A stretch of DNA of 64,000 bases, taken from contig CAKPXF010000001.1 in assembly GCA_934201705.1 (NCBI GenBank), forward strand, positions 66,783 through 130,782, written 5' to 3'. Numbering within the stretch: the stretch's first letter is position 1; each line of letters begins with the position of its first letter. Positions 1-64,000 of the stretch are shown here, one piece after another. The position numbers and the translations under genes were made by a program. The notes beneath the pieces are model-generated. The model worked only from the letters and a program-made list of their open reading frames with translations, ran no database searches and had not been told where the DNA came from. Source of the stretch: an uncultured Bacilli bacterium (GTDB taxonomy: Bacteria > Bacillota_I > Bacilli_A > RFN20 > CAG-631).

Positions 1-186
1 TTCAGTTTTTCTTTTTAAAGGATCTTTTAAATCATAGCGGGCATAGCCAGGCTTAATAATTACCTCGCTTGTTACTTCACTTGAAGAATGTTTTTCTTCA
101 CTAGATGAAGCTTCATTTACATTATTACAACTAAATGTACACATAGTTAATATTGTAAGTAATAAATAACTTAAACCTTTTTTCAT
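1..186 (-). CDS. Partial CDS (N-terminus only) of a putative lipoprotein; the gene continues beyond the window start
   Basis: Reverse complement reads AAAGG...ATG then MKKGLSYLLLTILTMCTFSCNNVNEASSSEEKHSS..., i.e. a signal peptide with a Cys lipobox-like motif. The ORF runs off the window edge. Confidence 0.35.
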   Translation of the reverse strand, partial: MKKGLSYLLLTILTMCTFSCNNVNEASSSEEKHSSSEVTSEVIIKPGYARYDLKDPLKRKTE

Positions 187-196
187 ACGGTTCACC

Positions 197-1555
197 TTAT
201 TTATTTTTCTTTAAAAGTAAAACCAATGATAAGAAAGCAAAAGATAGATAGGCTAAAGAAGATGTATTTCCCTTACAACCACTATTTGGCTTTGTTTCAC
301 TCGGAGTATTTGATGGATTTTCACTAGGATTTTCACTAGGATTATCGTTTACTTGTTCATTTACTCTAAATCTTACCTCATTTGTTGCTTCAAGTTCGCC
401 ATCGCTTGCTTTAAAAATAATATTATAAATACCACCTTTAGAAGGCTCCCAAACAAAGTAACCATTTCTTATTATACCAATTTTTTCATCCTTATATGTG
501 GCTTCATATGTTAGTTTTTTATCACCATCATATTCAAATAATTCACTTAGCTTAATTTCCATTTCTTCATTAGCGTCATAACTAGCAGCAGGCGCAAAGT
601 TATCTATAGATTTTAAATTAAATTGTGGCTTAGTGCATCTTATATAAGGAGTTGCTTCTTCTTTAGTAGTATTATCATATGATGTAATTTGTAACTTTTC
701 GATATCAACGGCAACACCAGTATTTTCAGTTGTTGCATTAGCAGAATATCCACTTGATGCCCAAAAGCCAATGTAACCTTTTTGCGTATCAAATGGGATT
801 ACTTCATCTTGTTTGTGAGTGTTTGAATAATAAGCATTTGATTGAAAATAGGATGTTTGTAATACACCATCAATATAAACCTTAAATGTTGTTCCGATTT
901 CTTTTGGACGAGGACGAGATGGATCCTTTGCATGGGTACTTGTAGCCTCAATTGTAAAATAATGATAATTATTATCACACCAATCAATGCTAGAGATAAC
1001 ACTACCCTCTTGAGGATTATCACTTTGTAAAAAGTAACGAGCTGCTCCATTTCCATCAAACGATTCATTAATTAGCATTTGAATATGAGAAGCTCCTTGA
1101 ATTCTTTCAAAGCAAATAGAAATCCAACCCTTATTGTTATACCAAGGACAAGCTGACATAGCAACATTTTCAACTTGTGTAGCATCATCATAATCAATAA
1201 ATGCAGTTAAATATAAATTTGCATAGTCAAATTGACCTTCAAAGCCAGTATCTGATGGACTAGGAAGATTTAAATTTGCATACATATCTAATCTAAATTC
1301 GTTAAATTTATTTGTTTTATATAAAGCATAATTAGATGATGCCATATTAATATTTTCCATTTTTAAATGACCTGAATCAAAAGTTGTTTTACCAGCACCA
1401 ATTCCAACAACATCCCAATCATACTTCCAATTTGCTAAATTGTTTTCTTCTTTTATATCAATACTATATTCATCACTAGCATTGACCTTTAATGATTCAC
1501 TTGTAAAAACGAATAATATACCAAAAGCTAAAGCTGATATTAATAGTTTTTTCAT
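197..1555 (-). CDS. Secreted cell-surface protein of unknown function with a Cys-containing C-terminal anchor (SENPSENPS linker, GCKG, hydrophobic helix, KKNK)
   Basis: 452-aa ORF with an N-terminal signal peptide (MKKLLISALAFGILFVFTSESLKVNA). The C-terminus has a low-complexity Pro/Ser/Glu linker, then GCKG, a ~17-residue hydrophobic segment and a basic tail. Confidence 0.7.
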   Translation of the reverse strand: MKKLLISALAFGILFVFTSESLKVNASDEYSIDIKEENNLANWKYDWDVVGIGAGKTTFDSGHLKMENINMASSNYALYKTNKFNEFRLDMYANLNLPSPSDTGFEGQFDYANLYLTAFIDYDDATQVENVAMSACPWYNNKGWISICFERIQGASHIQMLINESFDGNGAARYFLQSDNPQEGSVISSIDWCDNNYHYFTIEATSTHAKDPSRPRPKEIGTTFKVYIDGVLQTSYFQSNAYYSNTHKQDEVIPFDTQKGYIGFWASSGYSANATTENTGVAVDIEKLQITSYDNTTKEEATPYIRCTKPQFNLKSIDNFAPAASYDANEEMEIKLSELFEYDGDKKLTYEATYKDEKIGIIRNGYFVWEPSKGGIYNIIFKASDGELEATNEVRFRVNEQVNDNPSENPSENPSNTPSETKPNSGCKGNTSSLAYLSFAFLSLVLLLKKNK

Positions 1556-1561
1556 GTTTAA

Positions 1562-3235
1562 TTAGTCCTTTCTTGTTGCTTGATATAATTTGTATTGATT
1601 TGTTAGCCATTCAATATAGTTAGAAGCTTGTGATCTATAATGTGTACAAGCATCAATCCATGTTTCGCTTGGATTTTTAGTTCCAGCCCATGCTTTAGTT
1701 GCACATTCAAGATAAATATATGCTTCAGCTGTTGTATAATCCTTTGATACTTGAGCACTAGCTCCATAGAATAACATACCATCAGTAGCGTTTTTCAAGC
1801 AATTATAATTTCTAACCTTTTCAATCCAATTTCTTTCAGTTTCTGTATATTGCATAGGAATTTTATATGAAATGTCATCATTGTGAATTAAAGCAAATAC
1901 ACCACTATATGGCTTATGAGTTACATAATAATCATCCGTATATTCATAATAGTTATCACCGAATGATGAATCCTTCCATTGCTCACCTTTAATACCATAA
2001 GCACAAAGCTCATAGTTATCTTTATTTGAATACATCCAATCTAAATATTCAATTATTAAAGGAGCTTTATTTGATTTTTTATTAATAATTAAGCAGTCTG
2101 TATTTTTAGATACTTCAGCAAAGGCACCACTATTTTCAACGACATTACCATTTTCATCAACTGCATCAAGAGGATCTAAAATTGTAAATTCTGCCTTTTC
2201 ATCAATTTCTTTACATTTTCTTGCAACATCAATTAAATTAGTAATTGTTGGATTTAAAAAATATACTGCAGATTTTCCAGCTGCTAAATTTGATAATCTT
2301 TGGTTGGCAGAAATAGTTGTATTATCTCTTTCCCAAAGGCCATCGTTTACCCAATCATATTCTTGTTGCAATACCTTACCATAATTTTCACTAATCCAGC
2401 CTGGGACAACTTCCTTAATAGTATTATCATCATTATAATTAACGGCTCTATATTGATATCCAGTCGACTTATAAGCCCCAGCTAAAAGAGTAAATTCCAT
2501 ATCATATACGGGCCCTGATAATGGTGTTGTACATGTTGAAATTTCACTTTTCATTTTACGAATCATTGTATCAAAATCTTTAATAGTTCTACACCAAGTT
2601 AAAGTGCCTTTTGAAGAATCAGCTTCTTCTTTACTTTCAGTATAGCCAACCTGTCTCATGAAATCTTTTCTAACTAGTACGCCTTTTTGTTTTGTAATAT
2701 TAACCGAAGGAATGCCAATTATTTCATCATTAAAATTAGTTACTGAATAAATTGAATCACCTAGTGCATTTAAAATGTTTTTGCCACCTTTTCTAAATGA
2801 AGCTGTTAAATCAAGGACAACATCTTGGCTTAATACTGTATCTTCAAGGCCTGCTTGACCTAAATAGCTAACAGCACAATCCCATGCACTAGACCCCATT
2901 ACTGGAGAAAAAGCATTGCTAAATGTTGAGTGAGATTCATATAAAATATTAAAATTAACGGCATTACCTGTATCTTCATAAAATTTCTTTTCAATAGCTT
3001 CCTTTACGACATTTTCATCAACACCTTTAACGTATGCTCCATAAACATTACTTTCGTCAACATAAATTGTAATTGTAACTCGATTGTTTTTAACATCCTC
3101 CCATGGTAATCTTTCATTAGATGATAAATGTTCATTAGACGTGTTAGAAGTTGAATTTGTAGAATCAGTAGTACCACCACATCCTGTGATTGCTAAGCAT
3201 GCTAATACCATTACTAATAATTTGCTTTTGTTCAT
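1562..3235 (-). CDS. Lipoprotein, extracellular solute-binding protein of a carbohydrate ABC transporter (LplA/YtcQ-like, family 1 SBP)
   Basis: 557 aa with a lipobox (LAITGCGG) and Ser/Thr-rich linker. Size and composition are typical of the large sugar SBPs encoded next to LplB/LplC-type permeases, and it sits directly upstream of two permease genes. Confidence 0.75.
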   Translation of the reverse strand: MNKSKLLVMVLACLAITGCGGTTDSTNSTSNTSNEHLSSNERLPWEDVKNNRVTITIYVDESNVYGAYVKGVDENVVKEAIEKKFYEDTGNAVNFNILYESHSTFSNAFSPVMGSSAWDCAVSYLGQAGLEDTVLSQDVVLDLTASFRKGGKNILNALGDSIYSVTNFNDEIIGIPSVNITKQKGVLVRKDFMRQVGYTESKEEADSSKGTLTWCRTIKDFDTMIRKMKSEISTCTTPLSGPVYDMEFTLLAGAYKSTGYQYRAVNYNDDNTIKEVVPGWISENYGKVLQQEYDWVNDGLWERDNTTISANQRLSNLAAGKSAVYFLNPTITNLIDVARKCKEIDEKAEFTILDPLDAVDENGNVVENSGAFAEVSKNTDCLIINKKSNKAPLIIEYLDWMYSNKDNYELCAYGIKGEQWKDSSFGDNYYEYTDDYYVTHKPYSGVFALIHNDDISYKIPMQYTETERNWIEKVRNYNCLKNATDGMLFYGASAQVSKDYTTAEAYIYLECATKAWAGTKNPSETWIDACTHYRSQASNYIEWLTNQYKLYQATRKD

Positions 3236-3251
3236 ATTTTTCTCCTTTTTC

Positions 3252-4124
3252 TTATTCTTTTACTCCACCTTCAAGACTTCCTTTAATAAAGAATTTTTGA
3301 AGAAGTGGATAAATTAGTATTATTGGAATTAAAGAAATGATAACTGCTGCACTTCTTAATCCTCCATAATTTAAATTAGTATCACCAAAATAAGCCTTTA
3401 AGAATTCATCACTATCCTCAATTCGACGAATAAAAGCTTGAATTGGCCATAACTGATAGTGGTTACTATCAATAAATAATGATGCTGCAAACCAATCGTT
3501 CCACATTGCAACAGATGTATATAGTGAAATAGTTGCAATAATTGGAAGATTTAATGGTAATACTACTTTAAATAAAACCTGTAAATTAGTTGCTCCATCA
3601 AGTTCTGCTGCTTCAATTAATGCTTCAGGAACTTGACTGAAAAATTTTCTGGCTAATAATATATACCAAGCACTTACACCACTTGGTAAAATCAAAGCCC
3701 ACAAAGTATTCATTAATCCAAGATTATTAATTAAGATATAATATGGGATTGTTCCCCCACTAAATAACATAGAAATAATGAAATAATATGTAAAGAACTT
3801 TTTGAATTGTAATTTTTTTCGAGTTAGCGCATAGGCGGCAAGTGAAGTTGTAAAAATCATTAGTACTGTAGTACAAATAACTACAAATAAAGAATTTAAA
3901 ATAGAAATTACAAATTGATTACTTTCCATGCTAAATATAGCTTTATAATACTCTAAAGAAAAATCTCTAATAATTAGGCTATATCCATATAGTGTTAAGG
4001 CTTTTGTCCCGGTAAATGAAGAGTTAATTAATAATAATATCGGAATGATAAAGATTAAAGCAAAGATAACCATGAATATAACATTACATACGCTGAATAT
4101 TTTTTCGCCTTTTGATTTAATCAT
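3252..4124 (-). CDS. Carbohydrate ABC transporter permease (LplC/YtcP-like)
   Basis: 290 aa with 6 predicted TM segments and an EAA-loop motif (EAAELDGATNLQVLFKVVLP) characteristic of the MalG/LplC family. Confidence 0.85.
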   Translation of the reverse strand: MIKSKGEKIFSVCNVIFMVIFALIFIIPILLLINSSFTGTKALTLYGYSLIIRDFSLEYYKAIFSMESNQFVISILNSLFVVICTTVLMIFTTSLAAYALTRKKLQFKKFFTYYFIISMLFSGGTIPYYILINNLGLMNTLWALILPSGVSAWYILLARKFFSQVPEALIEAAELDGATNLQVLFKVVLPLNLPIIATISLYTSVAMWNDWFAASLFIDSNHYQLWPIQAFIRRIEDSDEFLKAYFGDTNLNYGGLRSAAVIISLIPIILIYPLLQKFFIKGSLEGGVKE

Positions 4125-4125
4125 G

Positions 4126-6009
4126 TTAATATGCTCCCTCCCCAGTTTTCTTTTTTAAAATCTTATTACTAATAATTACAAGAATTAATGCTATTAAACT
4201 TTGAAGCATTGACATTGCAGCAACTGCTGAATAATTACTTGCATTACCAATATTTTCGAAAACTATCATACCAATTGTATCTGTTGTATCACGTAGCATA
4301 GCACTTCCTCTAATCATAGTGTAGATTTGATCAAAGTCATCCCTAACTAAGTTACCTAAACTAAATACAACCTGAATTCCAAATGCTGGAAGTAATCCTG
4401 GTAAAGTTACATACAAGAATTGCTTAAATCCACCAGCGCCATCAATTCTAGCAGCTTCATAAATTGATTTATCAATTCCAGCCATTGCTGCTAAATAAAC
4501 AATTGTTGAATATCCAGCAGTTTTCCACATAGCACTAGATGTTAATATTAATCTCCAATATTGCGGAGAGGAATAAAAATTAATTGGTTCTTTTCCTAAA
4601 GCTTCTAAAATTTTATTAAATGTTCCTCCATCAGTTGCAAGTAAGACATATGATAATGTTGAGATAACAACCCATGAAATAAAATATGGAAAATAAGAAA
4701 CTGTTTGAACGACATTTTTAAATATGCCATTTTTTAAATAATTAAATAATACTGCTAGGGTGATAGCTATTAAAAATCCAAATATGAATTTCCAAAAGGC
4801 TAAGATAAAGGTGTTTTTCATTAACTTTCCAAAATCACTAGAAGGATTAGTAAACAAGTCAACAAAGTTTTTCATTCCAAACATTTGTGACCATTCACTA
4901 TTCCATATGCCATCATTTACACGATAATTTTTAAAGGCTATGACTATTCCGCCCATTGGAATATATGAGAAGATAAATAACATAACAACAGAAGGAAGTA
5001 GCATTAAATATAAATCGATGTTTGTAACAATTAATTTCATTTTTTTAGAATGAATTGCCTTTTTAAATAGCCCCTTTGTAATACCAATTATAATAAATGT
5101 TATTAATGCAATACCTAAAATAGAAAATATGCTAATTAGCACATAGTTTGGTGATAGTGTAAAATACACATATCCAGCAAAGCAATTTACATCCTTTTTT
5201 ACTATTGATTGATCATTCGAATTAATAATTGAAACTTTTTGTGTTATTGGTTTAATAGTAATTGAATTTTTACTTACATTGCTAACATTTTTAGAACCGT
5301 AAGCCTTAATATTACCTTTGAAATTAAATGTTATGCTTTCAAGGCCTTCAAAGTCTGCTAAGAAGAAGGTAAATACTTGTCCTTTTTTATCTTTAGCAAG
5401 CATTCCATCACTTTTAAATAAATCAATTGTTTCCTGTTCATTTAATGTTTTATTACCATCTAATAAAATTGGAGCAATAGCAGCATTTTCGTCACCGAAT
5501 TTTTGATTATCAAATTTGTAAATCATACTATTTGATGCGCCATCATTTAATTTTGTATAGTTCTTATAAGCCCCGATAAACCAAGAATCAGTAATTAATG
5601 AAACACTATCTGATTCTAAAATAAAATCTTTTGATTTTTTATATGAATAAATTCCTAAGTCTCCTCCAATATTTCCTTTTGATAAATATTGAATTCTCAT
5701 AAAAGATAATGTGGCTTCATAATAATCATCAAGTTCTTTTACTTTTTTAATTTTTACTCTATCTTCTTCACCTGAACAAACATTAGCAGCTAAAATAATA
5801 TCATTTAATTTTTTATCAACATCTTCTCTTGTAATAATTACGTTATTACCTAGTTCATCTTGATATTCTTTAGCAATTAAAATAGTTGCTTGTCCACTTC
5901 CATCTTTATTTATATCCATCGTTACATTACAACACGATGACATAACAAGGCAAATAAAGACTAAAAAGAATAAGGAAGCAACTTTTTTGAATTTATCTTT
6001 GACTTTCAT
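4126..6009 (-). CDS. Fusion protein: N-terminal ~300-aa extracytoplasmic domain (signal/lipoprotein-like) joined to a LplB/YtcP-type polysaccharide ABC permease
   Basis: 627 aa. Residues ~1-300 are hydrophilic after a signal-like N-terminus (FLVFICLVMSSCCNV). The C-terminal half has 6 TM segments and the EAA motif EAARIDGAGGFKQFLYVTLPGLLP typical of LplB permeases. Confidence 0.75.
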   Translation of the reverse strand: MKVKDKFKKVASLFFLVFICLVMSSCCNVTMDINKDGSGQATILIAKEYQDELGNNVIITREDVDKKLNDIILAANVCSGEEDRVKIKKVKELDDYYEATLSFMRIQYLSKGNIGGDLGIYSYKKSKDFILESDSVSLITDSWFIGAYKNYTKLNDGASNSMIYKFDNQKFGDENAAIAPILLDGNKTLNEQETIDLFKSDGMLAKDKKGQVFTFFLADFEGLESITFNFKGNIKAYGSKNVSNVSKNSITIKPITQKVSIINSNDQSIVKKDVNCFAGYVYFTLSPNYVLISIFSILGIALITFIIIGITKGLFKKAIHSKKMKLIVTNIDLYLMLLPSVVMLFIFSYIPMGGIVIAFKNYRVNDGIWNSEWSQMFGMKNFVDLFTNPSSDFGKLMKNTFILAFWKFIFGFLIAITLAVLFNYLKNGIFKNVVQTVSYFPYFISWVVISTLSYVLLATDGGTFNKILEALGKEPINFYSSPQYWRLILTSSAMWKTAGYSTIVYLAAMAGIDKSIYEAARIDGAGGFKQFLYVTLPGLLPAFGIQVVFSLGNLVRDDFDQIYTMIRGSAMLRDTTDTIGMIVFENIGNASNYSAVAAMSMLQSLIALILVIISNKILKKKTGEGAY

Positions 6010-6036
6010 TAATTATCACACCTTTCTTTTATAAAT

Positions 6037-6066
6037 AATATTCAAACGCCACTATTAATGGCGTTT
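6037..6066 (-). terminator. Rho-independent terminator downstream of the 1415-aa surface protein gene
   Basis: Inverted repeat tcaaacgcca/tggcgtttga with a 7-nt loop, followed on the minus strand by a T-rich tract. Confidence 0.5.
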
Positions 6067-6085
6067 GAATTGTAAATTTAAAATA

Positions 6086-9000
6086 TTAATTTTTCCTTTT
6101 TTTAAGGCATAATGCTCCAAGTAATGCAAGCATTCCGATAAGGCATGAAGCTTCACCTCTACAGCCCTTTTTATTTTCATTTGGTTTTTCTTCATTTGAA
6201 GAAGTATTATTTGTACTACTATTTATTATTTCACTTGAAGATGTGATTTCAGTAGGTGTGCTTGAAGGTTCTTCACTAGGTTTTTCACTAGGCTTTTCTT
6301 CACTATCTTTAATAACTTTATAAATTGCTAATTTTGCTTCATTTAAAACATTAGCATCCTTAGTTAATAATGATTTTTGCTCATCAGTTAAAGCATCATA
6401 AGCATTTTTAGCCATTTCATAAGCACTTTTAGCACTTTCAAGATTGTCTTTATTTACGTTAGTAATAACTTGCTCTAGTAATGCATCACATTCTTTAGCA
6501 ATTTGTTTATTTTTAATGTCATTTTTAACCTTGACGCCATCATAAGAAGTAACTCCTTCAATGTAGATGCCTTTAATTTCAAAGCCACCACTTCCTTGAT
6601 TAATCGGATCTGAAACGAATGCTTCAAGGCCAAAGTAACCACAATCCTTACTATCTTTATTTGTAGAAATATATTCTCTAACAAATGTTTTTCCACTTTC
6701 TCCACCAGTTAAAGAAATTATTGCTTTATAGCCAACGTATTCATCGTTTTCATATAAATCAATAGTTTTAATAGAAATCTTTGTATAGTTTTTATAAATA
6801 TGATGAATGTCAAGTTGACTACCTTCTTCATCAGTTGGATAATCTAATATAGTTTTAAAATCAGCAAGAGGATTACCAGCTGCATCTTTAGTCATAGGAA
6901 TAACACCATTAACACATTCAACGATTTTAAAGCCATCGCCTCCTACTAATAAAACCATATAGTTTCCTTCTTGTAGCCAGCTACCTTTATTATGATGCTT
7001 AGCAATTGAATCTGCTCTAACAATAAAGTAGAAATTACCCCACGTACATTTTTGTAGATTTGAATCAATAATCCATGTAAATTCCATTTCATTTAAAGCT
7101 TTAGCAGTTGTATAAATACTTAAATCATTTGTTGATGAATTAACAATTAAAGAGCCATCTTTAGCTTGCATATCATCAAAGCCATCTAATTCGTAAATGT
7201 TATCCTTAGTCTGTGCAAAATTATAGCCATCAATTTTATTTGCATCTTCATATTCTTTTAAAGCAATTAAGGATTGCTCTAATAAATCAGCATTTGTTAC
7301 TTCGCTCTTTTCAATATCATATAATTCATCATAAGCTTTTTTAGCGGCTAAAATAGTCCTTGAATCTTTAGCATAATTAGTAATAGGTAAATTGATTTTA
7401 GCAATTAAAGCAACTACTGGGTCAGCATATGATAAAATATCTTCATATTTATCTAATGCTTTTTTGCATTCTTCTAATTTTTTGACTAATGTAGCATCGC
7501 ATTGTGATTTTTGTTCATCAGTTAATAATTCATATTTAGCACTAGCATCTTTTACTATTTTTGCTTGCCTTTCATAATTAACTCTATTATAAGCTTCATT
7601 AACTTCGTTTAATTTTTCTAAAGCTAACTTAGCTAATACCACTACATCAACATTTTCTAAATCAGATTTAATTTGATTATATTTATTAATGTCTTCACTA
7701 GAAACAAGTTCTTTTTGAGTATCTGTTAAATTATTATAAAGATTTGTAACATTGTTAAATTGATTTACAATATCTGAATAGTTATCAGCTGTAATTGTAT
7801 CATAATTAATTTTAGTTAATTCATCTATAAATTTATTAGCATAATATAAATCCTTTGAATAAGATGATTTACTATCAGCTACATATAAACTAATTGTGTT
7901 ATTAGTTAAATCAGGTGTATTGCCACTAGCTGTAAGTGCTAAACCAGCTGATTGATTTCCCCACAAAGATTTATATGGTAATAATATTTCATTGCTATAT
8001 GTTTCACCTTTTCTTGAAGCATAATATGAAATATTTAATTTAACACCATCAGTTACATCTAAAACATCAAATGTTACCTCTGTTTTTTGTTGACAAATAA
8101 ACCAAAATGAATTTCCATCAACACCAGGAATTAAAAATGTTTGATCTGTGCCAATAACATTAATGTTACCTTCATCACATACTATTAATTGGTAACCAGC
8201 ATGAGTAATACATAAAGCGATAAAGCTTCCGTTAGCATTGCTTGGAACGATTGTATTAGTAGTATTATTAAATGTCCATAATACTTTTGAAAATTCCTCA
8301 GCTTGACCCTTAACCATCAATACAACTCCACCCCATGAAGAATCTAAAGCTGTATAGTCAAGAACGAATTTAACTGTAGCATTACCATTAAATTCTTTTG
8401 TAATGCCAAGTGATTGAATACCAGTTTGACTCATTGTACCATCATTAATTGCTGCATTGTATAGAGTTTGCCAATAATTAGCATCGCTATGATATTTATT
8501 AGCAACATCAATTAAGCTATAGCTTAACACTTCTAAATTAATTTCAACTTCGTTATTTTCTTTAACATTAACGATTACTTTATAAGTACCATTAACATTA
8601 ATCTTTATTTTTCCATCATTTCCTTTTTCGTAGAATGATCCTTGATATTTCACTTCATTAGTTGAATTATCAACAAATGATTTAACAGCATCGTATCCAT
8701 GAGCTGATTTTTCATCATCTACAAGGAAGTTAACATTAAATTCTTGACCTTCTAAAAGATTTAATGAACTTGCAAATGAATGTGCAAATCCTTCATTTGC
8801 TTCAATTTTTTCAAATGTATAGCCATTATCTAATTTACATTCATATTTAGTTGTAGGAATAATAGGTACATCTACTGCTTCAATATTGTTAACCTTCATT
8901 GTAACTTCGATATTATGATTTTCATTAATAGTACCACTACCAGTTCTACCATAAGTTACATGCTTTGTATTTCCTTTTAAAGAAGCATTAGTTGAAGTAT

Positions 9001-10333
9001 AAGAGAAAGTTGCATCGATTTCATGACCCCATGGTGATTTTGTGATTAATTCAAAATCAAATTTAACACCACTTGCTGTTTCAGTCATTTGAGTAACGAT
9101 TCTGAATGCTTTATCAAAACAGTAATAATGAAATTGATTCATGATATTTGGATCATCAGGAAAATTATTAGGAACAATGTTAGTTCCTTCTGTATAGCCT
9201 AAAGATTTATCAAATATGACAGTTCCATTAGCATCTCTTTCAATTACAGCAAAGCCCTTTGTCCAACCCCAAACTAAAGAAACAGAATTATTAGCTTGTA
9301 CCATACCAGTTGTAGCATCAATGCCAAATGTAGTATCATTAGCAAATGTTAAATATTCCCATTTCCAATCAGCCATAGGACTTAATTCAAGGCTTTGATT
9401 AGATGTAAAGTCAACCTTAGAGTTTCCACCAATTTCCTTTGTTTGATAATTAAATGTTGGTCCAGTTGCTTTCATTACATTTCCAGTAAATATAGCATTA
9501 TCACATGCACTCCAATTATCTTTACTAGCTGAATAAATAGTAGGATCAACAATACCCATTGTCATAATGATATTATGATTTTCATCAATAGTACCACTAC
9601 CAGTTCTACCATAAGTTACATGCTTGTCACCTTTTAATTGTTCATTTGTAGAAGTATAAGAAAAAGTAATATCTATATCATGACCCCAAGGCGATTTAGT
9701 AATTAATTCAAAATCAAATTTAACACCATTTGTTATTTCAGTCATTTGGGTAATAATTCTAGATGACTTATTAAAGCAATAAAAATGTGATTCATTTAAT
9801 ATATTAGCTTGATCAGCTCCATACTTTTCAAGCCCTGTTACTTTAACACCAGAATCATCTAAAGATAAGGCTTTGTCAAATACAGCCTTTCCTGTTGAAT
9901 CCTTTTCAATTACAGAAAATCCTTTTCCCCAACCCCAAACTAAAGAAAGTGAATTGCTAGCTGTTGTAATACCAGTTCCAGCATCAATTCCTTTTTCATT
10001 ACTAGTTGAAAATGTTAAATATTCCCATTTCCAATCAGCCATAGGACTTAATTCTAAAGTTTGATCAACTAAAAAATCGACTTTAGAATTACCACTAATT
10101 TTTTGTGTTTGCCAGTTAAAGTTTCCACTTACAGCTTTCATAGAATTTTCAGTAAAAGTTGCGTTAGTTGAATCAGTCCAATTTGATTGATTGTTAGTGA
10201 TAATATCACCACTAACCAAAGCATCTTCTGCAAAAATCTCTACATTAGAATCATTAATTACAAATGATGAAATTGTGATTAATGGAGCTGTTACTACTAA
10301 AGCTAATGTTAATAATTTTTTACCTTTTTTCAT
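6086..10333 (-). CDS. Large (1415 aa) secreted cell-surface protein with a tandemly duplicated ~270-aa domain, coiled-coil regions and the same Cys-containing C-terminal anchor (GCRG, TM, KKRKN)
   Basis: Signal peptide present. Two near-identical internal repeats are visible at protein level (SGNFNWQTQKISGNSKVDF...KSPWGHDID vs TGPTFNYQTKEIGGNSKVDF...KSPWGHEID) and at DNA level. The C-terminus has an EKPSEKPSEEPSS linker, GCRG, a hydrophobic helix and a basic tail. Confidence 0.75.
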   Translation of the reverse strand: MKKGKKLLTLALVVTAPLITISSFVINDSNVEIFAEDALVSGDIITNNQSNWTDSTNATFTENSMKAVSGNFNWQTQKISGNSKVDFLVDQTLELSPMADWKWEYLTFSTSNEKGIDAGTGITTASNSLSLVWGWGKGFSVIEKDSTGKAVFDKALSLDDSGVKVTGLEKYGADQANILNESHFYCFNKSSRIITQMTEITNGVKFDFELITKSPWGHDIDITFSYTSTNEQLKGDKHVTYGRTGSGTIDENHNIIMTMGIVDPTIYSASKDNWSACDNAIFTGNVMKATGPTFNYQTKEIGGNSKVDFTSNQSLELSPMADWKWEYLTFANDTTFGIDATTGMVQANNSVSLVWGWTKGFAVIERDANGTVIFDKSLGYTEGTNIVPNNFPDDPNIMNQFHYYCFDKAFRIVTQMTETASGVKFDFELITKSPWGHEIDATFSYTSTNASLKGNTKHVTYGRTGSGTINENHNIEVTMKVNNIEAVDVPIIPTTKYECKLDNGYTFEKIEANEGFAHSFASSLNLLEGQEFNVNFLVDDEKSAHGYDAVKSFVDNSTNEVKYQGSFYEKGNDGKIKINVNGTYKVIVNVKENNEVEINLEVLSYSLIDVANKYHSDANYWQTLYNAAINDGTMSQTGIQSLGITKEFNGNATVKFVLDYTALDSSWGGVVLMVKGQAEEFSKVLWTFNNTTNTIVPSNANGSFIALCITHAGYQLIVCDEGNINVIGTDQTFLIPGVDGNSFWFICQQKTEVTFDVLDVTDGVKLNISYYASRKGETYSNEILLPYKSLWGNQSAGLALTASGNTPDLTNNTISLYVADSKSSYSKDLYYANKFIDELTKINYDTITADNYSDIVNQFNNVTNLYNNLTDTQKELVSSEDINKYNQIKSDLENVDVVVLAKLALEKLNEVNEAYNRVNYERQAKIVKDASAKYELLTDEQKSQCDATLVKKLEECKKALDKYEDILSYADPVVALIAKINLPITNYAKDSRTILAAKKAYDELYDIEKSEVTNADLLEQSLIALKEYEDANKIDGYNFAQTKDNIYELDGFDDMQAKDGSLIVNSSTNDLSIYTTAKALNEMEFTWIIDSNLQKCTWGNFYFIVRADSIAKHHNKGSWLQEGNYMVLLVGGDGFKIVECVNGVIPMTKDAAGNPLADFKTILDYPTDEEGSQLDIHHIYKNYTKISIKTIDLYENDEYVGYKAIISLTGGESGKTFVREYISTNKDSKDCGYFGLEAFVSDPINQGSGGFEIKGIYIEGVTSYDGVKVKNDIKNKQIAKECDALLEQVITNVNKDNLESAKSAYEMAKNAYDALTDEQKSLLTKDANVLNEAKLAIYKVIKDSEEKPSEKPSEEPSSTPTEITSSSEIINSSTNNTSSNEEKPNENKKGCRGEASCLIGMLALLGALCLKKRKN

Positions 10334-10449
10334 AGCGTTCCTCCTAGTTTTGTAAAAAAATATCTACTAAATCTAAACATAAATAAGTTTTCTAATTAAA
10401 GTATAGCATTTATGAATATTGTGATAAATATCGTTTTTTGACTACTTTT

Positions 10450-11691
10450 TTAACATTTTTTTAGTTCATTTTTCATTGATGCAATAAGCATATTAAAACT
10501 GAAAAACATAGTGTGTAAAATTCCTTTACCATTCTCAGGATTGTATGATTCTGACATACTTCCATTTTCTAAAATGCCTTTATAATAGGTATTTAATGTT
10601 TTTTTATAAATTTGCTTGGCTTTATTTTTATAGCCATAATTTAAGTAAGCCTTAAAAATAAAATATGATGACACTCCCCAAATAGCACCAAGCCAATTTG
10701 AAGGATTCCCAGATGGCTCTAGATTATACATTTTTTCGTATTTTGATAAAGATCTTACTCCATATTTGGATAATAATCCACCATTTTTTAAATGCTTAAA
10801 AGCTTTTTTGACATCGTTTTTATTAGCAAAGTTAAATGCATAAGGAGCATAGCAACCAAAGAATTCTATTTTTAAAGGAATGGAATTCCAAAATGGTTTT
10901 AATCCTTTATTAAACACTTCTGTTTCATTGTTTTTAACGTTAATATCCTGTGAATAAAATATATTATCCTTTTTGTCAAATGCATGCTTATAAATTGAAT
11001 TTATAAGGCTGTTTTTTTCTTTTTCATAAAAAGAATAGTCTAAATTTTTCATTTTCATTATTTCTATTAATGAATTGTATTCATCCACCATTGTAGAATT
11101 AAATAGAATATCAGCACTACTTGAATATGGCCTTCCAAAAACTGTTGGATTATTATCTACACCTATCATGATGTCGCTAATGTAATAAAACAATCCTGTT
11201 TTCTTATCAAATTGATTTTCCTTTAAATACTTTAAATATAAGCAAAGCTTATTGACATCAATAAATGAATAATCATTATTTAATTTGCAGGCTAATAAAG
11301 CTGATTTTATTAAATAACCCTTTAAGGAATTTTTAGCATTTTCTTTACTACAATAAGTATCATTTATAACATTACATCTTAGCATTATTGGAGTAAAACC
11401 ATCATTTTCCATAAAATCAGTAAAGTTTAAGACATCGCCTTTAGCAGCTTCGTTTACTAGCTTTCTATAATAAGTATAATCAAAATCTTTATCATTTTTT
11501 AAAAGTTCTACAATGTCATTTAAAGAATAAATTGACCAATAAGAATCCCAATCCCAAAGAGTATTATGATAAGCAAGGCCTGGCTCTACAAAGCTATGCT
11601 TTAATTTTCCTTTTGGTGCACTTATAACATTAAAGGCATACTTTTTTAAGAGCTCAAATAATATTTTTTCTTTTTTATTCAACTTATGCAC
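10450..11691 (-). CDS. Putative (alpha/alpha)6-barrel glycoside hydrolase (GH63/GH37-clan-like); no signal peptide, likely cytoplasmic
   Basis: 413 aa. The N-terminal region has a trehalase-like WDxY signature (GLAYHNTLWDWDSYWS). It lies within the glycan-utilisation locus. Family assignment is tentative. Confidence 0.45.
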   Translation of the reverse strand: MHKLNKKEKILFELLKKYAFNVISAPKGKLKHSFVEPGLAYHNTLWDWDSYWSIYSLNDIVELLKNDKDFDYTYYRKLVNEAAKGDVLNFTDFMENDGFTPIMLRCNVINDTYCSKENAKNSLKGYLIKSALLACKLNNDYSFIDVNKLCLYLKYLKENQFDKKTGLFYYISDIMIGVDNNPTVFGRPYSSSADILFNSTMVDEYNSLIEIMKMKNLDYSFYEKEKNSLINSIYKHAFDKKDNIFYSQDINVKNNETEVFNKGLKPFWNSIPLKIEFFGCYAPYAFNFANKNDVKKAFKHLKNGGLLSKYGVRSLSKYEKMYNLEPSGNPSNWLGAIWGVSSYFIFKAYLNYGYKNKAKQIYKKTLNTYYKGILENGSMSESYNPENGKGILHTMFFSFNMLIASMKNELKKC

Positions 11692-13232
11692 CTTCTTGCT
11701 TCTTCTTTATCATCTTTAATGGTTACATTGCCAATGATTCTTTTTAAATCATTAATTAATTTGTCTCCATATAATTCATGGCCTTTAGAATTTGGGTGTA
11801 AGGCTAATGTGGCATTTGAAAAATAGCTAGCATCGTAAGGTATATATTCATGAGCATCAATAATGATAATATTGTTATGCTTTTTATATATTTCTATCAT
11901 TTTGTTTGTTATGTCTTTTAATGAATAATCTACACCTTTTTCATCTGATCTCCAAATAGGAAGTAAAGCAATTATTTTAGCTTTAGGAAAATAATTATTA
12001 ATGGAATTAATTACAATTTCCATGTTTTTAGTTAATTCTTCAAATGCTTTTTCTTTGTTTCCATTTCCCATTGCAAAGGAGTTTGTACCATTAGCTATAA
12101 AAACATATTTTGGATTAATATTATATGTTCCTAAAAGATTGTAATCGTTAAATGTTCTTCCAGAAACTGCAAAATCATAGCCAATAAAATTATAGTATAA
12201 AGTGACTTTACTAAAGTAAGTTGATGCCGGATTAAAGCATTCACTTCCTTCAGTTATAGAATCACCAAGGAACACTACCTCATAATCTTTTTTAACGGCT
12301 TTAAAGACTTTGTTATTTTCAATTTTTATACTTTTAATTGCTACACAAAATCCTGTTGGAAACACTAAAGTAACCCGATTATAATCATTATCCTTATTAG
12401 TAATTGTAAATGTTTCAATATAATGCTCACCTTTATTTACCCTTTTTAAAGGAACATCGCGCTTTTCTCTATTAACTAGTAATCCAAATTGAAATTCTAA
12501 GTTTTCAACCTCGCTATCCATAATTTTATAATCAATAGTAATTGTTTTTGAATTTGTATACATATCAAACATTATATTTGAATCATATTGCCCAGAATTT
12601 CTAGTTGTACATTTTATATTTTGAATAATGTTTAATCTATCAAAATAAACGCCATCCTCTTCAACATGATAGTATAAATAATTTACAACAACCTTTTCTT
12701 TAATCATTTTAGCAAGTGTTTCATCTATTTTGTAATTAGTAGCATCTCTTTCAGTAAATGTTACATTTGATATTTTGGCTTCAACTCCCTTTTTTAAGTA
12801 AAAGGCTAAATCACTTATTTCATTTCTAGCATTTCCATAGGTATCTACCATTTCATGTTTATTTACATCTATATAAACACGATATTTACTTATTTTAATA
12901 TTAACGTGGTATGTCTTATTAATATCAAATCTTGTGTTGTTATGCTTATCCTTTAATAAATCAGATTTTCTTTTCCAATCTGGTGTATAGCCTCCAAAGC
13001 TAATTTTATTTCCATCCTTAAAAACTGTGAATTTTGATTGATAAATATAATCACTAGTAAATTTATCAATTTCGCCGACATTTACAAGCATTATTTCATC
13101 ATCAAAGATAAATTCATCATCTTTTTTAGTATCATTTGGGATTTTTAAAATTTCAAAATCAAAGGAAATTTCTACAATATCTTTTTTGTAATTTTCCTTT
13201 AATTTTATTTTATAAATTGGATTAGTTAGCAT
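11679..13232 (-). CDS. SGNH/GDSL-family hydrolase (carbohydrate esterase/O-acetylesterase-like) with an N-terminal beta-rich domain
   Basis: The C-terminal ~200 aa carries SGNH blocks: GDSITEGS (block I), GTNSF (block III) and HPNSKGHE (block V D/HxxH). No signal peptide. Confidence 0.65.
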   Translation of the reverse strand: MLTNPIYKIKLKENYKKDIVEISFDFEILKIPNDTKKDDEFIFDDEIMLVNVGEIDKFTSDYIYQSKFTVFKDGNKISFGGYTPDWKRKSDLLKDKHNNTRFDINKTYHVNIKISKYRVYIDVNKHEMVDTYGNARNEISDLAFYLKKGVEAKISNVTFTERDATNYKIDETLAKMIKEKVVVNYLYYHVEEDGVYFDRLNIIQNIKCTTRNSGQYDSNIMFDMYTNSKTITIDYKIMDSEVENLEFQFGLLVNREKRDVPLKRVNKGEHYIETFTITNKDNDYNRVTLVFPTGFCVAIKSIKIENNKVFKAVKKDYEVVFLGDSITEGSECFNPASTYFSKVTLYYNFIGYDFAVSGRTFNDYNLLGTYNINPKYVFIANGTNSFAMGNGNKEKAFEELTKNMEIVINSINNYFPKAKIIALLPIWRSDEKGVDYSLKDITNKMIEIYKKHNNIIIIDAHEYIPYDASYFSNATLALHPNSKGHELYGDKLINDLKRIIGNVTIKDDKEEARRCIS

Positions 13233-13234
13233 AA

Positions 13235-15592
13235 TTAAGCCTCCACTTCATAATACCCTTCTTTAAACAATTGATTTCTATAATATACATTTCCATTACT
13301 TGGTACAATAATTATTAGTTTATTAGCATTTATTTTAAAATGATAAATGCCAATGCATGTTAATACTTTACAATCAATGCTTATATTTTGATTATTAGGA
13401 TTTAAGTTAATTGAGCCATCATCATTAATATTTGCTCCCATTAATCCGCGAATCATAAATTCAGCAATAGGACTAAACATATGGTGATTTAAGGAATTTG
13501 TTAGCTCAAAATCCTCACACAGGGTAGTTTGATTATTATCTATCCAATATCTAAATGATGGATATTCTTTCCTTAATAATATTTTTAAACCAATATCAGT
13601 TCTATGGTTTTTAGCCAAGCTATCAAATACGTATTTGACACCTAAAATACCCATATGAATAGAAAAATCATTTTTTATTAAATAATTTACTATTTCATCA
13701 GTTTTATTAATAATATTAAAGTATGTTAAGCAAGCTAGTCCAGTTAAGCTAGTAACGTTACTATATTTATTAATAATAGCTTTTTTAATTTTATTTGCCA
13801 TGTCTAGATAATATTGCTCTTTATTATTATTTAATAATTTTGAAAATTTAGTTAAATATAAAGACATTTCCATAAAATAAGAGCTAGATATTAATGTTGT
13901 ATCACATACTTCAAACTTAACATTTTTAGGATAATTCCAATCACCAAGCCCAATAGAAACTAAATAATTATTAGAATTATTAATTAAATAATTATAATAT
14001 TTTTCAAGATGAGGATACATTTTTATTACTTCATCTTTATCACCATAATAGTAGTACATAGCATCAGTGATTCTAAACATAGCAACATCCCAAGCTGGAC
14101 CTGTGCCCCAGTTAAAACCCCACCCACACGTTGGAATAATACATGGAATTTGCCCACAAGGTCTTTGAGCAACCTTAAAATCATCAAGCCATTTTTTATA
14201 TGCTTGATGCATATTGAATGTATAAACTGATGTTTCTAATGATAATTGTGCATCTCCTGTCCACCCATTTTTTTCACGATGAGGACAATCTGTTGGAAAA
14301 TCCACATAGTTTGATTCAATGGCTTGAATAGACATATCATATAGCTTGTTTAATATTTCATTACTTGATTTAAAATAGCCCTCTTTAGTAAAGTTAGTTC
14401 TTATAAGATAAGCCTTAATATCTTTAACTTCTACATTGCCTTCAATTAAGACATAACGAAAGCCATGATAAGTAAATAAAGGCTTATATGTATCTATATT
14501 ATTAGATAAAATACAAGTATCTGTTTGATACTCTACATTTTCATTAAAAATATACATTGAATTAGAAGAATTATCTAAATGATTATCAACTAATCTATCA
14601 GAATAAATTATTTTTATAGTGCTACCCTTTTTTCCTAAAAAGGTAGCCTTACAATATCCTGCCATATTCTTTTTAAAATCATAGATTATTTTATTATCAA
14701 GTTTTTTAATAATAGCTGGAGCTATTTCTTCAACTTCACTAATTCCTTCAATATATGATGGCTTTAAAATACCACCAGCAGGAGTAGTAAGCGATACTAA
14801 ATGGTATTCTTTAACGGCATTAAAATCATGAGTTTCTCCAGTTCTTAAAGCATTGGAAGTAATTTCTCCATATGAATATTCCCAAGATTTGTCTGAGTAT
14901 ATCTTTTTACCATCAATATCAAGCTGGAATAATAGCTTAGCATTATCTCTCCAAGGGGCATGATTAAATCCCCAAGTATCTATAGTTGTTTGATTATACC
15001 AGCCATCACCAACTATTACTTCGATTTTGTTGATACCTTCTTTTAAGAATTTTTTAACATTATAGGTTGAATATAATACTAACTTATCATATTCACTAAA
15101 GGAAGGCTCTAATACTTTATTTCCAACCTTTTTGCCGTTTATTTTTAACTCAAATAAACCAAGGCCAACTAAATCAACAATAGCATATTTTTTTATTGCT
15201 TCAATATTTATTATTTTTTTAAAATATAAAGCTTTATTGCCAATTTCTTTTGTATCACTAACAAAATGAAAGCCATTAGATATCCATAAAGCATTATTAT
15301 CAAAGCCGTTTACTAAGCCTGAATAAAAATAGTTTTCATAAATAATAGACTTATTTATAGTAAGCGTATAATCATATCTTTCATGCTCTTTAAGTTTTAA
15401 ATTTACTTCAAGATATTGATTTTGACTATTTTGCTTTGTTTTAAAAACAATTTCATCATTGTTTTTAATTATTAATTCAACGCTTTCTTGCTTAATAACA
15501 TTTTCAAGGCGCCATGAAAAGTATAGATAATCTATAATGTTATATGGTATTAAAGAGCCATTTAATAAAACATTTGTTAGCTTACTTTCCAT
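13235..15592 (-). CDS. Alpha-L-rhamnosidase, glycoside hydrolase family 78
   Basis: 785 aa. Contains the GH78 catalytic-region signature DCPHREKNGWTGDAQL (DCPxRE.xGWxGD) and a typical length and domain layout. Confidence 0.75.
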   Translation of the reverse strand: MESKLTNVLLNGSLIPYNIIDYLYFSWRLENVIKQESVELIIKNNDEIVFKTKQNSQNQYLEVNLKLKEHERYDYTLTINKSIIYENYFYSGLVNGFDNNALWISNGFHFVSDTKEIGNKALYFKKIINIEAIKKYAIVDLVGLGLFELKINGKKVGNKVLEPSFSEYDKLVLYSTYNVKKFLKEGINKIEVIVGDGWYNQTTIDTWGFNHAPWRDNAKLLFQLDIDGKKIYSDKSWEYSYGEITSNALRTGETHDFNAVKEYHLVSLTTPAGGILKPSYIEGISEVEEIAPAIIKKLDNKIIYDFKKNMAGYCKATFLGKKGSTIKIIYSDRLVDNHLDNSSNSMYIFNENVEYQTDTCILSNNIDTYKPLFTYHGFRYVLIEGNVEVKDIKAYLIRTNFTKEGYFKSSNEILNKLYDMSIQAIESNYVDFPTDCPHREKNGWTGDAQLSLETSVYTFNMHQAYKKWLDDFKVAQRPCGQIPCIIPTCGWGFNWGTGPAWDVAMFRITDAMYYYYGDKDEVIKMYPHLEKYYNYLINNSNNYLVSIGLGDWNYPKNVKFEVCDTTLISSSYFMEMSLYLTKFSKLLNNNKEQYYLDMANKIKKAIINKYSNVTSLTGLACLTYFNIINKTDEIVNYLIKNDFSIHMGILGVKYVFDSLAKNHRTDIGLKILLRKEYPSFRYWIDNNQTTLCEDFELTNSLNHHMFSPIAEFMIRGLMGANINDDGSINLNPNNQNISIDCKVLTCIGIYHFKINANKLIIIVPSNGNVYYRNQLFKEGYYEVEA

Positions 15593-16484
15593 AATAGTCC
15601 TTATATCTTTTATATAGATTTCTTGCAGAAGGATAAATAGATTGTGGACTCATAAAATGAGAGAATTCAAATGTAATCATTTTAGAAACAATTGGTTTAA
15701 CAACGTTGATTTTGCTTTTTAAAACATTAAAATCAACAGGCATTAGACCATTTGGACTTTTATCAAACATTTCAATGTTTGCCCAAATTTCAATTCCTTG
15801 CTCATCCATTGCTTTTTTAGCTTGTTTAAAATACTCTGATCTTTGTTCATAAGGAGCTGATCCATCTTGAAAAGCACAAAAGTCAATATTGCCTTTTGAA
15901 TCTTTAAGGATTTCTTTCCATTCTTTATATGTTTCTTCTGGTGATAAAGGATGATCCTTATCAGCCCATTCACAATAAAAGAATGGTGAAAACATAACCT
16001 TTTTGTCAGGTGTTTTATCCTTGCACATTTTAGCAAGTGTATTTTGAAGATAAGCAATATTTAAAACGTTTGAGCCAACCTCATGTGGAATATACCAACC
16101 ATAAAAAGATTTATAATGGCCATACTTTTCACATACCTCATCAATTAATAATCTATTACATCTAATTTCTTCATCAGCGTCTCCTTCATTCCATGTAAGA
16201 TTTGAAATGTAAAGGCCAAATATTACCTTCATATTTCTTTTTTCACATTCTTTGAAGATAAAATCAGCAAAATCTGGATCATCTTCATTTAAATGTGGTA
16301 AAACCTTTGAAGGATAAATCATTTTTCCATTAAAGCCAGCACGAATTGTAATTACTGTATCAATTCCTACTTCTTTCATGTAATCTAAATCCTTTGCCCA
16401 TTGCTCATTATCCCAGTTAGATGATGGGATGTCGTATGTAATTTCGTCAATAAATGTTCCTGAAATTGGATAATTTTTATTCAT
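15582..16484 (-). CDS. DUF4434-family TIM-barrel protein (putative glycoside hydrolase)
   Basis: 300 aa. The N-terminal GTFIDEITYDIPSSNWDNEQWAKDLDYMKEVGIDTVI resembles the DUF4434 family. It sits in the glycan locus. Assigned from memory. Confidence 0.5.
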   Translation of the reverse strand: MNKNYPISGTFIDEITYDIPSSNWDNEQWAKDLDYMKEVGIDTVITIRAGFNGKMIYPSKVLPHLNEDDPDFADFIFKECEKRNMKVIFGLYISNLTWNEGDADEEIRCNRLLIDEVCEKYGHYKSFYGWYIPHEVGSNVLNIAYLQNTLAKMCKDKTPDKKVMFSPFFYCEWADKDHPLSPEETYKEWKEILKDSKGNIDFCAFQDGSAPYEQRSEYFKQAKKAMDEQGIEIWANIEMFDKSPNGLMPVDFNVLKSKINVVKPIVSKMITFEFSHFMSPQSIYPSARNLYKRYKDYYGK

Positions 16485-16533
16485 AACTGTCTCCTTAAAT
16501 AAATTTATAATTTAGAGTTTATAACAAAGTTTG

Positions 16534-18159
16534 TTATTCATCTCTTTGTGATTTTGTTGATACTCTTTTAATGTTTACCTTCATATTTGTACTAAAGGTA
16601 CCACAATTGTCTAAAAACACATCAAATGTTTTATTTTCATCATTTGTACAATCATAAAAGTTTATATTATCGGTATATCGCATATATAAAGCATTTTTAC
16701 TTGAAAATTCACAATTTTTAACGGTAATATTTTTATGGTAATATGGTTCTACACTGGTTGATTTAAATTCCGGAATAGAAACAACTCCACTTTTATTCAT
16801 AATAAATCTAGTGTTTTGTATTAATACATTATCTACAGGGCTAGATTCATACCAAAAGTTAGTATCACCTGTAAATAATAAATCCATTTCTGTTATACAA
16901 TGATCAATGATTACTTCTCCTCGCGTTTGAAATCTTAAATGTGTATTTGCTTTTCCAAATTCGCAATTAGTAATATAAACATTAGGATTTGTAGATAAAT
17001 TTTCAATTAATGAGCCTTTTGAAACTTCTTTAATTTTTTTATTTAAAGTAAAGATATATTTTTTACCTTCTTGCTTAATGCTTAATATTTTTGCTTCATC
17101 TATTTTTTCTAATGAATGGCCATTATATATAGCAATATCGTCATTAACATCAAATATTTTAAAGGCATCTGATTGCCCTAAGCAAATGGCTGTTAATTCA
17201 TAACCATTTAAAGAGTCGAAAACATAATAATTAGAATGAATATTAATTGCATCATCAATAGTTCCTGTAATTATACTATTTTTAATAATTAAGTTTCCCT
17301 TTAAGCTAACTGCATGAATGCCATCAGCCGTATTTGAAATAATGCCACAAGAGATATCATCATAAAACATTTTTAATCCATCAATCGTTAAGTTTTTAGT
17401 ATAAATAGGAAGAAGCCCCATGCCTAAGCCATTAACTATTCGATAGTTTGTTACTTTGATATTTTCACAATTAAAGATAGTTAAATTTGATATATCACGA
17501 TTATTCATACATAATATTAATATTGAGCCAACATTATAAGGTGGAATGTTTTTACCCTTAAAGATGACATATTCACCTTCATGATAAGCAAGAAGTGAGC
17601 AAGCACTATCGCCCCAAGGTAACTCACATTTATCCATATCTTTATTTCCAATTAAGACAACGGGCCAGCTTAAGCCCTTTTTTGTAATTGGGTCAAACTC
17701 TTGTAAGAAGATATATGTTTGATGTAATGTTTCATCCTTCCAATATTTACTTTTAGGTATGAATTTTCCATCATTTACTTCATATGGAAATCTATCATCA
17801 ACCTTAACCTTTATATAGTCTTCACCTTTTTCTACTAAAGTCATTTGGGTATTAAACGATCTATCATATTTAACAACAGCATTTTTGATTTCTATATTTT
17901 TAGAATTTGCAATTATAATTGGAGTTAAAGCTCCATTTAAATAAAGTGTAGCTCCATTAAAGTCTAAAACAATATTTTCTTTGTTATTAATGTATATAGC
18001 TGTATCATGAAAATTACTATATCTAGTAGTTGAACAAAAATATTCAATATTATCAAGGGGAATAGTATCTTCCTTATAATAATTTAATTTTTTTTCGTTA
18101 ACCTTATAATATGTATTGCTTTCAAAATCCATTTTTTTATAAAATGCTTTTTCTTTCAT
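16534..18159 (-). CDS. Right-handed parallel beta-helix repeat protein (pectin-lyase-fold; putative glycoside hydrolase/lyase), cytoplasmic
   Basis: 541 aa with repeated hydrophobic/Asn-rich beta-helix-like segments (NIKVTNYRIVNGLGMGL, IIKNSIITGTIDDAINIHSNYY). No signal peptide. Confidence 0.5.
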   Translation of the reverse strand: MKEKAFYKKMDFESNTYYKVNEKKLNYYKEDTIPLDNIEYFCSTTRYSNFHDTAIYINNKENIVLDFNGATLYLNGALTPIIIANSKNIEIKNAVVKYDRSFNTQMTLVEKGEDYIKVKVDDRFPYEVNDGKFIPKSKYWKDETLHQTYIFLQEFDPITKKGLSWPVVLIGNKDMDKCELPWGDSACSLLAYHEGEYVIFKGKNIPPYNVGSILILCMNNRDISNLTIFNCENIKVTNYRIVNGLGMGLLPIYTKNLTIDGLKMFYDDISCGIISNTADGIHAVSLKGNLIIKNSIITGTIDDAINIHSNYYVFDSLNGYELTAICLGQSDAFKIFDVNDDIAIYNGHSLEKIDEAKILSIKQEGKKYIFTLNKKIKEVSKGSLIENLSTNPNVYITNCEFGKANTHLRFQTRGEVIIDHCITEMDLLFTGDTNFWYESSPVDNVLIQNTRFIMNKSGVVSIPEFKSTSVEPYYHKNITVKNCEFSSKNALYMRYTDNINFYDCTNDENKTFDVFLDNCGTFSTNMKVNIKRVSTKSQRDE

Positions 18160-18315
18160 AAATAGTTATCTCCAAAATTAATAATCACAAATCTATCTAT
18201 ATTTTATTTTCTTTAGCATTTTTAGTAAATAGCATTTTTTGTATTGTTATTTTGCTTTTTTTTTCTTGATATTACACATATATTTAACATTCAAAAATAA
18301 AATGGTAAAATAATA

Positions 18316-19350
18316 TTGTTAAAGAAAAGGACGAAAGTAAATATGAAAAAATATCATCCATTAATCAAAAAAAGTAAAAGAAGAGACGAATTATTATCAA
18401 ATAAAGAAACATCAATTATTAAAAAAGCAAATCGTAGATTTATTAAGATTTTCCTTTTAGTTGGTATAGTTTTATTAAGTATAATTGTTATAAGCTGTAT
18501 AATTGATATTTTTTCATTCTTTTATAAACTTCATCCTTATGCTGGTTATATATCACTTATATTATTAACTTCTTTAATTCTATTTTTAGTTATTAGACCA
18601 GTAATAATTGCTTTATCTACACCTTGCTTTACTTTAGATATTATTGATAGTACTAATAAAAAATCGATAAATCAAAAGAATTATCGAAAACTAAAAAAGG
18701 TCGCTTGTAATTTAATTGATGGCGATATTATTAGCGAAGAAAGTAAAAAAGAAATAGAAAAAGCTATGTCATCAAGAGAAGAATTGAATTTAGTCTTAAG
18801 AGATGTTTATAATGACGAAATTACTAAAAAAATTAATAAAATTGTTAATGAAAGTGCTACAAAGGTATTAATAGGTACAGCAATTAGTCAAAACAATCGC
18901 TTTGATAGTGCAACTGTATTATTAGTTAATATTCGTATGATTATGCGTATTGTGATAGCTTGTGGCTATCACCCATCATATCCCCAACTTTTTAAATTAA
19001 TTGTGAAGGTTTTTCGTAATGCTTTATTTGCCTATACTATTCAATCAATAAATATTGATGAAATGATAGTTAATGGAATTGATAAGCTTGTTAAAGGAGC
19101 ACTATCATCTATACCATTTTTGTCTGAAATTACTAAAAGCTTAACGCAAGGAGCAGCTAATAGCTTACTTACATTAAGAATTGGAATAATTACAAGAAAA
19201 TATTTATATGAGGAATTTGATATTCAAGCAATGTTAACTGATCCTGATGAAATAAATAATCAAATATTACAAGAAGCAGTAGAAGAAGCTGATTTAAGCA
19301 TTGATAATGTCCTTAGTGAATATAAAGAGCAAAAAAAAGTAAGGGTTTAA
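18316..19350 (+). CDS. Membrane protein of unknown function (N-terminal basic region, 2-3 TM helices, cytoplasmic C-terminal domain)
   Basis: 344-aa ORF with hydrophobic segments (IFLLVGIVLLSIIVISCIIDIF; ISLILLTSLILFLVIRPVIIAL). The likely start is the internal Met at ~18343 (MKKYHPLI). Confidence 0.5.
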   Translation: MLKKRTKVNMKKYHPLIKKSKRRDELLSNKETSIIKKANRRFIKIFLLVGIVLLSIIVISCIIDIFSFFYKLHPYAGYISLILLTSLILFLVIRPVIIALSTPCFTLDIIDSTNKKSINQKNYRKLKKVACNLIDGDIISEESKKEIEKAMSSREELNLVLRDVYNDEITKKINKIVNESATKVLIGTAISQNNRFDSATVLLVNIRMIMRIVIACGYHPSYPQLFKLIVKVFRNALFAYTIQSINIDEMIVNGIDKLVKGALSSIPFLSEITKSLTQGAANSLLTLRIGIITRKYLYEEFDIQAMLTDPDEINNQILQEAVEEADLSIDNVLSEYKEQKKVRV

Positions 19351-19364
19351 TATTAAGTCTTTAC

Positions 19365-20723
19365 CTATTTGAGATTTTCAAAAAACATATAGTTACTTTT
19401 ACCATGTGCTTTTACATAATAAAGTGCACGATCTGCATTTTGAAACTTTTCATCTTCATTTGTATTATCTTCCTTGAATGTGATGCCAATACTCATAGAA
19501 ACTTTCGGAAGATTACCATCAGTACTTAATAGCTTTTGCTTTAGTTTATTTAGCTTCTCACTAATATATCCACAATCATCGTTAGTTACATTAGGAATAA
19601 TTATAGCAAATTCATCACCGCCAATTCTAAAAATGAGTTTAGTTTCATTAAATACTTCACTTAGTTTTTCAGCAACCTTTTGAATTATTTTATCTCCCAT
19701 AACATGGCCGAATTCATCATTAAAATTTTTAAAGTAATCAACATCTAAAAGCATTAAGGCAAAAGGAGTTGTACCTTTTTGATAATTTAATAATATTTTA
19801 TTAAACATACTACGATTTAAAAGCTTTGATAATGCATCATGTTCTGCCTCGTGATGTAATAATTCTTGATTAGTTAAATTTTCTTTATATACACGATTAT
19901 ATGTTTTAGCAAGTGATTGTAGCTCAATTGCACCAATCTCTGGAACAACATTATCATTTTTCATATTTTCATTATAAATATTTAATGGATTTATAACTAA
20001 CTTATGAATAACAAAGTTTTCAAAAATAAAGAATAATAGCAAAACAAATTGAGCGATGGCTTGTTTAGTATAAAGGCCTTTAAAAATATCAATAGTATCG
20101 TTTTGCTTGCTTTTAGTCATTGCTAGTAATTGTTCAAGGCAGCTATTTACATTTGAAGATATTTGTTCCTTTACCAATTGATATTCATTATCACTTACTA
20201 GCTTTTGGGCTTTACTAATCTTTTGTGCAGCACTTAAAGCAAGATCATTTTCATCAATAATAACATTTGCTAAATCTGCTGGAGTATTTTCAACATTTAA
20301 TGCGATTGCAGTTAATTTCATAGCATATAGCTCCTTAATCATTAAATGATTAGATTCTTCCATTGCTTCCTCAATATCTTTTAATTGATCAATATTTTCA
20401 AAATTTTGACGTAACGCCAATAAGGCATTTTCTCGATGCTTAGTAACATTTGCTTCTTCAAAGTAACCATTTAAGTATTTTTCCTGGCCGGTCATAACAT
20501 ATAATCTAACCTGCTCAGTTAAAATATCTGATCCTTGTTGCATTTTTCTAGCAGCCTCTTCTGATATGATGCATTGCTCAGTAATAGTTGTAACTTTTTC
20601 AAAATAGTGAAATCCAAAATAAGAAACAAAAGAAAATACTGCAACAAATATTCCGGCAAAAATCATATTTATGAAATTAAATTTTTTAATATGTATATTT
20701 TTTGACATTGCTTTAGCCTCCAA
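19365..20723 (-). CDS. Diguanylate cyclase (GGDEF domain) with an N-terminal TM anchor and sensor region
   Basis: 452 aa. The C-terminal domain has the GGDEF active-site motif in context (LIFRIGGDEFAIII) and LLDVDYFKNFNDEFGH. There is an N-terminal hydrophobic helix. Confidence 0.8.
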   Translation of the reverse strand: MEAKAMSKNIHIKKFNFINMIFAGIFVAVFSFVSYFGFHYFEKVTTITEQCIISEEAARKMQQGSDILTEQVRLYVMTGQEKYLNGYFEEANVTKHRENALLALRQNFENIDQLKDIEEAMEESNHLMIKELYAMKLTAIALNVENTPADLANVIIDENDLALSAAQKISKAQKLVSDNEYQLVKEQISSNVNSCLEQLLAMTKSKQNDTIDIFKGLYTKQAIAQFVLLLFFIFENFVIHKLVINPLNIYNENMKNDNVVPEIGAIELQSLAKTYNRVYKENLTNQELLHHEAEHDALSKLLNRSMFNKILLNYQKGTTPFALMLLDVDYFKNFNDEFGHVMGDKIIQKVAEKLSEVFNETKLIFRIGGDEFAIIIPNVTNDDCGYISEKLNKLKQKLLSTDGNLPKVSMSIGITFKEDNTNEDEKFQNADRALYYVKAHGKSNYMFFENLK

Positions 20724-20937
20724 GCTTTAATGTAAAAATACTAGAATGCTTTTTAAATGATAAAACAAAATGTAAAAAAAGTTAAGATAATTTAATTTTT
20801 TACCCAAAATAAAGGGAAATGGAATATTTATTAAATTGAAGTTTATCATATTTTACTATACCAAGCTTATAAATCATATATAATTTTTAAAGAAAATTAT
20901 TCTTTATTTAAATAATAAATATTAGCATTTAATTAAA

Positions 20938-20972
20938 AACTCACATCAGTTATTTGATGTGAGTTTTAAAAC
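20938..20972 (-). terminator. Hairpin terminator downstream of the lipoprotein operon
   Basis: Inverted repeat aaaactcacatc ... gatgtgagtttt flanked by A/T tracts, 20 bp from the stop of the 657-aa gene. Confidence 0.55.
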
Positions 20973-20990
20973 TTATTTATGAGTTAATGT

Positions 20991-22964
20991 TTAATCGTAA
21001 AACAAAACAATAGTTTTATAAGTTGGAATAGTAGTAGAAGAATCTAAATAATATCCAACTTCAACATTGATTAATTTATTATTTATTGTTTTACTGTAAA
21101 CATAAGAAATGTTTTCATCTTTATCTACTATTTCTTCTTTAGCAAATGAATTCATTTCTAAATAGCTCTCAATGTTTTTAGTGGCAATTTTTGCTGATTT
21201 TTCATCTAAAACATCTGTTTCAATTTGCAATAAGCAATTTCCTTCTTTACCTTTTAATTGGCGATAACTTACCTTAGATAAAACCTCACTAGATATAGTT
21301 CTATTTGAGAAGAAATCAAGTTTATCAAAGATTTCATCCATAAAGCCATATGAAGCTAAGCCTAATCTTTTTTCAATAAGTTGATTGAATTTTTCTTTAT
21401 CTAAATAAGAATCAAAACTACCTTGATAATAAAATACACCAAATGAAACTGTTTGATTGCTTTCATCGTACATAAGTGAAAATAGCCAAACATTATCTTT
21501 TGATAAATATTGATTAATACTAAGACCATAATAGTCATCAAGCTTTAAAGTTAAGGTATAAGAAAGCTTTTCCATTTTTTCTTTAAAGTCAGGCAAAGGA
21601 TTATTTAGTGCAGTTCCAATAATTGTACAATTAGAATCACTTTTGCTATCAGTATTTAAATAATAATTATATGTATTATCTATATTTGGAAAATCTTCAA
21701 TTGTAAAACTATTTTCATTATCTAATTTTATGTAATTCATAAAATCAACTAAATGAGTTAATTGATTAACGCCTTTTAATGAGTCTTTATTATTTGTTAG
21801 TTCATCAATTTTAGTATTATTAATATCATAAACCTTTAAATAAATATCATTACTTATCATATAAGTGTGAGTTTCTTTATCAAGTGTTTTTTTAGAATAT
21901 AAATTTAAGCTAGAAAGATCATCATTAGTAAAGCCAATTTTATTAAAGAAAGTTGAAAATGTTAAAGCACTAAAGCCATAATAAGTATCATTAGAAAACA
22001 TTGTGCTATTTAATTCTTCATTATCCACCTTAGGTCTAAAATCAAATGAAGGGATTTCATATAATGATGAGGCTACATACCTTTTACCTGTTTCTATATC
22101 AACATAATAATCGCTATTAACAGAATGCTTAATAACACCATCTTCTTTATAAAAAGAAGCACTTAAAATACCATCATCATTTATAAAAGCAACATTATTT
22201 GTTGTAGGATTTTCATCATTTATATCAATATATTCATGATTTGCATTAAAAACGCCATTAGAATATGCGGTATCTGTGTATTTAGATACATAGATAAAAT
22301 CATTAAATTTGAATTCTAATGTATAGTTAGTAAGGCTAGTTAATAAATTAATTTGATCCTTTAAAGGCTTAAATGTATCGTTAACATTAACTATAAAACT
22401 AATAGAGTTAACATCAACATTAGTGTTTAAATATGATATAGCAATTTCTACATCTCCAGCTTTAGTAAATTGTTTGTTTTCATAATTAGTTGAATAGTTT
22501 TTAGTTTCTCCTTTTGAGGAAAATGCACCATCTACATATGTTAATAAATTAATTTTTAATCCTGTGCTATCAAAATAGTCGCCAGTATTATAGCTGACTT
22601 TATTTGGAAGAGATGCTATTTCAAGCTCATAAGAGGTGTAGCCCTTATATGGGAAAACACTAACTTCTATTTGGGCACTTTCAGTTTCATTACTAGCAAA
22701 AACTGTTATTTTTCCTGATTTTAGAACGGTTAATGAACCTTTATTAGAAATTAAGGCAATTGATTCATCACTAACGCTAAATTTAACATTATCTTTATTA
22801 GTCGTATACTGATAAGTATTACCAACATAGGCGATGCTTTCGCCACTTATGTTTAACTTTTCACTTTCAGATAAAGATGCATCGTTATTACAAGAAATCA
22901 AATTAATATTTATAGATGAAAACAAAAGTAACGAAAAGATAATTAAACTTTTATTTTTTCTCAT
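20991..22964 (-). CDS. Lipoprotein with an N-terminal BIG2 (bacterial Ig-like) domain, unknown function
   Basis: 657 aa. Signal peptide with lipobox (NINLISCNN). A BIG2-like segment follows (ISGESIAYVGNTYQYT...ITVFASNETESAQIEVSVF). Confidence 0.65.
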   Translation of the reverse strand: MRKNKSLIIFSLLLFSSININLISCNNDASLSESEKLNISGESIAYVGNTYQYTTNKDNVKFSVSDESIALISNKGSLTVLKSGKITVFASNETESAQIEVSVFPYKGYTSYELEIASLPNKVSYNTGDYFDSTGLKINLLTYVDGAFSSKGETKNYSTNYENKQFTKAGDVEIAISYLNTNVDVNSISFIVNVNDTFKPLKDQINLLTSLTNYTLEFKFNDFIYVSKYTDTAYSNGVFNANHEYIDINDENPTTNNVAFINDDGILSASFYKEDGVIKHSVNSDYYVDIETGKRYVASSLYEIPSFDFRPKVDNEELNSTMFSNDTYYGFSALTFSTFFNKIGFTNDDLSSLNLYSKKTLDKETHTYMISNDIYLKVYDINNTKIDELTNNKDSLKGVNQLTHLVDFMNYIKLDNENSFTIEDFPNIDNTYNYYLNTDSKSDSNCTIIGTALNNPLPDFKEKMEKLSYTLTLKLDDYYGLSINQYLSKDNVWLFSLMYDESNQTVSFGVFYYQGSFDSYLDKEKFNQLIEKRLGLASYGFMDEIFDKLDFFSNRTISSEVLSKVSYRQLKGKEGNCLLQIETDVLDEKSAKIATKNIESYLEMNSFAKEEIVDKDENISYVYSKTINNKLINVEVGYYLDSSTTIPTYKTIVLFYD

Positions 22965-22966
22965 AA

Positions 22967-24085
22967 TTATTTATTTAAGTTCTCCTTGTCCTTTTGTATT
23001 TGTTCCTTTAAGCCAGCAATTACTGTAGTACCAATATCAAAAATTTTAAACTTTGCTCTATAAGTGTAAACGTTACCTGAAGCACTTAAAGCCACATTCT
23101 TAAAGTCAAACTCCATAGAAATTTCATTGTTTGTATATGAAATTTTTCCAGTTAAATCATTGAAAAATCCACTATCATTAAATATAGATGCATAGCTTCC
23201 ATCAACTGCATTGAAGATTACTTGAGGTATTGAATAATCAATACTATATGAGCTTGTATCTGTAAAATTATTTCCATCCGTTTTAGAGTCATATGAATAA
23301 TAAGTTTTATCTTCACTTAGTGTTAAGTTAGAATCTTCAATTTTAAATTCATCAGTAACAAATTTAGATAAATCACCAGTATATCCCTTTTTATAATCAG
23401 AAATACCAGCCAATCCTAAAAATTGATCGATACCACTATCAGTAAATTTACCATTTACCATATCAAAGTTATGAACATATCCATCTGGAGAATTATAGCC
23501 TCCACCTTCATATTCATTACCATCTCCATCAATGCCATATTTAGAATAATAACCATCAACCTCTGCTTTATAAACGTTTCCTTTTTCAACTAAATCTTCA
23601 TATAAGGATACTGGATCACTAGTACCATTAATTAACTCGTTATTCCTAATATATTCTTTATCAACAATTTCATTTTTATCATTAATTAATTCGCCAGTCC
23701 AAGAAATTGTATAATTATAGTTGCTACCAGCATTATACATAATTCTTGTTAATTCATTGATGCTTGGAGTATGGATTTCTAATAGCTTTGATACCTTAAA
23801 TTCGTTATTTTCGCCATAGCTAGCTGTTACAATAAAAGTTCCATCTTTTTCATTTACTGTTAAAAGACCATCGCTAGTTATTGTTGCAAGATTATTAGAA
23901 ACAGACCAAGTAACATCTATATTAGAAGGGGCTTCAACTGTTAATTGAAGCTTTTCCCCTTGAACTAATACATCCTTTGCTGATTTAATTTCGCCTAATT
24001 CATTTAATTCAACATTAATAACTGTATCGCTACATCCCATTAAAATTGGAGTAGCAAGTAAAATAAATAAATATTTCTTTTTCAT
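22967..24085 (-). CDS. Lipoprotein with a BIG2 domain, unknown function (start adjusted to the internal Met)
   Basis: The ORF track starts at 24139. The signal peptide with lipobox (MKKKYLFILLATPILMGCSDT) begins at the 19th codon, which removes the overlap with the upstream gene. A BIG2-like segment is present (LQLTVEAPSNIDVTWSVSNN...FIVTASYGENNEFKVSKLL). Confidence 0.6.
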   Translation of the reverse strand: MKKKYLFILLATPILMGCSDTVINVELNELGEIKSAKDVLVQGEKLQLTVEAPSNIDVTWSVSNNLATITSDGLLTVNEKDGTFIVTASYGENNEFKVSKLLEIHTPSINELTRIMYNAGSNYNYTISWTGELINDKNEIVDKEYIRNNELINGTSDPVSLYEDLVEKGNVYKAEVDGYYSKYGIDGDGNEYEGGGYNSPDGYVHNFDMVNGKFTDSGIDQFLGLAGISDYKKGYTGDLSKFVTDEFKIEDSNLTLSEDKTYYSYDSKTDGNNFTDTSSYSIDYSIPQVIFNAVDGSYASIFNDSGFFNDLTGKISYTNNEISMEFDFKNVALSASGNVYTYRAKFKIFDIGTTVIAGLKEQIQKDKENLNK

Positions 24086-24086
24086 A

Positions 24087-26972
24087 TTACCAATCCCATC
24101 CTGGATCAATTTCTCCACTACCTGATGATGTTTTTTCAAGTAGTTTTAAAGTTTCTCCATTATAAACAATATTAATTCCTTCAATTGTTCCATCACTCTT
24201 TAAAGCACCAACCATAGAAGCATTTAATTTACTAACTAATGCAGCGTTATCACAAACAATATTAGTTAATGTTAATGTATTACCTGAAACAACAATATCA
24301 AAAGTAAATGTTCCAATAATAGTTGTTTCGCCATAATAATAAGGTTCGTTTTTAATAACAAGAGTTCCTTTTAAAGTGTTTTCAGAAACATCTGTAAATG
24401 TTAATGTATAAGTAGTATCATCATAAGTTGACCAGTCTGTTACAGACTTAGAGTATGTTTTATCTTTAATAGATTCATAAATAGAAGGAACAGCTTTTAT
24501 TTCAATAGTTTTTGTAACAAACTTGCTTGAATCGCCTTCAGCAGTAGCCTTTATTACAATACTACCAGCTGTATTTCCAGCCTTTAATAAGAATTTACTA
24601 CCACTCTTTTCAATAGTGCATCCTAAATTATCACCTTCAATAGTATAAGTAACATTGCTATTTTCCACAGATCCACTTGGATTAACAATAGCCTTTATTT
24701 CACTACTATCATTACAATACATTGAATCAGGAGCTTTTGTTAATTCAACATTTTCAATAGCAGCATAGCTAACAACAAATGTTAATGTCTTACTAACATT
24801 TTTACTAGCAAATGTAACATTGTATTCTCCTTTCTTTGGCGCAGAAATTGTAAATCCATATTTTACACTACCATAAACATTAATGCCACTATCCTTAGTA
24901 GTAGTTATTTCATCAATACCAGCTAGTGCAGTTGAAGGAACAATATCCTTTAATTCAACAAATACATCATTTGAAACAATAATATTATATTTTCCTTCAC
25001 TAGTAGGAGTTATTTTTGATCCTTCTTTATCTGATTTACTAGTAAATACATTCAAATCAAATGCAGAGTAATAATAATTATCGAAGTTAAAGTATTTATT
25101 ATTATCAGCTTCCTTTTGACCATATTCAATTGAAGCAGTATATTCAGTGATTTGGTCTTTAGCAGTTGAAACTAAATTTCCATCACTATCAATTTCATGA
25201 TCAACACGCTTATAAGAAAGTGCGTCAACACCACCATCGCTTGTAAATGAAATTGTAGATGTTACATCTGTTTTATATTTAGTATTACGGAATCCAGTAG
25301 TAATACATGTTGCAGTAAATTTATAGCCATTAGCATCCTTTAAGCCAACTAATGAACTTCTAATTTCTTTTTCATCACCATCAACAGAAAATACTCCATC
25401 AATAAGTTTCTTACTATAGAAATCAGCTAATCCAGTATATTTATCACCGATTCCTGTATTTTCTAAAAATTCTGCAGAGCCAAATGTATTTAAATATCCT
25501 TGATATTCTACTTTATTATCTTCAGTTATTTCTGTGTTATTAATAACACTAACATCTTGTCCGTTTTTGTTAAGTGTATAGAAGACATTATCAACAATGC
25601 CTTGATATAAATAGCTAACAGCGCCATCTTTATCAGTTACCTTTGTAACAGTATATCCATCAGAATAGCTTTCAAATGAATATTCATTATTAATAGAAGA
25701 ATCATCATCATCTATATGATAAGTAAATGTAACCTTTTTAGTATTATTCAATTCATATTCTTTAGCAGTGGCTAATTTATCTTTTAAAGTATTAGATAGC
25801 ATTGTACCACTAGAAATTGGTTTTACATTAATTTCAGCCTTAATAGAATCATTATCCTTTAAGCTTACATAGATAGTGTTTGTATTTTCACTAGCATTTA
25901 ATATTGTTAATTTTCCATCACTTGTAATTTCAATATCCTTATCGCTAGAGCCTTTTTCCCAAACAAGTTCTGCAAAGCTTCCTTCTGGCTCTAATGTGGT
26001 AGTTAAATCGTATGTTTCTCCTTCTTCAACGAAATAATTAGTACCCCATCTAGTTTGATTTTCAATCCAAGATTCTGGAATGTTAATAGATATAGCAGTA
26101 GCTTTAAAGACAAAGCTTACTTCAATTGATACAAGGCCTTCTTTGACAGGAAATGAATAGTTAGTATCACTATTTTCATCTTTTGCAATTTCACTACCAT
26201 TTACTTTAACATATCTAGTAATATATTTATCATTAGCAGTTGCAGTAATAGTTAATGTAGTATTTTCATCAACACATGAACCATTTTGAACAACTGTATC
26301 ACCATTTTTAATAACTACAGTTCCATTAGTAAATGTTTCATCTAAATCAATTAAGCCTTTATTAGGATTAATCAAACTAAAAGTAGCACTTAAGAAGTTC
26401 TTGCCTTCAATTACTTTAAATGTGAAGTTTCCTTCATTATCTTTATTTATTGTAGTATTGTCATTTAGTTTAATAGATTCAATTTGATAGGCCTTATTAA
26501 CTGGAGTTGCTTCTACCACTACTTCAGTATCAATTGGCAACCTTTTATTGTCTTTATTAATAGGAGTTCCGTCTTTAAGCTTAACAGTGATTGTTCCATT
26601 ATTAACCTTAGAAGAAATTACTTCAACAGTACCATATTTACTAATAGGTGTTGATTCAATAAAAGTAACCTTAACAACATTGCTTCCTTCTTTAACTTTA
26701 AAGGTATTAGAATCCAATTTTGTGTCATTTAAATAGTAAGAGTCAATCTCATATCCTTCATTTGGACTAGCAATAATTGTAACAATTGTATCAATTTTTA
26801 CATTGCCTAATTTTGAAGCACTAACACTTCCGTTTTCAATATCATTTGCAACAGTTACAGCACCATATTTTATTGTTTCAACATTGTTAGATTCACAGCC
26901 ACTAATACTTAATGAAACAATGGAAGAAAACAATAAAAATGATGATATTAAAATGCTTTTTGTTTTTCTCAT
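24087..26972 (-). CDS. Large lipoprotein (961 aa) with four or more tandem ~85-aa Ig-like repeats, unknown function
   Basis: Lipobox LSISGCESNN. Repeated domain units are visible (YGAVTVANDIENGSV...VKVTFIE, YGTVEVISSKVNNGTI...SATFSLI, etc.). It is first in a three-gene lipoprotein operon. Confidence 0.65.
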   Translation of the reverse strand: MRKTKSILISSFLLFSSIVSLSISGCESNNVETIKYGAVTVANDIENGSVSASKLGNVKIDTIVTIIASPNEGYEIDSYYLNDTKLDSNTFKVKEGSNVVKVTFIESTPISKYGTVEVISSKVNNGTITVKLKDGTPINKDNKRLPIDTEVVVEATPVNKAYQIESIKLNDNTTINKDNEGNFTFKVIEGKNFLSATFSLINPNKGLIDLDETFTNGTVVIKNGDTVVQNGSCVDENTTLTITATANDKYITRYVKVNGSEIAKDENSDTNYSFPVKEGLVSIEVSFVFKATAISINIPESWIENQTRWGTNYFVEEGETYDLTTTLEPEGSFAELVWEKGSSDKDIEITSDGKLTILNASENTNTIYVSLKDNDSIKAEINVKPISSGTMLSNTLKDKLATAKEYELNNTKKVTFTYHIDDDDSSINNEYSFESYSDGYTVTKVTDKDGAVSYLYQGIVDNVFYTLNKNGQDVSVINNTEITEDNKVEYQGYLNTFGSAEFLENTGIGDKYTGLADFYSKKLIDGVFSVDGDEKEIRSSLVGLKDANGYKFTATCITTGFRNTKYKTDVTSTISFTSDGGVDALSYKRVDHEIDSDGNLVSTAKDQITEYTASIEYGQKEADNNKYFNFDNYYYSAFDLNVFTSKSDKEGSKITPTSEGKYNIIVSNDVFVELKDIVPSTALAGIDEITTTKDSGINVYGSVKYGFTISAPKKGEYNVTFASKNVSKTLTFVVSYAAIENVELTKAPDSMYCNDSSEIKAIVNPSGSVENSNVTYTIEGDNLGCTIEKSGSKFLLKAGNTAGSIVIKATAEGDSSKFVTKTIEIKAVPSIYESIKDKTYSKSVTDWSTYDDTTYTLTFTDVSENTLKGTLVIKNEPYYYGETTIIGTFTFDIVVSGNTLTLTNIVCDNAALVSKLNASMVGALKSDGTIEGINIVYNGETLKLLEKTSSGSGEIDPGWDW

Positions 26973-27126
26973 TTTTTAACCTCCATTAGAGTAATCTTAC
27001 ATCAATTTGGTCTTGCCAAATAAGAGATTACCTATAAAGGATATAATAGACGTTTATGTATGGTTTGTCAATGAATATTTTTTTTTGAAAGCACTTACAT
27101 GTTTAAGCACTTAATATGTAAAAAAA

Positions 27127-27170
27127 TACACTTATGAAATGGTTTGTTTTCCATAAGTGTACTAATATTA
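27127..27170 (-). terminator. Rho-independent terminator downstream of mntP
   Basis: 10-bp stem tacacttatg/cataagtgta with a 15-nt loop, followed on the minus strand by a TTTTTTT tract. Confidence 0.5.
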
Positions 27171-27226
27171 AAAAAAAATTATATAAAATAATTTTTTAAT
27201 CAAGGATCTAATTTTAGTTACTTCTT

Positions 27227-27877
27227 TTAAAATAAATTAATGAAAGAATTAATACTAGCTACTACATCATTCCAGTGAGTAAAGAAAATTTCAAAGCCTA
27301 TTATACATAAAATAATACCACCAGCAATAGTTGCTTTATTTGAAAATATTGTTCCAAATTTCTTGCCAATAAAGACAGCTACAACGCTAATTCCAAATGT
27401 TACCACACCAACTATTAAAAATGTCATATAAGCCTCTAATGGCTCTACATTACCATAAATAACTCCAACGCTTAAAGCATCAATAGAAGTAGCAATGGCT
27501 TGTATAAAAAGAACCTTAATAGTTAATTTTTTTGTTGATTCTTCATTTTCGTTATCTTTATTTTTTCCTTCTTTTATTCCTTCAATTATCATTTTAATTC
27601 CTAAGATTAATAACAATGTAAGTGCAATCCATGGAACTAAATAACCAAATATCTTTGTAAATCTTTCACCAAGTGCTACACTTAAAACAGTTACGGCTAA
27701 ATAGCCAAGGATTGGCATGATAATTTGGAATACTCCAAAGAAACTAGCAATAGTTAATATTTTGTTTGTTTTCATTTTTGGCTCTGCTAAACCATTACTC
27801 ATTGATACCGCACAAGCATCCATTGCAAGCCCAGCTCCAAGTCCAATTGCTGTTAAAAACCAAATTAATATTTCCAT
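27227..27877 (-). CDS. mntP: Manganese efflux pump MntP (YebN family)
   Basis: Multi-TM protein with the paired MntP motifs (GLGAGLAMDACAVSMSNG and later ATSIDALSVGV). The start is set at the internal Met (MEILIW), which is preceded by an AAAGGA RBS. Coordinates may be off by 1 nt. Confidence 0.75.
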   Translation of the reverse strand: MEILIWFLTAIGLGAGLAMDACAVSMSNGLAEPKMKTNKILTIASFFGVFQIIMPILGYLAVTVLSVALGERFTKIFGYLVPWIALTLLLILGIKMIIEGIKEGKNKDNENEESTKKLTIKVLFIQAIATSIDALSVGVIYGNVEPLEAYMTFLIVGVVTFGISVVAVFIGKKFGTIFSNKATIAGGIILCIIGFEIFFTHWNDVVASINSFINLF

Positions 27878-27896
27878 ATTGTTTGTTCCTTTCAAA

Positions 27897-27950
27897 TAAA
27901 AAAACGAGACAACGTAGTTAGCCCATAAATGCTAACATAAGTCTCGTTAA
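27897..27950 (-). terminator. Expression-platform terminator of the Mn2+ riboswitch, immediately upstream of the mntP RBS
   Basis: Minus-strand RNA: AACGAGAC-(30-nt loop with an internal stem GUUAGC/GCUAAC)-GUCUCGUU followed by UUUUUUU, ending ~15 nt before the RBS. Confidence 0.55.
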
Positions 27951-27954
27951 TTAA

Positions 27955-28030
27955 GATTAACCTGGTGTCTATGACCGGTTTGTAGGTCAATCACTCTAAG
28001 AGTTAACTACTCCCTTAAGTTACTTAAAAA
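27955..28030 (-). ncRNA. yybP-ykoY family Mn2+ riboswitch aptamer (5' leader of mntP)
   Basis: Minus-strand RNA contains the hallmark GGGAGUAG element, then UUGACC and ACCGGUCAUAGACACC elements typical of yybP-ykoY leaders. Position upstream of mntP with a terminator is the canonical arrangement. Exact boundaries are approximate. Confidence 0.55.
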
Positions 28031-28091
28031 ATTGTATCATTTTATAAAAACAAAAGCAATACTTTCTACATTAAATAGAATAAGTAATAAT

Positions 28092-29036
28092 TTATTTCAA
28101 TAAATTATCTCCTTCTTTATTAATTATTTTTATAGCACTATCAATATTATTTAATATGCTATTTGGTAATTTATTATGCTCAATTTTGTTAATTGAGTAA
28201 GCACTTAGGTGTGCATGATTTTTAAATAAATCATCCTTAGATTTTATTTTATTATTAATGTTGTAGCATAAATAGGCATACTCATCAAATTCACCATTAT
28301 TTTCTTTAATAGGCTTTCTATAAACTAAATAATAAGTATTCATATCATCTTTATAAGTAACAATATCACCATAATCAAATAAAAATGGAATTTCTAAGCC
28401 AATTTCTTCATCAAATGGATAATATGGTTTCTTTTCACGTGGATCATTTTTTTGATAAAACCTTGTAGATTTATCTTCAATATCATTAAATCTTTTGACA
28501 TCCTTTAAAGCTATTTTAAATAATTTCTTTTCATATTTTGATTTAGTAAAATAGCTTAATTCTTTAAAAAGCAAATATTTATTTCCTTTTATAAAATTTG
28601 TTGCTAAGGTTGCCCATTGTTGTAAAGATAAGCTATCAGCATTGTCTTTAAGAATTTGTTTTATTTCCTTTGAATAGATATATTCAAGAATGATATCTTG
28701 TAAATCATCAAGCAATAATTCCTCATCATCGAAAACAAACTTTCTAATTAAAATATGTGCAATAATTTTATGCTTTGGATAGCTTCTAATTATTTTTATT
28801 GGAATTAATGAATATACAAGAGTGAGTAGATATAATAGAATAGTCAATATCCAAAAATATACATCAAAATGTAAAGTATTATGATTTAAAAAAATCGAAA
28901 TGCCTAAAGTAATACTACCAAGCATAAAGAAACAAATAGGCGCAGCAATCAAGGTATATTTTATCCAAGGTATATATTCTGCTTTAATTTTTCCATTAAA
29001 CCAATCTTTTTCCATTTTATCTCCTTTCTTATTCAA
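28092..29036 (-). CDS. Membrane protein of unknown function (3 N-terminal TM helices plus a ~200-aa cytoplasmic domain)
   Basis: 314-aa ORF with hydrophobic segments in residues ~25-100 and good coding periodicity. No recognisable motifs. Confidence 0.5.
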   Translation of the reverse strand: MNKKGDKMEKDWFNGKIKAEYIPWIKYTLIAAPICFFMLGSITLGISIFLNHNTLHFDVYFWILTILLYLLTLVYSLIPIKIIRSYPKHKIIAHILIRKFVFDDEELLLDDLQDIILEYIYSKEIKQILKDNADSLSLQQWATLATNFIKGNKYLLFKELSYFTKSKYEKKLFKIALKDVKRFNDIEDKSTRFYQKNDPREKKPYYPFDEEIGLEIPFLFDYGDIVTYKDDMNTYYLVYRKPIKENNGEFDEYAYLCYNINNKIKSKDDLFKNHAHLSAYSINKIEHNKLPNSILNNIDSAIKIINKEGDNLLK

Positions 29037-29162
29037 ATAATTTCTTTTGTGCTAGTAATTTTTTTACAAATATAAATAGCAATTTCAAGTTTCGTAAAAA
29101 TACTTTAATTATTTAAACACCAATTTTAATCGAACTATTTTTATCTATTAAAAATCATATAA

Positions 29163-29432
29163 CTATTTTACATTATTAATAATTCCTTTAATAAAAGAAC
29201 TTAATTCAATTTTTCCTTCATCTTTTTCAGAATCATTAAGTGCTTCATTTAATAAAAAAGCGGTTTGTAGCTTAGTAATAGTTTGTTCATATAATTCAAC
29301 ACTCATAATAATCATATCACTATAGCTGTTTTTAGTAATAATGATTGGAGAGTCATTCTCCTTACATATTTTTGAAATTTTTGCTGTATTTTTAAGTTCT
29401 TTAATTGGTAGTATTTTTGGTAATATTTGCAT
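29163..29432 (-). CDS. Phd/YefM-family type II antitoxin-like protein (orphan; no cognate toxin gene adjacent)
   Basis: The Phd/YefM pattern is recognisable: PIKELKNTAKISKICKENDSPIIITKNSYSDMIIMSVELYEQTITKLQTAFLLNEAL. The start is taken at the internal Met (MQILPK). Confidence 0.55.
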   Translation of the reverse strand: MQILPKILPIKELKNTAKISKICKENDSPIIITKNSYSDMIIMSVELYEQTITKLQTAFLLNEALNDSEKDEGKIELSSFIKGIINNVK

Positions 29433-29641
29433 AATATCCTTCTTGTATTTTATTGTGTCGTTTCTATGAAACAATTATATCATAGGCTTAGTAAAAATGA
29501 ATAGTAAAAAATCTTTGATACAAAATCGGAGATAATGAAAGAAATTAATCCTCATCAATTTTGTTTTCATGCTTTTGTTAATATAAATCGATAGTTTTCT
29601 AGTTCATCCTTATTCATGCTTACATTTTTTCTAGAAGATTG

Positions 29642-30988
29642 TTATTTCAAAACTTCCCAATAACCATTTTTGTTTGAACCAACTCTTCTAAGTAATTCTT
29701 TTCCTTTCAATGATTTTATGATTCTATCAATTGTTCGGCTTGAAAGACCAGTTTGTTTGATAACTTCATCTTTTATTGCAGTTTTATTGTTTTTAAAAAC
29801 TGTTAAAACAGAAAATTCTTCTTCAGATAATTCGCCATTTATTTCGCCATTTATTTCGCCATTTATTTCGCCAACTTTATTTCTATCCATTCTAGAAAAT
29901 TCAATTGTAAAATCATTTTCATTATTAATGTATGAAATGTCTACTTTAGCTTCTTTGCACAAACGATATACCTTTTTCAATCCATGTCCACATGTTTCAA
30001 CATCTTTGCAAAGATATAATACATCGGCAATCGATTAATTCCTTAAATACGATTTTAAATCTCTATAAAAAAAATCATTTGGGGTATAATCATTAGCAAA
30101 TGAACCTGGATTAATAATCGCTATTCTATTTGAATAAATATCTATCTCATGTTGAACATTTCCATCGTATCTTGCATGAGCAAAACTATTAATGATAACT
30201 TCACGCAAAGCGACTAGAGGAATTTCTGGGATTTCTTTTCTTTGTGGTGATGCACCATCAATAATCACTTTCCATCTTATATTTTTTATTACAAAATCCA
30301 TTGCTTCATCGATTAATTCAAAAATATTGCCTTTAATTGTTTTCATGTCTAAAATTGTAACTCTTTCACTTGTAGCAAATACGACCAATTTTAAAGTAAT
30401 TGGATTAGTATTTCCAAAAAGCATTACACCAGCATTTGTTAAAAAACCATTTCTAAGTAAATTATGTTTAATCAACAATGTCTCTTTATCAAATTCAATT
30501 TTTGGCAATCTACCACACTCTGTCGCGTTTTCATAAAATTTCAACAAGCACTCTTCTTTAACATCAGCAGCAGTATATGAAGTTAATTTGTCACACCAAT
30601 TTTCTTCATATTCTTTTGAAATCATCATTTTTCTAAGTTCACTTGGTGTTAATTCTCTATCCTCATCCGCAATTCTTATATAATATCTTCCGAATGCTTA
30701 ATATGGAGTATCATTTCCAGAAAAATCGACCTTTATAACATCAATCCCATCAATTGATACAATTTCAATTTTTGGGAAAATTTGAGGTTTGATTGCTTCA
30801 TAAATTTTTCTAGAAATATCTCTTAAAGTGGAGTCGTTAATTTCAAATTTAAATGGAGTTCCATCATTTCTGATTCCGAAAAAAAGTTCTCCAGGCTGAT
30901 GTTTGTTTAATATACTTACGATGGATACAATGCCTTCAGTTATTTCTCTTGTTGTTTCCTTAAATTTTCTTGTTTCGTTTTCAACCAT
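29642..30988 (-). pseudogene. Disrupted gene for an AlbA_2 (Schlafen-like) / HATPase_c_4 / C-terminal wHTH transcriptional regulator, split into three ORF fragments
   Basis: The 30698..30988 fragment has the AlbA_2-like N-terminal domain and 30035..30628 the ATPase-like middle domain (EIPLVALREVIINSFAHARYD). The 29642..29980 fragment has the C-terminal winged-HTH (LSSRTIDRIIKSLKGKELLRRVGSNKNGYWEVL). Fragments are in different frames or separated by stops. Confidence 0.6.
29831..29870. repeat. 12-bp tandem repeat (ttcgccatttat x ~3.3) inside the pseudogene, encoding (EING)n
   Basis: Direct reading: ttcgccattt atttcgccat ttatttcgcc atttatttcg cc. Minus-strand translation gives GEINGEINGEINGE. 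Confidence 0.85.
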
Positions 30989-31169
30989 AAATCAATCCTC
31001 TAACTGTATTAATTATGTGAATTTTGACGAAATAAATCAATAATATGGCGAAATATTTTTTAATGACGCATTATTTTTCATGGGTCAAAAATTAATATGA
31101 ATTAAGCTCTCATAAAAATTAAAAAAAGTTTGACACATTTTATTGTGTCAAACTAATTGCTTCAATAAT

Positions 31170-31253
31170 GTAAGCGGTAATAGCATAGTAGCAATGTTAG
31201 CCCCTACTTATAATCGTGTAAAATTTTAGCATCATTTGTATTAAATCGTGTAA
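31170..31253. repeat. Left copy of a ~45-bp imperfect direct repeat (att-like) flanking a ~3-kb island
   Basis: gtaagcgGtAAtagcatagtagcaaTgttagc...aatcgtgtaaaa matches 34209..34256 (gtaagcgCtGGtagcatagtagcaaGgttagcattaaatcgtgtaaaa). An extra partial copy attaaatcgtgtaa follows. Confidence 0.6.
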
Positions 31254-31296
31254 TTTATTCGCATCTTTTAGCACCTTGTTTTTTAAAGGTTCATTA

Positions 31297-31629
31297 TTAA
31301 TCCAATTCACGAAGTTGGTCAGATATTAAATCATTTAATTCAAACGAACCATCATTTAAAATATTGAGTCTGTCCTTGATTTTGGTAATTAACTCTTTTA
31401 ATTCATTGAGATGTTCTTTCGCAATTATAGTATTAAATCTACAAGCTTCATCCTCATCAAATTCATAGAATGAACTATACAATGCAGAAGCTTTTTCATT
31501 CAAATCATTTAGTTCAAAATCGTTATCAATAATGTCAATTCCAGTAACCAATTTATTTTTACTAGTACTAAATACATCTTTAACAATTGGTCCAATTAAA
31601 AAATCTAATTCCAACTTTATTATTTTCAT
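31297..31629 (-). CDS. Small acidic protein, putative immunity protein for the upstream toxin-like gene
   Basis: 110 aa, acidic, no TM segments. It lies immediately downstream (3-nt gap) of the toxin-like ORF, the typical toxin-immunity arrangement. Confidence 0.45.
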   Translation of the reverse strand: MKIIKLELDFLIGPIVKDVFSTSKNKLVTGIDIIDNDFELNDLNEKASALYSSFYEFDEDEACRFNTIIAKEHLNELKELITKIKDRLNILNDGSFELNDLISDQLRELD

Positions 31630-31631
31630 TT

Positions 31632-32117
31632 TTACTTACCTCCATCTATTGGGTACATTGAAACAATATAACCATTGGTTCCTATGGCACCAAGTGTATA
31701 ATACTTTCCTTTGTATAAATATATTTTTTCAAGTCCCATTTTGCCATTGCTTAGAATTTTCTCTTGAGAATGAACAACAACACCATATTTTATCACATTT
31801 CTTAGGTGGCAAACTAAGTGTTTTTCTTGAATGTTGTGCTTCCTTATAAAGTCATTAGTATGTTTTTTAATGTGTTCTAATCCTTTAGTTGCATTTCCGT
31901 TTTCAAGCCATACAACTTGTCCGTTTTTATCTTTAGCAGTAAAAACAACATTTTTAGGACTAATCTTTACACCACTTTTTAGTAGTTCAGCAAGTAATGG
32001 GGCTTTGCTTATGAGGTCACTTTTTTCGTTTTGAAGATTAATTTGTCCACCTTTTGTTCCAAGTCCATTCCCTTTTGAACCATTACTATATTTACTACCT
32101 TGTCCCATATATCGCAT
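31632..32117 (-). CDS. Toxin-like C-terminal domain protein with a Gly-rich pre-toxin linker (orphan polymorphic-toxin module; family not recognised)
   Basis: The ORF begins without an N-terminal delivery domain and has a Gly-rich stretch (GQGSKYSNGSKGNGLGTKGG) followed by a ~150-aa His/Lys-rich domain (LEHIKKHTNDFIRKH...HLVCHLRN). It is followed by a small acidic ORF. The start is uncertain (internal Met used). Confidence 0.4.
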   Translation of the reverse strand: MRYMGQGSKYSNGSKGNGLGTKGGQINLQNEKSDLISKAPLLAELLKSGVKISPKNVVFTAKDKNGQVVWLENGNATKGLEHIKKHTNDFIRKHNIQEKHLVCHLRNVIKYGVVVHSQEKILSNGKMGLEKIYLYKGKYYTLGAIGTNGYIVSMYPIDGGK

Positions 32118-32826
32118 CCTCCTTCTTATACATGTCAATCTTAGAATGAGGAATGATAATCTTAATTCCCTTAGATTTTGCATATCCAAAGATTTCATCA
32201 AAATTAGATTCGGTAACAAAACCATAAACTAATATTGTCTTAGGCTCTATTCTATCAACAGCTTCTTTAAGTCCATCTAAGAACATTTTCTTATTTTCTT
32301 TGTCTTTAATTTGACCCAAGATACTGATTGCGATATTAGAACCTTTCATTATTCCATCAAAAGCAAACTCATAACTAAAATCAAAAGTCCATCAAATATT
32401 TGGAATAATGATTGCATTTGTATTGTCTTTCAACCAAGCCATACATATTCTTGATTTATAAATATTAAACATTTGTAATGGAACTGGAAAATCACCATAA
32501 AGTGAATAATCAGGGCCAATTATATATTTAATATTTTTAAATCTTTCACGGAACAATATTAATCTCTTTTCATCTTGGTAGATGATTGAATTAAAAAGTC
32601 CGTGAATTCCATCGAATACATGGTCATACTGATAAAAACAAACGCATGTATTGTTAGTTTTTTGATAATCCTGTAAGTCTGAATACAATGATAAATAATC
32701 TATTTTACTTATATCATCAAAACAACCATTTATAGGCATATCATAATCACCTTCAAAAGAAAGTGATTCAAGCAAATAAACACCAAAGATGTCTTTAAAA
32801 CCATTCCTTACATTATATCTTGCCAT
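32095..32826 (-). pseudogene. Frameshifted gene, hypothetical protein (possibly DUF4417-like), split into 144-aa and 84-aa ORFs
   Basis: Two consecutive minus-strand ORFs (32392..32826 and 32095..32349) sit in different frames with a ~40-nt gap. Together they give ~228 aa and contain a GPDYSLYGDFP motif. Confidence 0.35.
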
Positions 32827-32967
32827 ATACTGCCTCCACTAAATGAAGGAGTTGGCAAACAAATGCAAGAAACAAATTTTAAAAAAAATAAATAATTTTA
32901 TGTGCATTGTTGCACCTCCTGTTCTTAATTTTTTTAGTCTTTCTAACGAGAAAAGCTCATTGAAGAC

Positions 32968-32997
32968 TTGATATTTTTAAGACAGTTGTGCTATAAT
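32968..32997 (+). promoter_or_regulatory. Sigma-A-type promoter (TTGATA, 18 nt, TATAAT with upstream TG)
   Basis: cTTGATAtttttaagacagttgTGcTATAATg drives a ~70-nt transcript that ends at the terminator at 33037..33072. Confidence 0.5.
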
Positions 32998-33024
32998 GTG
33001 TTTACTTAAGGTGGCATCATAGCA

Positions 33025-33057
33025 TGCTGTCTAGACGACTCAAACCACTGCAATGAT
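33025..33057 (+). CDS. Putative 10-codon micro-ORF (MLSRRLKPLQ) with a strong RBS, within a short promoter-terminator unit
   Basis: AAGGTGG RBS, 9-nt spacer, then ATG CTG TCT AGA CGA CTC AAA CCA CTG CAA TGA. The ORF overlaps the terminator stem. Coordinates are approximate. Confidence 0.25.
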
Positions 33058-33072
33058 TTGGGTCTTTTTTAT
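33037..33072 (+). terminator. Rho-independent terminator (GACUCAAA / UUUGGGUC stem followed by U6)
   Basis: 8-bp stem with one G-U pair and a 12-nt loop, followed by ttttttatttc. Confidence 0.55.
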
Positions 33073-33091
33073 TTCAATTAAGATGATTATA

Positions 33092-33661
33092 TTATTCTGA
33101 TTTAACTACCCATCTTAAAAAATATTTAGTTTGTTCATTAGAACTATCTGTTCTACTTACAACTTGTTTAAATGTATAATTTTTGCATTTTTCGTAAGGA
33201 ATCATTATCTCCCCACATAATGACATAGCTTGCCATTCCATACTTTTATATCGTGGCAATTCTTTATCTTTTAGACTTCTTGCATACACTAGTCCATTTT
33301 CACCTTTATATAATACTGGACCAGCATCAAATATATGAATCAAGATAAAATGACACATTTCATGACAAATAATTCCTAGACTAGCCCTATCACCATTTAC
33401 TGCTTTTTCATATACTTTTTCACGTATTTTAATACAATAAAGATCGTTGCCTTCTGGAACTAATTCTGCCATTACATTTGTCTCAAATTCATCATTTGGC
33501 AAAATACGATAATAAAGATTATTAGAAAATTTATCTATTAACTTTTCAAGTGCTTTTAAAACAGGAAATTTAACAGTCTTAATTTTTAACAATCTTCTAG
33601 CAAATTTAGATATTTCCCTTATCTGCATTCTACTCAAAGGTAATCTTGATTCATAATCCAT
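33092..33661 (-). CDS. ImmA/IrrE-family metallopeptidase (DUF955; HEXXH zinc protease), mobile-element anti-repressor type
   Basis: 189 aa containing HEMCHFILIH (HExxH) in a DUF955-like context. It is co-directional with and overlaps the end of the upstream XRE repressor gene. Confidence 0.7.
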   Translation of the reverse strand: MDYESRLPLSRMQIREISKFARRLLKIKTVKFPVLKALEKLIDKFSNNLYYRILPNDEFETNVMAELVPEGNDLYCIKIREKVYEKAVNGDRASLGIICHEMCHFILIHIFDAGPVLYKGENGLVYARSLKDKELPRYKSMEWQAMSLCGEIMIPYEKCKNYTFKQVVSRTDSSNEQTKYFLRWVVKSE

Positions 33662-34020
33662 TACTTGTCCTCCTTTAAAATATTGAAGATAAATTGAATT
33701 TCATCTTCATCTAATTCAGGAAGTTTTCTTTGAAATTGTACCGCCAACTTCTTTTGAGTTAACGGAACATTCTCTACATCAATTCTGACACTCTTCTTAT
33801 CTTCACAATATGCATTATAAAGTTCCTCATATTTTGAGTCAGTTAGATCATAATGTTTAGATAATTCATCCACCCAATTATCTGGTACACTTTTACCACC
33901 TGTTAAAACAGCAGAAACAAAAGACGTAGTTACGCCTAATAATTGAGCAATTGATAATAAGTTTTCATCATGGTCAATCATTTCTTTTCTAACTATTTTT
34001 CCGAATTTTGTGTATCCCAT
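33661..34020 (-). CDS. XRE-family HTH transcriptional repressor (ImmR-like)
   Basis: 119 aa. N-terminal HTH (LLSIAQLLGVTTSFVSAVLTGGKSVP). Paired with the ImmA-like gene, as in ICE/prophage immunity modules. Confidence 0.65.
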   Translation of the reverse strand: MGYTKFGKIVRKEMIDHDENLLSIAQLLGVTTSFVSAVLTGGKSVPDNWVDELSKHYDLTDSKYEELYNAYCEDKKSVRIDVENVPLTQKKLAVQFQRKLPELDEDEIQFIFNILKEDK

Positions 34021-34208
34021 ATTTTCGCTCCTTATGTAATCATTATTTTTGACGTCATTTTCTTAGATTACAACAATAGTATACACCTCATATATTATAT
34101 TGTCAACATCTTAGAAATAAAATTAACCATCAGGTTGATTAAATGGTGTTTCCTTTTTACTTTTTCTAAAAAAATTAAGATGAAAAGAAAAAACATCACG
34201 TTTGTAAC

Positions 34209-34256
34209 GTAAGCGCTGGTAGCATAGTAGCAAGGTTAGCATTAAATCGTGTAAAA
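34209..34256. repeat. Right copy of the ~45-bp imperfect direct repeat (att-like)
   Basis: See 31170..31253. 27/31 nt are identical in the core, plus a shared attaaatcgtgtaaaa tail. Confidence 0.6.
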
Positions 34257-34421
34257 GCAAAATAAAAAGTTGCTAATAGGGCCTCTAAATGAAGCTTACT
34301 AACGGCTTGCTAAACTAATAAAATTCTATTTTTGAAGTGAAATATCGTATTTTAAACGTCTTTTTTGCTATTTATGCAAAAAAAAGCCTGATAGCATTGT
34401 ATCAGACCTATTCTACTATTA

Positions 34422-34498
34422 TGGGGCGGATAATGGGGTTCGAACCCACGAATGACCGGTTCACAGCCGGTTGTGTTAACCACTTCACCATATCCGCC
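34422..34498 (-). tRNA. tRNA-His (anticodon GUG), with encoded G-1 and CCA
   Basis: Minus strand: G-GCGGATA...anticodon loop CUGUGAA...GGTTCGAACCC...TATCCGC-C-CCA. The acceptor stem is 7 bp, G-1 pairs with C73, and the T-loop is TTCGAAC. Confidence 0.8.
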
Positions 34499-34714
34499 AT
34501 ATATCCATAGCCATATTATTTTAACTTAAAATCAACAAAAATACAAGTGTATTAAGAAAAAAAATAGCAATTCCGTAATAAAATATGAATTTTTACGTAT
34601 TTATATTTCACTAATTAATAATTTATAAGCAAAAATTAAAAGATAAATATTAATTAATCATTATTAACATTAATTATATCTTCTACAGTAAATTTATCAT
34701 TTTCAAATGATAAT

Positions 34715-35227
34715 TTATTTAACTATTCCACAATTACCAATAAAGCTATCAAAAAGCTTACTATCATTTGATATTTTCATTAAAAAGCAACGAATAACTG
34801 TTCCATGAGAAACAATTAAAGTGGTATTATTTTTATTATCAGTAGCAATTTTAAAAATAGCATTATATATTCTATTTGTAAATCCATCAATACTTTCACC
34901 ACCATATTTTACAAAATAATCTCCATATGGAAAAGTTGGATTATATTTATTTGGCTTTGATTCTTTAATACCAAGTGATATTTCTTTTAAATCATCGCAC
35001 TCAATAAATGGTGCTTTGTCAGTTACTAATTTTGTTGTATCACATGCTTTTTTTAATGATGAGCTATATATAGCATCAAATTTAATATTATTTTCTTTAA
35101 AAAAGCTTTGAGCCTTAAGAGCTTGCTTTATTCCTTTTTCTGTTAGTGGAGAATCACATTGCCCTTGATTGACATTCATTAAATTAAATAAAGTTTCACC
35201 ATGCCTCATTAAATAAATTGTTTCCAT
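34715..35227 (-). CDS. Histidine phosphatase family protein (phosphoglycerate mutase-like)
   Basis: N-terminal RHG motif (YLMRHGETLFN), 170 aa. Confidence 0.65.
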   Translation of the reverse strand: METIYLMRHGETLFNLMNVNQGQCDSPLTEKGIKQALKAQSFFKENNIKFDAIYSSSLKKACDTTKLVTDKAPFIECDDLKEISLGIKESKPNKYNPTFPYGDYFVKYGGESIDGFTNRIYNAIFKIATDNKNNTTLIVSHGTVIRCFLMKISNDSKLFDSFIGNCGIVK

Positions 35228-35242
35228 AAATTTTAACCACTT

Positions 35243-35908
35243 TTAAATGTATTCATCTTTGACCCATTTTATTGGCAATTCACCATTCTTTTTTAAAAAA
35301 TCATTTGTTTTTGAAAAAGGCTTACTTCCAAAAAAGCCATTATAAGCAGAAAGAGGTGAAGGGTGAGCTGATGTTAACACTAAATGCTTTGGATTAGTTA
35401 AATATTTACTTTTTGAAATAGCATTTCTTCCCCATAAAATAAAAACTATTGGTCTATCTTGCTCATTTAATAATTTAATACAATTATCAGTAAATATTTC
35501 CCAACCATGATTAGCATGTGAATTTGCTAAATGCTCTCTAACAGTCAATGAAGTATTTAATAATAATACTCCTTGCTTAGCAAGATAATCTAAGTTACCA
35601 TCTTGATTTACCTTAACATTTAAGTCACTACTCATTTCTTTATAAATGTTAACTAAAGATGGAGGAAGCTTACTACATAAAACGCTAAATGCTAGCCCAT
35701 GAGCTTGATTAACCTCATGATATGGATCTTGGCCTAAAATGACAACCTTTGTATCACTTAATGAAGTAATAGAAAGAGCATGAAAAATATTTTTATATGG
35801 TGGAAAGCAAGTATATTTGGAATACTCATCCTTAACAAAATTCTTAAGTTTTATGTAATAATCCTTTTTTGATTCTTCTGCAATAAATTCCTTATAAGAT
35901 GTTATCAT
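35243..35908 (-). CDS. ung: Uracil-DNA glycosylase
   Basis: Family 1 UDG motifs GQDPYH (water-activating loop) and HPSPLSA (leucine-intercalation loop). 221 aa. Confidence 0.9.
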   Translation of the reverse strand: MITSYKEFIAEESKKDYYIKLKNFVKDEYSKYTCFPPYKNIFHALSITSLSDTKVVILGQDPYHEVNQAHGLAFSVLCSKLPPSLVNIYKEMSSDLNVKVNQDGNLDYLAKQGVLLLNTSLTVREHLANSHANHGWEIFTDNCIKLLNEQDRPIVFILWGRNAISKSKYLTNPKHLVLTSAHPSPLSAYNGFFGSKPFSKTNDFLKKNGELPIKWVKDEYI

Positions 35909-35967
35909 ACACTTTCCTCCTTTTAAGCAATAAAAAAGCCCTCATATTGAGAGCTTTATCAGTTAAA

Positions 35968-36046
35968 TGGTGGGACCAAAAAGATTCGAACTTTCGACCT
36001 CACCCTTATCAGGGGTGCGCTCTAGCCTACTGAGCTATGGTCCCAC
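35968..36046 (-). tRNA. tRNA-Ile (anticodon GAU)
   Basis: Minus strand: GGGACCA-TA-GCTCAGTAGGCTAGAGC-G-CACCC CTGATAA GGGTG-AGGTC-GAAAG TTCGAAT CTTTT-TGGTCCC-A-CCA. This is a complete cloverleaf. Confidence 0.8.
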
Positions 36047-36101
36047 AACGCTATGTTATTATAAAATAAAACTTAACGTTTGTCAATAGAAAAAATAATA
36101 A

Positions 36102-36896
36102 TTAGAATTTTTCGTTAATTCTTTTTACTGATAAAGCTTTTTTTGTATTTAAATCAATTGTAACTAATAATCCATTAATCATTGCTTTGCCTTTTAAAGC
36201 AATAACAGTTGGAGTACCTTCATATAATCTTTTAATGTATGAATTGTAATCATAGCCAATTACACTATCAACAGCTCCACACATACCAACATCGCTAATA
36301 TAAGCACAGCCATTTGGTAAAATCCTTTCATCAGCAGTTTGAACATGAGTATGTGTTCCATAAATTAATGAGGCTTTTCCATCAACAATATAACCAAACA
36401 AATTTTTTTCAGCAGTTATTTCTGAATGAAAATCAATAATATATATAGCATTAGGATTTTCATCATATATTTTTTCAAAATACTTGTAATATATTTCTTT
36501 TTCAAAGCTATTAAAGCTATGATCTCCCATTATATTAATAACTTTTATTTCTTTACCTTTAAAAAATAAGCTATATGATCTATGTGAATCAAACTTTTTA
36601 TCTAAGCTAGTTAAGTTAGCAGGAATTAATAAATTAGGTGCTTTGTCGATATAATCATATATTTCTTTATTACCAAATGTATGATTACCCATTGTCATAA
36701 CATCAATATTAGCATTTTTATAACGTAAATAATGCTTATAAGAAAGTCCATTGCCATGAGTAGTGTTTTCAACATTTGAGATAATAAAATCAAACTTATA
36801 TTTATTTTTTAAATAATCAACATGATCAGCCAAGCAATTTCTTCCTAAACGGCCAACAACATCGCCTGTAACCAATATTTTTACAACATCATTCAT
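36102..36896 (-). CDS. YmdB-family metallophosphoesterase (2',3'-cyclic-nucleotide phosphodiesterase-like)
   Basis: 264 aa. N-terminal ILVTGDVVGRLGR (TIGR00282-like) and metal-binding Asp/His motifs. Confidence 0.7.
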   Translation of the reverse strand: MNDVVKILVTGDVVGRLGRNCLADHVDYLKNKYKFDFIISNVENTTHGNGLSYKHYLRYKNANIDVMTMGNHTFGNKEIYDYIDKAPNLLIPANLTSLDKKFDSHRSYSLFFKGKEIKVINIMGDHSFNSFEKEIYYKYFEKIYDENPNAIYIIDFHSEITAEKNLFGYIVDGKASLIYGTHTHVQTADERILPNGCAYISDVGMCGAVDSVIGYDYNSYIKRLYEGTPTVIALKGKAMINGLLVTIDLNTKKALSVKRINEKF

Positions 36897-36908
36897 TTTT
36901 ATATTCCT

Positions 36909-38225
36909 TTAATTCATATTTGAAAAGCGACCATATTTATTTTTCATTTGCTTCATCATTTCCTTCATCTGATCATATTTTTTCAAAACTTGATTTACAT
37001 CGCTAACTTCCATAGCACAGCCTTTAGCAATTCTTATTTTTCTACTAGCCTTTAATATTTCTGGATGTCTTCTTTCTTCTTTAGTCATTGATTGAATTAC
37101 AGCCTTAACACGCTTTAATTCTTTTTCACCCTTTGACATATCATCTTCGCTAATTTTTGGCATTCCAGGAATAAATTTCATTAATTTACTTAAAGAGCCC
37201 ATTTTATTGATTTGCTCCATACTTGCAAGCATATCCTCTAAATCATATTTCCCTTGCATCATTTTTTTGGCTTGACGCTTAGCTTCTTGCTCATCAATTT
37301 TATCTTGAACATTTTCAACAAGAGTTAAGATATCACCCATACCAATAATTCTATCAGCCATTCTGTCTGGATGGAATACTTCAATATCATCAACCTTTTC
37401 GCCAGTTGTTATAAACTTAATTGGAATACCAGTTAAATATTTAATAGATAAAGCAGCGCCACCACGAGCATCACTATCAAGCTTACTCATAACCATACCT
37501 GTTATTTTTACTTTTTCATTAAAAGCATTAGCAACATTAACTGAATCCTGGCCACTCATAGCATCAATAACAAGTAAGCGTTCATTAATATTAACTATGT
37601 TAGTAATATTTACTAATTCTTGCATTAATTGTTCATCTATTTGTAAACGCCCAGCAGTATCTATAATTACTACCTTGTTGTTTTTCTCTTTAGCATATTC
37701 AAGGGCCTTAACAACGATATTTTCAGCTGATTCGTTTTCAATGGTAAAGCATTCAACATCAATTGATTTTGCTAGTGTTTTTAATTGCTCTCTTGCAGCT
37801 GGTCTATAAATATCTGCTGCAACAAGTAAAGGATTCTTTCCTTGCTTTTTTAAAAGCTTAGCTAGCTTAGCACTAGTAGTTGTTTTACCACTACCATTTA
37901 AACCACACATTAAAATAGTACTAATTCCACTGCTTGCAAAATTTAAAGGCTTAGTCTCTTCACCAAATAGTTCAACTAATTCATCTTTTACAATTTTAAC
38001 AACCATTTGTGAGGCAGTTAATGATGAAATAACCTTTTGACCAATAGCTTTTTCCTTAACGTCGTTAACGAAATGCTTAACAACCTTAAAGTTAACATCA
38101 GCTTCAAGTAAAGCAATACGGATTTCTTTTAGCATATCATCCATATTTGCTTCTGTTAATTTTCCTTGTCCACTTATCTTTTTAAATATTGATTGTAATC
38201 TATCCTGTAAACCTTCAAAAGCCAT
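36909..38225 (-). CDS. ffh: Signal recognition particle protein Ffh (SRP54)
   Basis: 438 aa. NG domain with GLNGSGKTTT P-loop, DTAGR and TKLD motifs. Met-rich C-terminal M domain. Confidence 0.95.
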   Translation of the reverse strand: MAFEGLQDRLQSIFKKISGQGKLTEANMDDMLKEIRIALLEADVNFKVVKHFVNDVKEKAIGQKVISSLTASQMVVKIVKDELVELFGEETKPLNFASSGISTILMCGLNGSGKTTTSAKLAKLLKKQGKNPLLVAADIYRPAAREQLKTLAKSIDVECFTIENESAENIVVKALEYAKEKNNKVVIIDTAGRLQIDEQLMQELVNITNIVNINERLLVIDAMSGQDSVNVANAFNEKVKITGMVMSKLDSDARGGAALSIKYLTGIPIKFITTGEKVDDIEVFHPDRMADRIIGMGDILTLVENVQDKIDEQEAKRQAKKMMQGKYDLEDMLASMEQINKMGSLSKLMKFIPGMPKISEDDMSKGEKELKRVKAVIQSMTKEERRHPEILKASRKIRIAKGCAMEVSDVNQVLKKYDQMKEMMKQMKNKYGRFSNMN

Positions 38226-38239
38226 ATTAATCCCTCACT

Positions 38240-38536
38240 TTATAGTAAATCTTCAATTTTATTTTTAATATTTTCATCAATATCTTTTAATAATTCATGA
38301 ATTTTTTCTTTTTTGTCTAGCAAATGTAATTTGCTTTCATAATTTTCTAAAGTATTTGTCGTCCTTTTTATTAAATCAAAAACAGCAGAGCGAGTTGTTT
38401 TGTTATCAAGAGCAATTTCAGCAAGAGATAAATCATAAATATAATACATCTCCATAATTTCTTTTTGCTTATTTGTTAATAATGGTTCATAAATATCTAA
38501 TAAATTATTTACTCGTTCATTTTTAATTAAATCCAT
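38240..38536 (-). CDS. ylxM: YlxM/UPF0122 family putative SRP-associated HTH protein
   Basis: 98-aa ORF between ftsY and ffh with sigma-70 region-4-like HTH (LSLAEIALDNKTTRSAVFDLIKR), the conserved position and sequence of YlxM. Confidence 0.7.
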   Translation of the reverse strand: MDLIKNERVNNLLDIYEPLLTNKQKEIMEMYYIYDLSLAEIALDNKTTRSAVFDLIKRTTNTLENYESKLHLLDKKEKIHELLKDIDENIKNKIEDLL

Positions 38537-38547
38537 TTTTGTTTTCC

Positions 38548-38817
38548 TTATAAAAATAGCATAATTAAATCAAGTGCAAAGAATACTAAAAAGTAAATAA
38601 GCATAATTTTGTGAAATCCTGGTTGCTTATAAAATTCCTTTCTATAGCCTGCTGGTACCGCAAATATTGCAGCAAAGAAAGCGATTATCAAACTTGAAAG
38701 CATATAAAAGGCCATTCTTCCATATAGAGTGTTTATAACAGATGCTAATGCAAATGATAAAACATTATTCACTACTACTTGTAATAATAAAAATATAAAT
38801 AAAAATGCAAAATTCAT
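38548..38817 (-). CDS. Small hydrophobic membrane protein (89 aa, ~3 TM), unknown function
   Basis: The ORF is inserted between ftsY and ylxM and is almost entirely hydrophobic (FAFLFIFLLLQVVVNNVLSFALASV...). Confidence 0.4.
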   Translation of the reverse strand: MNFAFLFIFLLLQVVVNNVLSFALASVINTLYGRMAFYMLSSLIIAFFAAIFAVPAGYRKEFYKQPGFHKIMLIYFLVFFALDLIMLFL

Positions 38818-38818
38818 G

Positions 38819-39805
38819 CTATTCCTCCATTCCTTTAGTTAGCCCGTATAAATAGTTATCTAAATCAAAGTCTTCAATGTCATCAATCTTTTCACCAAAG
38901 CAAACAAATTTTACTGGAATATTTAATTCATCCTTAATTGCTAAAATAATACCACCTTTACTAGTAGAGTCCATTTTAGTTAAGACAATTCCAGTTACAT
39001 GAACTGCATCAAAGAAAGCTTTGGCTTGTAAAACACCATTTTGACCAGTTGTAGCATCAATAATTAATAAAACATCATTTGCTTCATGGTTTAATACTTT
39101 ATTAATTATACGATTCATTTTAGAAAGCTCGTCCATTAAATTTTGCTTTGTTTGAATTCTTCCAGCTGTATCACAAATTAATAAGTCATAGCCTTCATTT
39201 TTAGCTTTTGTAGTTGCATCATAAATAACAGATGAAGGATCAGAATTTTCCTTTCCACAAACGATATCTACGCCGACCTTTTCAGCCCAAATTTTAAGTT
39301 GGCTAACAGCTCCTGCTCTAAATGTATCAGCTGCAGCAAGCAATACCTTATGCCCCTTCTTTTTATAGCGAGCACAAAGCTTAGCAATCGATGTTGTTTT
39401 ACCAACGCCATTTACTCCAACAACTAGCACAACACTAACTCCATCTTGCTGTAAATTAAGCTCGGTATTAACAACGCCATTATTAGCATATGCAATAAAC
39501 ATCTTATCTACTAATATTTCATTAATTTTATTAACATCAGTTATTTGCTTTAGCTTTACCTCTTGGCGTGTTGCTTCAACAATACTTAAAGCAGTGTTTA
39601 CGCCAACATCAGAAAGAATTAAAATTTGTTCTAATTCTTCAAAGTATTCTTCATCAACCTTGTTGTGCTTAGCCTTAAGTTCAGCAAGCTTATCAACAAA
39701 GTTTTTTCTTGATTTGTCTAACCCTGAAACATATTTTGTTGATATATCAGTGCCATTTTTCTTTTTATTAAATAATTTTTCCTTTAATTTATCAAAAAAC
39801 CCCAT
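38819..39805 (-). CDS. ftsY: Signal recognition particle receptor FtsY
   Basis: 328 aa. NG domain with GVNGVGKTTS P-loop, DTAGR and TKMD motifs. Confidence 0.95.
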   Translation of the reverse strand: MGFFDKLKEKLFNKKKNGTDISTKYVSGLDKSRKNFVDKLAELKAKHNKVDEEYFEELEQILILSDVGVNTALSIVEATRQEVKLKQITDVNKINEILVDKMFIAYANNGVVNTELNLQQDGVSVVLVVGVNGVGKTTSIAKLCARYKKKGHKVLLAAADTFRAGAVSQLKIWAEKVGVDIVCGKENSDPSSVIYDATTKAKNEGYDLLICDTAGRIQTKQNLMDELSKMNRIINKVLNHEANDVLLIIDATTGQNGVLQAKAFFDAVHVTGIVLTKMDSTSKGGIILAIKDELNIPVKFVCFGEKIDDIEDFDLDNYLYGLTKGMEE

Positions 39806-39814
39806 TTTATTCTC

Positions 39815-40507
39815 CTATTTTGCAAGCTTGCTTAAAGCTACTTTAGCTGCTTCCTGCTCAGCATGCTTTTTTGATTTCCCTTTGCCTTCACCTAAAGTAA
39901 TTCCATCATGAATAACTCTACAATAGAAGGTTTTATCATTATCTTTACCTTCAGTTTTTATTAATTCATATTTTAAAGGCTTCCTTGAATCAGATTGAAT
40001 TAGTTCTTGAAGGGATGATTTATAATCTTCAACATCCTCATCATCTAATTCACTAAGTATTCTATTAAGCCAAATTCTTGCAACCTTTCTTGCAATTTGG
40101 TAGCCACAATCTAAAAAAATTGCTCCTAAAAATGCTTCAACTACATTTTCAATAATTTTTTCCTTTTTGCCACGATCTTTTTCTTCACCATGTCCTAAAT
40201 ACATCATTTCATGTATATTAAGTTCACGACCAAGCATAGCAAATGATTCCGTTCTAACAAGCTTACTTCTAAGCTTTGTTAATTCTCCTTCACTTAACTG
40301 AGGATATTTATGGTAGATTAATTCTGCTGAAACAAGTTGGAAAACAGCATCTCCCATAAATTCTAGTTTTTCATAATCCTTATATTTTTTTTCGTGAAAT
40401 TCATTAGCATAAGACGAATGTGTTAATGCTTCGACATACAAGTCTTCATTTTTAGGGGAAATATTGTATTTAGAAAGTAATGATTTATAATTAATTTTTG
40501 GTTCCAT
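39815..40507 (-). CDS. rnc: Ribonuclease III
   Basis: RNase III signature EKLEFMGDAV and a C-terminal dsRBD (AEQEAAKVALSKL). 230 aa. Confidence 0.9.
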   Translation of the reverse strand: MEPKINYKSLLSKYNISPKNEDLYVEALTHSSYANEFHEKKYKDYEKLEFMGDAVFQLVSAELIYHKYPQLSEGELTKLRSKLVRTESFAMLGRELNIHEMMYLGHGEEKDRGKKEKIIENVVEAFLGAIFLDCGYQIARKVARIWLNRILSELDDEDVEDYKSSLQELIQSDSRKPLKYELIKTEGKDNDKTFYCRVIHDGITLGEGKGKSKKHAEQEAAKVALSKLAK

Positions 40508-41483
40508 ATTTTTCCTTTAATGACTCAATCATTGGTGAATTAACCATAGAAATAGCATATTCAATTGCTGTTTTAAAAGCAACCTCATTTGCATTTCCGT
40601 GAGCTTTCACACATACTTTATTAATTCCCATTAAGCATGCGCCTCCACCTTTTGATGGATCAATTCTTTTCTTTAAATTTTTTAAAGCAGGATAAGCAAT
40701 TTTAGCACCAATCTTTGTTCTTAAATTCATATACAAAGATTCTTTTAATATACTAGACACTAGCATTGCTGTTCCTTCAATTGACTTTAATAAAACATTT
40801 CCTGCATATCCGCCTGTTGCTAAAACATCAACAGTACCATTTAAGCATTCCTTTGCTTCAATATTTCCTTTAAACCAAGAATATCCAGCATTTTTTAATA
40901 TTTGGTAAGCTTCTTTTCCTTCTGGGCATCCTTTATGTTCTTCTGCACCATTACTTAATAAATAAACATTTACATCATCTTTCTTATAGACATTCCTATA
41001 TACGCATTCACCAATTTCAGCAAATTGTGCAATTTGCTCTGCATTATTTTCATTAGATGCCCCAACATCTAAAATTAATGTGTACTTGTTTTCTTTTAAT
41101 GTAGGCATAAATGTTCCAAGTGCTGCTCTTTTAACTCCAGGAATTAATTTGACCTTTAATGTTGAAAGCGTTAAAAAAGCACCAGTTGAACCACATGACA
41201 CAACACCATCACAAGTATTATTGGCAACTAATTCAACGGCCTTATTCATACTTGTTTCCTTCTTCTTTAAAATTGTTAAGGCACCATCTTCCATGCCCAT
41301 AACATCACGTGCATCTATAATTGTAGCTTTATTTTCAAGTTCACTTAGCTCTTCTTTTTTTCCTACAACATAAAACTCAACGTCATTATGCTCACTTAAG
41401 TAGTTTAATACTGCTTTAACAACAATCTTTGAGCCTAAATCGCCGCCCATAGCGTCAATTGCTAATTTAATCATATTACTCAC
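40491..41483 (-). CDS. plsX: Phosphate acyltransferase PlsX
   Basis: 330 aa with the PlsX N-terminal IAIDAMGGD motif. Conserved position upstream of rnc. Confidence 0.9.
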   Translation of the reverse strand: MSNMIKLAIDAMGGDLGSKIVVKAVLNYLSEHNDVEFYVVGKKEELSELENKATIIDARDVMGMEDGALTILKKKETSMNKAVELVANNTCDGVVSCGSTGAFLTLSTLKVKLIPGVKRAALGTFMPTLKENKYTLILDVGASNENNAEQIAQFAEIGECVYRNVYKKDDVNVYLLSNGAEEHKGCPEGKEAYQILKNAGYSWFKGNIEAKECLNGTVDVLATGGYAGNVLLKSIEGTAMLVSSILKESLYMNLRTKIGAKIAYPALKNLKKRIDPSKGGGACLMGINKVCVKAHGNANEVAFKTAIEYAISMVNSPMIESLKEKYGTKN

Positions 41484-41625
41484 CCGTGGTTATTATACCA
41501 TAAAATCACCTACTTTACTTATTTTTTTTAAAAATAGTAAAAATAGCAAAATGGCTTTATTTTTCTTTGTTTATTTACATGTTAGATGGTATAATACTAT
41601 TGCTATTTTCAAAAGGAGTGATACT

Positions 41626-43749
41626 ATGGATAATTTAAAAGAGCTTTTAAATGATAAACAATACGAGGCAGCAACTTCTGATAGTAAATATTTAAGAATA
41701 ATTGCTGGTGCTGGAAGTGGAAAAACAAGAGTATTAACCTATAGAATCGCCTATTTAATTGAAAATAGACATTACTATCCATCAAGTATTTTAGCAATTA
41801 CATTTACTAATAAAGCAGCAAGTGAAATAAGAGAACGTGTTGAACAAACTCTAAATATGGGCCATTTAAGAATGAATATTTCTACATTTCACTCATTTTG
41901 CTCAAGAATTTTAAGAGAAGAATGTAAAGCACTTAATTATCCATCTAATTTTACTGTTTTAGATGAAGATGATCAAAAGAAAATTGTTAAAGATATTATT
42001 AAAGAAAATGATTTTGATGAAAAGCAATTAAAGCTTTCGTCATGCATTGATTATATTGCTTCAATGAAAAATAAATGGATTGGAGTAGATGAGGCCTTAA
42101 AAATTACAAGTAATAATTATTATTCCCATCAAAGAGCTTTAATTTATCAACAATACGAATCTTTTTTAAATAAAAACTTTGCTTTTGATTTTGATGATTT
42201 AATTTTAAAAACTATAAAAATATTCGATGAATACCCATCAATTTTAGAAAAATGGCAAAATAGAATTCATCATATTTTGGTTGATGAATTTCAAGATGTT
42301 GACCCAAATCAATTTAAACTACTAACACAGCTTGCAGGAGAAAATAATGAAATAACTGTAGTTGGTGATCCTGATCAAACAATCTATACATGGCGAGGAG
42401 CAGATATAAGTATTATTTTAAATTTTGATAAAACATTTAAGGATTGTAAAACAATTTCTTTAGAGCAAAATTATCGTTCATCTGGAAACATTTTAAATGT
42501 TGCTAATAGATTAATTGAGCATAATCATAAAAGAATTAAAAAGAATTTATTTACAAATGCTGATTTAGGCTTTGAAATTTCACAGTTTACTGCTGATAAT
42601 GAAATAAAGGAAGCTGAATATGTTGTTGATAATATTAATGATTTATACGATGGAAAGACAACATTTTATAGGGATTGTGCTATTTTATATCGTACAAATG
42701 CGCAATCAGCGCCTCTTGAAGAAGTATTAATGAATAGAGGAATTAAATACAAAATTTATGGTGGAATTAAATTTTATAGACGTATGGAAATTAAAGATTG
42801 TATTGCTTATTTAAGATTAGCGACAAATCTAAATGATGATTTATCTTGCTTAAGATTAATAGAAAATAGTGGAAGAGGAATTGGAAAAACCACTCTTGAC
42901 AAAATAAAAGCAAATGCTACAACTGAAAATGTTTCAGTATTTACTCATTTAAAGCAATCAATTAATGATTTACCAATTCTTTATAAAAAAAAGCAAGGAG
43001 AATCACTAGCTTGTTTTGTAAAACAATTAGCGGAGCTTCACGATCAACTAGCTTTAGATAGTAAAAATACAGCTACCATATTAGATGACCATTTACATAA
43101 GTATGGCTATTACGATATGTTAATTAATTATGAAATGGATGAAAAAATCGATAATATTCATCAATTTATTGGACAAATAAAGGCTTATTTTGCTCTTGAG
43201 GACGCAAGCCTTGATGAGTTTGTTCAAAATATCACATTAATGTCTGCTCAGGATGAAATGGAAGATGATACTTCGTCTGATTTCGTAAGATTGATGACTA
43301 TTCATACTGCTAAGGGCCTTGAATTTGATAATGTTTTTATTTATGGTTTAGTCGATCAAATTTTCCCAAGCACGCGTACAATTAATGAAAGTGTTGATGG
43401 TATTGAAGAAGAAAGGCGTTTATTTTATGTTGCTATAACAAGAGCAAGAAAACGTTTGTTTTTATCAACGTCAGGTGGTTATTCATATATGGGCCCTCGA
43501 GTTCCTTCACGCTTTTTAAGAGAAATTAAAAAGACTGCTGAGGTTGAAAAGGTTGTTATTAGAAATGATAATGTTAAAAAATTTGAACCAACTAATATTA
43601 GAGCTGGTTCAGTTATAAACCATGATATTTTTGGCGAAGGTATTGTAATTAGTGAAAGTGATGGAATTATAGATGTAGTATTTAAAGATCCAAAATTTAA
43701 TCGTAAAAAATTAAATGCTTCACATAAATTTGTTCATTTAATAAAATAG
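41626..43749 (+). CDS. pcrA: ATP-dependent DNA helicase PcrA (UvrD family)
   Basis: UvrD motifs: GAGSGKT (Walker A), DEFQD (motif II), RS..NIL, VAITRA. The start is set at ATG 41626 (MDNLKELL), preceded by the RBS AAAGGAG, rather than the track's upstream extension. Confidence 0.9.
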   Translation: MDNLKELLNDKQYEAATSDSKYLRIIAGAGSGKTRVLTYRIAYLIENRHYYPSSILAITFTNKAASEIRERVEQTLNMGHLRMNISTFHSFCSRILREECKALNYPSNFTVLDEDDQKKIVKDIIKENDFDEKQLKLSSCIDYIASMKNKWIGVDEALKITSNNYYSHQRALIYQQYESFLNKNFAFDFDDLILKTIKIFDEYPSILEKWQNRIHHILVDEFQDVDPNQFKLLTQLAGENNEITVVGDPDQTIYTWRGADISIILNFDKTFKDCKTISLEQNYRSSGNILNVANRLIEHNHKRIKKNLFTNADLGFEISQFTADNEIKEAEYVVDNINDLYDGKTTFYRDCAILYRTNAQSAPLEEVLMNRGIKYKIYGGIKFYRRMEIKDCIAYLRLATNLNDDLSCLRLIENSGRGIGKTTLDKIKANATTENVSVFTHLKQSINDLPILYKKKQGESLACFVKQLAELHDQLALDSKNTATILDDHLHKYGYYDMLINYEMDEKIDNIHQFIGQIKAYFALEDASLDEFVQNITLMSAQDEMEDDTSSDFVRLMTIHTAKGLEFDNVFIYGLVDQIFPSTRTINESVDGIEEERRLFYVAITRARKRLFLSTSGGYSYMGPRVPSRFLREIKKTAEVEKVVIRNDNVKKFEPTNIRAGSVINHDIFGEGIVISESDGIIDVVFKDPKFNRKKLNASHKFVHLIK

Positions 43750-43762
43750 GGGGAAAAATTAA

Positions 43763-45784
<2,022 letters not shown>

Positions 45785-45785
45785 A

Positions 45786-45815
45786 AAGTGTTCAAAATCT
45801 GAACACTTTTTAACA
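45786..45815. terminator. Bidirectional hairpin terminator between ligA (+) and the HTH-TM regulator gene (-)
   Basis: aaagtgttc-aaaatct-gaacacttt flanked by A and T tracts. Confidence 0.6.
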
Positions 45816-47120
45816 TCAGTATAGGTATATTTTACTATCACCATATGGATTTTTTCCATTTTCCTTTCTAGTTAATGAATAAGCATATCCATCAATTACC
45901 TCTAGTTCAATAATGCTAACATTTTTATACTCAGGGAATGAAATCTTCGTTTCTTTTTCATTAGCAATTGTAACAGTAAGATTTGATTTTACTAAGGTAT
46001 TATTTGCATCTATATAAGAAAATGATATTCTTGCTAAAATATAATATTTTACAAAATAAAAACCATTCTTGTAGCTTATAGTAATGCCATTTTCCTTTTC
46101 ATTTAAAGAAAATCGTTCAAAAAATGTTTTTTTATCAATGCTATTTTTAACTATTTCATATGAATCAGAAGCCATATAGTAATTATCATTATCATAATTA
46201 ATGGTTTCATTATCATATTTTTCGCTAAATTTATTGTGCAAGCTTGTATCCTTATAAATGCTTAAAATGAAATTTCCATAGGCTTCTTTTTTTTCACCAT
46301 TTTTAGTGGTAAAGAAAACTAAAGGGTTAGTGTGTTCACTACTTATATAGCTAATACTTAAAATATAAGGATCTAACGATGTGTATAAATCTCTATTAAC
46401 ATTTAATGGCTTAAAGAAGTAAAACACATAGCTTTCCATAATACCGTCATTAATTTCTTTATATGATTCCTTTTCATCATAGCTTATTAAATATTTATTA
46501 TCACATTTTGTTTTAATTCCAGTATCTTCGTTATAATAATTAGCTTCAGGATACTTACATGGATAATATATATTAGTTATATATGGATTATTATTTAAAT
46601 AGTTAAATATTCTAGTAGCATATTGCTCAAAGGATTCTATATTATCAATAGTTGTTATATAATCCTCATCATCGTTATCATAATAAACATCATATTCCTT
46701 AGCGTTTAGCTTTTTATTAACTCTTGGCATATCTACTAATCCAATGTTCTTTAAATATTTCTCATTGAAATAGCCATTTTCTGTTATAATATTTTGCATT
46801 CTTTTATTATAAATTTGTAAGCAAATACAAGATGATAAAAGCATTATTGCAATAGATGAAATAATAATTATTAAAATAGTTTTTAATCTATTTATTTTAC
46901 GATTTTCCTTAATGTTTTTCTCAAGATCGTTGTAACTAAATAAATTATTTTCATCAATATTGAAAAGATTACAAATATCTTGTAATGATTCTTTATTTGG
47001 AATTCCCCTTCCTTGCTCCCATTTTGCAACTGCTGATCTTGAAATAGAAAGCTTTGAAGCAAGTTCATCTTGAGTTAAATTGGCATTTATGCGTAGCTCT
47101 TTTAATCTATCACAAAACAT
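45816..47120 (-). CDS. Membrane-tethered XRE-family transcriptional regulator: N-terminal HTH, single TM, ~320-aa extracytoplasmic domain
   Basis: The HTH_3 region is LKELRINANLTQDELASKLSISRSAVAKWEQGRGIPNKESLQDICNLFNID. The TM segment is LKTILIIIISSIAIMLLSSCICLQIY. A Tyr/Asn/Asp-rich C-terminal domain follows. Confidence 0.7.
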   Translation of the reverse strand: MFCDRLKELRINANLTQDELASKLSISRSAVAKWEQGRGIPNKESLQDICNLFNIDENNLFSYNDLEKNIKENRKINRLKTILIIIISSIAIMLLSSCICLQIYNKRMQNIITENGYFNEKYLKNIGLVDMPRVNKKLNAKEYDVYYDNDDEDYITTIDNIESFEQYATRIFNYLNNNPYITNIYYPCKYPEANYYNEDTGIKTKCDNKYLISYDEKESYKEINDGIMESYVFYFFKPLNVNRDLYTSLDPYILSISYISSEHTNPLVFFTTKNGEKKEAYGNFILSIYKDTSLHNKFSEKYDNETINYDNDNYYMASDSYEIVKNSIDKKTFFERFSLNEKENGITISYKNGFYFVKYYILARISFSYIDANNTLVKSNLTVTIANEKETKISFPEYKNVSIIELEVIDGYAYSLTRKENGKNPYGDSKIYLY

Positions 47121-47139
47121 ATAAATTTACTCCATTATG

Positions 47140-48354
47140 TTATCTATGTAATTTACTAATTTCTTTTTTCTTTTTTCTATATATTTTATTTTCTTTTAAA
47201 AATACAAGCTTTATTATAAACCAAAATAGAAATGTTAAAGCAAAGCCATATAAAATCCAACAATCATAATTTTTAAATGTATTGGCTATGCAGTTTGGTT
47301 GTATTAAAATAGCACCAATCAATAAAGATATCATTAAAAAGCAAATTGATTTTCCATAAAATGGCTTACTATTAAAAAATCCTATTATTGAATTAATTAA
47401 GGTAATTAATGAAGCTACAAGTGTTAATAGATAAAAAGAAGATATTGCATAAAAAGAAACTTGTACTCCTATATTATTAAAATTATTTATAAATGAAGAA
47501 ACAAATGGTAATGATGAAATTAAATAATCTCCATTTTCATTGACTAAATACTTAGATATTGTAGAAAAATCATTTGGTGAGTTAATCCACAATTTTATGC
47601 ATTCCTTACCAGTTATTATTGAATTTGTAGCTGTTTTATTTATTAGATTGAAAATAGTATTATAAACAGTATCTTTTGTTACAATAGGAACAAATAAGCA
47701 TACTAAAGCAATAGTGGCTACTAAAATTGTTTGTAGGAAAATAAAAATTCTTTTTCTTGGTAATAAAACGATTTCCCTTAAGTTATTACTAACTTCATTT
47801 TCAACAATATCATTGCTAGCTTTTACGATATCGTCATTTTCTTCATTAGAAATATTTTCTTCATTTATTATGCTTTGATCTTTAGTTTCAACTACATTTT
47901 TATTTTCATTTAATTTTTCAATATCATTTTCTTTAATTATTGTTGACTCTTTTTTATCTTCTATTTCATCATTGATTAATTCATTAGCATTTAATGGCTT
48001 ATTACAGCGTGTACAGGTTTTAAAGCGAGCATCTTGAATTTGCCCACAATAAGGACAAATGGTTTTATTAATCTTATTTCCACAGCTAGGACAAAATTGC
48101 TGTGAAATAAGGACCTTATTTCCACAATTATCACAATAAATTGATTTAATTGATTGACCTTCCTCTTTTTTTGTTAAAGCTTCCGTGTTTTGGTTTTCAT
48201 CTTTTTTTATTTCTTCCTTTTTAACCTCATTTTTAATAAAGCTATATTGACAGTTATTACAAGATTTAGCATCTAAAGGTAATAACGAATTACACTTAGG
48301 GCATTTTTTTACTGCAAGATATGGAAGATTTTGTTGATTATACAATCCGTGCAT
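47140..48354 (-). CDS. Triple zinc-ribbon (3 x CxxC...CxxC) protein fused to a C-terminal polytopic membrane domain; unknown function
   Basis: The three zinc ribbons are CPKCNSLLPLDAKSCNNCQY, CDNCGNKVLISQQFCPSCGNK and CPYCGQIQDARFKTCTRCNK. An acidic linker and ~5 TM helices follow. The gene sits 19 nt upstream of, and is likely co-transcribed with, the HTH-TM regulator gene. Confidence 0.65.
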   Translation of the reverse strand: MHGLYNQQNLPYLAVKKCPKCNSLLPLDAKSCNNCQYSFIKNEVKKEEIKKDENQNTEALTKKEEGQSIKSIYCDNCGNKVLISQQFCPSCGNKINKTICPYCGQIQDARFKTCTRCNKPLNANELINDEIEDKKESTIIKENDIEKLNENKNVVETKDQSIINEENISNEENDDIVKASNDIVENEVSNNLREIVLLPRKRIFIFLQTILVATIALVCLFVPIVTKDTVYNTIFNLINKTATNSIITGKECIKLWINSPNDFSTISKYLVNENGDYLISSLPFVSSFINNFNNIGVQVSFYAISSFYLLTLVASLITLINSIIGFFNSKPFYGKSICFLMISLLIGAILIQPNCIANTFKNYDCWILYGFALTFLFWFIIKLVFLKENKIYRKKKKEISKLHR

Positions 48355-48490
48355 ATTATCGCCTCCAATAATATAAATTATATCTTAAAAAACTTTTAAT
48401 AGCAATTAATATGGAAGAAAAATGTTGCATATAAAATATTTATATTTTAAGTTAAAGCCTAATATGATAAAATAACACCTGGTGATGAAT

Positions 48491-50866
48491 ATGGAAAAAA
48501 TAGAACTTTTAGCACCTGCTGGTAATTTAAATATTTTAAAGGCTGCAGTAGATAATGGTGCTGATGCAATTTATTTAGGTGGGGAAAATTTTTCGGCAAG
48601 AGCTTTTGCTGATAATTTTACAAATGAGGAAATAGTGGAAGGAATAAAATATGCTCATGTTAGAGGAGCTAAGGTATATGTTAGTATAAACACACTAGTT
48701 TATGATGATGAAATTAATGATGTTTTTAATTTTGCTGACTTTTTATATTTAAATGATGTTGATGCTTTAATAGTTGCTGATTTTGGCTTAATCAATGCTT
48801 TAAAAAATCGTTATCCTTCATTAGCAATTCATGTTTCAACACAGCTAAATACTCATAGCCTATGGCAAGTTAAATTACTTGAATCATTAAATGTTTCTCG
48901 TGTTATTTTAGCTCGTGAAACAGAATTATCAACAATTAAATATATAAAGCAAAACTCTTCTATGCCACTTGAGGTCTTTGCACATGGTGCTTTATGTGTT
49001 TGCTATTCTGGTAATTGCTTACAATCATCTTTAATTGGAAAACGTTCAGGAAATAGAGGAAAATGTGCACAACCATGTAGAATGCAATATACCTTACTTG
49101 AAAATAATAAAGCAGTTTCTAATAAGAAATTTTTACTTTCATTAAAGGATTTAAATACACTTGAGCATATAGATGAATTAATTGAAGCTAATGTTGCTTC
49201 TCTTAAAATAGAAGGTAGAATGAAAAGCGTTGAATATGTAGCTTTAGTAACAAAAACATATAGAGATGCTATTGATAATTATTATGCTAAAAAAATCAAC
49301 GAGGTTGATTATATAGCTGAAGATAAAATTAAAATGGTCTTTTCAAGAGGCTTTAGTAAAGGCTTTATGTTTAAAGAATTAAATGGTAATATTGCTCAAA
49401 CATATAGACCTTCACATATTGGTGAAAAAATTGGAAAGGTTATTGGGGTTAAGGATGATTTAGTACAAATAAAGCTTTCAAATACAATTCATCAAAAGGA
49501 TAAAATAGCTATTTTACAAGAAAGAGCCGATGACATAAAAATGTTTTTATCAAAAATTTATGTAAAGGGTAAATTAGTTCCATGCGGCTATAAGGATGAA
49601 ATTATTGAAATATCTATTAATTCTAAGGTAAGTAAGGATTCTATTGTTTATAAGATAGTTGATAATGCCTTAATGGAAGAAATAAATAATACCTATTTGA
49701 AAAATAAAAAGAAAGTTCCTATTAGAATGAAATTTATTTCTAATGTTAATGAATCAATGGCTTTAATAATAAAGGACAATAATTCTCATTCAATATTAGT
49801 TAAATCTGATTATGTTGTAGAAAAAGCTATTAATTCACCAACTAGTGATGAAAAAATAAAAGAGCAATTAAGTAAGGTTTTCTCTACAGCCTATGAAATA
49901 AAAGATATGGTTATAGTAAATGATAATCAAGGAATTATTCCAGTTAAATTTATTAATGATTTAAGACGTGAGGCTATAAGTAAATTAGATGAAGCAAGAG
50001 AAAAGACTTATAATAGATCACTTGATGATATTAATACTGAAATTGATTATTTGCCTAAAGTTAAAAATCAAAGCCAACAATTAAAGGTTAAGGTTCATAC
50101 CTTATTTCAGCTTGATGCTATAGCAAATCTTGAAGGAATTAGTGCAATTTATTATGATGATATGCTAACATATTCAATAGCTAAAAATAAATATCCTCAT
50201 TTAAATTTAATTTTAGTATTACCTCGTATTAATAATGATAGAAGTAAAATAGAAATAGATTCTCCTGTCTATGTATGTAATAACTATGGTGATTTATTAA
50301 AGCATGATAATGCTAGATTAATTACTGATATGTATATGAATGTTACTAATAAGCTAACAATTGCTAGCTTATTAAAGCTAAATGTTGAAACAATTACTAT
50401 TTCTTGTGAAATGAATCATTTACAAATTAAAGAGCTTGTTAATGACTTTAAAGAAGATTATGGCTTTATTCCTCCTCTTGAAATGGTCGTTTATGGTCAT
50501 TATCAAACAATGATTACAAAATATTGCTTTATAAGCAATGAATATGGATTTAGTAAAACACACTGTGGTGCTTGTAAAAACAAAAATTTAGCACTTCTTG
50601 ATAGAATGAATTATATTTTTCCAATTACTACTGATAATAATTGTAATGTTACAATTTATAATTCAAAGGCAACTCATTTAATTTCCTATTTAGATGAAAT
50701 TTATGATATGGGTATTAATTCATTAAGGCTTGATTTTTCAATTGAAAATCCTCAAGAGGTATATGATATTACAAAAGCATATTTAGATATGATTAAATAT
50801 CATGATTATGACTTATCATTAAATGATGTAACATATGCTTATTTTCTAGATTCAACTAAAAACTAA
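48491..50866 (+). CDS. Peptidase U32 family protein (collagenase-like/PrtC-type), long form
   Basis: U32 N-terminal signature LELLAPAGNLNILKAAVDNGADAIYLGG and the conserved Cys-containing region E..AHGALCVCYSGNC. The start is set at ATG 48491 with a GGTGA RBS. Confidence 0.8.
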   Translation: MEKIELLAPAGNLNILKAAVDNGADAIYLGGENFSARAFADNFTNEEIVEGIKYAHVRGAKVYVSINTLVYDDEINDVFNFADFLYLNDVDALIVADFGLINALKNRYPSLAIHVSTQLNTHSLWQVKLLESLNVSRVILARETELSTIKYIKQNSSMPLEVFAHGALCVCYSGNCLQSSLIGKRSGNRGKCAQPCRMQYTLLENNKAVSNKKFLLSLKDLNTLEHIDELIEANVASLKIEGRMKSVEYVALVTKTYRDAIDNYYAKKINEVDYIAEDKIKMVFSRGFSKGFMFKELNGNIAQTYRPSHIGEKIGKVIGVKDDLVQIKLSNTIHQKDKIAILQERADDIKMFLSKIYVKGKLVPCGYKDEIIEISINSKVSKDSIVYKIVDNALMEEINNTYLKNKKKVPIRMKFISNVNESMALIIKDNNSHSILVKSDYVVEKAINSPTSDEKIKEQLSKVFSTAYEIKDMVIVNDNQGIIPVKFINDLRREAISKLDEAREKTYNRSLDDINTEIDYLPKVKNQSQQLKVKVHTLFQLDAIANLEGISAIYYDDMLTYSIAKNKYPHLNLILVLPRINNDRSKIEIDSPVYVCNNYGDLLKHDNARLITDMYMNVTNKLTIASLLKLNVETITISCEMNHLQIKELVNDFKEDYGFIPPLEMVVYGHYQTMITKYCFISNEYGFSKTHCGACKNKNLALLDRMNYIFPITTDNNCNVTIYNSKATHLISYLDEIYDMGINSLRLDFSIENPQEVYDITKAYLDMIKYHDYDLSLNDVTYAYFLDSTKN

Positions 50867-50942
50867 GTAAACTTTTATTTACTAATTGAGATAAAATAAG
50901 TATAATCTTAATAGATACAACTTTTTTTGAGGAGGAATTTTC

Positions 50943-52352
50943 ATGGAAGAAAGAAAATTAAAATTAAATTTTAAGAATACCTTTAAAATTGGCTTTGCTT
51001 TTTTTGGAATTTTAATGCTTTGGCAGGTTTATAATACCTATTGCCCTATTATATTAGAGGCAATGCTAAAGGATAGGGGCTTAACAAACTATCATTATAT
51101 TGTTGGTATTATTATGGCTCTTGATAATGTAGCAGCTATAATTGTTATGCCTTTAGTTGGAAAGATGTCTGATAAAACCAAAACAAAATGGGGTAAACGA
51201 ATGCCTTATATTGTAATAGGAATGCTATTAACAACGATTGTTTTCCCATTTATTGCCTTAATGTGTTATTTTAACATTTTTGTAGGGGTAATTATATTTA
51301 TGCTTTTATTCTTAATTATTATGCAAGCATATCGTTCACCAGCTGTTGCTTTTATGCCAGACGTTACACCAAAGCCTTTAAGAAGTACTGCTAATGGTAT
51401 TATTAATCTAGTTGGATATTTAGGTGGAGTATTTGCAACAATAATAGGAATGCTACCATTTTTAAAGCTAAACGATAGCTCATCACTTGCTGAAATACAA
51501 AGTAAAATTATTTGGCCATTTATTATCACAACAATTGTTTTTGTTTTAGTACTTATTTTCTTAATATTTAGAGTTAATGAAAATAAGCTAGTTGAAGAAA
51601 CAAAAGATGATGTTGCATATGGTGAAACATTAGCTGATACTGAAGAGGCTATTAAAGATGATAATAAATTATCAAAATCTGATTTTAGAAACTTTATTTT
51701 AATTTTAATTGCTATTTTCTTCTGGTTTATGGCTTTTAATTCCTTTGAAACATTTGGTAGCTTATTCTTTAAAGATATTGTAAAGGACTCAACAATTTAT
51801 TCAACAATGGCTATGGTATTATCTGTTGTTTCAATATTATCATTTGTATTATTCTCAACATTATCTAATAAAATTGGTCGAAAGCTTACTATTGTAATAG
51901 GTTTAGTATTGTTAATAGTAGCTTTAGTAACTACTGCTATTTTATCAATAGTTATTAATGATTTTTCAAATACTAATGATGTTGCTACTGGCTATAAGCT
52001 ATTATTTATTGTAATTGCTGCTATTATGGGTGTTGGTTGGGCATTAGTTAATATTAATTCATTCCCTATGGTTGTTGAATTTTCAAATAAGGATAATATT
52101 GGTAAGTTTACAAGCTATTATTATATGTCTTCAATGCTAGCACAATCAATTACTCCAATTCTTGTTGGCTTCTTTATGGACTATTTAGGAATTGGTAAAA
52201 AGATCTTATTTATTTATGCAGCTATTATGATGATAATTGCTCTTGTAGTATTTATTTTTATTAAAGAAAAAATTAGCCTTTCTAAACGTAAAGAAATGGC
52301 TAAGGATGAAAAGAAAAAATCAGTTCTTGAAAGAATTGGCGATAATGATTAA
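50943..52352 (+). CDS. MFS transporter
   Basis: 469 aa with ~12 TM helices and an MFS-like motif (PLVGKMSDKTKTKWGKRMPYIV) in loop 2-3. Confidence 0.75.
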   Translation: MEERKLKLNFKNTFKIGFAFFGILMLWQVYNTYCPIILEAMLKDRGLTNYHYIVGIIMALDNVAAIIVMPLVGKMSDKTKTKWGKRMPYIVIGMLLTTIVFPFIALMCYFNIFVGVIIFMLLFLIIMQAYRSPAVAFMPDVTPKPLRSTANGIINLVGYLGGVFATIIGMLPFLKLNDSSSLAEIQSKIIWPFIITTIVFVLVLIFLIFRVNENKLVEETKDDVAYGETLADTEEAIKDDNKLSKSDFRNFILILIAIFFWFMAFNSFETFGSLFFKDIVKDSTIYSTMAMVLSVVSILSFVLFSTLSNKIGRKLTIVIGLVLLIVALVTTAILSIVINDFSNTNDVATGYKLLFIVIAAIMGVGWALVNINSFPMVVEFSNKDNIGKFTSYYYMSSMLAQSITPILVGFFMDYLGIGKKILFIYAAIMMIIALVVFIFIKEKISLSKRKEMAKDEKKKSVLERIGDND

Positions 52353-52374
52353 AGTAAAAAAGCTCGAAAGAGCT

Positions 52375-53202
52375 TTATTTTATTATGATATTGTTAACAA
52401 AGCCAATCAAACCGCTAGAGGCACAAAGCTGAGGCTTATTTTTATTAATATATGTTGTACTAGCACCATGAGTATGTCCACAAAGAATAGCTTTTATTAA
52501 TGGCTCATTTGTAACATAATCTATAAATGCTTTACTACTTTCATCGCAATTTTTATAATTTATGATAAAGTATGAATCATACTTTTCCATTTCTTTTTCA
52601 TTGTATTTAGTTAAAAGAGGAATATGCATACAAAGAATAATACTCTTATTCTTTTTAACTTCATTTTTCAGCTTATTTAATTGATTTTCACTTACACTTT
52701 TTAAAGAATCATCAATACCAATAACTAATAAATCCTCAAATTCATAAACATTAAAATCACTACTACTATTAGTTATTTCATCATAAAATTCTTCTTGTGC
52801 TTCATGATTTCCATTTGTAAATAAATAAGGACATTTTAAGGTGTTTAATTCTTCCTTTAAAAATTTAAAATTACTATTAGAATTATAATCAATAATATCT
52901 CCAGTTAATACTAATAAATTAGGATTTTCCTTATTAGTATAGTCAATTAATTTGCATAAGCATTCTTTTGATGATATTTCATGCTCTTTTCCAAAATATT
53001 CATTAAAATGCTTCGCAAAGTTTTTTTTTACATAATCCCAAGCCTTTTCATTTTCAATTGCTTTATTTTTTTCTTCTTCACTATCATTTTTTTCATAACT
53101 TATTGCATGGACATCACTAAAATGGATGAAATGATACTCATGCTTTAAATTGAAATTAAGAATTATTTTGTTTTCTTGTATAAAACTCATAGCTACCTCC
53201 AA
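52375..53202 (-). CDS. Metallophosphoesterase (calcineurin-like phosphoesterase)
   Basis: Motifs HFSDVHA (GDxH-like), LTGDIIDY (GDxxD), GNHE and GHTHG. Confidence 0.7.
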   Translation of the reverse strand: MEVAMSFIQENKIILNFNLKHEYHFIHFSDVHAISYEKNDSEEEKNKAIENEKAWDYVKKNFAKHFNEYFGKEHEISSKECLCKLIDYTNKENPNLLVLTGDIIDYNSNSNFKFLKEELNTLKCPYLFTNGNHEAQEEFYDEITNSSSDFNVYEFEDLLVIGIDDSLKSVSENQLNKLKNEVKKNKSIILCMHIPLLTKYNEKEMEKYDSYFIINYKNCDESSKAFIDYVTNEPLIKAILCGHTHGASTTYINKNKPQLCASSGLIGFVNNIIIK

Positions 53203-53283
53203 GTGTTCCTTATTATTTTAGCTTATTATAATGAAAATGACCATATCTTTTTAATTTAAATAGTTATATAATAAATAGGCGAG

Positions 53284-54117
53284 GTGAAGCAAATGGCTAA
53301 TTGTGATCATAATTGTAGCTCATGTAATTCAAAGTGTGGAAAGGAAGATTTCATTATTCATACTAATGAATTATCAAATATAAAAAAAGTGATTGGGATA
53401 GTTAGTGGTAAAGGTGGAGTTGGAAAATCATTAGTTACTTCTTTATTAGCAGTAAGCAGTGCTAAATTAAATTATAAGAGTGCTATTTTAGATGGAGATA
53501 TCTTAGGTCCTTCAATTCCTAAAGTATTTGGTGTAAAACAAAAGGCATATGGTGATATTACAGGAAAATATATTGTTCCTGCTAAAACAAGTAAGCTTGA
53601 TATTGATATTATTTCATCAACAATGCTACTTGAAAATGAAACAGATCCTGTTATTTGGCGAGGATCAATGGTAAGCAATATTTTAAAGCAATTTTATAGT
53701 GATGTTGTTTATGATAATCAAGATGTCTTATTTATTGATATGCCACCTGGAACAGGTGATGTACCATTAACAATTTTTCAATCAGTACCACTTGATGGAA
53801 TAATTATAGTTACATCTCCTCAGGACTTAGTATCATTAATTGTTACAAAGGCTATTAAAATGGCTAATATGATGAATATTCCAATTCTTGGAATTGTTGA
53901 AAATTATTCTTATATTGTTTGTCCTGATTGTAATAATAAAATAGAACTATTTGGAAAATCAAAAATTAATGAGCTTGCTAGTGAAAATAATATTAAAAAT
54001 GTAATAAAATTACCTTTAGATCCTTCATTAACAGCACTTTGTGATGAAGGAAAAATTGAAGATGCTGATGTTCATTATTTTGACGATTTGATTAAAAACG
54101 TAATATTTAAAAAATAA
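53284..54117 (+). CDS. mrp: Mrp/NBP35-family Fe-S cluster carrier ATPase (ApbC-like)
   Basis: N-terminal Cys cluster (CDHNCSSCNSKC), deviant Walker A GKGGVGKS, and C-terminal CPDC. Confidence 0.8.
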   Translation: MKQMANCDHNCSSCNSKCGKEDFIIHTNELSNIKKVIGIVSGKGGVGKSLVTSLLAVSSAKLNYKSAILDGDILGPSIPKVFGVKQKAYGDITGKYIVPAKTSKLDIDIISSTMLLENETDPVIWRGSMVSNILKQFYSDVVYDNQDVLFIDMPPGTGDVPLTIFQSVPLDGIIIVTSPQDLVSLIVTKAIKMANMMNIPILGIVENYSYIVCPDCNNKIELFGKSKINELASENNIKNVIKLPLDPSLTALCDEGKIEDADVHYFDDLIKNVIFKK

Positions 54118-54127
54118 ATCCATTTCA

Positions 54128-54550
54128 TTACGAGATGGATTTTTCTTTATTTTCATACATTAATCTTGTTAATTCCTTACAAACACCTTCACAGTCTTTA
54201 ACAAAATTATATTTATATGTTCCTTTTTTAGAGCTTATTATTATTTTACCATAAGAATATGAATAGCCTTTTGCTGTAGCCTTTCTATAAGAAATATCAA
54301 TTAAATCACTACAGCTTAATTTTATATTTTTAGGTAATATTAATTCGTTATTTTCATTTAGCTTAATGATTTCTTTAGGAGTATTTAAATAAACTACTAT
54401 AAAATAAATAGACATTGCTGATAAGATTATTCCTATAAAAGAAAAGGCAAATTTACTATTTGCTCCAAGGACAATAATAATTAATCCTAAAATAAAGCTA
54501 ATTATATAAAAAACTATAGGTGATTTTTCTCTTGTTGCGATTACTTTCAT
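54128..54550 (-). CDS. Small membrane protein (2 TM helices plus ~80-aa soluble domain), unknown
   Basis: 140-aa ORF with a hydrophobic N-terminal half. Confidence 0.4.
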   Translation of the reverse strand: MKVIATREKSPIVFYIISFILGLIIIVLGANSKFAFSFIGIILSAMSIYFIVVYLNTPKEIIKLNENNELILPKNIKLSCSDLIDISYRKATAKGYSYSYGKIIISSKKGTYKYNFVKDCEGVCKELTRLMYENKEKSIS

Positions 54551-54771
54551 TATTTATCAACTTCTTTCTTAAAAATTACATATTTATTCTTTAAAGATAT
54601 TTTATCAACCTTTATATTATATTGCTCTAATTCCTTTTTATATTTTAAAAAAGAATGGTCAAGGGGAATGCTAGCAATTTTATTAATATCAGCAAACGAT
54701 AAAGTAAGATTATTATTATTTTCTTTAAAGTATTCAATTAAGTATTTCCATAATAAATTATACTTGTCCAT
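54550..54771 (-). CDS. Hypothetical protein (73 aa)
   Basis: The ORF is translationally coupled (ATGA overlap) to the downstream small membrane protein gene. Confidence 0.35.
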   Translation of the reverse strand: MDKYNLLWKYLIEYFKENNNNLTLSFADINKIASIPLDHSFLKYKKELEQYNIKVDKISLKNKYVIFKKEVDK

Positions 54772-54826
54772 ATTTTTCTCCTAATACTATATTATTATAT
54801 AAAAAATAAACTCTTTTTAAAAGAGT

Positions 54827-55219
54827 TTATACATCAATTATTTCATCACTAAGCTTAATTTTGTAGCATTTAATGACTTTATATTTATCATTGCTTTTTA
54901 ATAAATAATCATATGTTTTAGTAAAATCATAGCTTTCTACTAAATATTTTTTATTAATTCCTTCTTCAATTACATAGCATTTATCCTTTAATAGCTCCAT
55001 TAATTTTTTACTATTACAAATTTTAATGAATAAAACTAGGTTTTCTCTATCAAATGATGATATAATCATTTTCTTTTTATCGTTTTTATCATTTATAATA
55101 TAAAATACCGTTTGAGAAAATAAATATGTAACAAAAGATGATGATTTATAATATAAGCTTTTTATGTGATTTTTACTATTTGTAAAAAAAGATTTAATTT
55201 TCTTTTGATTTTCGTTCAT
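54827..55219 (-). CDS. Hypothetical protein (130 aa)
   Basis: ORF overlapping the 3' end of asd by 26 nt. No motif recognised. Confidence 0.35.
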   Translation of the reverse strand: MNENQKKIKSFFTNSKNHIKSLYYKSSSFVTYLFSQTVFYIINDKNDKKKMIISSFDRENLVLFIKICNSKKLMELLKDKCYVIEEGINKKYLVESYDFTKTYDYLLKSNDKYKVIKCYKIKLSDEIIDV

Positions 55220-56189
55220 TTTCTTCCTCCAATTCTATTAATTTTGTTAAAAGTAAATATGAATTGTTGGCTGCTCCTACTCTAACATTATCAGCTACAC
55301 AGTAAAATAATAAATTATTATTTTGCTTTCTTAGTCTTCCAATATAAATTTTATCATTTTTGCATGAAAGAATAGATGTTGGGACAATGCTATCACAATA
55401 AACAACATTAGGAATATTTTCTAAGTCGTTTATTATATCGCTAATAGCAAAATCATTAGAAAATTCAATTTGACAAGAAACACCATGAGAGAACATAACA
55501 GGTACTCTTACACATGTTGCATAGATTTCGATATTGCTATTATTTAATATCTTTTTATACTCATTCATTATTTTCTCTTCTTCAGTAGATATGTGGTTTA
55601 TATTTTCTTTTCCAATTAATGGTATACATGTAAAGGAAATATCACTTTGATAGAAAATAGGCATTAATCCTTTACGACAACGAATCAAATCATCAATTCC
55701 TTTTTTTCCAGAGCCTGATACTGATTGATATGTATTAACTATTATTTTTTTAATATTATATTTTTTTAATGCATATATTGGTACAATACTTTGAATAACA
55801 CAGCAATTTGGATTAGAAATTAATGTGTTTTCTTTATTTAGTAAATAATCATTAGCATAATAAGCGATTAAAGGAACATCGTTTTCATTTCTAAATGCTG
55901 ATGAATTATCAACTACCTTAACATTTTTCTTTAAAGCAATAGGAATATATTTTTTGGCTACATCTTCATTTGTAAAAAAGCAAGCATGTGTTACATTATC
56001 AAAGCTATTTTCATCTAACTCATGAACAATGTAATACTTATGATTTATTTTTAATTTTTTTCCTTTAGATTTTTTTGATGCAAATAATTGTATTTCAAAA
56101 TTAGAGTTATTTTGTTCTTCTAATATATGTAGAAATGTTTGTCCTACAAGACCTGTAGCTCCAACAATTGCTAATTTAATTTTTTCCAT
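55194..56189 (-). CDS. asd: Aspartate-semialdehyde dehydrogenase
   Basis: N-terminal NAD-binding motif AIVGATGLVGQ and active-site Cys in NPNCCVIQ. 331 aa. Confidence 0.85.
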   Translation of the reverse strand: MEKIKLAIVGATGLVGQTFLHILEEQNNSNFEIQLFASKKSKGKKLKINHKYYIVHELDENSFDNVTHACFFTNEDVAKKYIPIALKKNVKVVDNSSAFRNENDVPLIAYYANDYLLNKENTLISNPNCCVIQSIVPIYALKKYNIKKIIVNTYQSVSGSGKKGIDDLIRCRKGLMPIFYQSDISFTCIPLIGKENINHISTEEEKIMNEYKKILNNSNIEIYATCVRVPVMFSHGVSCQIEFSNDFAISDIINDLENIPNVVYCDSIVPTSILSCKNDKIYIGRLRKQNNNLLFYCVADNVRVGAANNSYLLLTKLIELEEENERKSKEN

Positions 56190-56317
56190 ATTTTACTTCA
56201 CCTATACTAATATATGTATAAATATAGTATTAAAGAATTAAAAAAGAGTAATTTGTATAGACTAAAAAAAATTATTTTGATAAAATACATATGGTAGAAC
56301 TTTATTAGGAGGCAATT

Positions 56318-56794
56318 ATGCAAACTAAAGAATTTATTAAAAGTAACAATATAAAACTTCGTAGTATTACAAATCTAATTGGTGGAGTTTTAATGTTTGT
56401 AACAGGATTATATTTTGTATTATTTATTGATTTAAACTTTAAAACACAAGGATCTAGTAGCACACAAGTATTTACTTTATCTGCTTATTTATTAGTTGCT
56501 ATTTTATTAGCAGTTGGAAGTGGAATTATTTATTTTGTTGGCGATTCCTTAAAGCACAAAGCCAAAGCAACAATTATCTTAAAGGGAATTAGTATTGTAT
56601 TAGCAATTGCATTTATTGTATTTTTATTTTATTTTAAAGTTAAAATGAATGATAAGGATACAAGAGTATTAGAATCTGTATTACCAACGATAAATTCAAT
56701 TATTACAATTTCTTTAGTTATCGATATTGTTGGTATTGTATTTCTAATTATTAATTATATTTTATCAATAATATTTGTAAAAGAAGATTATTAG
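56318..56794 (+). CDS. Membrane protein, unknown function (4 TM)
   Basis: 158-aa hydrophobic ORF preceded by an RBS (ttaggagg). Confidence 0.5.
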   Translation: MQTKEFIKSNNIKLRSITNLIGGVLMFVTGLYFVLFIDLNFKTQGSSSTQVFTLSAYLLVAILLAVGSGIIYFVGDSLKHKAKATIILKGISIVLAIAFIVFLFYFKVKMNDKDTRVLESVLPTINSIITISLVIDIVGIVFLIINYILSIIFVKEDY

Positions 56795-56841
56795 AAAGCA
56801 CATTGTGCTTTTTTTCTTTTTAAAAGAGTTTAATAACATTA

Positions 56842-56874
56842 AAAGGCTGTGAATATTAGCACTCACAACCTTTT
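56842..56874. repeat. Degenerate copy of the repeated terminator hairpin plus 3'-UTR remnant of an immunity-gene paralogue
   Basis: aaaaggctgtgaatattagcactcacaaccttttaagtaacataagctaaagattaatt aligns to the 3' flank of the paralogues at 58123..58175 and 60653..60712, with mismatches. Confidence 0.6.
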
Positions 56875-56948
56875 AAGTAACATAAGCTAAAGATTAATTA
56901 CAACTATTTGAAATATATCATTTTCTATTACAATTTTTTTGGATAAGT

Positions 56949-57881
56949 TTATATTATTTTATCAAGAGTTTGTTTAATTTCTACTTCAAGTTTTTTAATT
57001 TCTTGTTTTAAACATTCAAAATCGTTTGCACTACTAACAATGAGATGCCTATCCATGATTTGTTCAAATTCAACAAATTTTTTTGATATAAATGAATATT
57101 TAGAAGTAATTTGATTACAAATTCTATTTTCATCAGTTAAATAAAATGCAATATACATTCCATATTTTCTAATCAGACTACATATAAAAGCACAATAATC
57201 TTCATTTACAAGGTTAATACTATCATTAACTACTAAGTCATAATATTCAATATACTGGTGCCCACAGGCAGATGATTTGCCAAAATTTTCAATATTAAAT
57301 GTGTGATTTGTAATATTATATTCGATTATTCCACAACTTTGGTTTTCTAAAGCACCTTGAGAAAATACTAAATGTAAAATATTCTTATGAATAGCAATTT
57401 TTAATAAAATAATATCCATAACAGGTAGATTTTTTAATAATAATAATTCTTTTGTTTTTATATTATAAATATATGATTTGTTTCTTTTTACTTTATAAAA
57501 TAAAATATACTCATTATAATTATAATAATCAAAATTTTCTGAGATATTGCTTTGATTTATTATTTCACATTTTAAATAATCTACCACAACTATTTTTTTA
57601 TTCTTAAATGCAAATAATAAATTATCATAAACTACAGCTGAGTAAACTGCACATATTTTAAAAAAGTTAACATGATTATCTTTTATAATTTCAATACCTT
57701 TTTCATAATCAAATACTATTAAGCAGTTATTACAATAAATTGGTTTTATAACATCATCAATAATGTCTTTAAAATTTGTATCATAATTTAAAATCAATTG
57801 ATTGTTACCATATAATGAAAATCTTTTATTACACACCTCATATGCCAATACTGTTTTGTCGACATTAATAAAATATTTCAT
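56949..57881 (-). CDS. Hypothetical protein (310 aa), putative immunity protein of the cassette array
   Basis: The ORF lies immediately downstream of a truncated toxin stub (58020..58100) in the same orientation. No recognisable motifs. Confidence 0.45.
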   Translation of the reverse strand: MKYFINVDKTVLAYEVCNKRFSLYGNNQLILNYDTNFKDIIDDVIKPIYCNNCLIVFDYEKGIEIIKDNHVNFFKICAVYSAVVYDNLLFAFKNKKIVVVDYLKCEIINQSNISENFDYYNYNEYILFYKVKRNKSYIYNIKTKELLLLKNLPVMDIILLKIAIHKNILHLVFSQGALENQSCGIIEYNITNHTFNIENFGKSSACGHQYIEYYDLVVNDSINLVNEDYCAFICSLIRKYGMYIAFYLTDENRICNQITSKYSFISKKFVEFEQIMDRHLIVSSANDFECLKQEIKKLEVEIKQTLDKII

Positions 57882-58019
57882 ATTGTTTTCCCCTCCATAC
57901 TTATTATAAACTATATATCCATGTCATAAATTAATTTCATAATTTTTTTTGCATGTTCCCAAGCATTTTTATCATTTACTTGCCCTGAATCTAAAATTTT
58001 TTAACATGATTTTATCTAA

Positions 58020-58100
58020 TGTACAACTAATAAACTACTACCAACTACATACGTATGATAACATAAAATATTAAATGTTGTAAATGCTACTTCATTTACT
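58020..58100 (-). other. Truncated toxin constant-segment stub (encodes ...EVAFTTFNILCYHTYVVGSSLLVVH*), copy 1 of 4
   Basis: ~75 bp nearly identical to 59516..59585 and 60556..60635. There is no start codon and an in-frame stop comes right after LLVVH. Confidence 0.6.
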
Positions 58101-58128
58101 ATTATAGAGATTAAAGATAAAAGGCTGT

Positions 58129-58154
58129 GAATATTAGCACTCACAGCCTTTTAA
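58129..58154. repeat. Repeated terminator hairpin (ggctgtga-atattagcac-tcacagcc), copy 2
   Basis: Perfect 8-bp inverted repeat flanked by A/T tracts, ~10 nt downstream of the stop of the 331-aa gene. Confidence 0.65.
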
Positions 58155-58164
58155 GCAACATGCG

Positions 58165-59160
58165 CTAAAGATTAATTTCTATGATATCTTCATCATCTAC
58201 ATCATGATATCCCATAAATGCTCTTGTATTTATAAAAGTGTTATTAGCATTAGTATTTTTTAGTTCCATATAGGTATCCTGTAATATCTTTTGAATATAA
58301 GCATAAGCTTCAAAGAATTCCATTTTATTAATATTATCAAAATCTAATCTTATAGTGTTTTTATCAAAGCAATATGTTTCTTCATCAAACCATTTATTAA
58401 TGTAACCTCCAAGACTTAAGCTATATCCTTTTTCTTCTTCAATGAAGGTATAGAATATATATTTACATTTTGATTTTACAATTTTTGAATTTGATAAGTG
58501 TTCAAACCATGCTTTTATTAGTTCTTTTTCATTTTTATAGTTGTTTTCAAAATATGTAATGCAATATTCTAATTTATCATCTTCTTTTTTTAATTCTTTT
58601 ATACAAGCACCAGTAAATTTTTGCTTTTTAAATGCTTTTACTAAATCATCGCTTATACAAAGCCTTAAATCAAATAATTCTTTGTCAAAAGGAATAGATT
58701 TATCTGTATATATTTTCCTCATAGTAGCAATATGCTTATCATTTTCATCAAAATTGTATGTTGTATAAGCAATGCCACTATTAAATGATCTAATTGGGAT
58801 AACCTCTTTTGGTAACATTAAATAATAGTCACCATCGATTTTAATATTTTTATTGCGTACACTGAGTTCAACCTTTTTAAATAACAAGTTAGATGCTAAA
58901 TTATTACTATTTAAATAATCATATACTCGTTTAGTTATTAGGAAAAACGGATGAAGAAGCGAATACATAAAATCTTGCATGCTTTTTTCCTCATTATATG
59001 AAATATCACTTGTTACAGCTTCTTTAACATTTTCATAAATCCACATAATAGTTTCTTTATCATATCTATAATGATTTTTATCAGTTCCCACTTTAAAACC
59101 TTCAACGTCGTAATAAAAATTATAGTCATCGCCAAAATCTGTACTTTTTATTATTTTCAT
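58165..59160 (-). CDS. Putative immunity protein (331 aa), paralogue B; >95% identical to 60700..61689
   Basis: Strong RBS (AAAGGAG). It lies immediately downstream of the HNH-like toxin C-terminal cassette. The near-identical duplicate is 2.5 kb away. Confidence 0.6.
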   Translation of the reverse strand: MKIIKSTDFGDDYNFYYDVEGFKVGTDKNHYRYDKETIMWIYENVKEAVTSDISYNEEKSMQDFMYSLLHPFFLITKRVYDYLNSNNLASNLLFKKVELSVRNKNIKIDGDYYLMLPKEVIPIRSFNSGIAYTTYNFDENDKHIATMRKIYTDKSIPFDKELFDLRLCISDDLVKAFKKQKFTGACIKELKKEDDKLEYCITYFENNYKNEKELIKAWFEHLSNSKIVKSKCKYIFYTFIEEEKGYSLSLGGYINKWFDEETYCFDKNTIRLDFDNINKMEFFEAYAYIQKILQDTYMELKNTNANNTFINTRAFMGYHDVDDEDIIEINL

Positions 59161-59182
59161 ATGTTAACTTAGAATCTCCTTT

Positions 59183-59584
59183 CTATTTTATAAATAGTTC
59201 AAGTATTGCATCACATGCTTTTTCACCATTTTTTCTGAGACATTCATAATTATCCTTTACTAAATTCCCCAGTTTTTCCATTTCTTTTGTAAACTCTCCA
59301 AAATCATCAGTTTTATCTAATGCAGATTTAACACATTTATCAATCGTATCATGATATGCATCTGTATGACGACCTTTGTGTTGTGGGATTTCTACTTTAT
59401 TCCATCTATCATTTAAGTTGGCTTCAGGGAATTTATCTTTTGTTTTATTTCCAATTTCATTTCCTTTTTTCCCTTTATTACTTACTGTATGGTGGCATTC
59501 GTTATGTACAACTAATAATTCATTACCAACTACATACGTATGATAACATAAAACATTAAATGTTGTAAATGCTACTTCCTTTGC
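59183..59584 (-). other. Orphan polymorphic-toxin C-terminal cassette with no start codon: constant segment EVAFTTFNVLCYHTYVVGNELLVV plus an HNH/EndoVII-like nuclease domain
   Basis: Hand translation of the minus strand gives AKEVAFTTFNVLCYHTYVVGNELLVVHNECHHTVSNKGKKGNEIGNKTKDKFPEANLNDRWNKVEIPQHKGRHTDAYHDTIDKCVKSALDKTDDFGEFTKEMEKLGNLVKDNYECLRKNGEKACDAILELFIK*. The open frame begins right after a stop with no ATG/GTG/TTG start. The HH...N...H...H spacing fits the LHH/AHH/Tox-HNH-EHHH toxin domains. Confidence 0.5.
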
Positions 59585-59654
59585 TTAATTAAATTCATTG
59601 GTTATTTTAATTAAATATCATATTTTTTATAAATTTTGAGCAAAAACGGATATA

Positions 59655-59692
59655 ACAATTTTACATTATTACATCCGTTTAAATAAATCTAT
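59655..59692 (-). terminator. Hairpin terminator downstream of the 214-aa gene
   Basis: aaacggat-ataacaattttacattattac-atccgttt. Confidence 0.45.
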
Positions 59693-59716
59693 TGATTGCT
59701 TAATAGCATTTATATG

Positions 59717-60361
59717 CTATAAGTCTATTTTTTTTGAGATTAATTTTTTTACAAAAATAATACAGTATTTAGCAATTATAATTTTTTTATAATTGTCAAT
59801 TTTATTTACCATATATTCTTTCTTTAATACTCTTAATTCTTTGAGTAAATCATTCAAATCATTGTATTTATAAATATCAATATCAAAGAATTTTTTACAT
59901 GATTTTTTAAATTCCTTAATGTTATAGATACCATCTTTTCCAACAGTGAAATAGATATTTGGCTTTATTTTATGTACAATATTAGCTGCATTATCAACAA
60001 TATCAGTATACATATAATATCTTTTTGCCAATATATTATCATAGCATTCAATGTTTAATGAAATATCTTTTATATTGTTTTTATTATCTTTTAAAATACA
60101 TTCGATTTTCCTTAAAATATCTTCAGTAAATAAGTACATTATAGCATCAGAACATGAAAAACCACAAAATAAAAAATCTGAAAACATTATGTTCAAAGAA
60201 TATGTTTCTTCTTCCTCATATAAAACTTCTATTAATATATCATCATTTCTCTTGAAATTATTAAAATACGAAAGAGTTTTCTCTTTGTTTTTTTCGTTAA
60301 AGAATTTTATAGAGTAAGCAATATAAAATCTAGGCATTTCTTTTAGTTGTTCATAATTCAT
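59717..60361 (-). CDS. Hypothetical protein (214 aa), putative immunity protein
   Basis: The ORF follows the toxin stub at 60373..60635 in the same orientation. Confidence 0.45.
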   Translation of the reverse strand: MNYEQLKEMPRFYIAYSIKFFNEKNKEKTLSYFNNFKRNDDILIEVLYEEEETYSLNIMFSDFLFCGFSCSDAIMYLFTEDILRKIECILKDNKNNIKDISLNIECYDNILAKRYYMYTDIVDNAANIVHKIKPNIYFTVGKDGIYNIKEFKKSCKKFFDIDIYKYNDLNDLLKELRVLKKEYMVNKIDNYKKIIIAKYCIIFVKKLISKKIDL

Positions 60362-60372
60362 ATCATTTTCTC

Positions 60373-60635
60373 CTAATTATATCTTTTAAAGTATCTTTGA
60401 TTACTTTTTTCTTCAATTATTAGTGGCATCTTAATATATATTATAATTAGACATATTTTATCTATATTTCCTAAAGATTTATCTTTTAAAATATCAGTTT
60501 TAAATTCTTTGCTAATTTGATTTTTATCAACTTTTAGGTTTACGTAAATACTATATACAACTAATAAACTACTGCTAATTACATACGTATGATAACATAA
60601 AATATTAAATGTTGTAAATGCTACTTCATTTACTA
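60373..60635 (-). other. Toxin constant segment plus a divergent short C-terminal tail (track ORF of 107 aa), copy 3 of 4
   Basis: It encodes ...NEVAFTTFNILCYHTYVISSSLLVVYSIYVNLKVDKNQ... The first ~25 codons match the other copies, then it diverges. Confidence 0.5.
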
Positions 60636-60652
60636 TTATATAGATTAAAGAT

Positions 60653-60690
60653 AAAAGACTGTGAGTGTTAGTATTCACAGCCCTTTTAAG
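60653..60690. repeat. Repeated terminator hairpin, copy 3 (slightly diverged: gactgtga...tcacagcc)
   Basis: Same position relative to the paralogue A stop as copy 2 has to paralogue B. Confidence 0.6.
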
Positions 60691-60699
60691 CAACATGCG

Positions 60700-61689
60700 C
60701 TAAAGATTAATTTCTATGATATCTTCATCATCTACGTCATGATATCCCATAAATGCTCTTGTATTTATAAAAGTGTTATTAGCATTAGTATTTTTTAGTT
60801 CCATATAGGTATCCTGTAATATCTTTTGAATATAAGCATAAGCTTCAAAGAATTCCATTTTATTAATATTATCAAAATCTAATCTTATAGTGTTTTTATC
60901 AAAGCAATATGTTTCTTCATCAAACCATTTATTAATGTAACCTCCAAGACTTAAGCTATATCCTTTTTCTTCTTCAATGAAGGTATAGAATATATATTTA
61001 CATTTTGATTTTACAATTTTTGAATTTGATAAGTGTTCAAACCATGCTTTTATTAGTTCTTTTTCATTTTTATAGTTGTTTTCAAAATATGTAATGCAAT
61101 ATTCTAATTTATCATCTTCTTTTTTTAATTCTTCTATACAAGCACCAGTAAATTTTTGCTTTTTAAATGATTTTACTAAATCATCACTTATACAAAGCCT
61201 TAAATTAAATAATTCTTTGTCAAAAGGAATAGATTCATCTGTATATATTTTTTCCATATCAGCGATATGCTTATCATTTTCATCAAAATCGTATGTTGTA
61301 TAAGCAATACCACTATTAAAAGATCTAATTGGTATAACCTCTTTTGGTAGCATTAAATAATAGTCACCATTGATTTTAATATTTTTATTTCGTACACTGG
61401 GATTAACCTTTTTAAATAATAAGTTAGATGCTAAATTATTACTATTTAAATAATCATATACTCGTTTAGTTACTAGGAAAAATGAATGAAGAAGCGAATA
61501 CATAAAATCTTGCATGCTTTTTTTCTCATTATATGAAATATCACTTGTTACAGCTTCTTTAGCATTTTCATAAATCCACATAATAGTTTCTTTATCATAT
61601 CTATAATGATTTTTATCAGTTCCCACTTTAAAGCCTTCAACGTCGTAATAATGATTATCGCCAAAATAAGTATATCCTATTAATTTCAT
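60700..61689 (-). CDS. Putative immunity protein (329 aa), paralogue A; >95% identical to 58165..59160 except for the N-terminal ~15 residues
   Basis: Near-identical protein and DNA, e.g. one mismatch in the first 90 nt from the stop codon. It is preceded only by a badly decayed toxin stub. Confidence 0.6.
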   Translation of the reverse strand: MKLIGYTYFGDNHYYDVEGFKVGTDKNHYRYDKETIMWIYENAKEAVTSDISYNEKKSMQDFMYSLLHSFFLVTKRVYDYLNSNNLASNLLFKKVNPSVRNKNIKINGDYYLMLPKEVIPIRSFNSGIAYTTYDFDENDKHIADMEKIYTDESIPFDKELFNLRLCISDDLVKSFKKQKFTGACIEELKKEDDKLEYCITYFENNYKNEKELIKAWFEHLSNSKIVKSKCKYIFYTFIEEEKGYSLSLGGYINKWFDEETYCFDKNTIRLDFDNINKMEFFEAYAYIQKILQDTYMELKNTNANNTFINTRAFMGYHDVDDEDIIEINL

Positions 61690-61725
61690 ATGCTATTTGT
61701 AATCTCCTTTTAATAACAATTCATT

Positions 61726-61800
61726 TGTCAACTACATATGTATGATAACATAAAATATCAAACACTGTAAACGTTGATTTATTCGCATAATTCGTCAAGT
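61726..61800 (-). other. Most degraded copy of the toxin constant segment (encodes ...FTVFDILCYHTYVVDK*), copy 4 of 4
   Basis: caactacatatgtatgataacataaaatatcaaacactgtaaacg aligns to the other three copies with ~20% mismatch. Confidence 0.45.
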
Positions 61801-62019
61801 TCAACTAATAATACTTTAACAAATCAATTGGATATTTTAATCAAATCATATTTTATTAATTCACAACTATCTTATATAAATACATTATGATTAAGCATAT
61901 AGATATTTAGTATGAATATAGTAATGGTTTTATATTTACTCTAACTATAATTTTAATAAAAGATCCCCAATTTAGCAAATGGGGATTGATTTTTAAAATA
62001 TTATTAAGCTTTTGAATGA

Positions 62020-62388
62020 TTAAAATTTATAGTTATCTAATGCTTCCTTTAAGTATTTTTCTTCTTTTAAAAACTTTGAAACTGATGGTGAATTAATAGC
62101 AATTACCTCAAGTGTATCAATATTATTGGCAAATAAATCATTAACTGTAATATATTTATTAAAGCTTTCAGCAATGTATATTTCTAAATTATCACCAACA
62201 ATAGCAATCCTTTCAAAGGCTGTTGTATAAATATCAAATGTTGAAAAGCATTTATTATCTACCTTTACATCCTTTAATAGTAATTGCAAAGAAAAGAAAA
62301 AATCGACAAGATTCATATCTTTACTTACTGGTACTTTTGTATCAACAAATTTATTGTTAATTGTTAGATTAATATTAATGTCCATTTT
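62020..62388 (-). CDS. Hypothetical protein
   Basis: The track ORF of 149 aa overlaps the upstream gene by 80 nt. The internal Met (MDININ...) is the likely start. Confidence 0.35.
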   Translation of the reverse strand, partial: KMDININLTINNKFVDTKVPVSKDMNLVDFFFSLQLLLKDVKVDNKCFSTFDIYTTAFERIAIVGDNLEIYIAESFNKYITVNDLFANNIDTLEVIAINSPSVSKFLKEEKYLKEALDNYKF

Positions 62389-62389
62389 A

Positions 62390-63109
62390 TTATTCCTCAT
62401 CGAAGGTTTCTTTAAATCTACCCATAAATGATATTGGCTCATTCTTAACATATAAATGAGAAATATCACCTAAGCATTGGGCTCTAAAATGAGCAATTCC
62501 TTTTTCCTTTTCTTCAGTGTAGATAATACTAACAGATGTTGGAGCAAAGGCAATATGTTGAGCAATTGCTACAAATGGTATATTAAATAAACGAGATAGT
62601 AAAACACTTTCAAGCCCTAAATGAGCAAAGATAACAATTGTATCTTTATTTGGCTTAACAGCTTTATAATATAAGCCATTTCTTGTATAGCCATGCTTTT
62701 TTAATAAATTATCAAATGATGATATAACATAGTTATAGCCTTCATGAACATTTGAATCAACATTAAATAAAGGATTATCTAAATATTTACTATTATCATA
62801 GAAATCACTTTTTTCCTCACACATATATTTATCATCAAAATCCCATGGGATTCTATCATTATGTGTTTTATAATCTTTTATTTTATAAGGAAATTCTTGA
62901 AGCCAATCACAAGTTTCATAAGGCATGTTTGTTGCTTTTAAATAAGGATCAGCAGTAAATTTTGCCCTATTTAATGGAGAAACATAAACATAATCAATTT
63001 TTTCTTTGATTAATCTATCTTTTAATAATTCAGCTTCCTTAAAGCCTTTTTCTGTTAAGGTATTATCCTTATAATTTGGTTCTCCATGCCTTATAATAAT
63101 TATACGCAT
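62390..63109 (-). CDS. Histidine phosphatase family protein (phosphoglycerate mutase-like)
   Basis: N-terminal RHG motif (IIIIRHGEPNY). 239 aa. Confidence 0.65.
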   Translation of the reverse strand: MRIIIIRHGEPNYKDNTLTEKGFKEAELLKDRLIKEKIDYVYVSPLNRAKFTADPYLKATNMPYETCDWLQEFPYKIKDYKTHNDRIPWDFDDKYMCEEKSDFYDNSKYLDNPLFNVDSNVHEGYNYVISSFDNLLKKHGYTRNGLYYKAVKPNKDTIVIFAHLGLESVLLSRLFNIPFVAIAQHIAFAPTSVSIIYTEEKEKGIAHFRAQCLGDISHLYVKNEPISFMGRFKETFDEE

Positions 63110-63954
63110 TAAAGATCAACCACCATTCCATCATAAGATACATCAACATTATACTTGCTAGCTACTTCTTTCATTTCATCATAAGTAGCATTACCATTAT
63201 GAGAAAAATGATTAGCGATTATTTTAGTATGCTCATCAATAATATTGTGTTTTTTCATTTCATTAATTACCTCTAGGAAAATATCAAATGATAAGTGACC
63301 ATCACGCCAATTATTTAATAAGCAAGCAGTACAATCAAGGCTTACCATATCTAAAGGCTTTTTAATTGCTTTTAAATATTCCCAAGCTTTTTCTTTAAAG
63401 AATCCTGTATCATGGGCATAAAGAATTTGAATGTCATTTTGTTTTATTAAATAAATAAAAGGTTCTGACAAAGGATCATGATTAGCCTCTAAGGCGACTA
63501 TTTCATAATTTAATACCTTAAATGGTACATATGGCTTAACAATTACTGGTTGAACAAGCTTTTCAGTAATACCTTCAGCATTGATTGCTTCAACAACCAT
63601 TTTATTTACAAGAGTGGAACCATAAATATACAAAGACTCTTTTTCAGCAAATCTTGTGTAGCCACTACTTCTATAAATTAATTCATTTGGATAAAAATGA
63701 TCGCTATGAGCATGAGTTATTAGAACATGATGAATTCTATCAAGACGTACATCATAATTAAACATATGATAATATGACTCAGGTCCAAAATCAATTAATA
63801 GCTCATCGTTAATAATAGCTTGGCTTCTAGTTCTAATATCCTTACCTTTATTCTTCCAAGCCTTTAAGCATGTTTTACATTGGCAATATAATGCCGGAAT
63901 CCCTTCAGCTGCTGCTGTTCCTAAATATTGAAATTTCATTTTTATTTCCTCCAT
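63109..63954 (-). CDS. MBL-fold metallo-hydrolase
   Basis: Metallo-beta-lactamase HxHxDH motif (HVLITHAHSDHF). 281 aa. Confidence 0.7.
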   Translation of the reverse strand: MEEIKMKFQYLGTAAAEGIPALYCQCKTCLKAWKNKGKDIRTRSQAIINDELLIDFGPESYYHMFNYDVRLDRIHHVLITHAHSDHFYPNELIYRSSGYTRFAEKESLYIYGSTLVNKMVVEAINAEGITEKLVQPVIVKPYVPFKVLNYEIVALEANHDPLSEPFIYLIKQNDIQILYAHDTGFFKEKAWEYLKAIKKPLDMVSLDCTACLLNNWRDGHLSFDIFLEVINEMKKHNIIDEHTKIIANHFSHNGNATYDEMKEVASKYNVDVSYDGMVVDL

Positions 63955-64000
63955 TTTAACGCTTTCTTTTCTTAAATACTAAAAAATAATAAAGTGCAAT

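Follow-up and report, generated by a model that had tools for sequence, protein, structure and literature searches.

How do uncultured gut bacteria hold sugar-capturing proteins at their surface? In gut Firmicutes, the capture of dietary and host glycans is decided by surface display, and display in Gram-positive organisms is viewed almost exclusively in terms of sortase/LPXTG, N-terminal lipoprotein, S-layer or cohesin systems. In the locus described here, two secreted proteins, of 452 and 1415 aa, share a C-terminal ending built around a Gly-Cys motif (the Gly-Cys tail). Both are encoded in a 64,000-nucleotide stretch of DNA from an uncultured Bacilli bacterium (the window). Our analysis indicates that the Gly-Cys tail is probably a new tether of sugar-capturing proteins to the cell.

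Sequence inspection and BLASTP bear out the original prediction that both open reading frames encode proteins with signal peptides, Pro/Ser/Glu-rich linkers and a common ending. Each protein starts with a Sec-type signal peptide, and significant similarity between the two is confined to linker and tail (E 5e-6), the tail comprising roughly 27 aa behind a disordered Pro/Ser/Glu stalk. The 452-aa protein consists of the signal peptide, a beta-sandwich domain (residues ~30-300), an Ig-like domain (~310-399), the stalk and the Gly-Cys tail, and ends in ...SGCKGNTSSLAYLSFAFLSLVLLLKKNK, the stop codon (197-199) directly following the KKNK codons. Its AF2 model (pLDDT 82.5) matches the ligand-binding region of SraP (4m00, E 2e-9) and galectin-like YesU (1oq1) in Foldseek; residues 404-437 have a pLDDT below 50 and a helix is predicted at 436-449. 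The 1415-aa protein is made up of repeated beta-rich modules and helical spacers followed by stalk and tail, yields no family match in a Pfam search and ends in ...KKGCRGEASCLIGMLALLGALCLKKRKN, its transmembrane segment including two additional Cys residues. Among the ~55 open reading frames of the window, only these two possess the Gly-Cys ending. The coordinates of all features are collected in Table 1.

Table 1. Features of the two tail-protein genes and the intervening transporter genes (window coordinates).
Feature	Position	Strand	Basis
Secreted lectin-like surface protein gene, 452 aa	197..1555	-	ORF, AF2 model, Foldseek
Basic cytoplasmic end KKNK (K449-K452), 452-aa protein	200..211	-	Sequence
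Hydrophobic transmembrane segment L434-L448, 452-aa protein	212..256	-	Sequence reading
Signature motif G426-C427-K428-G429, 452-aa protein	269..280	-	Homologue alignment, tail logo
Disordered Pro/Ser/Glu/Asn stalk N399-S425, 452-aa protein	281..361	-	AF2 and alignment
ABC sugar-transporter genes between both tail-protein genes	1562..6009	-	ORFs, Pfam
Secreted surface protein gene, 1415 aa	6086..10333	-	ORF
Basic cytoplasmic end KKRKN, 1415-aa protein	6089..6103	-	Sequence
Hydrophobic transmembrane segment ~A1395-L1410, 1415-aa protein	6104..6151	-	Sequence reading
Signature motif G1390-C1391-R1392-G1393, 1415-aa protein	6155..6166	-	Sequence, alignments
Pro/Ser/Glu/Thr/Asn stalk D1343-K1389, 1415-aa protein	6167..6307	-	Alignment with 452-aa protein

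The Gly-Cys motif is the fixed element of the tail. Every homologue of the 452-aa protein (21/21, with identities down to 35%) retains G426 and C427; the stalk in the same alignment is hypervariable, length-variable and unalignable. For the 1415-aa protein, 8/8 homologues likewise keep the tail with an unchanged Gly-Cys, and a tail profile scored on the 452-aa family recovers 19 of 20 members at E <= 10 with 22-39 bits. The consensus of 53 non-redundant tails reads [K/S][K/S/G]-G-C-x-[G/S]-S-[V/I/L], followed by a hydrophobic helix of ~17 aa and a K/R cluster that is present in every tail. Cys is found in 53/53 tails, spanning both families, the preceding Gly in 52/53 and G or S at position +2 in 52/53. 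The Cys is separated from the helix by a polar spacer of 4-6 residues, from the basic cluster by 19-27 aa (mode 22) and from the C-terminus by 24-34 aa. The tail has no invariant Pro, DP or GP, and its cytoplasmic ends are very short. The originally proposed motif GC[KR]G is exact for both window proteins but too narrow for their relatives, where position x can be K, G, N, S or R; similarly, the basic end KK[NR]K describes the window proteins and widens to a generic K/R cluster among relatives. The tripartite, non-LPXTG character of the tail and its conservation under selection on unrelated secreted proteins stand as predicted. Tail conservation in both families far exceeds chance.

Two explanations, chance low-complexity similarity and an assembly or annotation artefact, can be judged on these data. 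A genome of 27% GC commonly encodes hydrophobic and Lys-rich segments. The genes of the 452-aa and 1415-aa proteins nevertheless recur in identical form on many independent assemblies (at least 8 independently assembled contigs), and Gly-Cys invariance extends over 35-100% identity in two families and over hosts of 27-53% GC. These conservation data refute an origin by chance or artefact, to which we assign a negligible probability. The positions of the profile matches described below point the same way.

The tail is not limited to relatives of the two window proteins. Searching 1.84 billion proteins with the tail profile returned 11 significant matches on unrelated proteins, all of which (11/11) are C-terminal and finish within 3 residues of the C-terminus. 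In the 1415-aa protein, stalk and tail form a cassette (~70 aa) sharing 62-64% identity with the ends of proteins from related low-GC contigs that are unrelated in all other parts, and further unrelated carriers are encoded on Caccosoma-like contigs. New carrier families, but no processing enzyme, also came from a metagenome DNA-pattern scan, in which ~9 stretches with true tails were found among at least 120 matches listed. Overall, dozens of unrelated proteins bear the Gly-Cys tail, including lectin-like, Ig-like, Big_2, Big_4, SASA esterase, LamG+Flg_new and GDPD proteins, and the scenario in which the motif would occur on just two proteins does not apply. The hosts are Bacillota MAGs assigned to Candidatus Caccosoma, Erysipelotrichaceae, Christensenellaceae and Ca. 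Scatosoma. With a motif, transmembrane helix and basic cluster at the extreme C-terminus, an invariant Cys within the motif and several unrelated Sec-exported carriers per genome or lineage (two in the window), the Gly-Cys tail proves to be a genuine, portable module of ~30 aa that ends Sec-exported surface proteins of uncultured gut Bacillota, Candidatus Caccosoma in the present case.

In the window, the ABC sugar-transporter genes lying between the two tail-protein genes encode a solute-binding lipoprotein (557 aa) and two permeases of 290 and 627 aa, both matching PF00528, the larger of which carries an extra N-terminal extracytoplasmic domain of ~300 aa. The gene order of this locus is kept in Bacilli and Clostridia loci (L007-L022), and syntenic MAG loci of both classes encode 2-3 different tail proteins each. 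Glycan loci with ABC transporters, from uncultured Clostridia and uncultured Bacilli (Candidatus Caccosoma), account for most of the carriers.

We searched for an enzyme that could process the tail. Genes for CPBP (PF02517) proteases, rhomboids, sortases or exosortases were found neither in the window, as originally predicted, nor within 10 kb past either end, nor in ~30 related loci. The 10-kb stretch beyond the window end contains housekeeping genes only. No processing enzyme was detected among the membrane proteins of the window by Pfam, or among the neighbours of other tail proteins by Pfam tables and manual ORF lists. Across all loci, the multi-transmembrane open reading frames correspond to ABC permeases only and the CPBP motif EExxxR was not found. 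CPBP proteases are very common in Firmicutes, and the mere presence of one would consequently not be diagnostic. Sorting enzymes of the housekeeping type are as a rule encoded away from their targets (bioRxiv 10.1101/2023.06.07.544157).

The lack of a nearby processing enzyme in the loci examined is also what would be expected if the tail were a retained, uncleaved single-pass C-terminal transmembrane anchor. The Gly-Cys pair could then have another role, for example as a site of S-acylation by which the anchor is reinforced or positioned, or in contacting the partner ABC transporter. Helix and basic cluster would suffice as a stop-transfer anchor, and membrane-embedded partner contact is conceivable given that tail proteins cluster with ABC transporters. 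However, conservation of G-C-x-[G/S] reaches 98-100% throughout Bacilli and Clostridia and on unrelated ectodomains, and the combination of fixed spacing and minimal cytoplasmic ends is a hallmark of enzyme-recognised sorting signals. The very short ends were counted in favor of a discarded sorting signal. A plain transmembrane-anchored neighbor in a comparable locus (L024) has no Cys and possesses a 22-aa cytoplasmic tail. On this evidence we consider a retained anchor rather unlikely, though a serious alternative.

The best explanation, which we hold with moderate confidence, is that the Gly-Cys tail acts as a membrane-anchoring and sorting module whose Cys may be lipidated and whose helix may be cut off. 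We infer cleavage or lipidation of the tail, and with it a sorting signal as opposed to a retained anchor, from analogy with MYXO-CTERM/myxosortase and CAAX processing. After export, the protein would stay embedded through its helix, which would place the Cys at the outer leaflet of the membrane; there its thiol could be lipidated by Lgt or another acyl or prenyl transferase. Cleavage just past the Cys would follow, carried out by an intramembrane protease whose gene would lie in another part of the genome, with a CPBP/Rce1-type 'myxosortase-like' enzyme as leading candidate. Upon loss of the helix, the glycan-binding protein would remain lipid-anchored via its C-terminus beside the ABC importer, the stalk spacing it from the membrane.

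Lipidation of the Cys could alternatively lead to release. If the Cys were diacylglycerylated and cut on its N-terminal side by an Lsp-type peptidase (lipobox-like G|C), the tail would be a shedding device that frees the ectodomain into the medium. Gly at position -1 and the small polar residues after the Cys are similar to the Firmicute lipobox and mature N-termini of neighboring lipoproteins (e.g. ...ITGC|GGT). Yet no hydrophobic h-region precedes the Cys, positions -3 and -2 are Lys/Ser instead of Leu/Ala, the topology runs opposite to that of Lsp substrates and release would defeat the pairing of binders with a membrane importer, making shedding very unlikely.

Given the Bacillota hosts, a divergent sortase signal has to be weighed as well, in which a specialised sortase would read G-C-x-G/S and link the protein to peptidoglycan. 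The stalk is similar to the wall-spanning regions of Gram-positive surface proteins, and 551 kb of related loci contain 46 distinct Gly-Cys tails and 0 true LPXTG tails. TIGR01167 (LPXTG_anchor) and Rumino_NPXTG match 11 and 7 of 27 tails, sporadically and below threshold (best E 0.0016 for TIGR01167), but these weak matches are most readily attributed to the helix and basic cluster, which are generic. The logo of the 53 tails displays no LPXTG-like Pro/Thr motif and no conserved Pro or Thr, and the loci examined contain no sortase gene. To our knowledge, no sortase motif with an invariant Cys is known. A sortase-read tail is therefore improbable.

Anchoring via the Gly-Cys tail would add another display route for many glycan-locus proteins in abundant uncultured gut lineages, namely Candidatus Caccosoma and related low-GC Bacilli, Christensenellaceae and Ca. 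Scatosoma. With it, the Cys-type (myxosortase) signals, a recent discovery in diderms and archaea, would reach Bacillota as well. Our literature search found no Cys-type C-terminal signal described for Firmicutes/Bacillota, and the characterised Cys-type signals that we know of all come from diderms (T2SS export) or archaea and none from monoderm Bacillota, in which replacing a helix with a lipid has accordingly a less obvious advantage. More tentatively, the Gly-Cys tail may represent the first Cys-dependent, myxosortase-like C-terminal lipid anchoring of monoderm-lineage Bacillota. Uncultured Bacilli and Clostridia of gut and rumen could use it widely, as the main display route for glycan-binding and glycan-degrading proteins beside ABC importers, replacing LPXTG/sortase, with a transferase and protease that possibly belong to a new family. 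For annotators, the tail would offer a new HMM for surface proteins now labeled 'hypothetical', and its presence or absence would provide a comparative-genomics handle on the missing lipid transferase of the whole Cys-type class.

None of the curated NCBIfam and Pfam models of C-terminal sorting signals, including LPXTG, MYXO-CTERM, Synerg-CTERM and Firmicu-CTERM, fits the Gly-Cys tail. Membership in MYXO-, Synerg- or Firmicu-CTERM is not supported, as these models miss the window tails, and relatives' tails match sporadically and weakly or, for Firmicu-CTERM, never. Relatives' tails do match many tripartite CTERM HMMs weakly, including MYXO-CTERM/GC_trans_RRR, which points to a shared architecture. 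LPXTG signals, including Rumino_NPXTG, have in common with the Gly-Cys tail their Gram-positive-lineage hosts, their adhesin, lectin and enzyme cargo and the succession of stalk, motif, short spacer, helix with frequent Gly near its end and K/R cluster; the invariant residue is Cys in the Gly-Cys tail, which contains no LPXTG-like pentapeptide (Pro at position 2, Thr at 4) before its helix, three regex matches being false positives inside Gly-Cys tails. Firmicu-CTERM (TIGR04145), the target of the exosortase XrtG system, is likewise a Firmicutes C-terminal sorting domain; it belongs to an operon of its own together with XrtG and glycosyltransferase genes (PMC12854382), whereas XrtG, other exosortase and glycosyltransferase genes are absent near tail proteins. 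GlyGly-CTERM (TIGR03501) gives no HMM match, and the loci examined contain no gene for a rhomboid (rhombosortase).

Closer to the Gly-Cys tail are the Cys-containing tripartite signals, for which Cys-dependent cleavage by CPBP myxosortases has been published and lipidation proposed (bioRxiv 10.1101/2023.06.07.544157; PMC11980579). Synerg-CTERM (TIGR04564/MrtS), JDVT-CTERM (MrtJ) and CGP-CTERM (MrtA) are Ser/Gly-rich around the Cys, as is the Gly-Cys tail. In contrast to the latter, the Cys of Synerg-CTERM abuts a helix with an invariant Pro (3/27 tails match TIGR04564, best E 0.11), JDVT-CTERM is distinguished by a DP motif and by a single target in each genome instead of several per locus, and CGP-CTERM, an archaeal signal, by an invariant Cys-Gly-Pro (bioRxiv 10.1101/2023.06.07.544157). 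The eukaryotic CAAX box with a polybasic stretch (K-Ras4B type, Rce1) resembles the tail in the Lys before the Cys and in the proposed CPBP-family cleavage after a lipidated Cys, a resemblance that is a lead only, since the segment after the Cys is here a helix-containing peptide of 25-30 aa on the extracytoplasmic side of a bacterial membrane.

Judged by sequence features, the closest architecture is that of MYXO-CTERM (TIGR03901; older TIGR03382, 'GC_trans_RRR'), which is processed by the CPBP myxosortases MrtX, MrtC and MrtP. This resemblance was part of the original prediction and holds. At the level of HMMs, however, TIGR03901 and TIGR03382 give no match to the window proteins or isolated tails at E <= 10; among relatives' tails, the former matches 3/27 (best E 0.023) and the latter 2/27 (best E 0.11). 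MYXO-CTERM hosts are Myxococcota or Bradymonadales with T2SS-dependent surface export, whereas the Gly-Cys tail is found in monoderm-lineage Bacillota without an outer membrane or T2SS step. The motifs also differ, G-C-x-[G/S] with flanking Lys compared to GCGC, and the basic cluster of the Gly-Cys tail is Lys-rich. Both are tripartite domains of about 30-34 aa at the extreme C-terminus with a disordered region upstream, and both combine Gly-Cys and its invariant Cys with a transmembrane helix and a basic cluster. In both systems, dozens of unrelated secreted surface proteins are carriers and the enzyme gene, putative in the case of the Gly-Cys tail, does not adjoin its targets.

The Gly-Cys tail, composed of a G-C-x-[G/S] motif, a hydrophobic helix and a Lys/Arg cluster, is a real and conserved C-terminal module for anchoring or sorting in uncultured gut Bacillota, with its architecture, conservation, portability and surface-glycan context all directly observed. 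In a scan of all window ORFs, this type of ending was limited to the 452-aa and 1415-aa proteins, both of which start with a Sec-type signal peptide. The window has a low GC content of about 27-30%. The single significant BLASTP alignment between the two proteins covers linker and tail (E 5e-6) with the remainder being unalignable, and this result, together with ORFs matching their description, bears out the original prediction of a common non-LPXTG signal on two surface proteins. The tail helix of the 1415-aa protein holds two additional Cys residues. Modelled with AlphaFold2 (mean pLDDT 82.5), the 452-aa protein shows two domains ahead of a disordered stretch and a terminal helix. Its ordered part resembles the lectin-containing ligand-binding region of the staphylococcal adhesin SraP (Foldseek, 4m00, E 2e-9) and galectin-like YesU (Foldseek, 1oq1), and profile searching gave a weak sequence match of the Ig-like region to the R. 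bromii starch-adherence protein Sas6 (E 0.0013). The relatives predicted by fold or sequence are glycan-binding proteins of the cell surface.

Features of the window and of related loci (L numbers, from other genomes or metagenomes)
Feature	Position	Strand	Description
452-aa secreted protein	197..1555	-	ends ...NPSNTPSETKPNSGCKGNTSSLAYLSFAFLSLVLLLKKNK
Beta-sandwich domain, 452-aa protein	residues ~30-300		AlphaFold2 model
Ig-like domain, 452-aa protein	residues ~310-399		AlphaFold2 model
Disordered stretch, 452-aa protein	residues 404-437		AlphaFold2 model
Terminal helix, 452-aa protein	residues 436-449		AlphaFold2 model
627-aa ABC permease	4126-6009	-	~300-aa N-terminal extracytoplasmic domain after signal-like helix with lipobox-like end (...VMSSCC)
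1415-aa secreted protein	6086..10333	-	ends ...NEEKPNENKKGCRGEASCLIGMLALLGALCLKKRKN
Stalk and tail, 1415-aa protein	6089-6307		last ~70 residues
Three consecutive predicted N-terminal lipoproteins	20991-26972	-	657, 372 and 961 aa; lipoboxes ...LISC, ...LMGC, ...ISGC
Short, overlapping ORFs	29700-34100	both	include HTH protein and adjacent 189-aa ORF (33092-34020)
Paralogue, 331 aa	58165-59160	-	function unknown
Paralogue, 329 aa	60700-61689	-	function unknown
Cassette carrier	L081:1248-3263		62-64% identity to 1415-aa end (joint range with L123)
Cassette carrier	L123:3599-6775		62-64% identity to 1415-aa end (joint range with L081)
Cassette carrier	L029:13-2274		30-46% identity to 1415-aa end (joint range with L142)
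Cassette carrier	L142:832-1584		30-46% identity to 1415-aa end (joint range with L029)
Tail variant	L011:1141-4083
Tail variant	L080:8316-9923
1581-aa protein	L024:3630-8375		weak Big_2 and heparinase II/III-like Pfam matches; adjoins Gly-Cys-tailed protein

Identical genes for both tail proteins are present on at least eight independent assemblies, with contigs of up to 343-400 kb. NCBI names both (MDY2889895.1 and MDY2889899.1) 'hypothetical protein [Candidatus Caccosoma sp.]', with Candidatus Caccosoma classified as Bacillota incertae sedis; the species-representative copy is a human-gut MAG labeled 'uncultured Bacilli bacterium'. The two tail genes flank an ABC sugar importer made up of a solute-binding lipoprotein and two permeases, the second of which carries a large N-terminal domain on the outside; glycoside hydrolases (GH63-like, GH127, GH32) and an AraC regulator adjoin it. 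The fused permease architecture is kept in all syntenic Bacilli and Clostridia loci (602-637 aa). The three consecutive predicted lipoproteins indicate that the organism heavily uses classical N-terminal Cys lipidation beside C-terminal Gly-Cys tails. Elsewhere in the window, the paralogous genes (~93% protein and ~95% DNA identity, ~1.5 kb of small ORFs between them) represent a recent local duplication, and the region of short, overlapping ORFs resembles the degraded remains of a prophage or mobile element.

Gly-Cys, helix and basic cluster are found at the end of all 20 database homologues of the 452-aa protein (93% to 35% identity), where G426 and C427 never vary but the preceding stalk is unalignable and variable in length. 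The tail is likewise kept in 8/8 homologues of the 1415-aa protein, one of which covers merely 10% of the query length. In syntenic loci from 17 species-level genomes, 2-3 distinct proteins per locus bear the tail, with lengths of ~450, ~640 and ~1000-1700 aa; among these genomes are Christensenellaceae, Candidatus Scatosoma, an Erysipelotrichaceae MAG and Clostridia MAGs from rumen and caecum. The consensus of 53 non-redundant tails reads K at -3, K/S/G at -2, G at -1 (52/53), C (53/53), K/G/N/S at +1, G/S at +2 (52/53), S at +3 and V/I/L at +4, with the Cys 19-27 residues (mode 22) ahead of the K/R cluster and 24-34 from the C-terminus. Among tail variants, Lys-Cys replaces Gly-Cys in one orthologue (…QPKKKCGSQ…), and a doubled motif (…KGCKKGCKGS…) recalls the GCGC of MYXO-CTERM.

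A 32-position tail profile, run over 1.84 billion representative proteins with no word index (E <= 0.001), returned 11 matches, all ending at most 3 residues from the C-terminus. One is a fragment of a window protein; the others are unrelated proteins, including a 966-aa Big_2-repeat protein, a 777-aa Big_3 protein whose N-terminal module is duplicated in tandem, a repeat protein of 629 aa and a cadherin-like fragment. Tailed proteins among the matches listed when metagenomes were scanned with a degenerate DNA pattern include a SASA carbohydrate esterase, a Laminin_G_3 and Flg_new protein, a Big_4 protein and a ~1800-aa protein from an organism of 52-53% GC, and genome-derived locus L010 encodes a tailed GDPD phosphodiesterase. 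The many unrelated carriers in both scans dispose of the possibility, raised with the original prediction, that the motif is limited to the two window proteins. Stalk and tail of the 1415-aa protein (…EPS…SSSEI.NSSTN.TSSNEEKPNENKKGC[KR]G…) are shared with proteins of unrelated ectodomains on Caccosoma-like low-GC contigs. Ends 62-64% identical on otherwise unrelated proteins suggest a 'stalk + anchor' cassette shuffled by recombination. The anchor of the 1581-aa protein of L024 is a plain C-terminal TM helix, followed by an acidic cytoplasmic tail of 22 aa that lacks Cys. Both anchor types coexist here as a natural internal control, and Gly-Cys is consequently not a mere by-product of the helix.

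The near-absolute G-C-x-[G/S] motif, its fixed spacing, the minimal cytoplasmic ends and the Lys-Lys right before the Cys, which recalls polybasic-plus-lipid anchors by resemblance only, lead us to favor recognition by an enzyme over a passive anchor. After Sec export, the helix would hold the protein so that its Cys sits at the outer leaflet, the thiol would be lipidated and an unlinked intramembrane protease would cleave after the Cys, yielding a stalked lectin or enzyme, lipid-anchored C-terminally next to its ABC importer. By analogy, lipidation and cleavage have about an even chance of being correct. No CPBP, rhomboid, sortase or exosortase gene was detected in the window, as originally predicted, in the 10 kb past either end or in about 30 related loci, which counts against this mechanism. 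That the helix is retained and the Cys functional is a possible but less probable reading of the tail, and an Lsp-like shedding device is highly improbable. That the tail is a divergent sortase signal is unlikely; in its favor, 551 kb of related loci contain 46 distinct Gly-Cys tails vs 0 true LPXTG tails in a sample biased to Gly-Cys-tail loci.

No C-terminal sorting model matched either protein or the isolated tails (hmmscan, NCBIfam E <= 10, and Pfam). Scanned individually, 27 diverse tails gave weak, sporadic matches scattered across LPXTG_anchor (11/27, best E 0.0016), Rumino_NPXTG (7/27, 0.0079), MYXO-CTERM (3/27, 0.023), GC_trans_RRR (2/27, 0.11) and Synerg-CTERM (3/27, 0.11), indicating a general tripartite architecture and membership in no curated family; GlyGly-CTERM matched 0/27. 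The likeness to Cys-type CTERM signals proposed originally holds for architecture, MYXO-CTERM being closest and the older model name 'GC_trans_RRR' fitting the same layout, but no curated HMM fits. The suggested Firmicute-specific CTERM is rejected: Firmicu-CTERM, the sole catalogued 'Firmicute' CTERM and target of a dedicated XrtG exosortase operon (PMC12854382), matched 0/27 tails and is unrelated. Haft's survey describes four Cys-containing signals (MYXO-, JDVT-, Synerg- and CGP-CTERM), all hosted by diderm bacteria or archaea and each paired, on comparative-genomic evidence, with an intramembrane protease of the CPBP/Rce1 type that is usually encoded away from its targets; Firmicutes/Bacillota are unmentioned (bioRxiv 10.1101/2023.06.07.544157). 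MrtX cleaves MYXO-CTERM Cys-dependently; that this Cys is lipidated, perhaps by Lgt, is an unproven proposal (PMC11980579). Judged by its sequence, the Gly-Cys module, uncatalogued so far, is best placed among these Cys-containing tripartite sorting signals, with putative processing.

Follow-up and report, generated by a model that had tools for sequence, protein, structure and literature searches.

On the minus strand of the window, i.e., the whole 64-kb stretch of DNA that was analysed, a single uninterrupted open reading frame at 4126..6009 encodes a protein of 627 aa, here called the fused permease. Translation starts at an ATG (6009), 9 nt upstream of which a Shine-Dalgarno motif, AAAGGTG (6019..6025), can be read from the sequence, and a terminator-like hairpin with a 14-bp stem and a T-rich tail (6040..6070) separates the gene from the surface-protein gene upstream. 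Its operon partners lie on the same strand: an LplC/MalG-like permease 2 of 290 aa (3252..4124), beginning 2 nt past the stop codon of the fused gene, and a large lipoprotein solute-binding protein (SBP) of 557 aa with the lipobox LAITGC (1562..3235). This SBP has no Pfam match of its own; it shares 32% identity over its full length with the SBPs of split cassettes, in which the N-terminal part of the fused gene is a gene in its own right, and the SBPs of two such cassettes (L004/L005 and L020) carry PF01547. No LSGGQ-containing ATPase was found within the 64-kb window; CUT1 systems of Firmicutes usually use a shared ATPase of the MsmX/MsmK type. A scan for sigma-70 promoters was uninformative, returning 40 matches against 40.5 in shuffled sequences.

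Two surface-protein genes on the same strand provide the immediate context. A protein of 1415 aa (6086..10333), outside the transporter proper, ends in a GCRG...TM...KKRKN anchor, and one of 452 aa (197..1555) ends in GCKG...TM...KKNK; neither these C-terminal tails nor the bodies of the two proteins gave NCBIfam or PDB matches. The larger protein is syntenic with the cassette in fused-type loci, while the smaller lies 3' of the SBP in every fused-type locus that reaches past the SBP. The flanking genes of the locus encode a GH78 rhamnosidase, a GDSL esterase and a GH63-like protein, and, judging from these, the substrate is probably a rhamnose-containing oligosaccharide.

A permease with an N-terminal extension

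The C-terminal half of the protein (residues 331-627 plus the stop codon, 4126..5019) is a complete type-I ABC importer transmembrane domain (TMD), an LplB/AlgM1-like permease 1 with six TM helices, which the AF2 model places at residues 331-358, 393-424, 441-457, 482-510, 527-565 and 590-620, in agreement with hydropathy. The sole domain that Pfam reports in the whole 627-aa protein, BPD_transp_1 (PF00528; 46.3 bits against a cutoff of 26.4), covers residues 415-614 only; NCBIfam UgpA/GlcT-like models cover residues 333-621, and the best PDB sequence match, AlgM1 (4tqu_M, 301 aa), aligns end-to-end with residues 333-625 (E = 5e-47). Residues 1-330 are therefore a true extension, and the view taken in an earlier note on this DNA, that a full LplB-type permease follows an extension unusual for the family, is borne out. 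The EAA coupling motif, which in ABC importers contacts the ATPase subunit, was defined as EAA-x3-G-x9-[IV]-x-LP in the cytoplasmic loop that precedes the final pair of TM helices; it was found as EAARIDGAGGFKQFLYVTLP (residues 518-537, 4399..4458) from the sequence and an alignment of homologues, in which Y517, A519, D523, G524, P537 and G538 are invariant. The orientation of the permease itself is inferred, a cytoplasmic N-terminus being suggested by the basic loop before TM1, which fits the positive-inside rule.

The extension comprises a signal peptide, an ectodomain and a junction helix. Residues 1-25 (5935..6009) are a predicted lipoprotein signal peptide in which all of the expected sequence features are present: hydropathy shows a hydrophobic segment at about residues 9-30 following the basic n-region MKVKDKFKK, and the sequence MKVKDKFKK-VASLFFLVFICL-VMSS-C26 conforms to a PROSITE PS51257-type lipobox rule (basic n-region, hydrophobic h-region and [LVIMFSTAG]2-[LIVMFYSTAGCQ]-[AGS]-C within the first ~35 residues). 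All 23 of the aligned fused homologues have Cys26, preceded at position -1 by S, G or A, and the lipoprotein-like N-terminus recognised in the earlier note is upheld. Lipidation and cleavage are nonetheless predictions from sequence rules only, and a clade of modules without a lipobox shows that the module can do without a lipid anchor.

The ectodomain (residues 26-285, 5155..5934) is a hydrophilic alpha/beta domain of ~258 aa, predicted to be extracytoplasmic, that belongs to an undescribed family and carries the motifs RDGSG, SGxEDR, SFMRIQY, GLESITFNFxG and CFxGYVYF; within it a stretch of 248 aa (35-282) is continuously hydrophilic. An extracytoplasmic hydrophilic domain had been anticipated at ~300 aa, and its nature stands while its size, as measured, is nearer 260 aa. 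The AF2 model of the ectodomain is compact and confident (pLDDT 92); the full-length model is poor in the permease half (pTM 0.49), such that the seating of the ectodomain on the TMD cannot be read from it. The fold search that the earlier note had proposed produced no relative: Foldseek of the ectodomain model against the PDB found no whole-domain match (TM <= 0.15), a PDB profile search with the module returned noise only, and the module, whether fused or stand-alone, matched nothing in Pfam or NCBIfam. When the N-terminal 323 aa were the only query, a word-indexed homology search also gave no match, despite the presence in the database of a protein 93% identical; this reflects the sensitivity of the tool and is no evidence of orphan status. 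A profile of stand-alone modules recovered from the same kind of database just two sequences, both of them its own members. Good conservation across the 54 family members is limited to glycines, prolines, core hydrophobic residues and two polar positions (S79 and R105), and the module is probably non-catalytic.

The chain would return to the cytoplasm through the junction helix (residues ~288-312, outside to inside, 5074..5148), already proposed in the earlier note and visible in hydropathy as a very hydrophobic segment (peak 2.96) followed by the basic loop KGLFKKAIHSKK; in the AF2 model a helix at 289-311 comes directly after a strand at 269-285. A short basic connector, predicted to be cytoplasmic (residues 313-330, 5020..5073), with the pattern G-x-F-K-[KR]...S-K-K...N, leads into the permease. 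Its counterpart is a charged C-terminal tail in stand-alone modules and a long low-complexity linker in the homologues P0024, P0040 and P0051, and these long linkers, being of cytoplasmic type, fit an inside location of the junction. A cytoplasmic N-terminal domain had been named as an outcome that would count against an ectodomain, and topology rules put the domain outside the cell.

Might the long reading frame be an artefact, in which a frameshift or assembly error at an A-rich junction has run a surface-protein gene and a permease gene together? There are A7 and A6 runs at this point, and the module does resemble a C-terminally anchored surface protein and is a separate gene in other organisms. 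However, the same architecture is found in 22 homologues of 581-633 aa (35-95% identity, 96-100% coverage) from independent assemblies and in 11 loci from metagenome-assembled genomes (MAGs) of Bacilli, Erysipelotrichaceae, Clostridia and Ca. Scatosoma, and one MAG contig (L008) is 100% identical. The same in-frame fusion thus recurs down to 35% identity in many independent samples, among homologues whose junction DNA necessarily differs; the junction contains neither a stop codon nor a Shine-Dalgarno sequence, and at the protein level its loop is conserved. An internal start at Met324 is not conserved, since just 7/23 aligned sequences have this residue. We therefore reject a frameshift, to which we attach a practically negligible probability, and the recurrence in independent assemblies together with the identical contig also excludes an assembly error.

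The module as a separate gene

An exhaustive phmmer search for the module recovered 37 representatives, comprising 15 fused forms, 16 stand-alone proteins of 310-363 aa and six fragments. The stand-alone forms are bitopic membrane proteins made up of a signal or anchor sequence, the ectodomain, a TM segment and a charged tail. In all seven stand-alone lineages checked, the module gene lies directly 5' of permease 1 in a cassette ordered module-P1-P2-SBP; five of the lineages show an overlap of 8-17 nt between the two genes, and the other two show gaps of 3 nt and 78 nt. Split cassettes are homologous to that of the window, with identities of 38% for permease 1, ~36% for permease 2 and 32% for the SBP. 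The earlier note had asked whether orthologous loci encode the domain separately, and had proposed a tethered accessory domain; the first is answered affirmatively, and the second is strongly supported by gene fusion combined with a gene order in which distant relatives place the module immediately before the permease.

The window protein (at 2e-105) and 53 other full-length modules are recovered by a module HMM, and G279, Y280 and V281 are found in 53, 42 and 44 of the 54 respectively. We propose a family defined by an N-terminal signal or anchor, an ectodomain of ~235-260 aa ending in [CV]-[FY]-x-G-[YF]-V, a TM helix and a cytoplasmic tail or permease, and by a gene that either lies directly 5' of an LplB-type permease gene or is joined to it; the window protein qualifies. 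The gene order was confirmed in seven split lineages and 12 fused loci. In the module tree the fused and stand-alone forms interleave, with sister pairs at 59% (P0045/P0024), 48% (P0063/P0056) and 45% identity (P0050/P0057), and the loci of the first pair, P0024 (fused) and P0045 (split), are collinear, all of which indicates that fusion or fission has happened several times. The known distribution is confined to uncultured Erysipelotrichaceae-like Bacilli and Clostridia from human, ruminant and other guts, where module-bearing loci contain rhamnosidases and esterases. We found no description of the module in the literature.

The position of the module, always just before permease 1, with frequent overlaps that suggest translational coupling, and its repeated fusion to the permease N-terminus could also be expected of a biogenesis or stability factor, whose signal peptide and TM hairpin insert and orient permease 1 or protect the complex while the ectodomain stays outside the transport cycle. 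We consider this very unlikely, since a confidently folded ectodomain of 258 aa, conserved across classes, exceeds the needs of an insertion aid, and ordinary LplB/AlgM1 permeases insert without the module.

The wider gene neighbourhood might instead point to an organiser that links the importer to the membrane-anchored 1415-aa and 452-aa surface proteins, as a Gram-positive counterpart of the Bacteroidota 'utilisome'. Relatives of both proteins (SURF1415-like and SURF452-like) flank the cassette in all fused-clade loci that are long enough, from Bacilli to Clostridia; both proteins have C-terminal TM anchors and so share the membrane plane, and module identities of 83/78/53/41/35/37% closely track those of SURF452 (81/75/54/49/36/38%). 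Any surface-exposed proteins would be expected to diverge at similar rates, however, and the module occurs without SURF homologues in split-type and P0024-type loci, which encode beta-helix proteins and a polytopic membrane protein of ~160 aa instead. (Split loci also encode a protein, U159, for which the window offers no counterpart.) P1, P2 and the SBP are the sole partners common to all module-bearing loci, and a role as organiser therefore seems improbable.

Comparison with known importers

The closest relatives of the permease half are AlgM1, from the alginate importer AlgM1M2SS-AlgQ of Sphingomonas sp. A1 (PDB 4TQU), and the LplB/YtcP 'aldouronate-type' CUT1 permeases. These share with the window permease its six TM helices, the EAA motif, a second permease (LplC/AlgM2-like) and an unusually large SBP of 500-560 aa; unlike it, they are ~300 aa long with a short cytoplasmic N-terminus (e.g., P0025 and P0026) and have no signal peptide, ectodomain or additional TM helix. 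We know of no fourth membrane component described for importers of this kind, and a search of the literature likewise found none.

A sizeable extracytoplasmic domain in permease 1 of a type-I sugar importer has an analogue in the P2 loop of MalF from the E. coli maltose transporter. In MalFGK2-MalE, P2 docks the SBP, as seen in the 2R6G structure, and this is the functional analogy behind the docking model developed below. Structurally the two differ, P2 being an insertion between TM3 and TM4 that is not known as a separate gene, while the window module lies N-terminal to the whole TMD and has its own signal peptide. The permease half aligns with MalF residues 243-434 only, and a MalF-type protein with P2 was rejected because the window protein contains only PF00528, where the MalF-like relatives P0030-P0033 carry PF16237 and PF16296. 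A sequence relationship with LppM of Mycobacterium tuberculosis (Rv2171, PF21946, PDB 2NC8) was rejected as well: hhalign of the module profile gave a probability of 0.4%, and PF21946, which matched LppM itself at 6.9e-54, gave no match at E <= 1 to any of 10 module sequences. LppM is ~100 residues shorter than the module and is not known to be linked to an ABC importer.

GlnPQ of Lactococcus lactis and OpuA are alike in combining a polytopic importer TMD and an extracytoplasmic domain in one polypeptide, and fusions of substrate-binding domain (SBD) and TMD with cleaved signal peptides are established in these systems; in GlnP the N-terminal domains follow the signal peptide. They offer a precedent for regarding the ectodomain as a carbohydrate-capture domain, i.e., a second tethered receptor feeding oligosaccharide or polymer to the SBP or the pore, and the earlier note had suggested that it captures substrate and delivers oligosaccharide to the transporter. 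The ectodomain is predicted to be extracellular and held beside the translocation pathway, it diverges fast, as do the co-encoded surface proteins, and the locus is a glycan-utilisation locus. In GlnPQ and OpuA, however, the fused domains are canonical two-lobed substrate-binding proteins that replace a free SBP, whereas a separate SBP gene is always kept here, and a search of the ectodomain for an SBP or carbohydrate-binding module (CBM) signature, or an SBP-like fold, found none of them. We reject membership of the GlnP/OpuABC type of SBD-TMD fusion on these grounds; a capturing function in the wider sense is unlikely, and the earlier suggestion of substrate delivery finds no support in these results.

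Possible roles of the module

Our preferred explanation, to which we assign a probability of about 60%, is that natural fusion has brought two components of one ABC sugar importer together in this gene and that the ectodomain is an accessory subunit, with docking or substrate hand-off as its inferred role. That the module always precedes, or is fused to, permease 1 of homologous cassettes argues for a dedicated subunit, and it is probably the extracytoplasmic accessory component of a specialised oligosaccharide importer within a rhamnosidase-containing glycan-utilisation locus.

We propose a model in which Sec export and cleavage by signal peptidase II would place the ectodomain on the outer face of the membrane, tethered by the lipidated Cys26 at one end and by the junction helix at the other. 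The latter would bring the chain back to the cytoplasm, so that TM1 of the permease starts N-in, as in AlgM1 and MalF. Each translocator would carry one ectodomain (1:1 stoichiometry) as a non-catalytic accessory subunit. Its most probable function would be that of a docking or positioning platform for the unusually large lipoprotein SBP, or of a surface for oligosaccharide hand-off, while ATP hydrolysis would be supplied by a shared MsmX/MsmK-type ATPase encoded elsewhere.

Two observations temper the docking element of this model. Most LplABC/AlgM-type importers function without such a module, which means that it is not generally required for docking large SBPs. The module is also the fastest-evolving part of the cassette, at 33-41% identity compared with 56-69% for permease 1 in cross-class comparisons, a pace that suits a surface-exposed domain under weak or diversifying constraint better than it suits a tight docking interface. 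A more ambitious proposal would make the module a fourth structural class of subunit in type-I ABC carbohydrate importers of Gram-positive gut and rumen anaerobes, a membrane-tethered ectodomain with a fold unrepresented in the PDB that would sit on the translocator, physically organising substrate delivery through SBP docking or through coupling to surface proteins in a 'Gram-positive utilisome', and with transport dependent upon it; we regard this as tentative and, taken as a whole, rather doubtful.

In Gram-positive gut bacteria an ABC sugar importer is regarded as having three parts, i.e., SBP, two permeases and ATPase, but a subset of these systems has an additional membrane component that is presently labelled 'hypothetical protein' or hidden within a 'sugar ABC transporter permease'. 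Transporters of this type probably have in the module a further subunit that has gone unrecognised, and the module family merits a Pfam or InterPro domain model. The pattern of fusion and fission provides an unusually clean and testable prediction of protein-protein interaction. Given its restriction to loci of gut Bacilli and Clostridia that contain rhamnosidases and esterases, the module bears on the competition among Firmicutes for complex glycans of dietary or host origin.

Architecture of the fused permease

The gene at 4126..6009 (-) is a single unbroken reading frame of 627 codons in the ORF listing of the window, with a Shine-Dalgarno sequence (AAAGGTG, read from the sequence) 9 nt 5' of its ATG and a terminator-like hairpin with a 14-bp stem (6070-6040) 3' of the preceding gene. 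Its sole Pfam match is BPD_transp_1 (residues 415-614), NCBIfam models of UgpA/GlcT-type permeases match residues 333-621, and the nearest solved protein is the 301-aa AlgM1 of the alginate ABC importer, whose alignment with residues 333-625 runs from end to end (E = 5e-47). These matches are confined to the C-terminal ~300 residues, which already make up a full permease by themselves; residues 1-330 therefore form an extension. On the evidence of its family model, EAA motif, six TM helices and neighbouring genes for permease 2 and a solute-binding protein, the permease half is an ordinary type-I importer TMD of the LplB/AlgM1 group. Hydropathy of the extension reveals a basic and then hydrophobic N-terminus up to VMSS-C26, 248 hydrophilic residues of balanced charge (32 K+R vs 35 D+E), and a very hydrophobic helix at ~288-312, which the basic loop KGLFKKAIHSKK connects to permease TM1. 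The earlier note, which described a sugar permease fused to a ~300-aa extracytoplasmic domain, was accurate in its account of this architecture.

The same note had allowed that a frameshift or sequencing error might have joined two genes, and this, like a misassembly, can be excluded because the in-frame fusion recurs in independent assemblies. Searched with the full protein, the database yielded 22 homologues (581-633 aa, 35-95% identity, 96-100% coverage) from many independent assemblies. In species-representative genomes a scan detected the fusion at 11 loci, in frame in 11/11; all are in MAGs, assigned to Erysipelotrichaceae, to Clostridia of rumen and gut, to Ca. Scatosoma and to an uncultured Bacilli bacterium with 100% identity to the window. 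The extension is conserved along its whole length in the homologue alignment; all 23 sequences have Cys26, always with S, G or A at the position before it, the junction loop shows conservation at protein level, and the only candidate internal start, Met324, is found in just 7/23. The probability that the fused frame is an artefact is negligible. The gene call P0022 (432 aa, from a 1338-bp ENA contig), in which a ThiF-like N-terminus precedes the module's last strand, its TM helix and part of the permease, probably reflects a chimeric assembly or a miscalled gene rather than a third architecture.

With regard to topology, the N-terminus has the features of a lipoprotein signal peptide, a strongly basic loop after the junction helix agrees with the positive-inside rule, and AlgM1/MalF-type permeases start in the cytoplasm. 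From these features and the balanced charge of the large domain we infer that the ectodomain lies outside the cell, tethered N-terminally by a lipidated cysteine and C-terminally by the TM helix, so that the extracytoplasmic placement first suggested is borne out by sequence topology rules. Three fused relatives (P0024, P0040 and P0051) carry a long low-complexity linker between junction helix and permease, and stand-alone forms of the module have a charged tail after the TM helix; both fit a cytoplasmic junction.

Stand-alone modules and repeated fusion or fission

An exhaustive phmmer search with residues 1-323 against 1.84 billion cluster representatives recovered only 37 clusters at 50% identity, so the module is rare; their proteins comprise 15 fused (598-721 aa) and 16 stand-alone forms (310-363 aa), along with 6 fragments. 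Querying a word-indexed protein database with the first 323 residues gave no matches, though the 93%-identical full-length homologue P0001 sits in it, and a negative from this method on low-complexity proteins of AT-rich genomes is not to be taken as absence. The stand-alone proteins share the layout of the fused module, in which the ectodomain follows an N-terminal signal or anchor and precedes the TM helix; a charged tail ends the chain. Gene order was read in seven of these lineages (P0037, P0045, P0050, P0061, P0063, P0042 and P0055), and in all seven an LplB-type permease gene (permease 1) lies immediately downstream, overlapping the module gene by 8-17 nt in five and separated from it by 3 nt and 78 nt in the other two. 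The question raised initially, of whether related loci encode the domain as a separate gene, is thereby answered affirmatively. Wherever a split-type contig extends further, permease 2 and a large solute-binding protein (SBP) come next, and the parts are homologous to those of the window (permease 1, 38% identity; permease 2, ~36%; SBP, 32% over its full length).

In the module tree, the lipobox-bearing clade of the window is entirely fused, while the other clade mixes fused and stand-alone forms. Sister modules are 59% (P0045/P0024), 48% (P0063/P0056) and 45% (P0050/P0057) identical, and share ~25% identity with that of the window. The fused P0024 locus is gene-for-gene collinear with the stand-alone P0045 locus, in the order module/permease 1, permease 2, GDPD, SBP, 162-aa membrane protein and beta-helix proteins. 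Because the two forms interleave in the tree, form close sister pairs and occupy collinear loci, fusion or fission of the adjacent genes must have happened at least three times. Such recurrence is a classic Rosetta-stone signal that the products of module and permease 1 act together in one complex.

In every split-type cassette, and in the fused P0024 cassette too, a conserved polytopic membrane protein of 157-167 aa without family assignment is encoded 3' of the SBP gene (L001:7301-7780, L004:16521-17009, L020:4968-5471, L021:10526-10999 and L022:7721-8209). It is absent from the window and may be a further component of this branch of the system.

The surrounding glycan locus

Upstream of the cassette and on the same strand, a string of glycan-processing genes at 10450..18159 (-) encodes a GH63/MGH1-like protein, a 517-aa protein with a C-terminal GDSL/SGNH domain, a GH78 alpha-L-rhamnosidase, a DUF4434 protein and a 541-aa protein with a weak GLAA-B beta-barrel match. 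Given the GH63-like, GDSL esterase and GH78 genes here, and the rhamnosidase and GDSL genes also found in the split locus L021, the locus looks like a Gram-positive polysaccharide-utilisation locus, and its substrates are probably rhamnose-containing oligosaccharides. No ABC ATPase gene occurs in the 64-kb window, so that this is the one importer component absent in cis; CUT1 systems in Firmicutes usually rely on a shared MsmX/MsmK-type ATPase, and we assume the same here.

A rumen Clostridia MAG combines GDSL-esterase-domain and GH63-like proteins in one 928-aa frame (L012:914-3700), and their counterparts in the window (10450..11691 and 11679..13232) are separate genes overlapping by 13 nt, a second fusion/fission pair within the same locus. 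Just upstream of the glycan genes lie a GGDEF diguanylate cyclase with an N-terminal membrane or sensor region (19365..20723, -) and a DUF697 protein (18316..19350, +), which could be regulatory. Elsewhere in the window, two paralogous frames of 331 and 329 aa (58165..59160 and 60700..61689, both -) are 94% identical and 1.5 kb apart.

Two large surface proteins with C-terminal TM anchors flank the cassette (6086..10333 and 197..1555, both -), matching nothing in Pfam, NCBIfam or PDB. They are conserved around it in the fused clade, in synteny from Bacilli to Clostridia MAGs, and their C-termini share a succession of Pro/Ser/Glu-rich linker, 'GC[KR]G' motif, TM helix and KK-rich tail that resembles a common sorting or anchoring signal. 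The module might be an organiser that joins the importer to these proteins, but split-type loci lack them, which weakens this proposal, and we consider it improbable.

The ectodomain and its possible role

The ectodomain belongs to no Pfam or NCBIfam family (window protein and nine stand-alone relatives, E <= 1), and a profile search of PDB sequences with the module gave only noise. AlphaFold2 models it confidently (pLDDT 92, pTM 0.89, from a 21-sequence alignment), predicting an N-terminal beta-beta-alpha-beta-beta sandwich, a middle region of helices and strands, and an all-beta C-terminal part whose last long strand continues into the TM helix; Foldseek found no match to this model in PDB (TM <= 0.15). 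LppM resembles the module in its layout of lipobox and C-terminal TM helix, but homology is unsupported, PF21946 having no match to the module and hhalign giving a probability of 0.4%.

Well-conserved positions across 54 family members are glycines, prolines and core hydrophobics, and since the only polar ones are S79 and R105 the pattern does not resemble a catalytic signature; an SBP signature is likewise absent. Architecture, conservation and obligatory genetic linkage to permease 1 are established for the module, and it is very probably a dedicated accessory subunit outside the cytoplasm, in physical association with that permease. The ectodomain would be a stoichiometric, non-catalytic subunit seated on the translocator's outer face. 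In the role we favour, it might serve as a platform on which the large lipoprotein SBP docks or is positioned, or as a surface for oligosaccharide hand-off, akin to the MalF P2 loop in function, not origin. This specific role is tentative; to the combined explanation, accessory subunit with docking or hand-off, we assign a probability of roughly 0.6. Direct glycan capture by the ectodomain is unlikely, and that the module is a biogenesis factor is more doubtful than either this or the organiser role; a full-length AlphaFold2 model, in which the prediction of the permease half was poor (pTM 0.49), did not separate these alternatives.

The protein is neither an SBD-TMD fusion like GlnP and OpuA, since the ectodomain is not an SBP and the system retains its own, nor a MalF-P2-type permease, since its domain is differently positioned and shows no similarity. 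We found no description of such a transporter component in the literature, and databases name these proteins only 'sugar ABC transporter permease', 'putative aldouronate transport system permease protein' or 'hypothetical protein'. This is a known transporter class carrying a new, unannotated accessory module, encountered so far only in uncultured gut and rumen Firmicutes.

Follow-up and report, generated by a model that had tools for sequence, protein, structure and literature searches.

Beside a tRNA-His gene in the window, by which we mean the whole 64-kb stretch of DNA from an uncultured Bacilli bacterium that was analysed, lies a cassette of five genes, all on the minus strand and predicted, in order, to encode an HTH repressor, an HExxH peptidase, a DUF4417 protein, a BECR/PBECR1 toxin and an immunity protein. 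The features of the locus, including two direct repeats (R and L), are listed in Table 1.

Table 1. Features of the tRNA-His locus, with coordinates counted from the first letter of the window.
Feature	Position	Strand	Basis and remarks
Strain-variable inserted segment	31169..34421	-	3,253 bp; holds both repeats and the five genes
tRNA-His (GTG)	34422..34497	-	ARAGORN and Rfam; encoded CCA end at 34422 is the proximal junction
Left-end 'trailer'	34378..34421	-	TAATAG, ~10 nt, terminator hairpin 34409-34384 and T-run (terminator scan)
Right repeat R	34209..34256	-	TTTTACACGATT..GCTAAC CTT GCTACT AT GCTACC AGC GCTTAC; iteron-like
Operator-like palindrome and HTH-operon promoter	34078..34140	-	AACC-N5-GGTT; TTGACA-17-TATACT (promoter scan)
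HTH protein, putative repressor (ImmR/CapH-like)	33661..34020	-	119 aa; weak Pfam HTH_31 and PHROG 'transcriptional repressor' matches
HExxH metallopeptidase, ImmA/IrrE/CapP-like	33092..33661	-	189 aa; motif, fold, tblastn
Antisense unit	32968..33071	+	promoter TTGATA-18-TATAAT 32968-32997; ~65-nt RNA; terminator 33037-33071
Hydrophobic mini-ORF	32839..32907	-	22 aa (MHIKLFIFFKICFLHLFANSFI), own RBS; upstream of DUF4417; predicted from alignment and sequence
DUF4417 gene, TGT-like TIM-barrel fold	32095..32826	-	243 codons; in-frame TGA 32392-32394
BECR-fold RNase toxin (PBECR1/CdiA-CT-like), predicted	31632..32108	-	158 aa; overlaps end of DUF4417
Cognate immunity candidate	31297..31629	-	110 aa; assigned by position
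Left repeat L	31170..31253	-	two TTACACGATT boxes and GCTAAC/GCTACT/GCTATT/GCTTAC iterons
Native-side trailer and terminator hairpin 31154-31127	31121..31168	-	found in the empty site too; z = -3.75

The HTH gene invariably comes immediately before the peptidase gene, with an overlap, here at 33661, and the pairing was kept in all relatives, in agreement with the ImmR/ImmA-type pair that a preceding sequence-only reading of this DNA had recognized. In the peptidase, H100-E101-H104, E142, E151 and P155 were invariant in 44 homologues, and its AF2 model (pLDDT 90.6) had CapP (7t5t) as best Foldseek PDB match, with prob 1.0, E 5.5e-3, a moderate TM of 0.49 and 10% identity. Phage genes annotated as ImmA/IrrE were matched by tblastn (E 4e-4). 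The peptidase gave no Pfam Peptidase_M78 (PF06114 / COG2856) match at E<=0.01, only a weak SprT-like one, and a profile search found no solved relative of it. The palindrome, which reads TTAACC-N5-GGTTAA in relatives, was kept upstream of the -35 box in the family members examined. The antisense unit, noted earlier as a tiny promoter-terminator unit and strongly conserved in relatives, faces a minus-strand promoter (33043-33016) and lies inside an inverted repeat, AGACAG..GCTAT/ATAGC..CTGTCT; its sequence was kept across cassettes with proteins only 59% identical, with compensatory changes in its terminator stem in L098 and L118. The 22-aa mini-ORF occurred only in the subtype of the window and L112.

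The third gene matched DUF4417 (PF14386) in Pfam with E 4.9e-36 and 124 bits against a cut-off of 28.9. It had been called frameshifted, but the lesion is a single in-frame nonsense change, CGA(Arg)>TGA at codon 145, which removes the conserved Arg of an IPN[IV]R motif and inactivates the gene. Three other occupied loci had the same stop, seen in translation in L084 and L085 and as a split gene call in L083. The DUF4417 fold is related to that of TGT/DpdA transglycosylases (ArcTGT 1iq8, TGT 3unt, DpdA 7ui4), although DUF4417 has ~240 aa against >370, shares 8-11% sequence identity with them and shows no evident zinc subdomain. PHROG 940 labels the relatives of DUF4417 'nuclease'.

The toxin of the window gave no Pfam match as a single protein; 15 of the 22 members of its family matched Pfam PBECR1, and the family profile matched PDB 7m5f_C 'Toxin CdiA' with E 1.2e-20. 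The toxin and immunity slots co-vary between cassettes, holding DUF6883 and DUF4926 in L093 and Cys_rich_CPCC in L098 and L106, and these profile matches together with the co-varying small downstream gene bear out the toxin/immunity pair of the sequence-only reading. DUF6883/DUF4926 has been described as a toxin-immunity pair (bioRxiv 10.64898/2026.08.28.747851). With known BECR toxin/immunity pairs (PBECR1, PMC5512222; CdiA-CT/CdiI, PDB 7m5f; DUF6883/DUF4926), the cassette shares the PBECR1 and CdiA domain matches, a small immunity gene directly after the toxin and the swapping of this slot between cassettes, whereas its toxin is free-standing, of ~150 aa, with a Gly-rich N-terminus and without a delivery domain (no CdiA filament, MuF, LXG or Rhs). 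Because the toxin lacks a delivery domain, addiction, abortive infection and competition are indistinguishable here. No cassette protein matched PADLOC-DB 2.0 at E<=0.1 and no NCBIfam model matched any of them, and a defence role for the cassette is therefore a guess. In L205, an 'orphan' partial cassette follows.

As to how such a module might work, the HTH protein would repress the operon at the palindrome and also at the conserved switch of face-to-face promoters and antisense RNA, until the ImmA/CapP-like peptidase is switched on by a signal of stress or DNA-damage type. The peptidase would then cleave the repressor and thereby turn on DUF4417, the BECR RNase toxin and the immunity protein, making the cassette a putative stress-inducible toxin/immunity module serving addiction, defence or competition. 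CapH/CapP pairs regulate immune operons on DNA damage (bioRxiv 10.1101/2022.04.27.489752; 10.64898/2026.05.16.725639), and the likeness to these regulators (bioRxiv 10.1101/2022.04.27.489752; PDB 7t5t) lies both in CapP being the best structural match of the peptidase and in an HTH-metallopeptidase pair upstream of a potentially toxic operon. In contrast to CapH/CapP, the genes that would be regulated here are DUF4417, the BECR toxin and the immunity gene instead of CBASS, regulators and cargo point in the same direction, and the conserved antisense-RNA/face-to-face promoter unit is an addition.

The limits of the segment were set by blastn of an empty-site locus, L088, against the window: its flanks aligned up to 34421 and from 31170, and junction alignments left the two junctions ambiguous by a 3-nt CAT microhomology. 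The empty-site allele consists of tRNA-His, 13 nt and a terminator, and was found in at least 15 of 23 contigs of the same species, the tRNA-His gene being identical in the empty-site strains L088 and L091. The locus is accordingly polymorphic for presence or absence of the segment, with a precise boundary at the tRNA. In the occupied allele, the left-end trailer supplies the tRNA-His with a new terminator. No displaced tRNA 3' part was found at the distal end (...CTATTACCGCTTACA), which agreed with the tRNA-His 3' end at ~8-11 of 16-17 positions and gave no tRNA-like match with ARAGORN or Rfam. The flanks of the two alleles differ by 2-7% over ~3.3 kb on one side and 1.6-3% over 1 kb on the other, with 0-0.4% beyond, and occupied strains differ very little in the island itself. 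The polymorphism would travel with a diverged haplotype block that strains exchange through homologous recombination. These comparisons support that 31169-34421 was horizontally acquired, is strain-variable and is tied to tRNA-His; it is an indel between two diverged alleles, which give no polarity. Since a near-identical copy of the native-side trailer/hairpin unit lies downstream of the L112 cassette, the empty site may itself be the scar of an earlier element. Accessory genes, among them an AlbA_2/Schlafen-like ATPase and a Phd antitoxin, lie in the neighbourhood. It can also be noted that the ~70-nt trailer/hairpin of the empty site and the sequence after the L112 cassette, so alike, belong to different tRNAs and different organisms.

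The sequence-only reading had taken the island to be bracketed by 45-bp direct repeats. These are real, with two copies in the window: a repeat search of the 64 kb aligned 31166-31201 with 34205-34240 (36 nt, 86% identity), and both repeats share a AATCGTGTAA box beyond that match. The 22-nt repeat core had two copies in the 64 kb against 0 expected from shuffles, and AATCGTGTAA had three in the window against 0.08 expected. Read on the minus strand, R (34256->34209) and L (31253->31170) both terminate in CGCTTAC, and L has an extra internal TTACACGATT box. R immediately precedes the start of cassette homology, that with other subfamilies beginning at 34210, and L stops 1 nt short of the distal junction. 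In L115, a sister element, homologues of the repeats likewise bracket the core, R at 320-356 and L at 3215-3300, and the R/L pair is for this reason, as judged from the alignments, a conserved end feature of elements and not chance. Homologues of R and L were absent from L112, from LE_A-type elements (the subfamily whose left end starts TTAGAGTTAAG) and from L118. As ssDNA, R and L had no structure (z +1.0 and +1.3) and formed no imperfect hairpin of the kind expected of attC sites in an integron-type cassette.

The repeats are, however, not the edges of the island. With tRNA-His 165 nt from R, close to the ~170 bp given earlier, the indel runs past the right repeat all the way to the tRNA CCA, which argues against an att duplication, and where an empty site with one repeat copy had been anticipated, a search with the repeat core found none in L088 or L091. 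R and L rather look like arm-like sites at element ends; they (45-50 nt) would be conserved iteron-bearing ends on either side of the gene core in this sub-lineage, and no duplication of a chromosomal target. We therefore consider it improbable that the locus is a decayed ICE or prophage in which the 45-bp repeats are attL and attR and a tyrosine integrase has been deleted from beside immA, even though direct repeats bracket the genes with a tRNA adjacent, L115 has the homologous repeats, and ImmR/ImmA-like pairs are typical of ICE and phage lysogeny modules. Besides the indel and the empty site, this interpretation is opposed by the closest other subfamilies, which lack the repeats, by the slot after immA, which holds DUF4417 in every relative down to ~35% identity and no integrase remnant, and by the tyrosine recombinase itself, seen in none of more than 20 contexts. 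The reported lack of integrase and excisionase was confirmed for the segment and ~10-14 kb on either side (Pfam and a crude motif scan); none of the five products matched an integrase or a remnant thereof in Pfam, PHROG or NCBIfam, and the window gave no match by tblastn with the L117 recombinases or in a crude Tyr-recombinase motif scan. What stood of the integrated-element remnant was thus a strain-variable insertion at tRNA-His without a recombinase, whereas its att sites, boundaries and type of recombinase were wrong.

The cassette recurs in many uncultured gut Bacilli at 31-93% identity, and the same architecture with no recombinase inside the cassette was found in at least 15 other contexts. 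Because the recombinase-less five-gene unit is conserved down to 31% identity, with gene order read directly to 35% (L187), the cassette is, on comparative grounds, a functional module rather than chance debris of decay. At least eight different tRNA genes of related gut bacteria are closely followed by it, seven of them with contact exactly at the CCA: in the close clade, the CCA of tRNA-His, Trp, Pro, Glu, Leu-CAA, Leu-GAG or Phe borders directly on the cassette, and in L118 a 3.1-kb cassette without recombinase, flanked by 43-nt direct repeats of the tRNA trailer, follows tRNA-Arg (ACG) by 43 nt. In L112, L106, L107, L114, L116 and L117, homologues of the left end come directly after the CCA of other tRNAs, one identical left end being present at five different tRNAs, and many contigs of 3.2-3.4 kb end at the cassette borders. 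Many family members, including cassettes with intact DUF4417, are not located at tRNAs. That 31169-34421 is a discrete 3.25-kb cassette island of this conserved five-gene family forms part of the overall explanation given below, which we hold with moderate confidence. A non-mobile defence or toxin-antitoxin cassette that gathers in variable hot spots, often by tRNAs, and moves via homologous recombination of its flanks, with the repeats as regulatory iterons, would agree with the diverged haplotype block, the accessory neighbours and the members away from tRNAs. We nevertheless find this very improbable, as flank homology cannot yield an identical left end after the CCA of five tRNAs, the L118 direct repeats are target-derived, and contigs ending at the borders are expected for a repeated mobile unit.

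Some relatives do adjoin recombinases, as had been presumed, but of the serine type instead of tyrosine, and beyond the immunity gene. L117 has a pair of large serine recombinases right after the cassette, and remnants of such were found in L116, L108 and L199. After the cassette, L116, L117, L108 and L109 have serine recombinase genes in convergent orientation together with a DUF3987 gene. One and the same junction of cassette and recombinase was seen next to two different tRNAs and at a third site, with L199 keeping the recombinase stub only. The loop of the hairpin that follows the immunity gene is a recurrent site of breakpoints, in the window (~31275), L106 and L111. All of this would suit a cassette that was the tRNA-proximal end module of a large integrative element with two large serine recombinases, in which an internal deletion, running from the post-immunity hairpin almost to the far end, spared the cassette and the far-end arm L. 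Such an origin is unlikely, considering that the cassette stands alone between housekeeping genes in at least eight contexts (the window, L112, L093, L098, L103, L187, L188 and L205), that L118 has its 43-nt direct repeats in 3.1 kb with no recombinase, and that serine recombinases do not leave long direct repeats. Since the multi-tRNA left-end evidence comes from a subfamily that also has links to serine recombinases, what looks like 'integrase-less targeting' may be no more than the work of a recombinase in cis in intact elements.

Could DUF4417 itself, in the 'int' position of an immR-immA-int operon, recognize tRNA genes or tRNA and insert the cassette at CCA ends in a non-canonical manner? 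This third gene is conserved, the subfamily present at five tRNAs has it intact while nonsense codons have disrupted it independently in the two single-site lineages, and both the DUF4417 fold, related to tRNA/DNA-guanine transglycosylases, and the 'nuclease' label would be compatible with such a function. We know, however, of no recombinase with a TIM-barrel/TGT fold, the correlation stems from very few lineages, many cassettes with intact DUF4417 lie away from tRNAs, and the recombinase-linked copies offer a simpler explanation, making self-mobilization highly improbable.

The explanation that we favor, at somewhat better than an even chance, combines a tRNA-CCA cassette island, a stress switch, externally supplied mobility and arm-like repeats. 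The cassette, having no recombinase of its own, would owe its arrival at tRNA 3' ends to a site-directed process of external origin, and the copy in this species, whose DUF4417 carries the nonsense codon, would be immobile. ICEBs1 of Bacillus subtilis likewise has an HTH gene, an overlapping HExxH peptidase gene and a third gene in one operon (immR-immA-int), and also lies on the 3' side of a tRNA gene. The cassette differs from it in having DUF4417, a TGT-like TIM barrel, as third gene and not a tyrosine integrase, in lacking xis and conjugation genes within its 3.25 kb, in a peptidase that falls short of Pfam Peptidase_M78, and in its position after the CCA with no duplication of the tRNA 3' end. 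We think it doubtful, but worth stating, that the family represents a new small integrative element recognizing the generic tRNA 3' end (CCA with trailer/terminator) through either a helper multi-target serine recombinase or its own DUF4417, and placing a protein with a tRNA-binding fold and a tRNase-type toxin under a DNA-damage-type switch. With tRNA-targeting integrative islands and their integrase-less derivatives bordered by att sites (CIMEs, satellites and tycheposons), the present copy has in common a strain-variable insertion at a tRNA 3' end that brings a new terminator, signs of tandem end stacking and the lack of a recombinase. Unlike those, it has its junction after the CCA with no duplicated tRNA segment, its bracketing repeats are missing from the empty site, the recombinases of its relatives are of the serine type, and one type of element is found at five or more different tRNAs.

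Searching for exact matches to the protein of the left-flank gene MntP, we retrieved 23 same-species contigs, at least 15 of which (the L088 type together with L091) carried an empty site, with the order His_Phos, tRNA-His, an intact 444-aa AlbA_2/HATPase_c_4 gene, Phd, a 307-aa gene and MntP, and without any of the five genes of the island. In these empty-site strains the CCA of the tRNA was followed by TTAAAAAAGCATT and then by a terminator hairpin, AGTTTGACA..TGTCAAACT. When the empty and occupied loci were compared by blastn, the flanks were 99.1% and 98.6% identical and the indel comprised positions 31169-34421 of the window, i.e. 3,253 bp, the junctions sharing a 3-nt CAT microhomology. 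The insertion begins with the base that immediately follows the tRNA CCA and supplies its own terminator for tRNA-His (34409-34384). The sequence-only reading had taken two direct repeats, here called R and L, as the edges of the island, and had proposed that an empty site would hold one repeat copy. With the limits of the indel as found, both repeats must therefore lie inside the inserted DNA, and neither was present at the empty site. Striking direct repeats around an island need hence not be its att sites, and the true boundaries came only from the empty-site comparison. The segment, earlier regarded as a decayed element, is a bounded cassette island associated with a tRNA end rather than random decay debris. 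A scan of GTDB species representatives with the neighbouring YmdB gene gave a nearest relative at 67% identity, with no synteny, and provided no empty-site comparison.

Nearly identical islands were found in the occupied strains L083, L084, L085 and L090. Occupied and empty strains diverged by 2-7% over ~3.3 kb on the AlbA_2 side and by 1.6-3% over ~1 kb on the tRNA side, as opposed to 0-0.4% farther out, and the polymorphism therefore resides on an old, diverged haplotype block, which, as judged from the sequences, is exchanged by homologous recombination.

The AlbA_2/Schlafen-like gene, which further encodes HATPase_c_4 and wHTH domains and gave weak PADLOC matches to Argonaute-associated and CARF-type models, had two nonsense codons in the window (TCA>TAA at 30698-30700 and CAA>TAA at 30035-30037) as well as a 12-nt in-frame GEIN-repeat insertion, with an additional frameshift in other occupied strains. 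The His_Phos_1 product was shortened to 170 aa, compared with 189 aa in empty-site strains, by a 4-nt insertion near 34725 leading to an early stop. The Phd/YefM-type antitoxin gene had no recognisable toxin partner and was followed by a gene for an uncharacterised membrane-like protein of 307/314 aa, both being located within the diverged block.

The direct repeats as such were confirmed, since a repeat search aligned 31166-31201 with 34205-34240 (36 nt, 86%). They had a AATCGTGTAA box in common, which occurred three times in the window versus 0.08 expected, while the 22-nt repeat core was found at only two places in the 64 kb and in 0 of 100 shuffles. With two copies in the window and none at unrelated loci, a dispersed intergenic motif, which the sequence-only reading had named as a counter-explanation, was ruled out. 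As single strands R and L were unstructured upon folding, and an origin as tRNA fragment or attC-like hairpin was rejected by tRNA and Rfam searches together with the ssDNA folding. Neither repeat was found in L112 (a related locus at tRNA-Trp), in L118 or in LE_A-type elements (a subfamily with a left end starting TTAGAGTTAAG), and flanking repeats as a general family feature were rejected for L093, L098, L103, L112, L109 and L111. Homologous R and L did bracket the core in L115, having a 90% identical peptidase in another genomic context, with R there containing an identical 15-mer, GCTACCAGCGCTTAC, and L having the same two-box layout. Gene-core homology with other subfamilies begins exactly at the inner edge of R (34210) and window-L112 homology stops at 31274, ~20 nt before L. 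R and L thus represent conserved end features of a single sub-lineage, most plausibly protein-binding (arm-like or iteron) sequences at both ends of the unit. In L198-L201, the left end TTAGAGTTAAGTACAGTCAATACC... follows ...ATGCTTACCTTACACA, the L-like end of another island, which suggests that ends stack in tandem. Alternatively, R and L could be the right ends of two stacked elements, of which the tRNA-proximal one would have been cut down to ~215 bp. As protein-binding sequences, R and L would flank the crossover point in a joined-ends form.

Features of the island, its surroundings and related loci (window positions unless a locus is named)
Feature	Position	Strand	Remarks
tRNA-His	34422-34497	-	tRNA search
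R	34256->34209	minus (coding)	TTACACGATT, then four GCTWAC-like hexamers 8-9 nt apart, end CGCTTAC
L	31253->31170	minus	same layout as R, end CGCTTAC, one additional TTACACGATT box
Antisense unit promoter	32968-32997	+	drives ~65-nt RNA (predicted)
Antisense RNA terminator	33037-33071	+	ends ~65-nt RNA
Opposing promoter	33043-33016	-	faces + strand promoter; both within an inverted repeat
Mini-ORF	32839-32907	-	22 aa
Ends of the whole 3.25-kb unit, as they would be joined in an excised circle			...CCGCTTACA to TAATAGTAGAATAGG
Sequence that would adjoin tRNA-His-CCA on the occupied haplotype after precise excision			TTATTGAAGC
Adjoining tRNA per locus			His (window), Trp (L112), Pro-TGG (L106), Glu-CTC (L107, L110), Leu-CAA (L114), Leu-GAG (L116), Phe (L117); Arg-ACG (L118), element begins 43 nt downstream
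Trailer and hairpin	L088 6731-6800; L112 3521-3591; window 31099-31171		~70 nt
Recombinase region	L117 8527-11287; L116 8411-12504		two large serine recombinases in tandem and a DUF3987 protein
AlbA_2 gene	29642-30988	-	
His_Phos_1 gene	34715-35227	-	
Phd/YefM-type gene	29163-29474	-	
Phd gene with following 307/314-aa gene	28092-29474	-	

Association with tRNA genes was also seen in relatives. In the clade of at least 85% identity, almost all copies having enough upstream DNA closely followed a co-oriented tRNA gene, with a single left end, TTAGAGTTAAGTACAGTCAATACC..., found directly after the CCA of five different tRNAs. The left ends had an architecture in common, consisting of TTA or TAA, ~10 nt, a hairpin and a T-run. 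The 3.1-kb cassette of L118 was located between 43-nt direct repeats made up of tRNA trailer and terminator (95% identity). More distant members adjoined tRNA-Arg-CCT (L163), tRNA-Pro-GGG (L166) or a partial tRNA 3' half (L123), and in the 50-73% clade many were away from tRNAs. In the stretch from 27 to 37 kb of the window, Rfam gave the two tRNAs and nothing else. As a rule, a sequence-specific integrase directs a bacterial island to one tRNA, and the presence of one element type exactly at the CCA end of many tRNA genes is unusual for such islands.

The ~70-nt trailer and hairpin of the empty tRNA-His site, occurring once in the window, recurred in near-identical form downstream of the cassette of L112, in another organism, and such trailers may be footprints of this element family themselves. 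Left-end and right-flank trailers as diverged att copies were rejected as a candidate: the similarity reached significance for L118 (43 nt), was marginal for L112 (1/500 shuffles) and fell short of significance for the window (53/500).

With regard to the genes, read 5' to 3' along the minus strand, gene 1 encodes an HTH protein of 119 aa that weakly matched HTH_31 and a PHROG repressor, and gene 2 a 189-aa HExxH protein that gave no Pfam M78 match but in which H100/E101/H104, E142, E151 and P155 were invariant across 44 homologues. Its AF2 model (pLDDT 90.6) had as best PDB match the CBASS regulator peptidase CapP (7t5t, prob 1.0, TM 0.49), and tblastn matches included phage genes bearing an ImmA/IrrE annotation; neither the peptidase nor DUF4417 had a match in PDB by sequence profile. 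Genes 2 and 3 are separated by a 265-nt spacer with the tiny promoter-terminator unit noticed in the sequence-only reading, which proved real, and this spacer was conserved above the level of the proteins, with compensatory stem changes. No DNA in the cassette family as a whole was more strongly conserved than this region of face-to-face promoters and antisense RNA. A mini-ORF just upstream of DUF4417, encoding a very hydrophobic peptide and having a strong RBS, was limited to the window/L112 subtype. Gene 3, previously described as frameshifted, is instead a DUF4417 gene (Pfam, E 5e-36) with one in-frame TGA, a nonsense codon replacing the Arg of the conserved IPN[IV]R motif. The same stop occurred in L084 and L085, with the same split gene call in L083, and L112 had a different, independent nonsense codon. 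Reading the TGA as Trp (code 4) or as recoding was rejected, considering the 145 TGG codons, almost no extra ORF length under code 4 and Arg as the aligned residue; the genome (~28% G+C) uses the standard code. The AF2 model of DUF4417 (pLDDT 86) was a TIM barrel, a predicted fold ruling out a DDE- or recombinase-like protein and giving a first structural lead, towards tRNA/DNA-guanine transglycosylases. Gene 4 (158 aa) belongs to a family of which 15 of 22 members matched Pfam PBECR1 and the profile of which matched a solved CdiA toxin (E 1.2e-20), while gene 5 (110 aa) is by position a putative immunity gene. Neither PADLOC nor NCBIfam had a model for any of the five proteins.

Homologues of the peptidase, at 47-93% identity in the protein search and down to 31% in a metagenome scan, showed an invariable order of HTH, peptidase, DUF4417 and two small variable proteins. 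The last two slots co-varied, with DUF6883 (BECR toxin) and DUF4926 in L093, described in a 2026 preprint as a toxin-immunity pair (bioRxiv 10.64898/2026.08.28.747851), Cys_rich_CPCC immunity in L098 and L106, and others elsewhere. Behind the full cassette of L205, a second, partial 'orphan' copy (6622-7994) held a DUF4417 N-terminal fragment and a different small toxin and immunity pair, an arrangement reminiscent of orphan toxin/immunity modules in CDI and Rhs loci; partial second cassettes were also seen in L206, L207 and L210. Several cassette-only contigs of 3.2-3.4 kb were present (L085, L109-L111), as expected if assemblies break at a repeated unit. The window itself belongs to a 307-kb contig from an uncultured gut bacterium, and the relatives were labelled as Bacilli, Mollicutes or Firmicutes MAGs. 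Viral contigs scanned for the repeat and for the peptidase gave no match, nor did a DNA search of phage GenBank. A five-gene cassette of this kind was present in GenBank record MT835546.1 ('UNVERIFIED Bacteriophage sp.'), flanked by genes of housekeeping type (PSP1-like and holB-like, judging from the ORF translations); this record looks like bacterial chromosome, not phage. The five-gene system is thus widespread in uncultured gut Bacilli and uncharacterised, unnamed as a system in Pfam, PHROGs, NCBIfam and PADLOC. From homology and gene order, it likely functions as a peptidase/repressor switch, similar to the ImmR/ImmA and CapH/CapP repressor-peptidase pairs; a TGT-like protein and an RNase toxin, together with the immunity to it, would be under the control of this switch. 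Switches of these types regulate immune operons after DNA damage (bioRxiv 10.1101/2022.04.27.489752; 10.64898/2026.05.16.725639).

Arrival at tRNA ends would need a recombinase not encoded by the cassette. No recombinase was found inside any cassette examined, nor by a crude search of the window. Two intact large serine recombinases (Resolvase, Recombinase and Zn_ribbon_recom domains) were located convergently just after the cassette of L117, and the same genes, damaged, together with a DUF3987 gene in L116; the cassette-recombinase junction was shared by L108 and L109, and L199 had a recombinase stub only. With these recombinase-linked relatives, at least one subfamily thus travels with serine recombinases. 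Divergence set in at or after a large-loop hairpin 3' of the immunity gene, inside the loop in L106 and L111 and just past the complete hairpin in L118, and window homology to L112 likewise stopped near the hairpin after the immunity gene. The window copy may be either a trans-mobilised unit or the remainder of a larger serine-recombinase element. L116 and L117 had 5.65 kb in common at two different tRNAs.

Two further observations concern assembly and gene calling. In L087 (Logan ERR7738585) an identical UDG gene was preceded by a 900-aa FtsX-domain gene instead of YmdB, and the sample also yielded a cassette-only contig; the order at this locus reflects either strain rearrangement or a mis-join. 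In the window, four long reading frames could be read through single in-frame TGAs under code 4 (50895-52352, 13235-15718, 45810-47126 and 56949-57968), which could be adjacent genes or further nonsense-interrupted genes.

Follow-up and report, generated by a model that had tools for sequence, protein, structure and literature searches.

A zinc-ribbon membrane protein gene and an XRE-type transmembrane regulator gene predicted to be co-transcribed only in Candidatus Caccosoma

Gene content and transcription signals of the locus

To characterize this locus, we analyzed a 64-kb stretch of DNA (64,000 nucleotides; hereafter, the window) from Candidatus Caccosoma, an uncultured gut bacterium. Two ORFs on the minus strand encode a zinc-ribbon membrane protein (ZnR) and an XRE-type regulator (XRE), and our ORF analysis confirmed the positions and the 19-nt separation given for them in the original prediction (Table 1). 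Since both ORFs are under purifying selection (dN/dS = 0.26-0.29 for ZnR and 0.14-0.15 for XRE; 0.14-0.29 across the pair), we consider them to be real genes.

A putative promoter upstream of ZnR is the top-scoring sigma-70-like site within positions 45600-48700 (10/12 matches), and its -10 box and the ATTG of its -35 region are retained in lineages that do not carry the XRE gene. The only terminator-like hairpin on the operon strand lies after the XRE stop codon, with none between the two genes, and the 19-nt spacer contains no promoter, terminator or operator. A separate XRE promoter internal to ZnR found no support, as promoter-like sites showed no enrichment there (25, versus 26.3 in shuffled sequences). 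The unit therefore comprises one promoter, two ribosome-binding sites (RBSs), one terminator and two genes only, in agreement with the operon originally proposed. This layout (19-nt spacing, one promoter, one terminator) is shared by every Caccosoma allele seen (L001, L015 and L061-L063), and co-transcription of ZnR and XRE is predicted only in this genus. Rfam and tRNA scans gave no match near the locus, PADLOC and PHROGs returned HTH-level and ribbon-level matches only (no phage or defence link), and no paralogue of either protein was found within the window.

Table 1. Features of the ZnR-XRE locus, in window coordinates.
Feature	Position	Strand	Details
Operon promoter, sigma-70-type (predicted)	48377..48405	-	-35 TTGCTA (48405-48400), 17-nt spacer, -10 TATAAT (48382-48377)
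ZnR RBS	48362..48366	-	GGAGG, read from sequence; 7 nt 5' of the ATG at 48354
ZnR gene	47140..48354	-	404 aa; three cytoplasmic zinc ribbons, acidic disordered linker, 4-TM helical bundle
ZnR CxxC...CxxC ribbons (three)	48004..48303	-	Residues 18-35, 74-91, 100-117
ZnR acidic, Asn-rich linker	47764..47994	-	Residues 121-197; fastest-evolving part of ZnR
ZnR tetraspan membrane domain	47191..47763	-	Residues 198-388; TM1, ~70-aa outside loop, TM2-TM4; then Lys-rich cytoplasmic tail
Intergenic spacer, 19 nt	47121..47139	-	RBS GGAG at 47133-47130, before the XRE ATG
XRE-type transmembrane transcription regulator gene	45816..47120	-	434 aa; ORF; HTH_3; AF2 mean pLDDT 79.7
XRE Cro/C1-type HTH	46935..47111	-	Residues 4-62; recognition helix SRSAVAKWEQG
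XRE single TM helix	46815..46883	-	Residues 80-102; basic juxtamembrane stretch on its N-terminal side
XRE extracytoplasmic orphan domain	45819..46814	-	Residues 103-434; alpha/beta N-subdomain and all-beta C-subdomain (AF2), Tyr-rich
Bidirectional terminator hairpin	45782..45812	both	13-bp stem, 5-nt loop, T-runs on either side; common to convergent ligA

The two encoded proteins and their known counterparts

The N-terminal domain of the XRE protein matches HTH_3 (PF01381; residues 6-57, E = 9.2e-14, 51.7 bits against a cut-off of 23), as do all 17 members of its family, and has the five-helix lambda-repressor-like fold. Hydropathy analysis identified one transmembrane segment (residues 76-105, peak 2.78), AF2 models an unbroken helix spanning the juxtamembrane and transmembrane regions (residues 63-107), and five K/R residues among residues 66-79 place basic residues on the HTH side of the membrane. 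The original description of a membrane-tethered regulator with an XRE HTH, one TM helix and a Tyr/Asn-rich ectodomain of ~320 amino acids thus holds: the tether is the protein's own TM helix, and the ectodomain is 329 amino acids long with 12.2% Tyr and 11.6% Asn, compared with 5.4% and 8.2% in the other window proteins. This ectodomain has no Pfam match in any of the 17 members, no NCBIfam family and no PDB analogue (PDB profile searches gave HTH-level hits only), and a search with the ectodomain only produced five hits among 1.84 billion representatives. It is most likely a sensor of an extracellular cue.

In ZnR, the CxxC pairs C18/21-C32/35, C74/77-C88/91 and C100/103-C114/117 supply 12 cysteines, all of them (12/12) invariant in an alignment of 11 family members. 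The ribbons match Zn_ribbon_3 (PF13248; E = 1.8e-10, 40.4 bits against a gathering threshold of 27, over three stretches) and DZR (PF12773; E = 2.9e-10, 40.6 bits against 27.3). The linker that follows contains 22 D/E against 8 K/R residues, is disordered in AF2 (pLDDT <50), and differs between Caccosoma alleles (36-51% amino acid identity, dN/dS = 0.54-0.68). While the three ribbons and the acidic linker had been described correctly, the roughly five TM helices first assigned to ZnR are reduced to four, both by hydropathy (residues 201-230, 295-328, 331-358 and 363-388) and by AF2 (198-221, 295-327, 335-359 and 366-403). According to the positive-inside rule, both termini are cytoplasmic and the loop of about 70 amino acids between TM1 and TM2 is outside.

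Beyond its ribbons, ZnR has no Pfam, NCBIfam or PDB match, PDB profile searches giving ribbon-level hits only. Relatives of the 4-TM domain occur only in a handful of uncultured Bacilli lineages, and a profile search with the membrane domain alone added none. A contig scan with the ZnR alignment recovered two full-length relatives and 44 others that were partial and covered the zinc-ribbon region only; L018, the sole partial match inspected, was rejected because it corresponds to the two C-terminal ribbons in an unrelated protein of 380 amino acids. ZnR carries a specific and invariant N-terminal motif, MHGLYxQxNLPYL. Judged by its sequence relatives, ZnR is a membrane protein that evolves fast and is confined to a small clade. 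As already stated in the original prediction, neither protein has an assigned function. Pfam and NCBIfam families cover only the HTH and the ribbons.

Transmembrane transcription regulators (TTRs) are defined as proteins that contain both a DNA-binding domain and one or more TM regions; they are widespread, mostly combine an HTH with a single-pass anchor, and 57% of them have no recognizable sensor domain (PMC10269533). The XRE protein, a single polypeptide that combines a TM segment with a cytoplasm-facing DNA-binding domain, is best read as a typical TTR. It resembles BcrR of Enterococcus (among the TTRs of the survey PMC10269533), ToxR, CadC and TcpP in that its DNA-binding domain lies at the cytoplasmic N-terminus and is followed by a TM anchor and a C-terminal part on the outside, but differs in the orphan fold of its ectodomain, which has neither a Pfam nor a PDB match. 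Moreover, its HTH is of the Cro/C1 type, whereas ToxR and CadC carry an OmpR winged-helix domain. BcrR does have an XRE-type HTH, but it is a protein of about 200 amino acids with four TM helices encoded next to bcrABD, unlike the window protein with its one TM helix and 329 amino acid ectodomain. Judged by architecture and context, with no ABC transporter adjacent to the operon, the XRE protein is not of the BcrR type; its 'SRSAVAKWE' HTH clade, however, also holds many polytopic proteins of ~200 amino acids with a BcrR-like architecture. ZnR, for its part, shares cytoplasmic CxxC...CxxC ribbons, a linker and TM helices with the DZR and Zn_ribbon_3 membrane proteins of Firmicutes and archaea, from which it is set apart by its three ribbons, its invariant MHGLYxQxNLPYL motif and the scarcity of relatives of its 4-TM domain.

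Distribution of the genes and a candidate operator

ZnR occupies a conserved slot, flanked by convergent ligA and by a divergent gene of the U32 peptidase family, with the XRE gene as an addition. Four non-Caccosoma lineages (L003, L004/L005, L009 and L016) carry ZnR homologues and no XRE gene: the order is U32, ZnR and convergent ligA in L004/L005, ZnR followed by convergent ligA in L009, and U32, ZnR and then other genes in L003 and L016. The divergent U32 gene is thus kept in three of these lineages and ZnR directly meets ligA in two, while U32 and LigA are 63-70% and 80% identical, respectively. Conversely, eight stand-alone XRE homologues (L006, L007, L010, L012, L064, L066, L069 and L070) lie in unrelated contexts without any ZnR, and of 80 loci from this HTH clade in metagenomes, two, both from Caccosoma, had a zinc-ribbon membrane neighbour and the other 78 had none.

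Because ZnR and XRE are co-conserved nowhere outside Caccosoma, their pairing is not a marker of a conserved module, and on these distributions the original proposal of a transmembrane signalling or sequestration module fails the refutation test that came with it. The contexts of ZnR are nonetheless not unrelated to one another, since they share the syntenic slot. We infer that ZnR is the older resident of the locus, with its own conserved promoter, and that XRE is a newcomer, gained in Caccosoma rather than lost elsewhere, although the opposite direction, loss in the other lineages, may also account for the pattern.

A tandem repeat, GTATCR-N5-GTATCR (11-bp period), is present in the promoters of 8/8 stand-alone homologues of the 'WEQGRG' subfamily, where it takes the place of the -35 element and lies 21-22 nt 5' of the -10 box. 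The -10-like hexamer at this distance was located by script in seven cases and by eye in L070 (TATATT at 21 nt). Half-sites are essentially absent 5' of genes of the 'WENG' subfamily, and the DNA-contacting residues of the recognition helix are invariant in the family, the window XRE protein included. The repeat is probably an autoregulatory operator, and its tandem arrangement in these promoters suggests that members of the family bind DNA head to tail, as dimers or oligomers, and regulate their own expression; since no -35 hexamer is present, auto-activation would be the probable mode, rather than repression. A tandem direct repeat at -35 as candidate operator distinguishes these relatives from the TTRs named above. 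The Caccosoma copy also differs in having neither the family operator nor its own promoter: no GTATCR half-site occurs anywhere in positions 45700-48600, and the maximum score of the operator PWM over the 64-kb window (12.6) is at shuffle level, against 24.5-28.1 for true sites.

Interpretation of the pairing

The reading that we favour, with a probability of roughly 0.6, is that these are two evolutionarily independent genes, a lineage-specific ZnR and an ordinary one-component membrane sensor, that are co-transcribed only in Caccosoma. The XRE protein has its HTH in the cytoplasm, held by one TM anchor; it would most likely bind an extracellular cue with its orphan Tyr-rich ectodomain and, as we infer, bind DNA while membrane-bound. 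Its stand-alone relatives each have a separate promoter, where they would bind the GTATCR repeat and autoregulate. In a Caccosoma ancestor, the regulator gene would have been placed between ZnR and ligA and then have lost its own promoter and operator, so that it would now be expressed from the ZnR promoter. As the DNA-contacting residues are unchanged, the Caccosoma regulator would be expected to target GTATCR repeats at other genomic sites. The conserved tight operon and the inclusion of both genes in one divergence island indicate that the linkage is stable in Caccosoma, which counts against full independence. A further point against this reading is that the 64 kb available contained no target operator.

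These results touch no long-standing open question, but they illustrate that operon adjacency, when confined to a single genus, gives weak grounds for proposing a module. The candidate operator GTATCR-N5-GTATCR, replacing the -35 box, offers a target prediction for otherwise unannotated membrane-anchored XRE regulators of uncultured gut Bacilli, and the orphan ectodomain may sense a gut-specific cue.

It is possible, though unlikely, that ZnR was recruited in Caccosoma as the partner of the membrane regulator in a genus-specific co-component module. ZnR may then hold and release the regulator by TM-TM contacts, as LysP does with CadC, or shield it from proteolysis, as do ToxS and TcpH, while its cytoplasmic zinc ribbons may provide a second input (zinc, redox or a bound macromolecule). 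That membrane regulators can work with co-component partners is established (PMC10269533), and a membrane regulator gene beside a second membrane protein gene is what ToxR-ToxS, TcpP-TcpH, VtrA-VtrC and CadC-LysP have in common with the present pair. In Caccosoma the would-be partner is adjacent and predicted to be co-transcribed in every allele, the two genes share one divergence island, and a regulator without promoter or operator of its own would follow ZnR in dosage. However, known partners are co-conserved with their regulators and are mostly single-pass proteins with a lipocalin-like periplasmic domain, whereas ZnR lies upstream of the regulator, is mostly cytoplasmic and tetraspan, has no lipocalin-like extracytoplasmic domain and is not co-conserved with XRE across lineages beyond this one genus. 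ZnR is also older than the pairing and has the same promoter where the XRE gene is absent. In addition, allele L015 is 94-100% identical across the ZnR-XRE junction and divergent on both sides, which places recombination breakpoints inside the block and argues against inheritance of the two genes as a strict unit. A more specific form of this idea, which we find distinctly unlikely, is a two-input switch that would have arisen when the ZnR transcription unit captured the regulator. ZnR would dock the TM helix of the regulator and link what the ribbons read in the cytoplasm (zinc, redox state or a bound nucleic acid or protein) to what the ectodomain reads outside the cell. If so, its parts would be new to described co-component systems, and the divergence of the block would reflect co-adapted allele pairs.

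Proteolytic release of the regulator appears highly doubtful. Here the membrane form would be an inactive store, and a signal at the ectodomain would trigger site-1/site-2 cleavage and free the HTH to act on DNA. This would be regulated intramembrane proteolysis of the kind that anti-sigma factors undergo or that degrades TcpP. Characterized HTH-type TTRs such as BcrR are instead active while membrane-bound, and no protease gene is linked to XRE in the loci examined (L006, L007, L010, L012, L064 and L066). The single-pass type II topology and the long continuous juxtamembrane and TM helix would suit such a mechanism, and regulated intramembrane proteolysis is documented for TTRs (PMC10269533). 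The TM region also matches Pfam Sigma_reg_N weakly, which points the same way, but this hit lies below the cut-off (E = 0.005) and spans the hydrophobic helix only.

A RodZ-like morphogenetic protein, in which the HTH would act on cytoskeletal MreB instead of DNA and the ectodomain on the cell-wall machinery, is extremely improbable: the order of HTH, TM helix and extracellular domain is the same, but HTH_25 gives E = 0.25 and 11.6 bits against a cut-off of 24.6 (HTH_3, E = 9e-14), DUF4115 is absent from the window protein and all 17 relatives, and the conserved DNA repeat at a fixed promoter position in 8/8 stand-alone relatives argues for DNA binding. An anti-sigma/sigma pair (ZAS, RsgI-like) was rejected because the operon contains no sigma factor gene, and ZnR as an anti-sigma factor because it matches generic zinc-ribbon models only, has the Cys pattern CxxC...CxxC and not HxxxCxxC, and carries no RsgI_N domain.

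Within otherwise near-identical genomes, the ZnR-XRE block forms an island of recombination and divergence, with dS of 0.3-0.6 compared with 0.04-0.1 in the immediately adjacent genes, under purifying selection. Such islands are frequent for surface-exposed proteins. Positive selection was rejected as the cause of the island, since every structured domain has a dN/dS of 0.06-0.28 and relaxation is confined to the ZnR linker (0.54-0.68).

The zinc-ribbon protein and the membrane-anchored regulator

Our analysis recovered both ORFs where the original prediction had placed them, with the features it had described, except that hydropathy and the structural model reveal four transmembrane (TM) helices, and not about five, in the zinc-ribbon membrane protein (ZnR). 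The ZnR ribbons score above threshold with the Pfam families Zn_ribbon_3 and DZR, and all 12 ribbon cysteines are invariant across 11 homologues. Residues 121-197 are acidic (22 D/E versus 8 K/R) and disordered in the model, and a loop of ~70 residues separates TM1 from TM2. Since an RKR motif precedes TM1 and a KKKK tail follows TM4, both termini are predicted to be cytoplasmic. A profile search with the membrane domain returned no further relatives, and this domain is an orphan.

Features of the ZnR-XRE locus and of related loci
Feature	Sequence	Coordinates	Strand	Description
ZnR	window	47140..48354	minus	404 aa, three CxxC...CxxC zinc ribbons
XRE	window	45816..47120	minus	434 aa
Divergence island	window	45700-48100		ZnR-XRE block
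Divergence island	L015	8001-10541		ZnR-XRE block
Divergence island	L061	5493-8033		ZnR-XRE block
GTATCR repeat	L006	4958-4974		
GTATCR repeat	L010	4935-4951		
GTATCR repeat	L064	7935-7951		
GTATCR repeat	L066	7934-7950		
GTATCR repeat	L007, L012, L069, L070			
ZnR with short XRE	L075	1-3614		Caccosoma-like
Palindrome	window	48429-48449		TTAAAATA-N-TATTTTAA, AT-rich
Palindrome	L004	~3117-3135		same palindrome
Box	window	48455-48475		GTGTWATTTTATCATAT, adjoins U32 start

The downstream gene encodes an HTH regulator (XRE) with a single TM helix, preceded by a basic juxtamembrane stretch, and an ectodomain of 329 residues rich in tyrosine (12.2% versus 5.4% in the other proteins of the window). 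The model, of fair confidence (mean pLDDT 79.7), shows an alpha/beta subdomain (~111-235) followed by an all-beta one (~252-418). The ectodomain has no Pfam match in 17 members, and a search of 1.84 billion representatives found only five matching clusters at E <=1e-3. Conservation within it falls on hydrophobic or aromatic residues (L123, Y167, I181, Y231, and Y315), a pattern that fits a role in binding better than an enzymatic one. The combination of an HTH with a TM segment behind it defines transmembrane transcription regulators, of which 50,302 were counted in a survey of 11,337 genomes, with the HTH as the commonest DNA-binding domain, single-pass as the commonest topology, and no recognizable sensor domain in ~57% (PMC10269533). 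XRE is a new member of this class. A RodZ-like role is disfavored, as HTH_25 scores far under threshold, DUF4115 is absent, and a DNA repeat is present in the promoters of relatives.

Distribution and divergence of the two genes

The window (G+C ~27%) comes from CAG-631, a GTDB genus of the order RFN20 that corresponds to Caccosoma, uncultured gut Bacilli (PMC8035907). Long metagenome contigs carry identical or nearly identical copies of both proteins, and relatives 82% (XRE) and 75% (ZnR) identical are named Candidatus Caccosoma sp. at NCBI. Within Caccosoma, the adjacency of the two genes is constant (L001, L015, and L061-L063).

Beyond this genus, full-length ZnR homologues (28-35% identical) have no XRE gene in their neighborhoods in the four lineages L003, L004/L005, L009, and L016. 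In L004/L005, ZnR lies between U32, a divergent U32-peptidase-family gene (70% identical), and the convergent ligA (80% identical), with the stops of ZnR and ligA only 35 nt apart. ZnR is likewise followed by convergent ligA in L009, while U32 and ZnR precede a 109-aa gene and then PFK in L003, and other genes in L016. Conversely, XRE homologues outside Caccosoma stand alone, including the closest by ectodomain (P0070 and P0064; 28-31% identical); the gap upstream of each measures 120-580 nt, and the neighbors are unrelated (TrkHA, a formate/nitrite transporter, a GGDEF protein, cobW/HypA, and an AAA/RloB defence-like cluster). A metagenome scan with the family alignment yielded 80 loci from the HTH clade to which XRE belongs; in their 3-kb flanks, a zinc-ribbon membrane ORF (ZnR or any other) was present at only the two Caccosoma loci. 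The pair is thus not a conserved module, and this is the result that the original prediction had set as refuting its proposal of a signaling or sequestration module. A nuance is that the ZnR homologues do not occur in unrelated contexts: the ZnR slot is conserved, and the XRE gene has been added to it. The position of XRE behind ZnR is a lineage-specific accident or a recent recruitment.

It should be noted that ZnR evolves much faster than its syntenic neighbors (window versus L003, L004, L009, and L016: 28-37% identity, compared with 63-70% for U32 and 80% for LigA), while keeping the 12 cysteines, an N-terminal MHGLYxQxNLPYL motif, and a WFIxKxVFxKE motif in TM4. In the Caccosoma-like L075, ZnR (95% identical) precedes a soluble XRE of only 67 aa, the first 38 of which are the same as in the window protein, and an overlapping 766-aa RNB/RNase R-like gene comes next; with a coverage of 1.24, this contig may be a chimeric assembly and not a true rearrangement.

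When the window was compared with the Caccosoma contigs L015 and L061, the ZnR-XRE block stood out as a divergence island in near-identical genomes. The adjacent flanks (U32, MFS, LigA, PcrA, PlsX, metallophosphatase, and Mrp) have 98-99.6% amino acid identity, dS of 0.04-0.10, and dN/dS of 0.016-0.13, versus 79-84%, 0.32-0.52, and 0.26-0.29 for ZnR and 83%, 0.59, and 0.14-0.15 for XRE; further out, the dS of RNase III reaches 0.27 in the comparison with L061. Sliding identity drops from ~48100, inside ZnR, to ~45700, at the ligA 3' end, and breakpoints are mosaic: over the junction of the two genes, L015 retains 94-100% identity. Evolution is fastest in the ZnR linker and in the C-terminal half of the ectodomain. 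As every structured domain has a dN/dS of 0.06-0.28 (the ZnR linker, 0.54-0.68), positive selection was rejected as the cause; low dN/dS together with mosaic identity identifies the island as old alleles that recombination has imported, or maintained over the long term, under purifying selection.

A candidate operator in the regulator subfamily

The HTH clade, with more than 457 gut-metagenome matches, has an N-terminal signature, M(E)FxxKLKELR...SRSAVAKWE, common to the 80 loci in which architectures were tallied (L067-L146), followed by variable C-terminal parts: polytopic proteins of ~200 aa with a BcrR-like architecture (28 loci), one TM and short (18), soluble, ~190 aa (16), one TM with a large ectodomain (13), and cut by the contig end (5). 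Residues R28, S29, A30, A32, K33, W34, and E35 of the recognition helix, plus Q17, are invariant family-wide, including the window XRE.

The window XRE belongs to the 'WEQGRG' subfamily, and each of the eight stand-alone members examined carries, 45-53 nt upstream of the start codon, the tandem direct repeat GTATCR-N5-GTATCR (period, 11 bp). Upstream of the 'WENG' subfamily, half-sites occur at chance frequency. A -10-like hexamer was found by script 21-22 nt downstream of the repeat in seven of the eight, and by eye in L070 (TATATT at 21 nt); this spacing puts the promoter-proximal half-site in the place of the -35 hexamer, where no TTGACA-like hexamer is present. The repeat is a candidate autoregulatory operator, which we infer the family binds head-to-tail, and auto-activation appears more likely than repression because the -35 element is missing.

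No GTATCR half-site occurs in window 45700-48600, and the best operator matrix score in the 64 kb is 12.6, at the level of shuffled sequence (true sites, 24.5-28.1). The absence in Caccosoma of the operator and of a promoter of its own makes XRE dependent on the ZnR promoter, and its targets, if specificity is retained, would lie outside the window.

Independent genes or partners

XRE starts 19 nt beyond the ZnR stop, with its own GGAG. Upstream of ZnR is the best promoter-like site of the region, and the sole hairpin terminator on this strand comes after the XRE stop, where convergent ligA shares it. Purifying selection acts between alleles on both genes (dN/dS 0.14-0.29). The ZnR promoter (-10 TATAAT and the ATTG within the -35) can be aligned across non-Caccosoma lineages that lack XRE, and is therefore older than the pairing.

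We favor, with a probability of roughly 0.6, a reading in which the two genes are independent: ZnR, an orphan tetraspan zinc-ribbon protein, would be the old resident of the locus, behind which a one-component membrane regulator moved in, sensing an outside cue through its ectodomain and acting on GTATCR repeats at other places in the genome. The main rival, an unlikely one, makes ZnR a partner that the regulator has acquired in this genus, analogous to LysP with CadC or ToxS with ToxR. In its favor, the operon linkage is stable, and dosage would be coupled once the regulator had lost its own promoter; however, the pair is not co-conserved outside the genus, recombination breakpoints fall inside the block, and known co-component partners have an outside domain, which ZnR lacks. 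A genus-specific two-input switch built from ZnR and the regulator seems less probable still, and so does a variant in which regulated proteolysis would set the HTH free.

The divergent U32-ZnR intergenic region carries an AT-rich palindrome that recurs in L004, whose U32 is only 70% identical, and could be a regulator site or a chance occurrence in AT-rich DNA. The nearby box GTGTWATTTTATCATAT is common to lineages with and without XRE, and most likely represents the -10 region of the promoter that serves the divergent U32 gene (TATGATAAAAT, plus strand) and not an XRE site.
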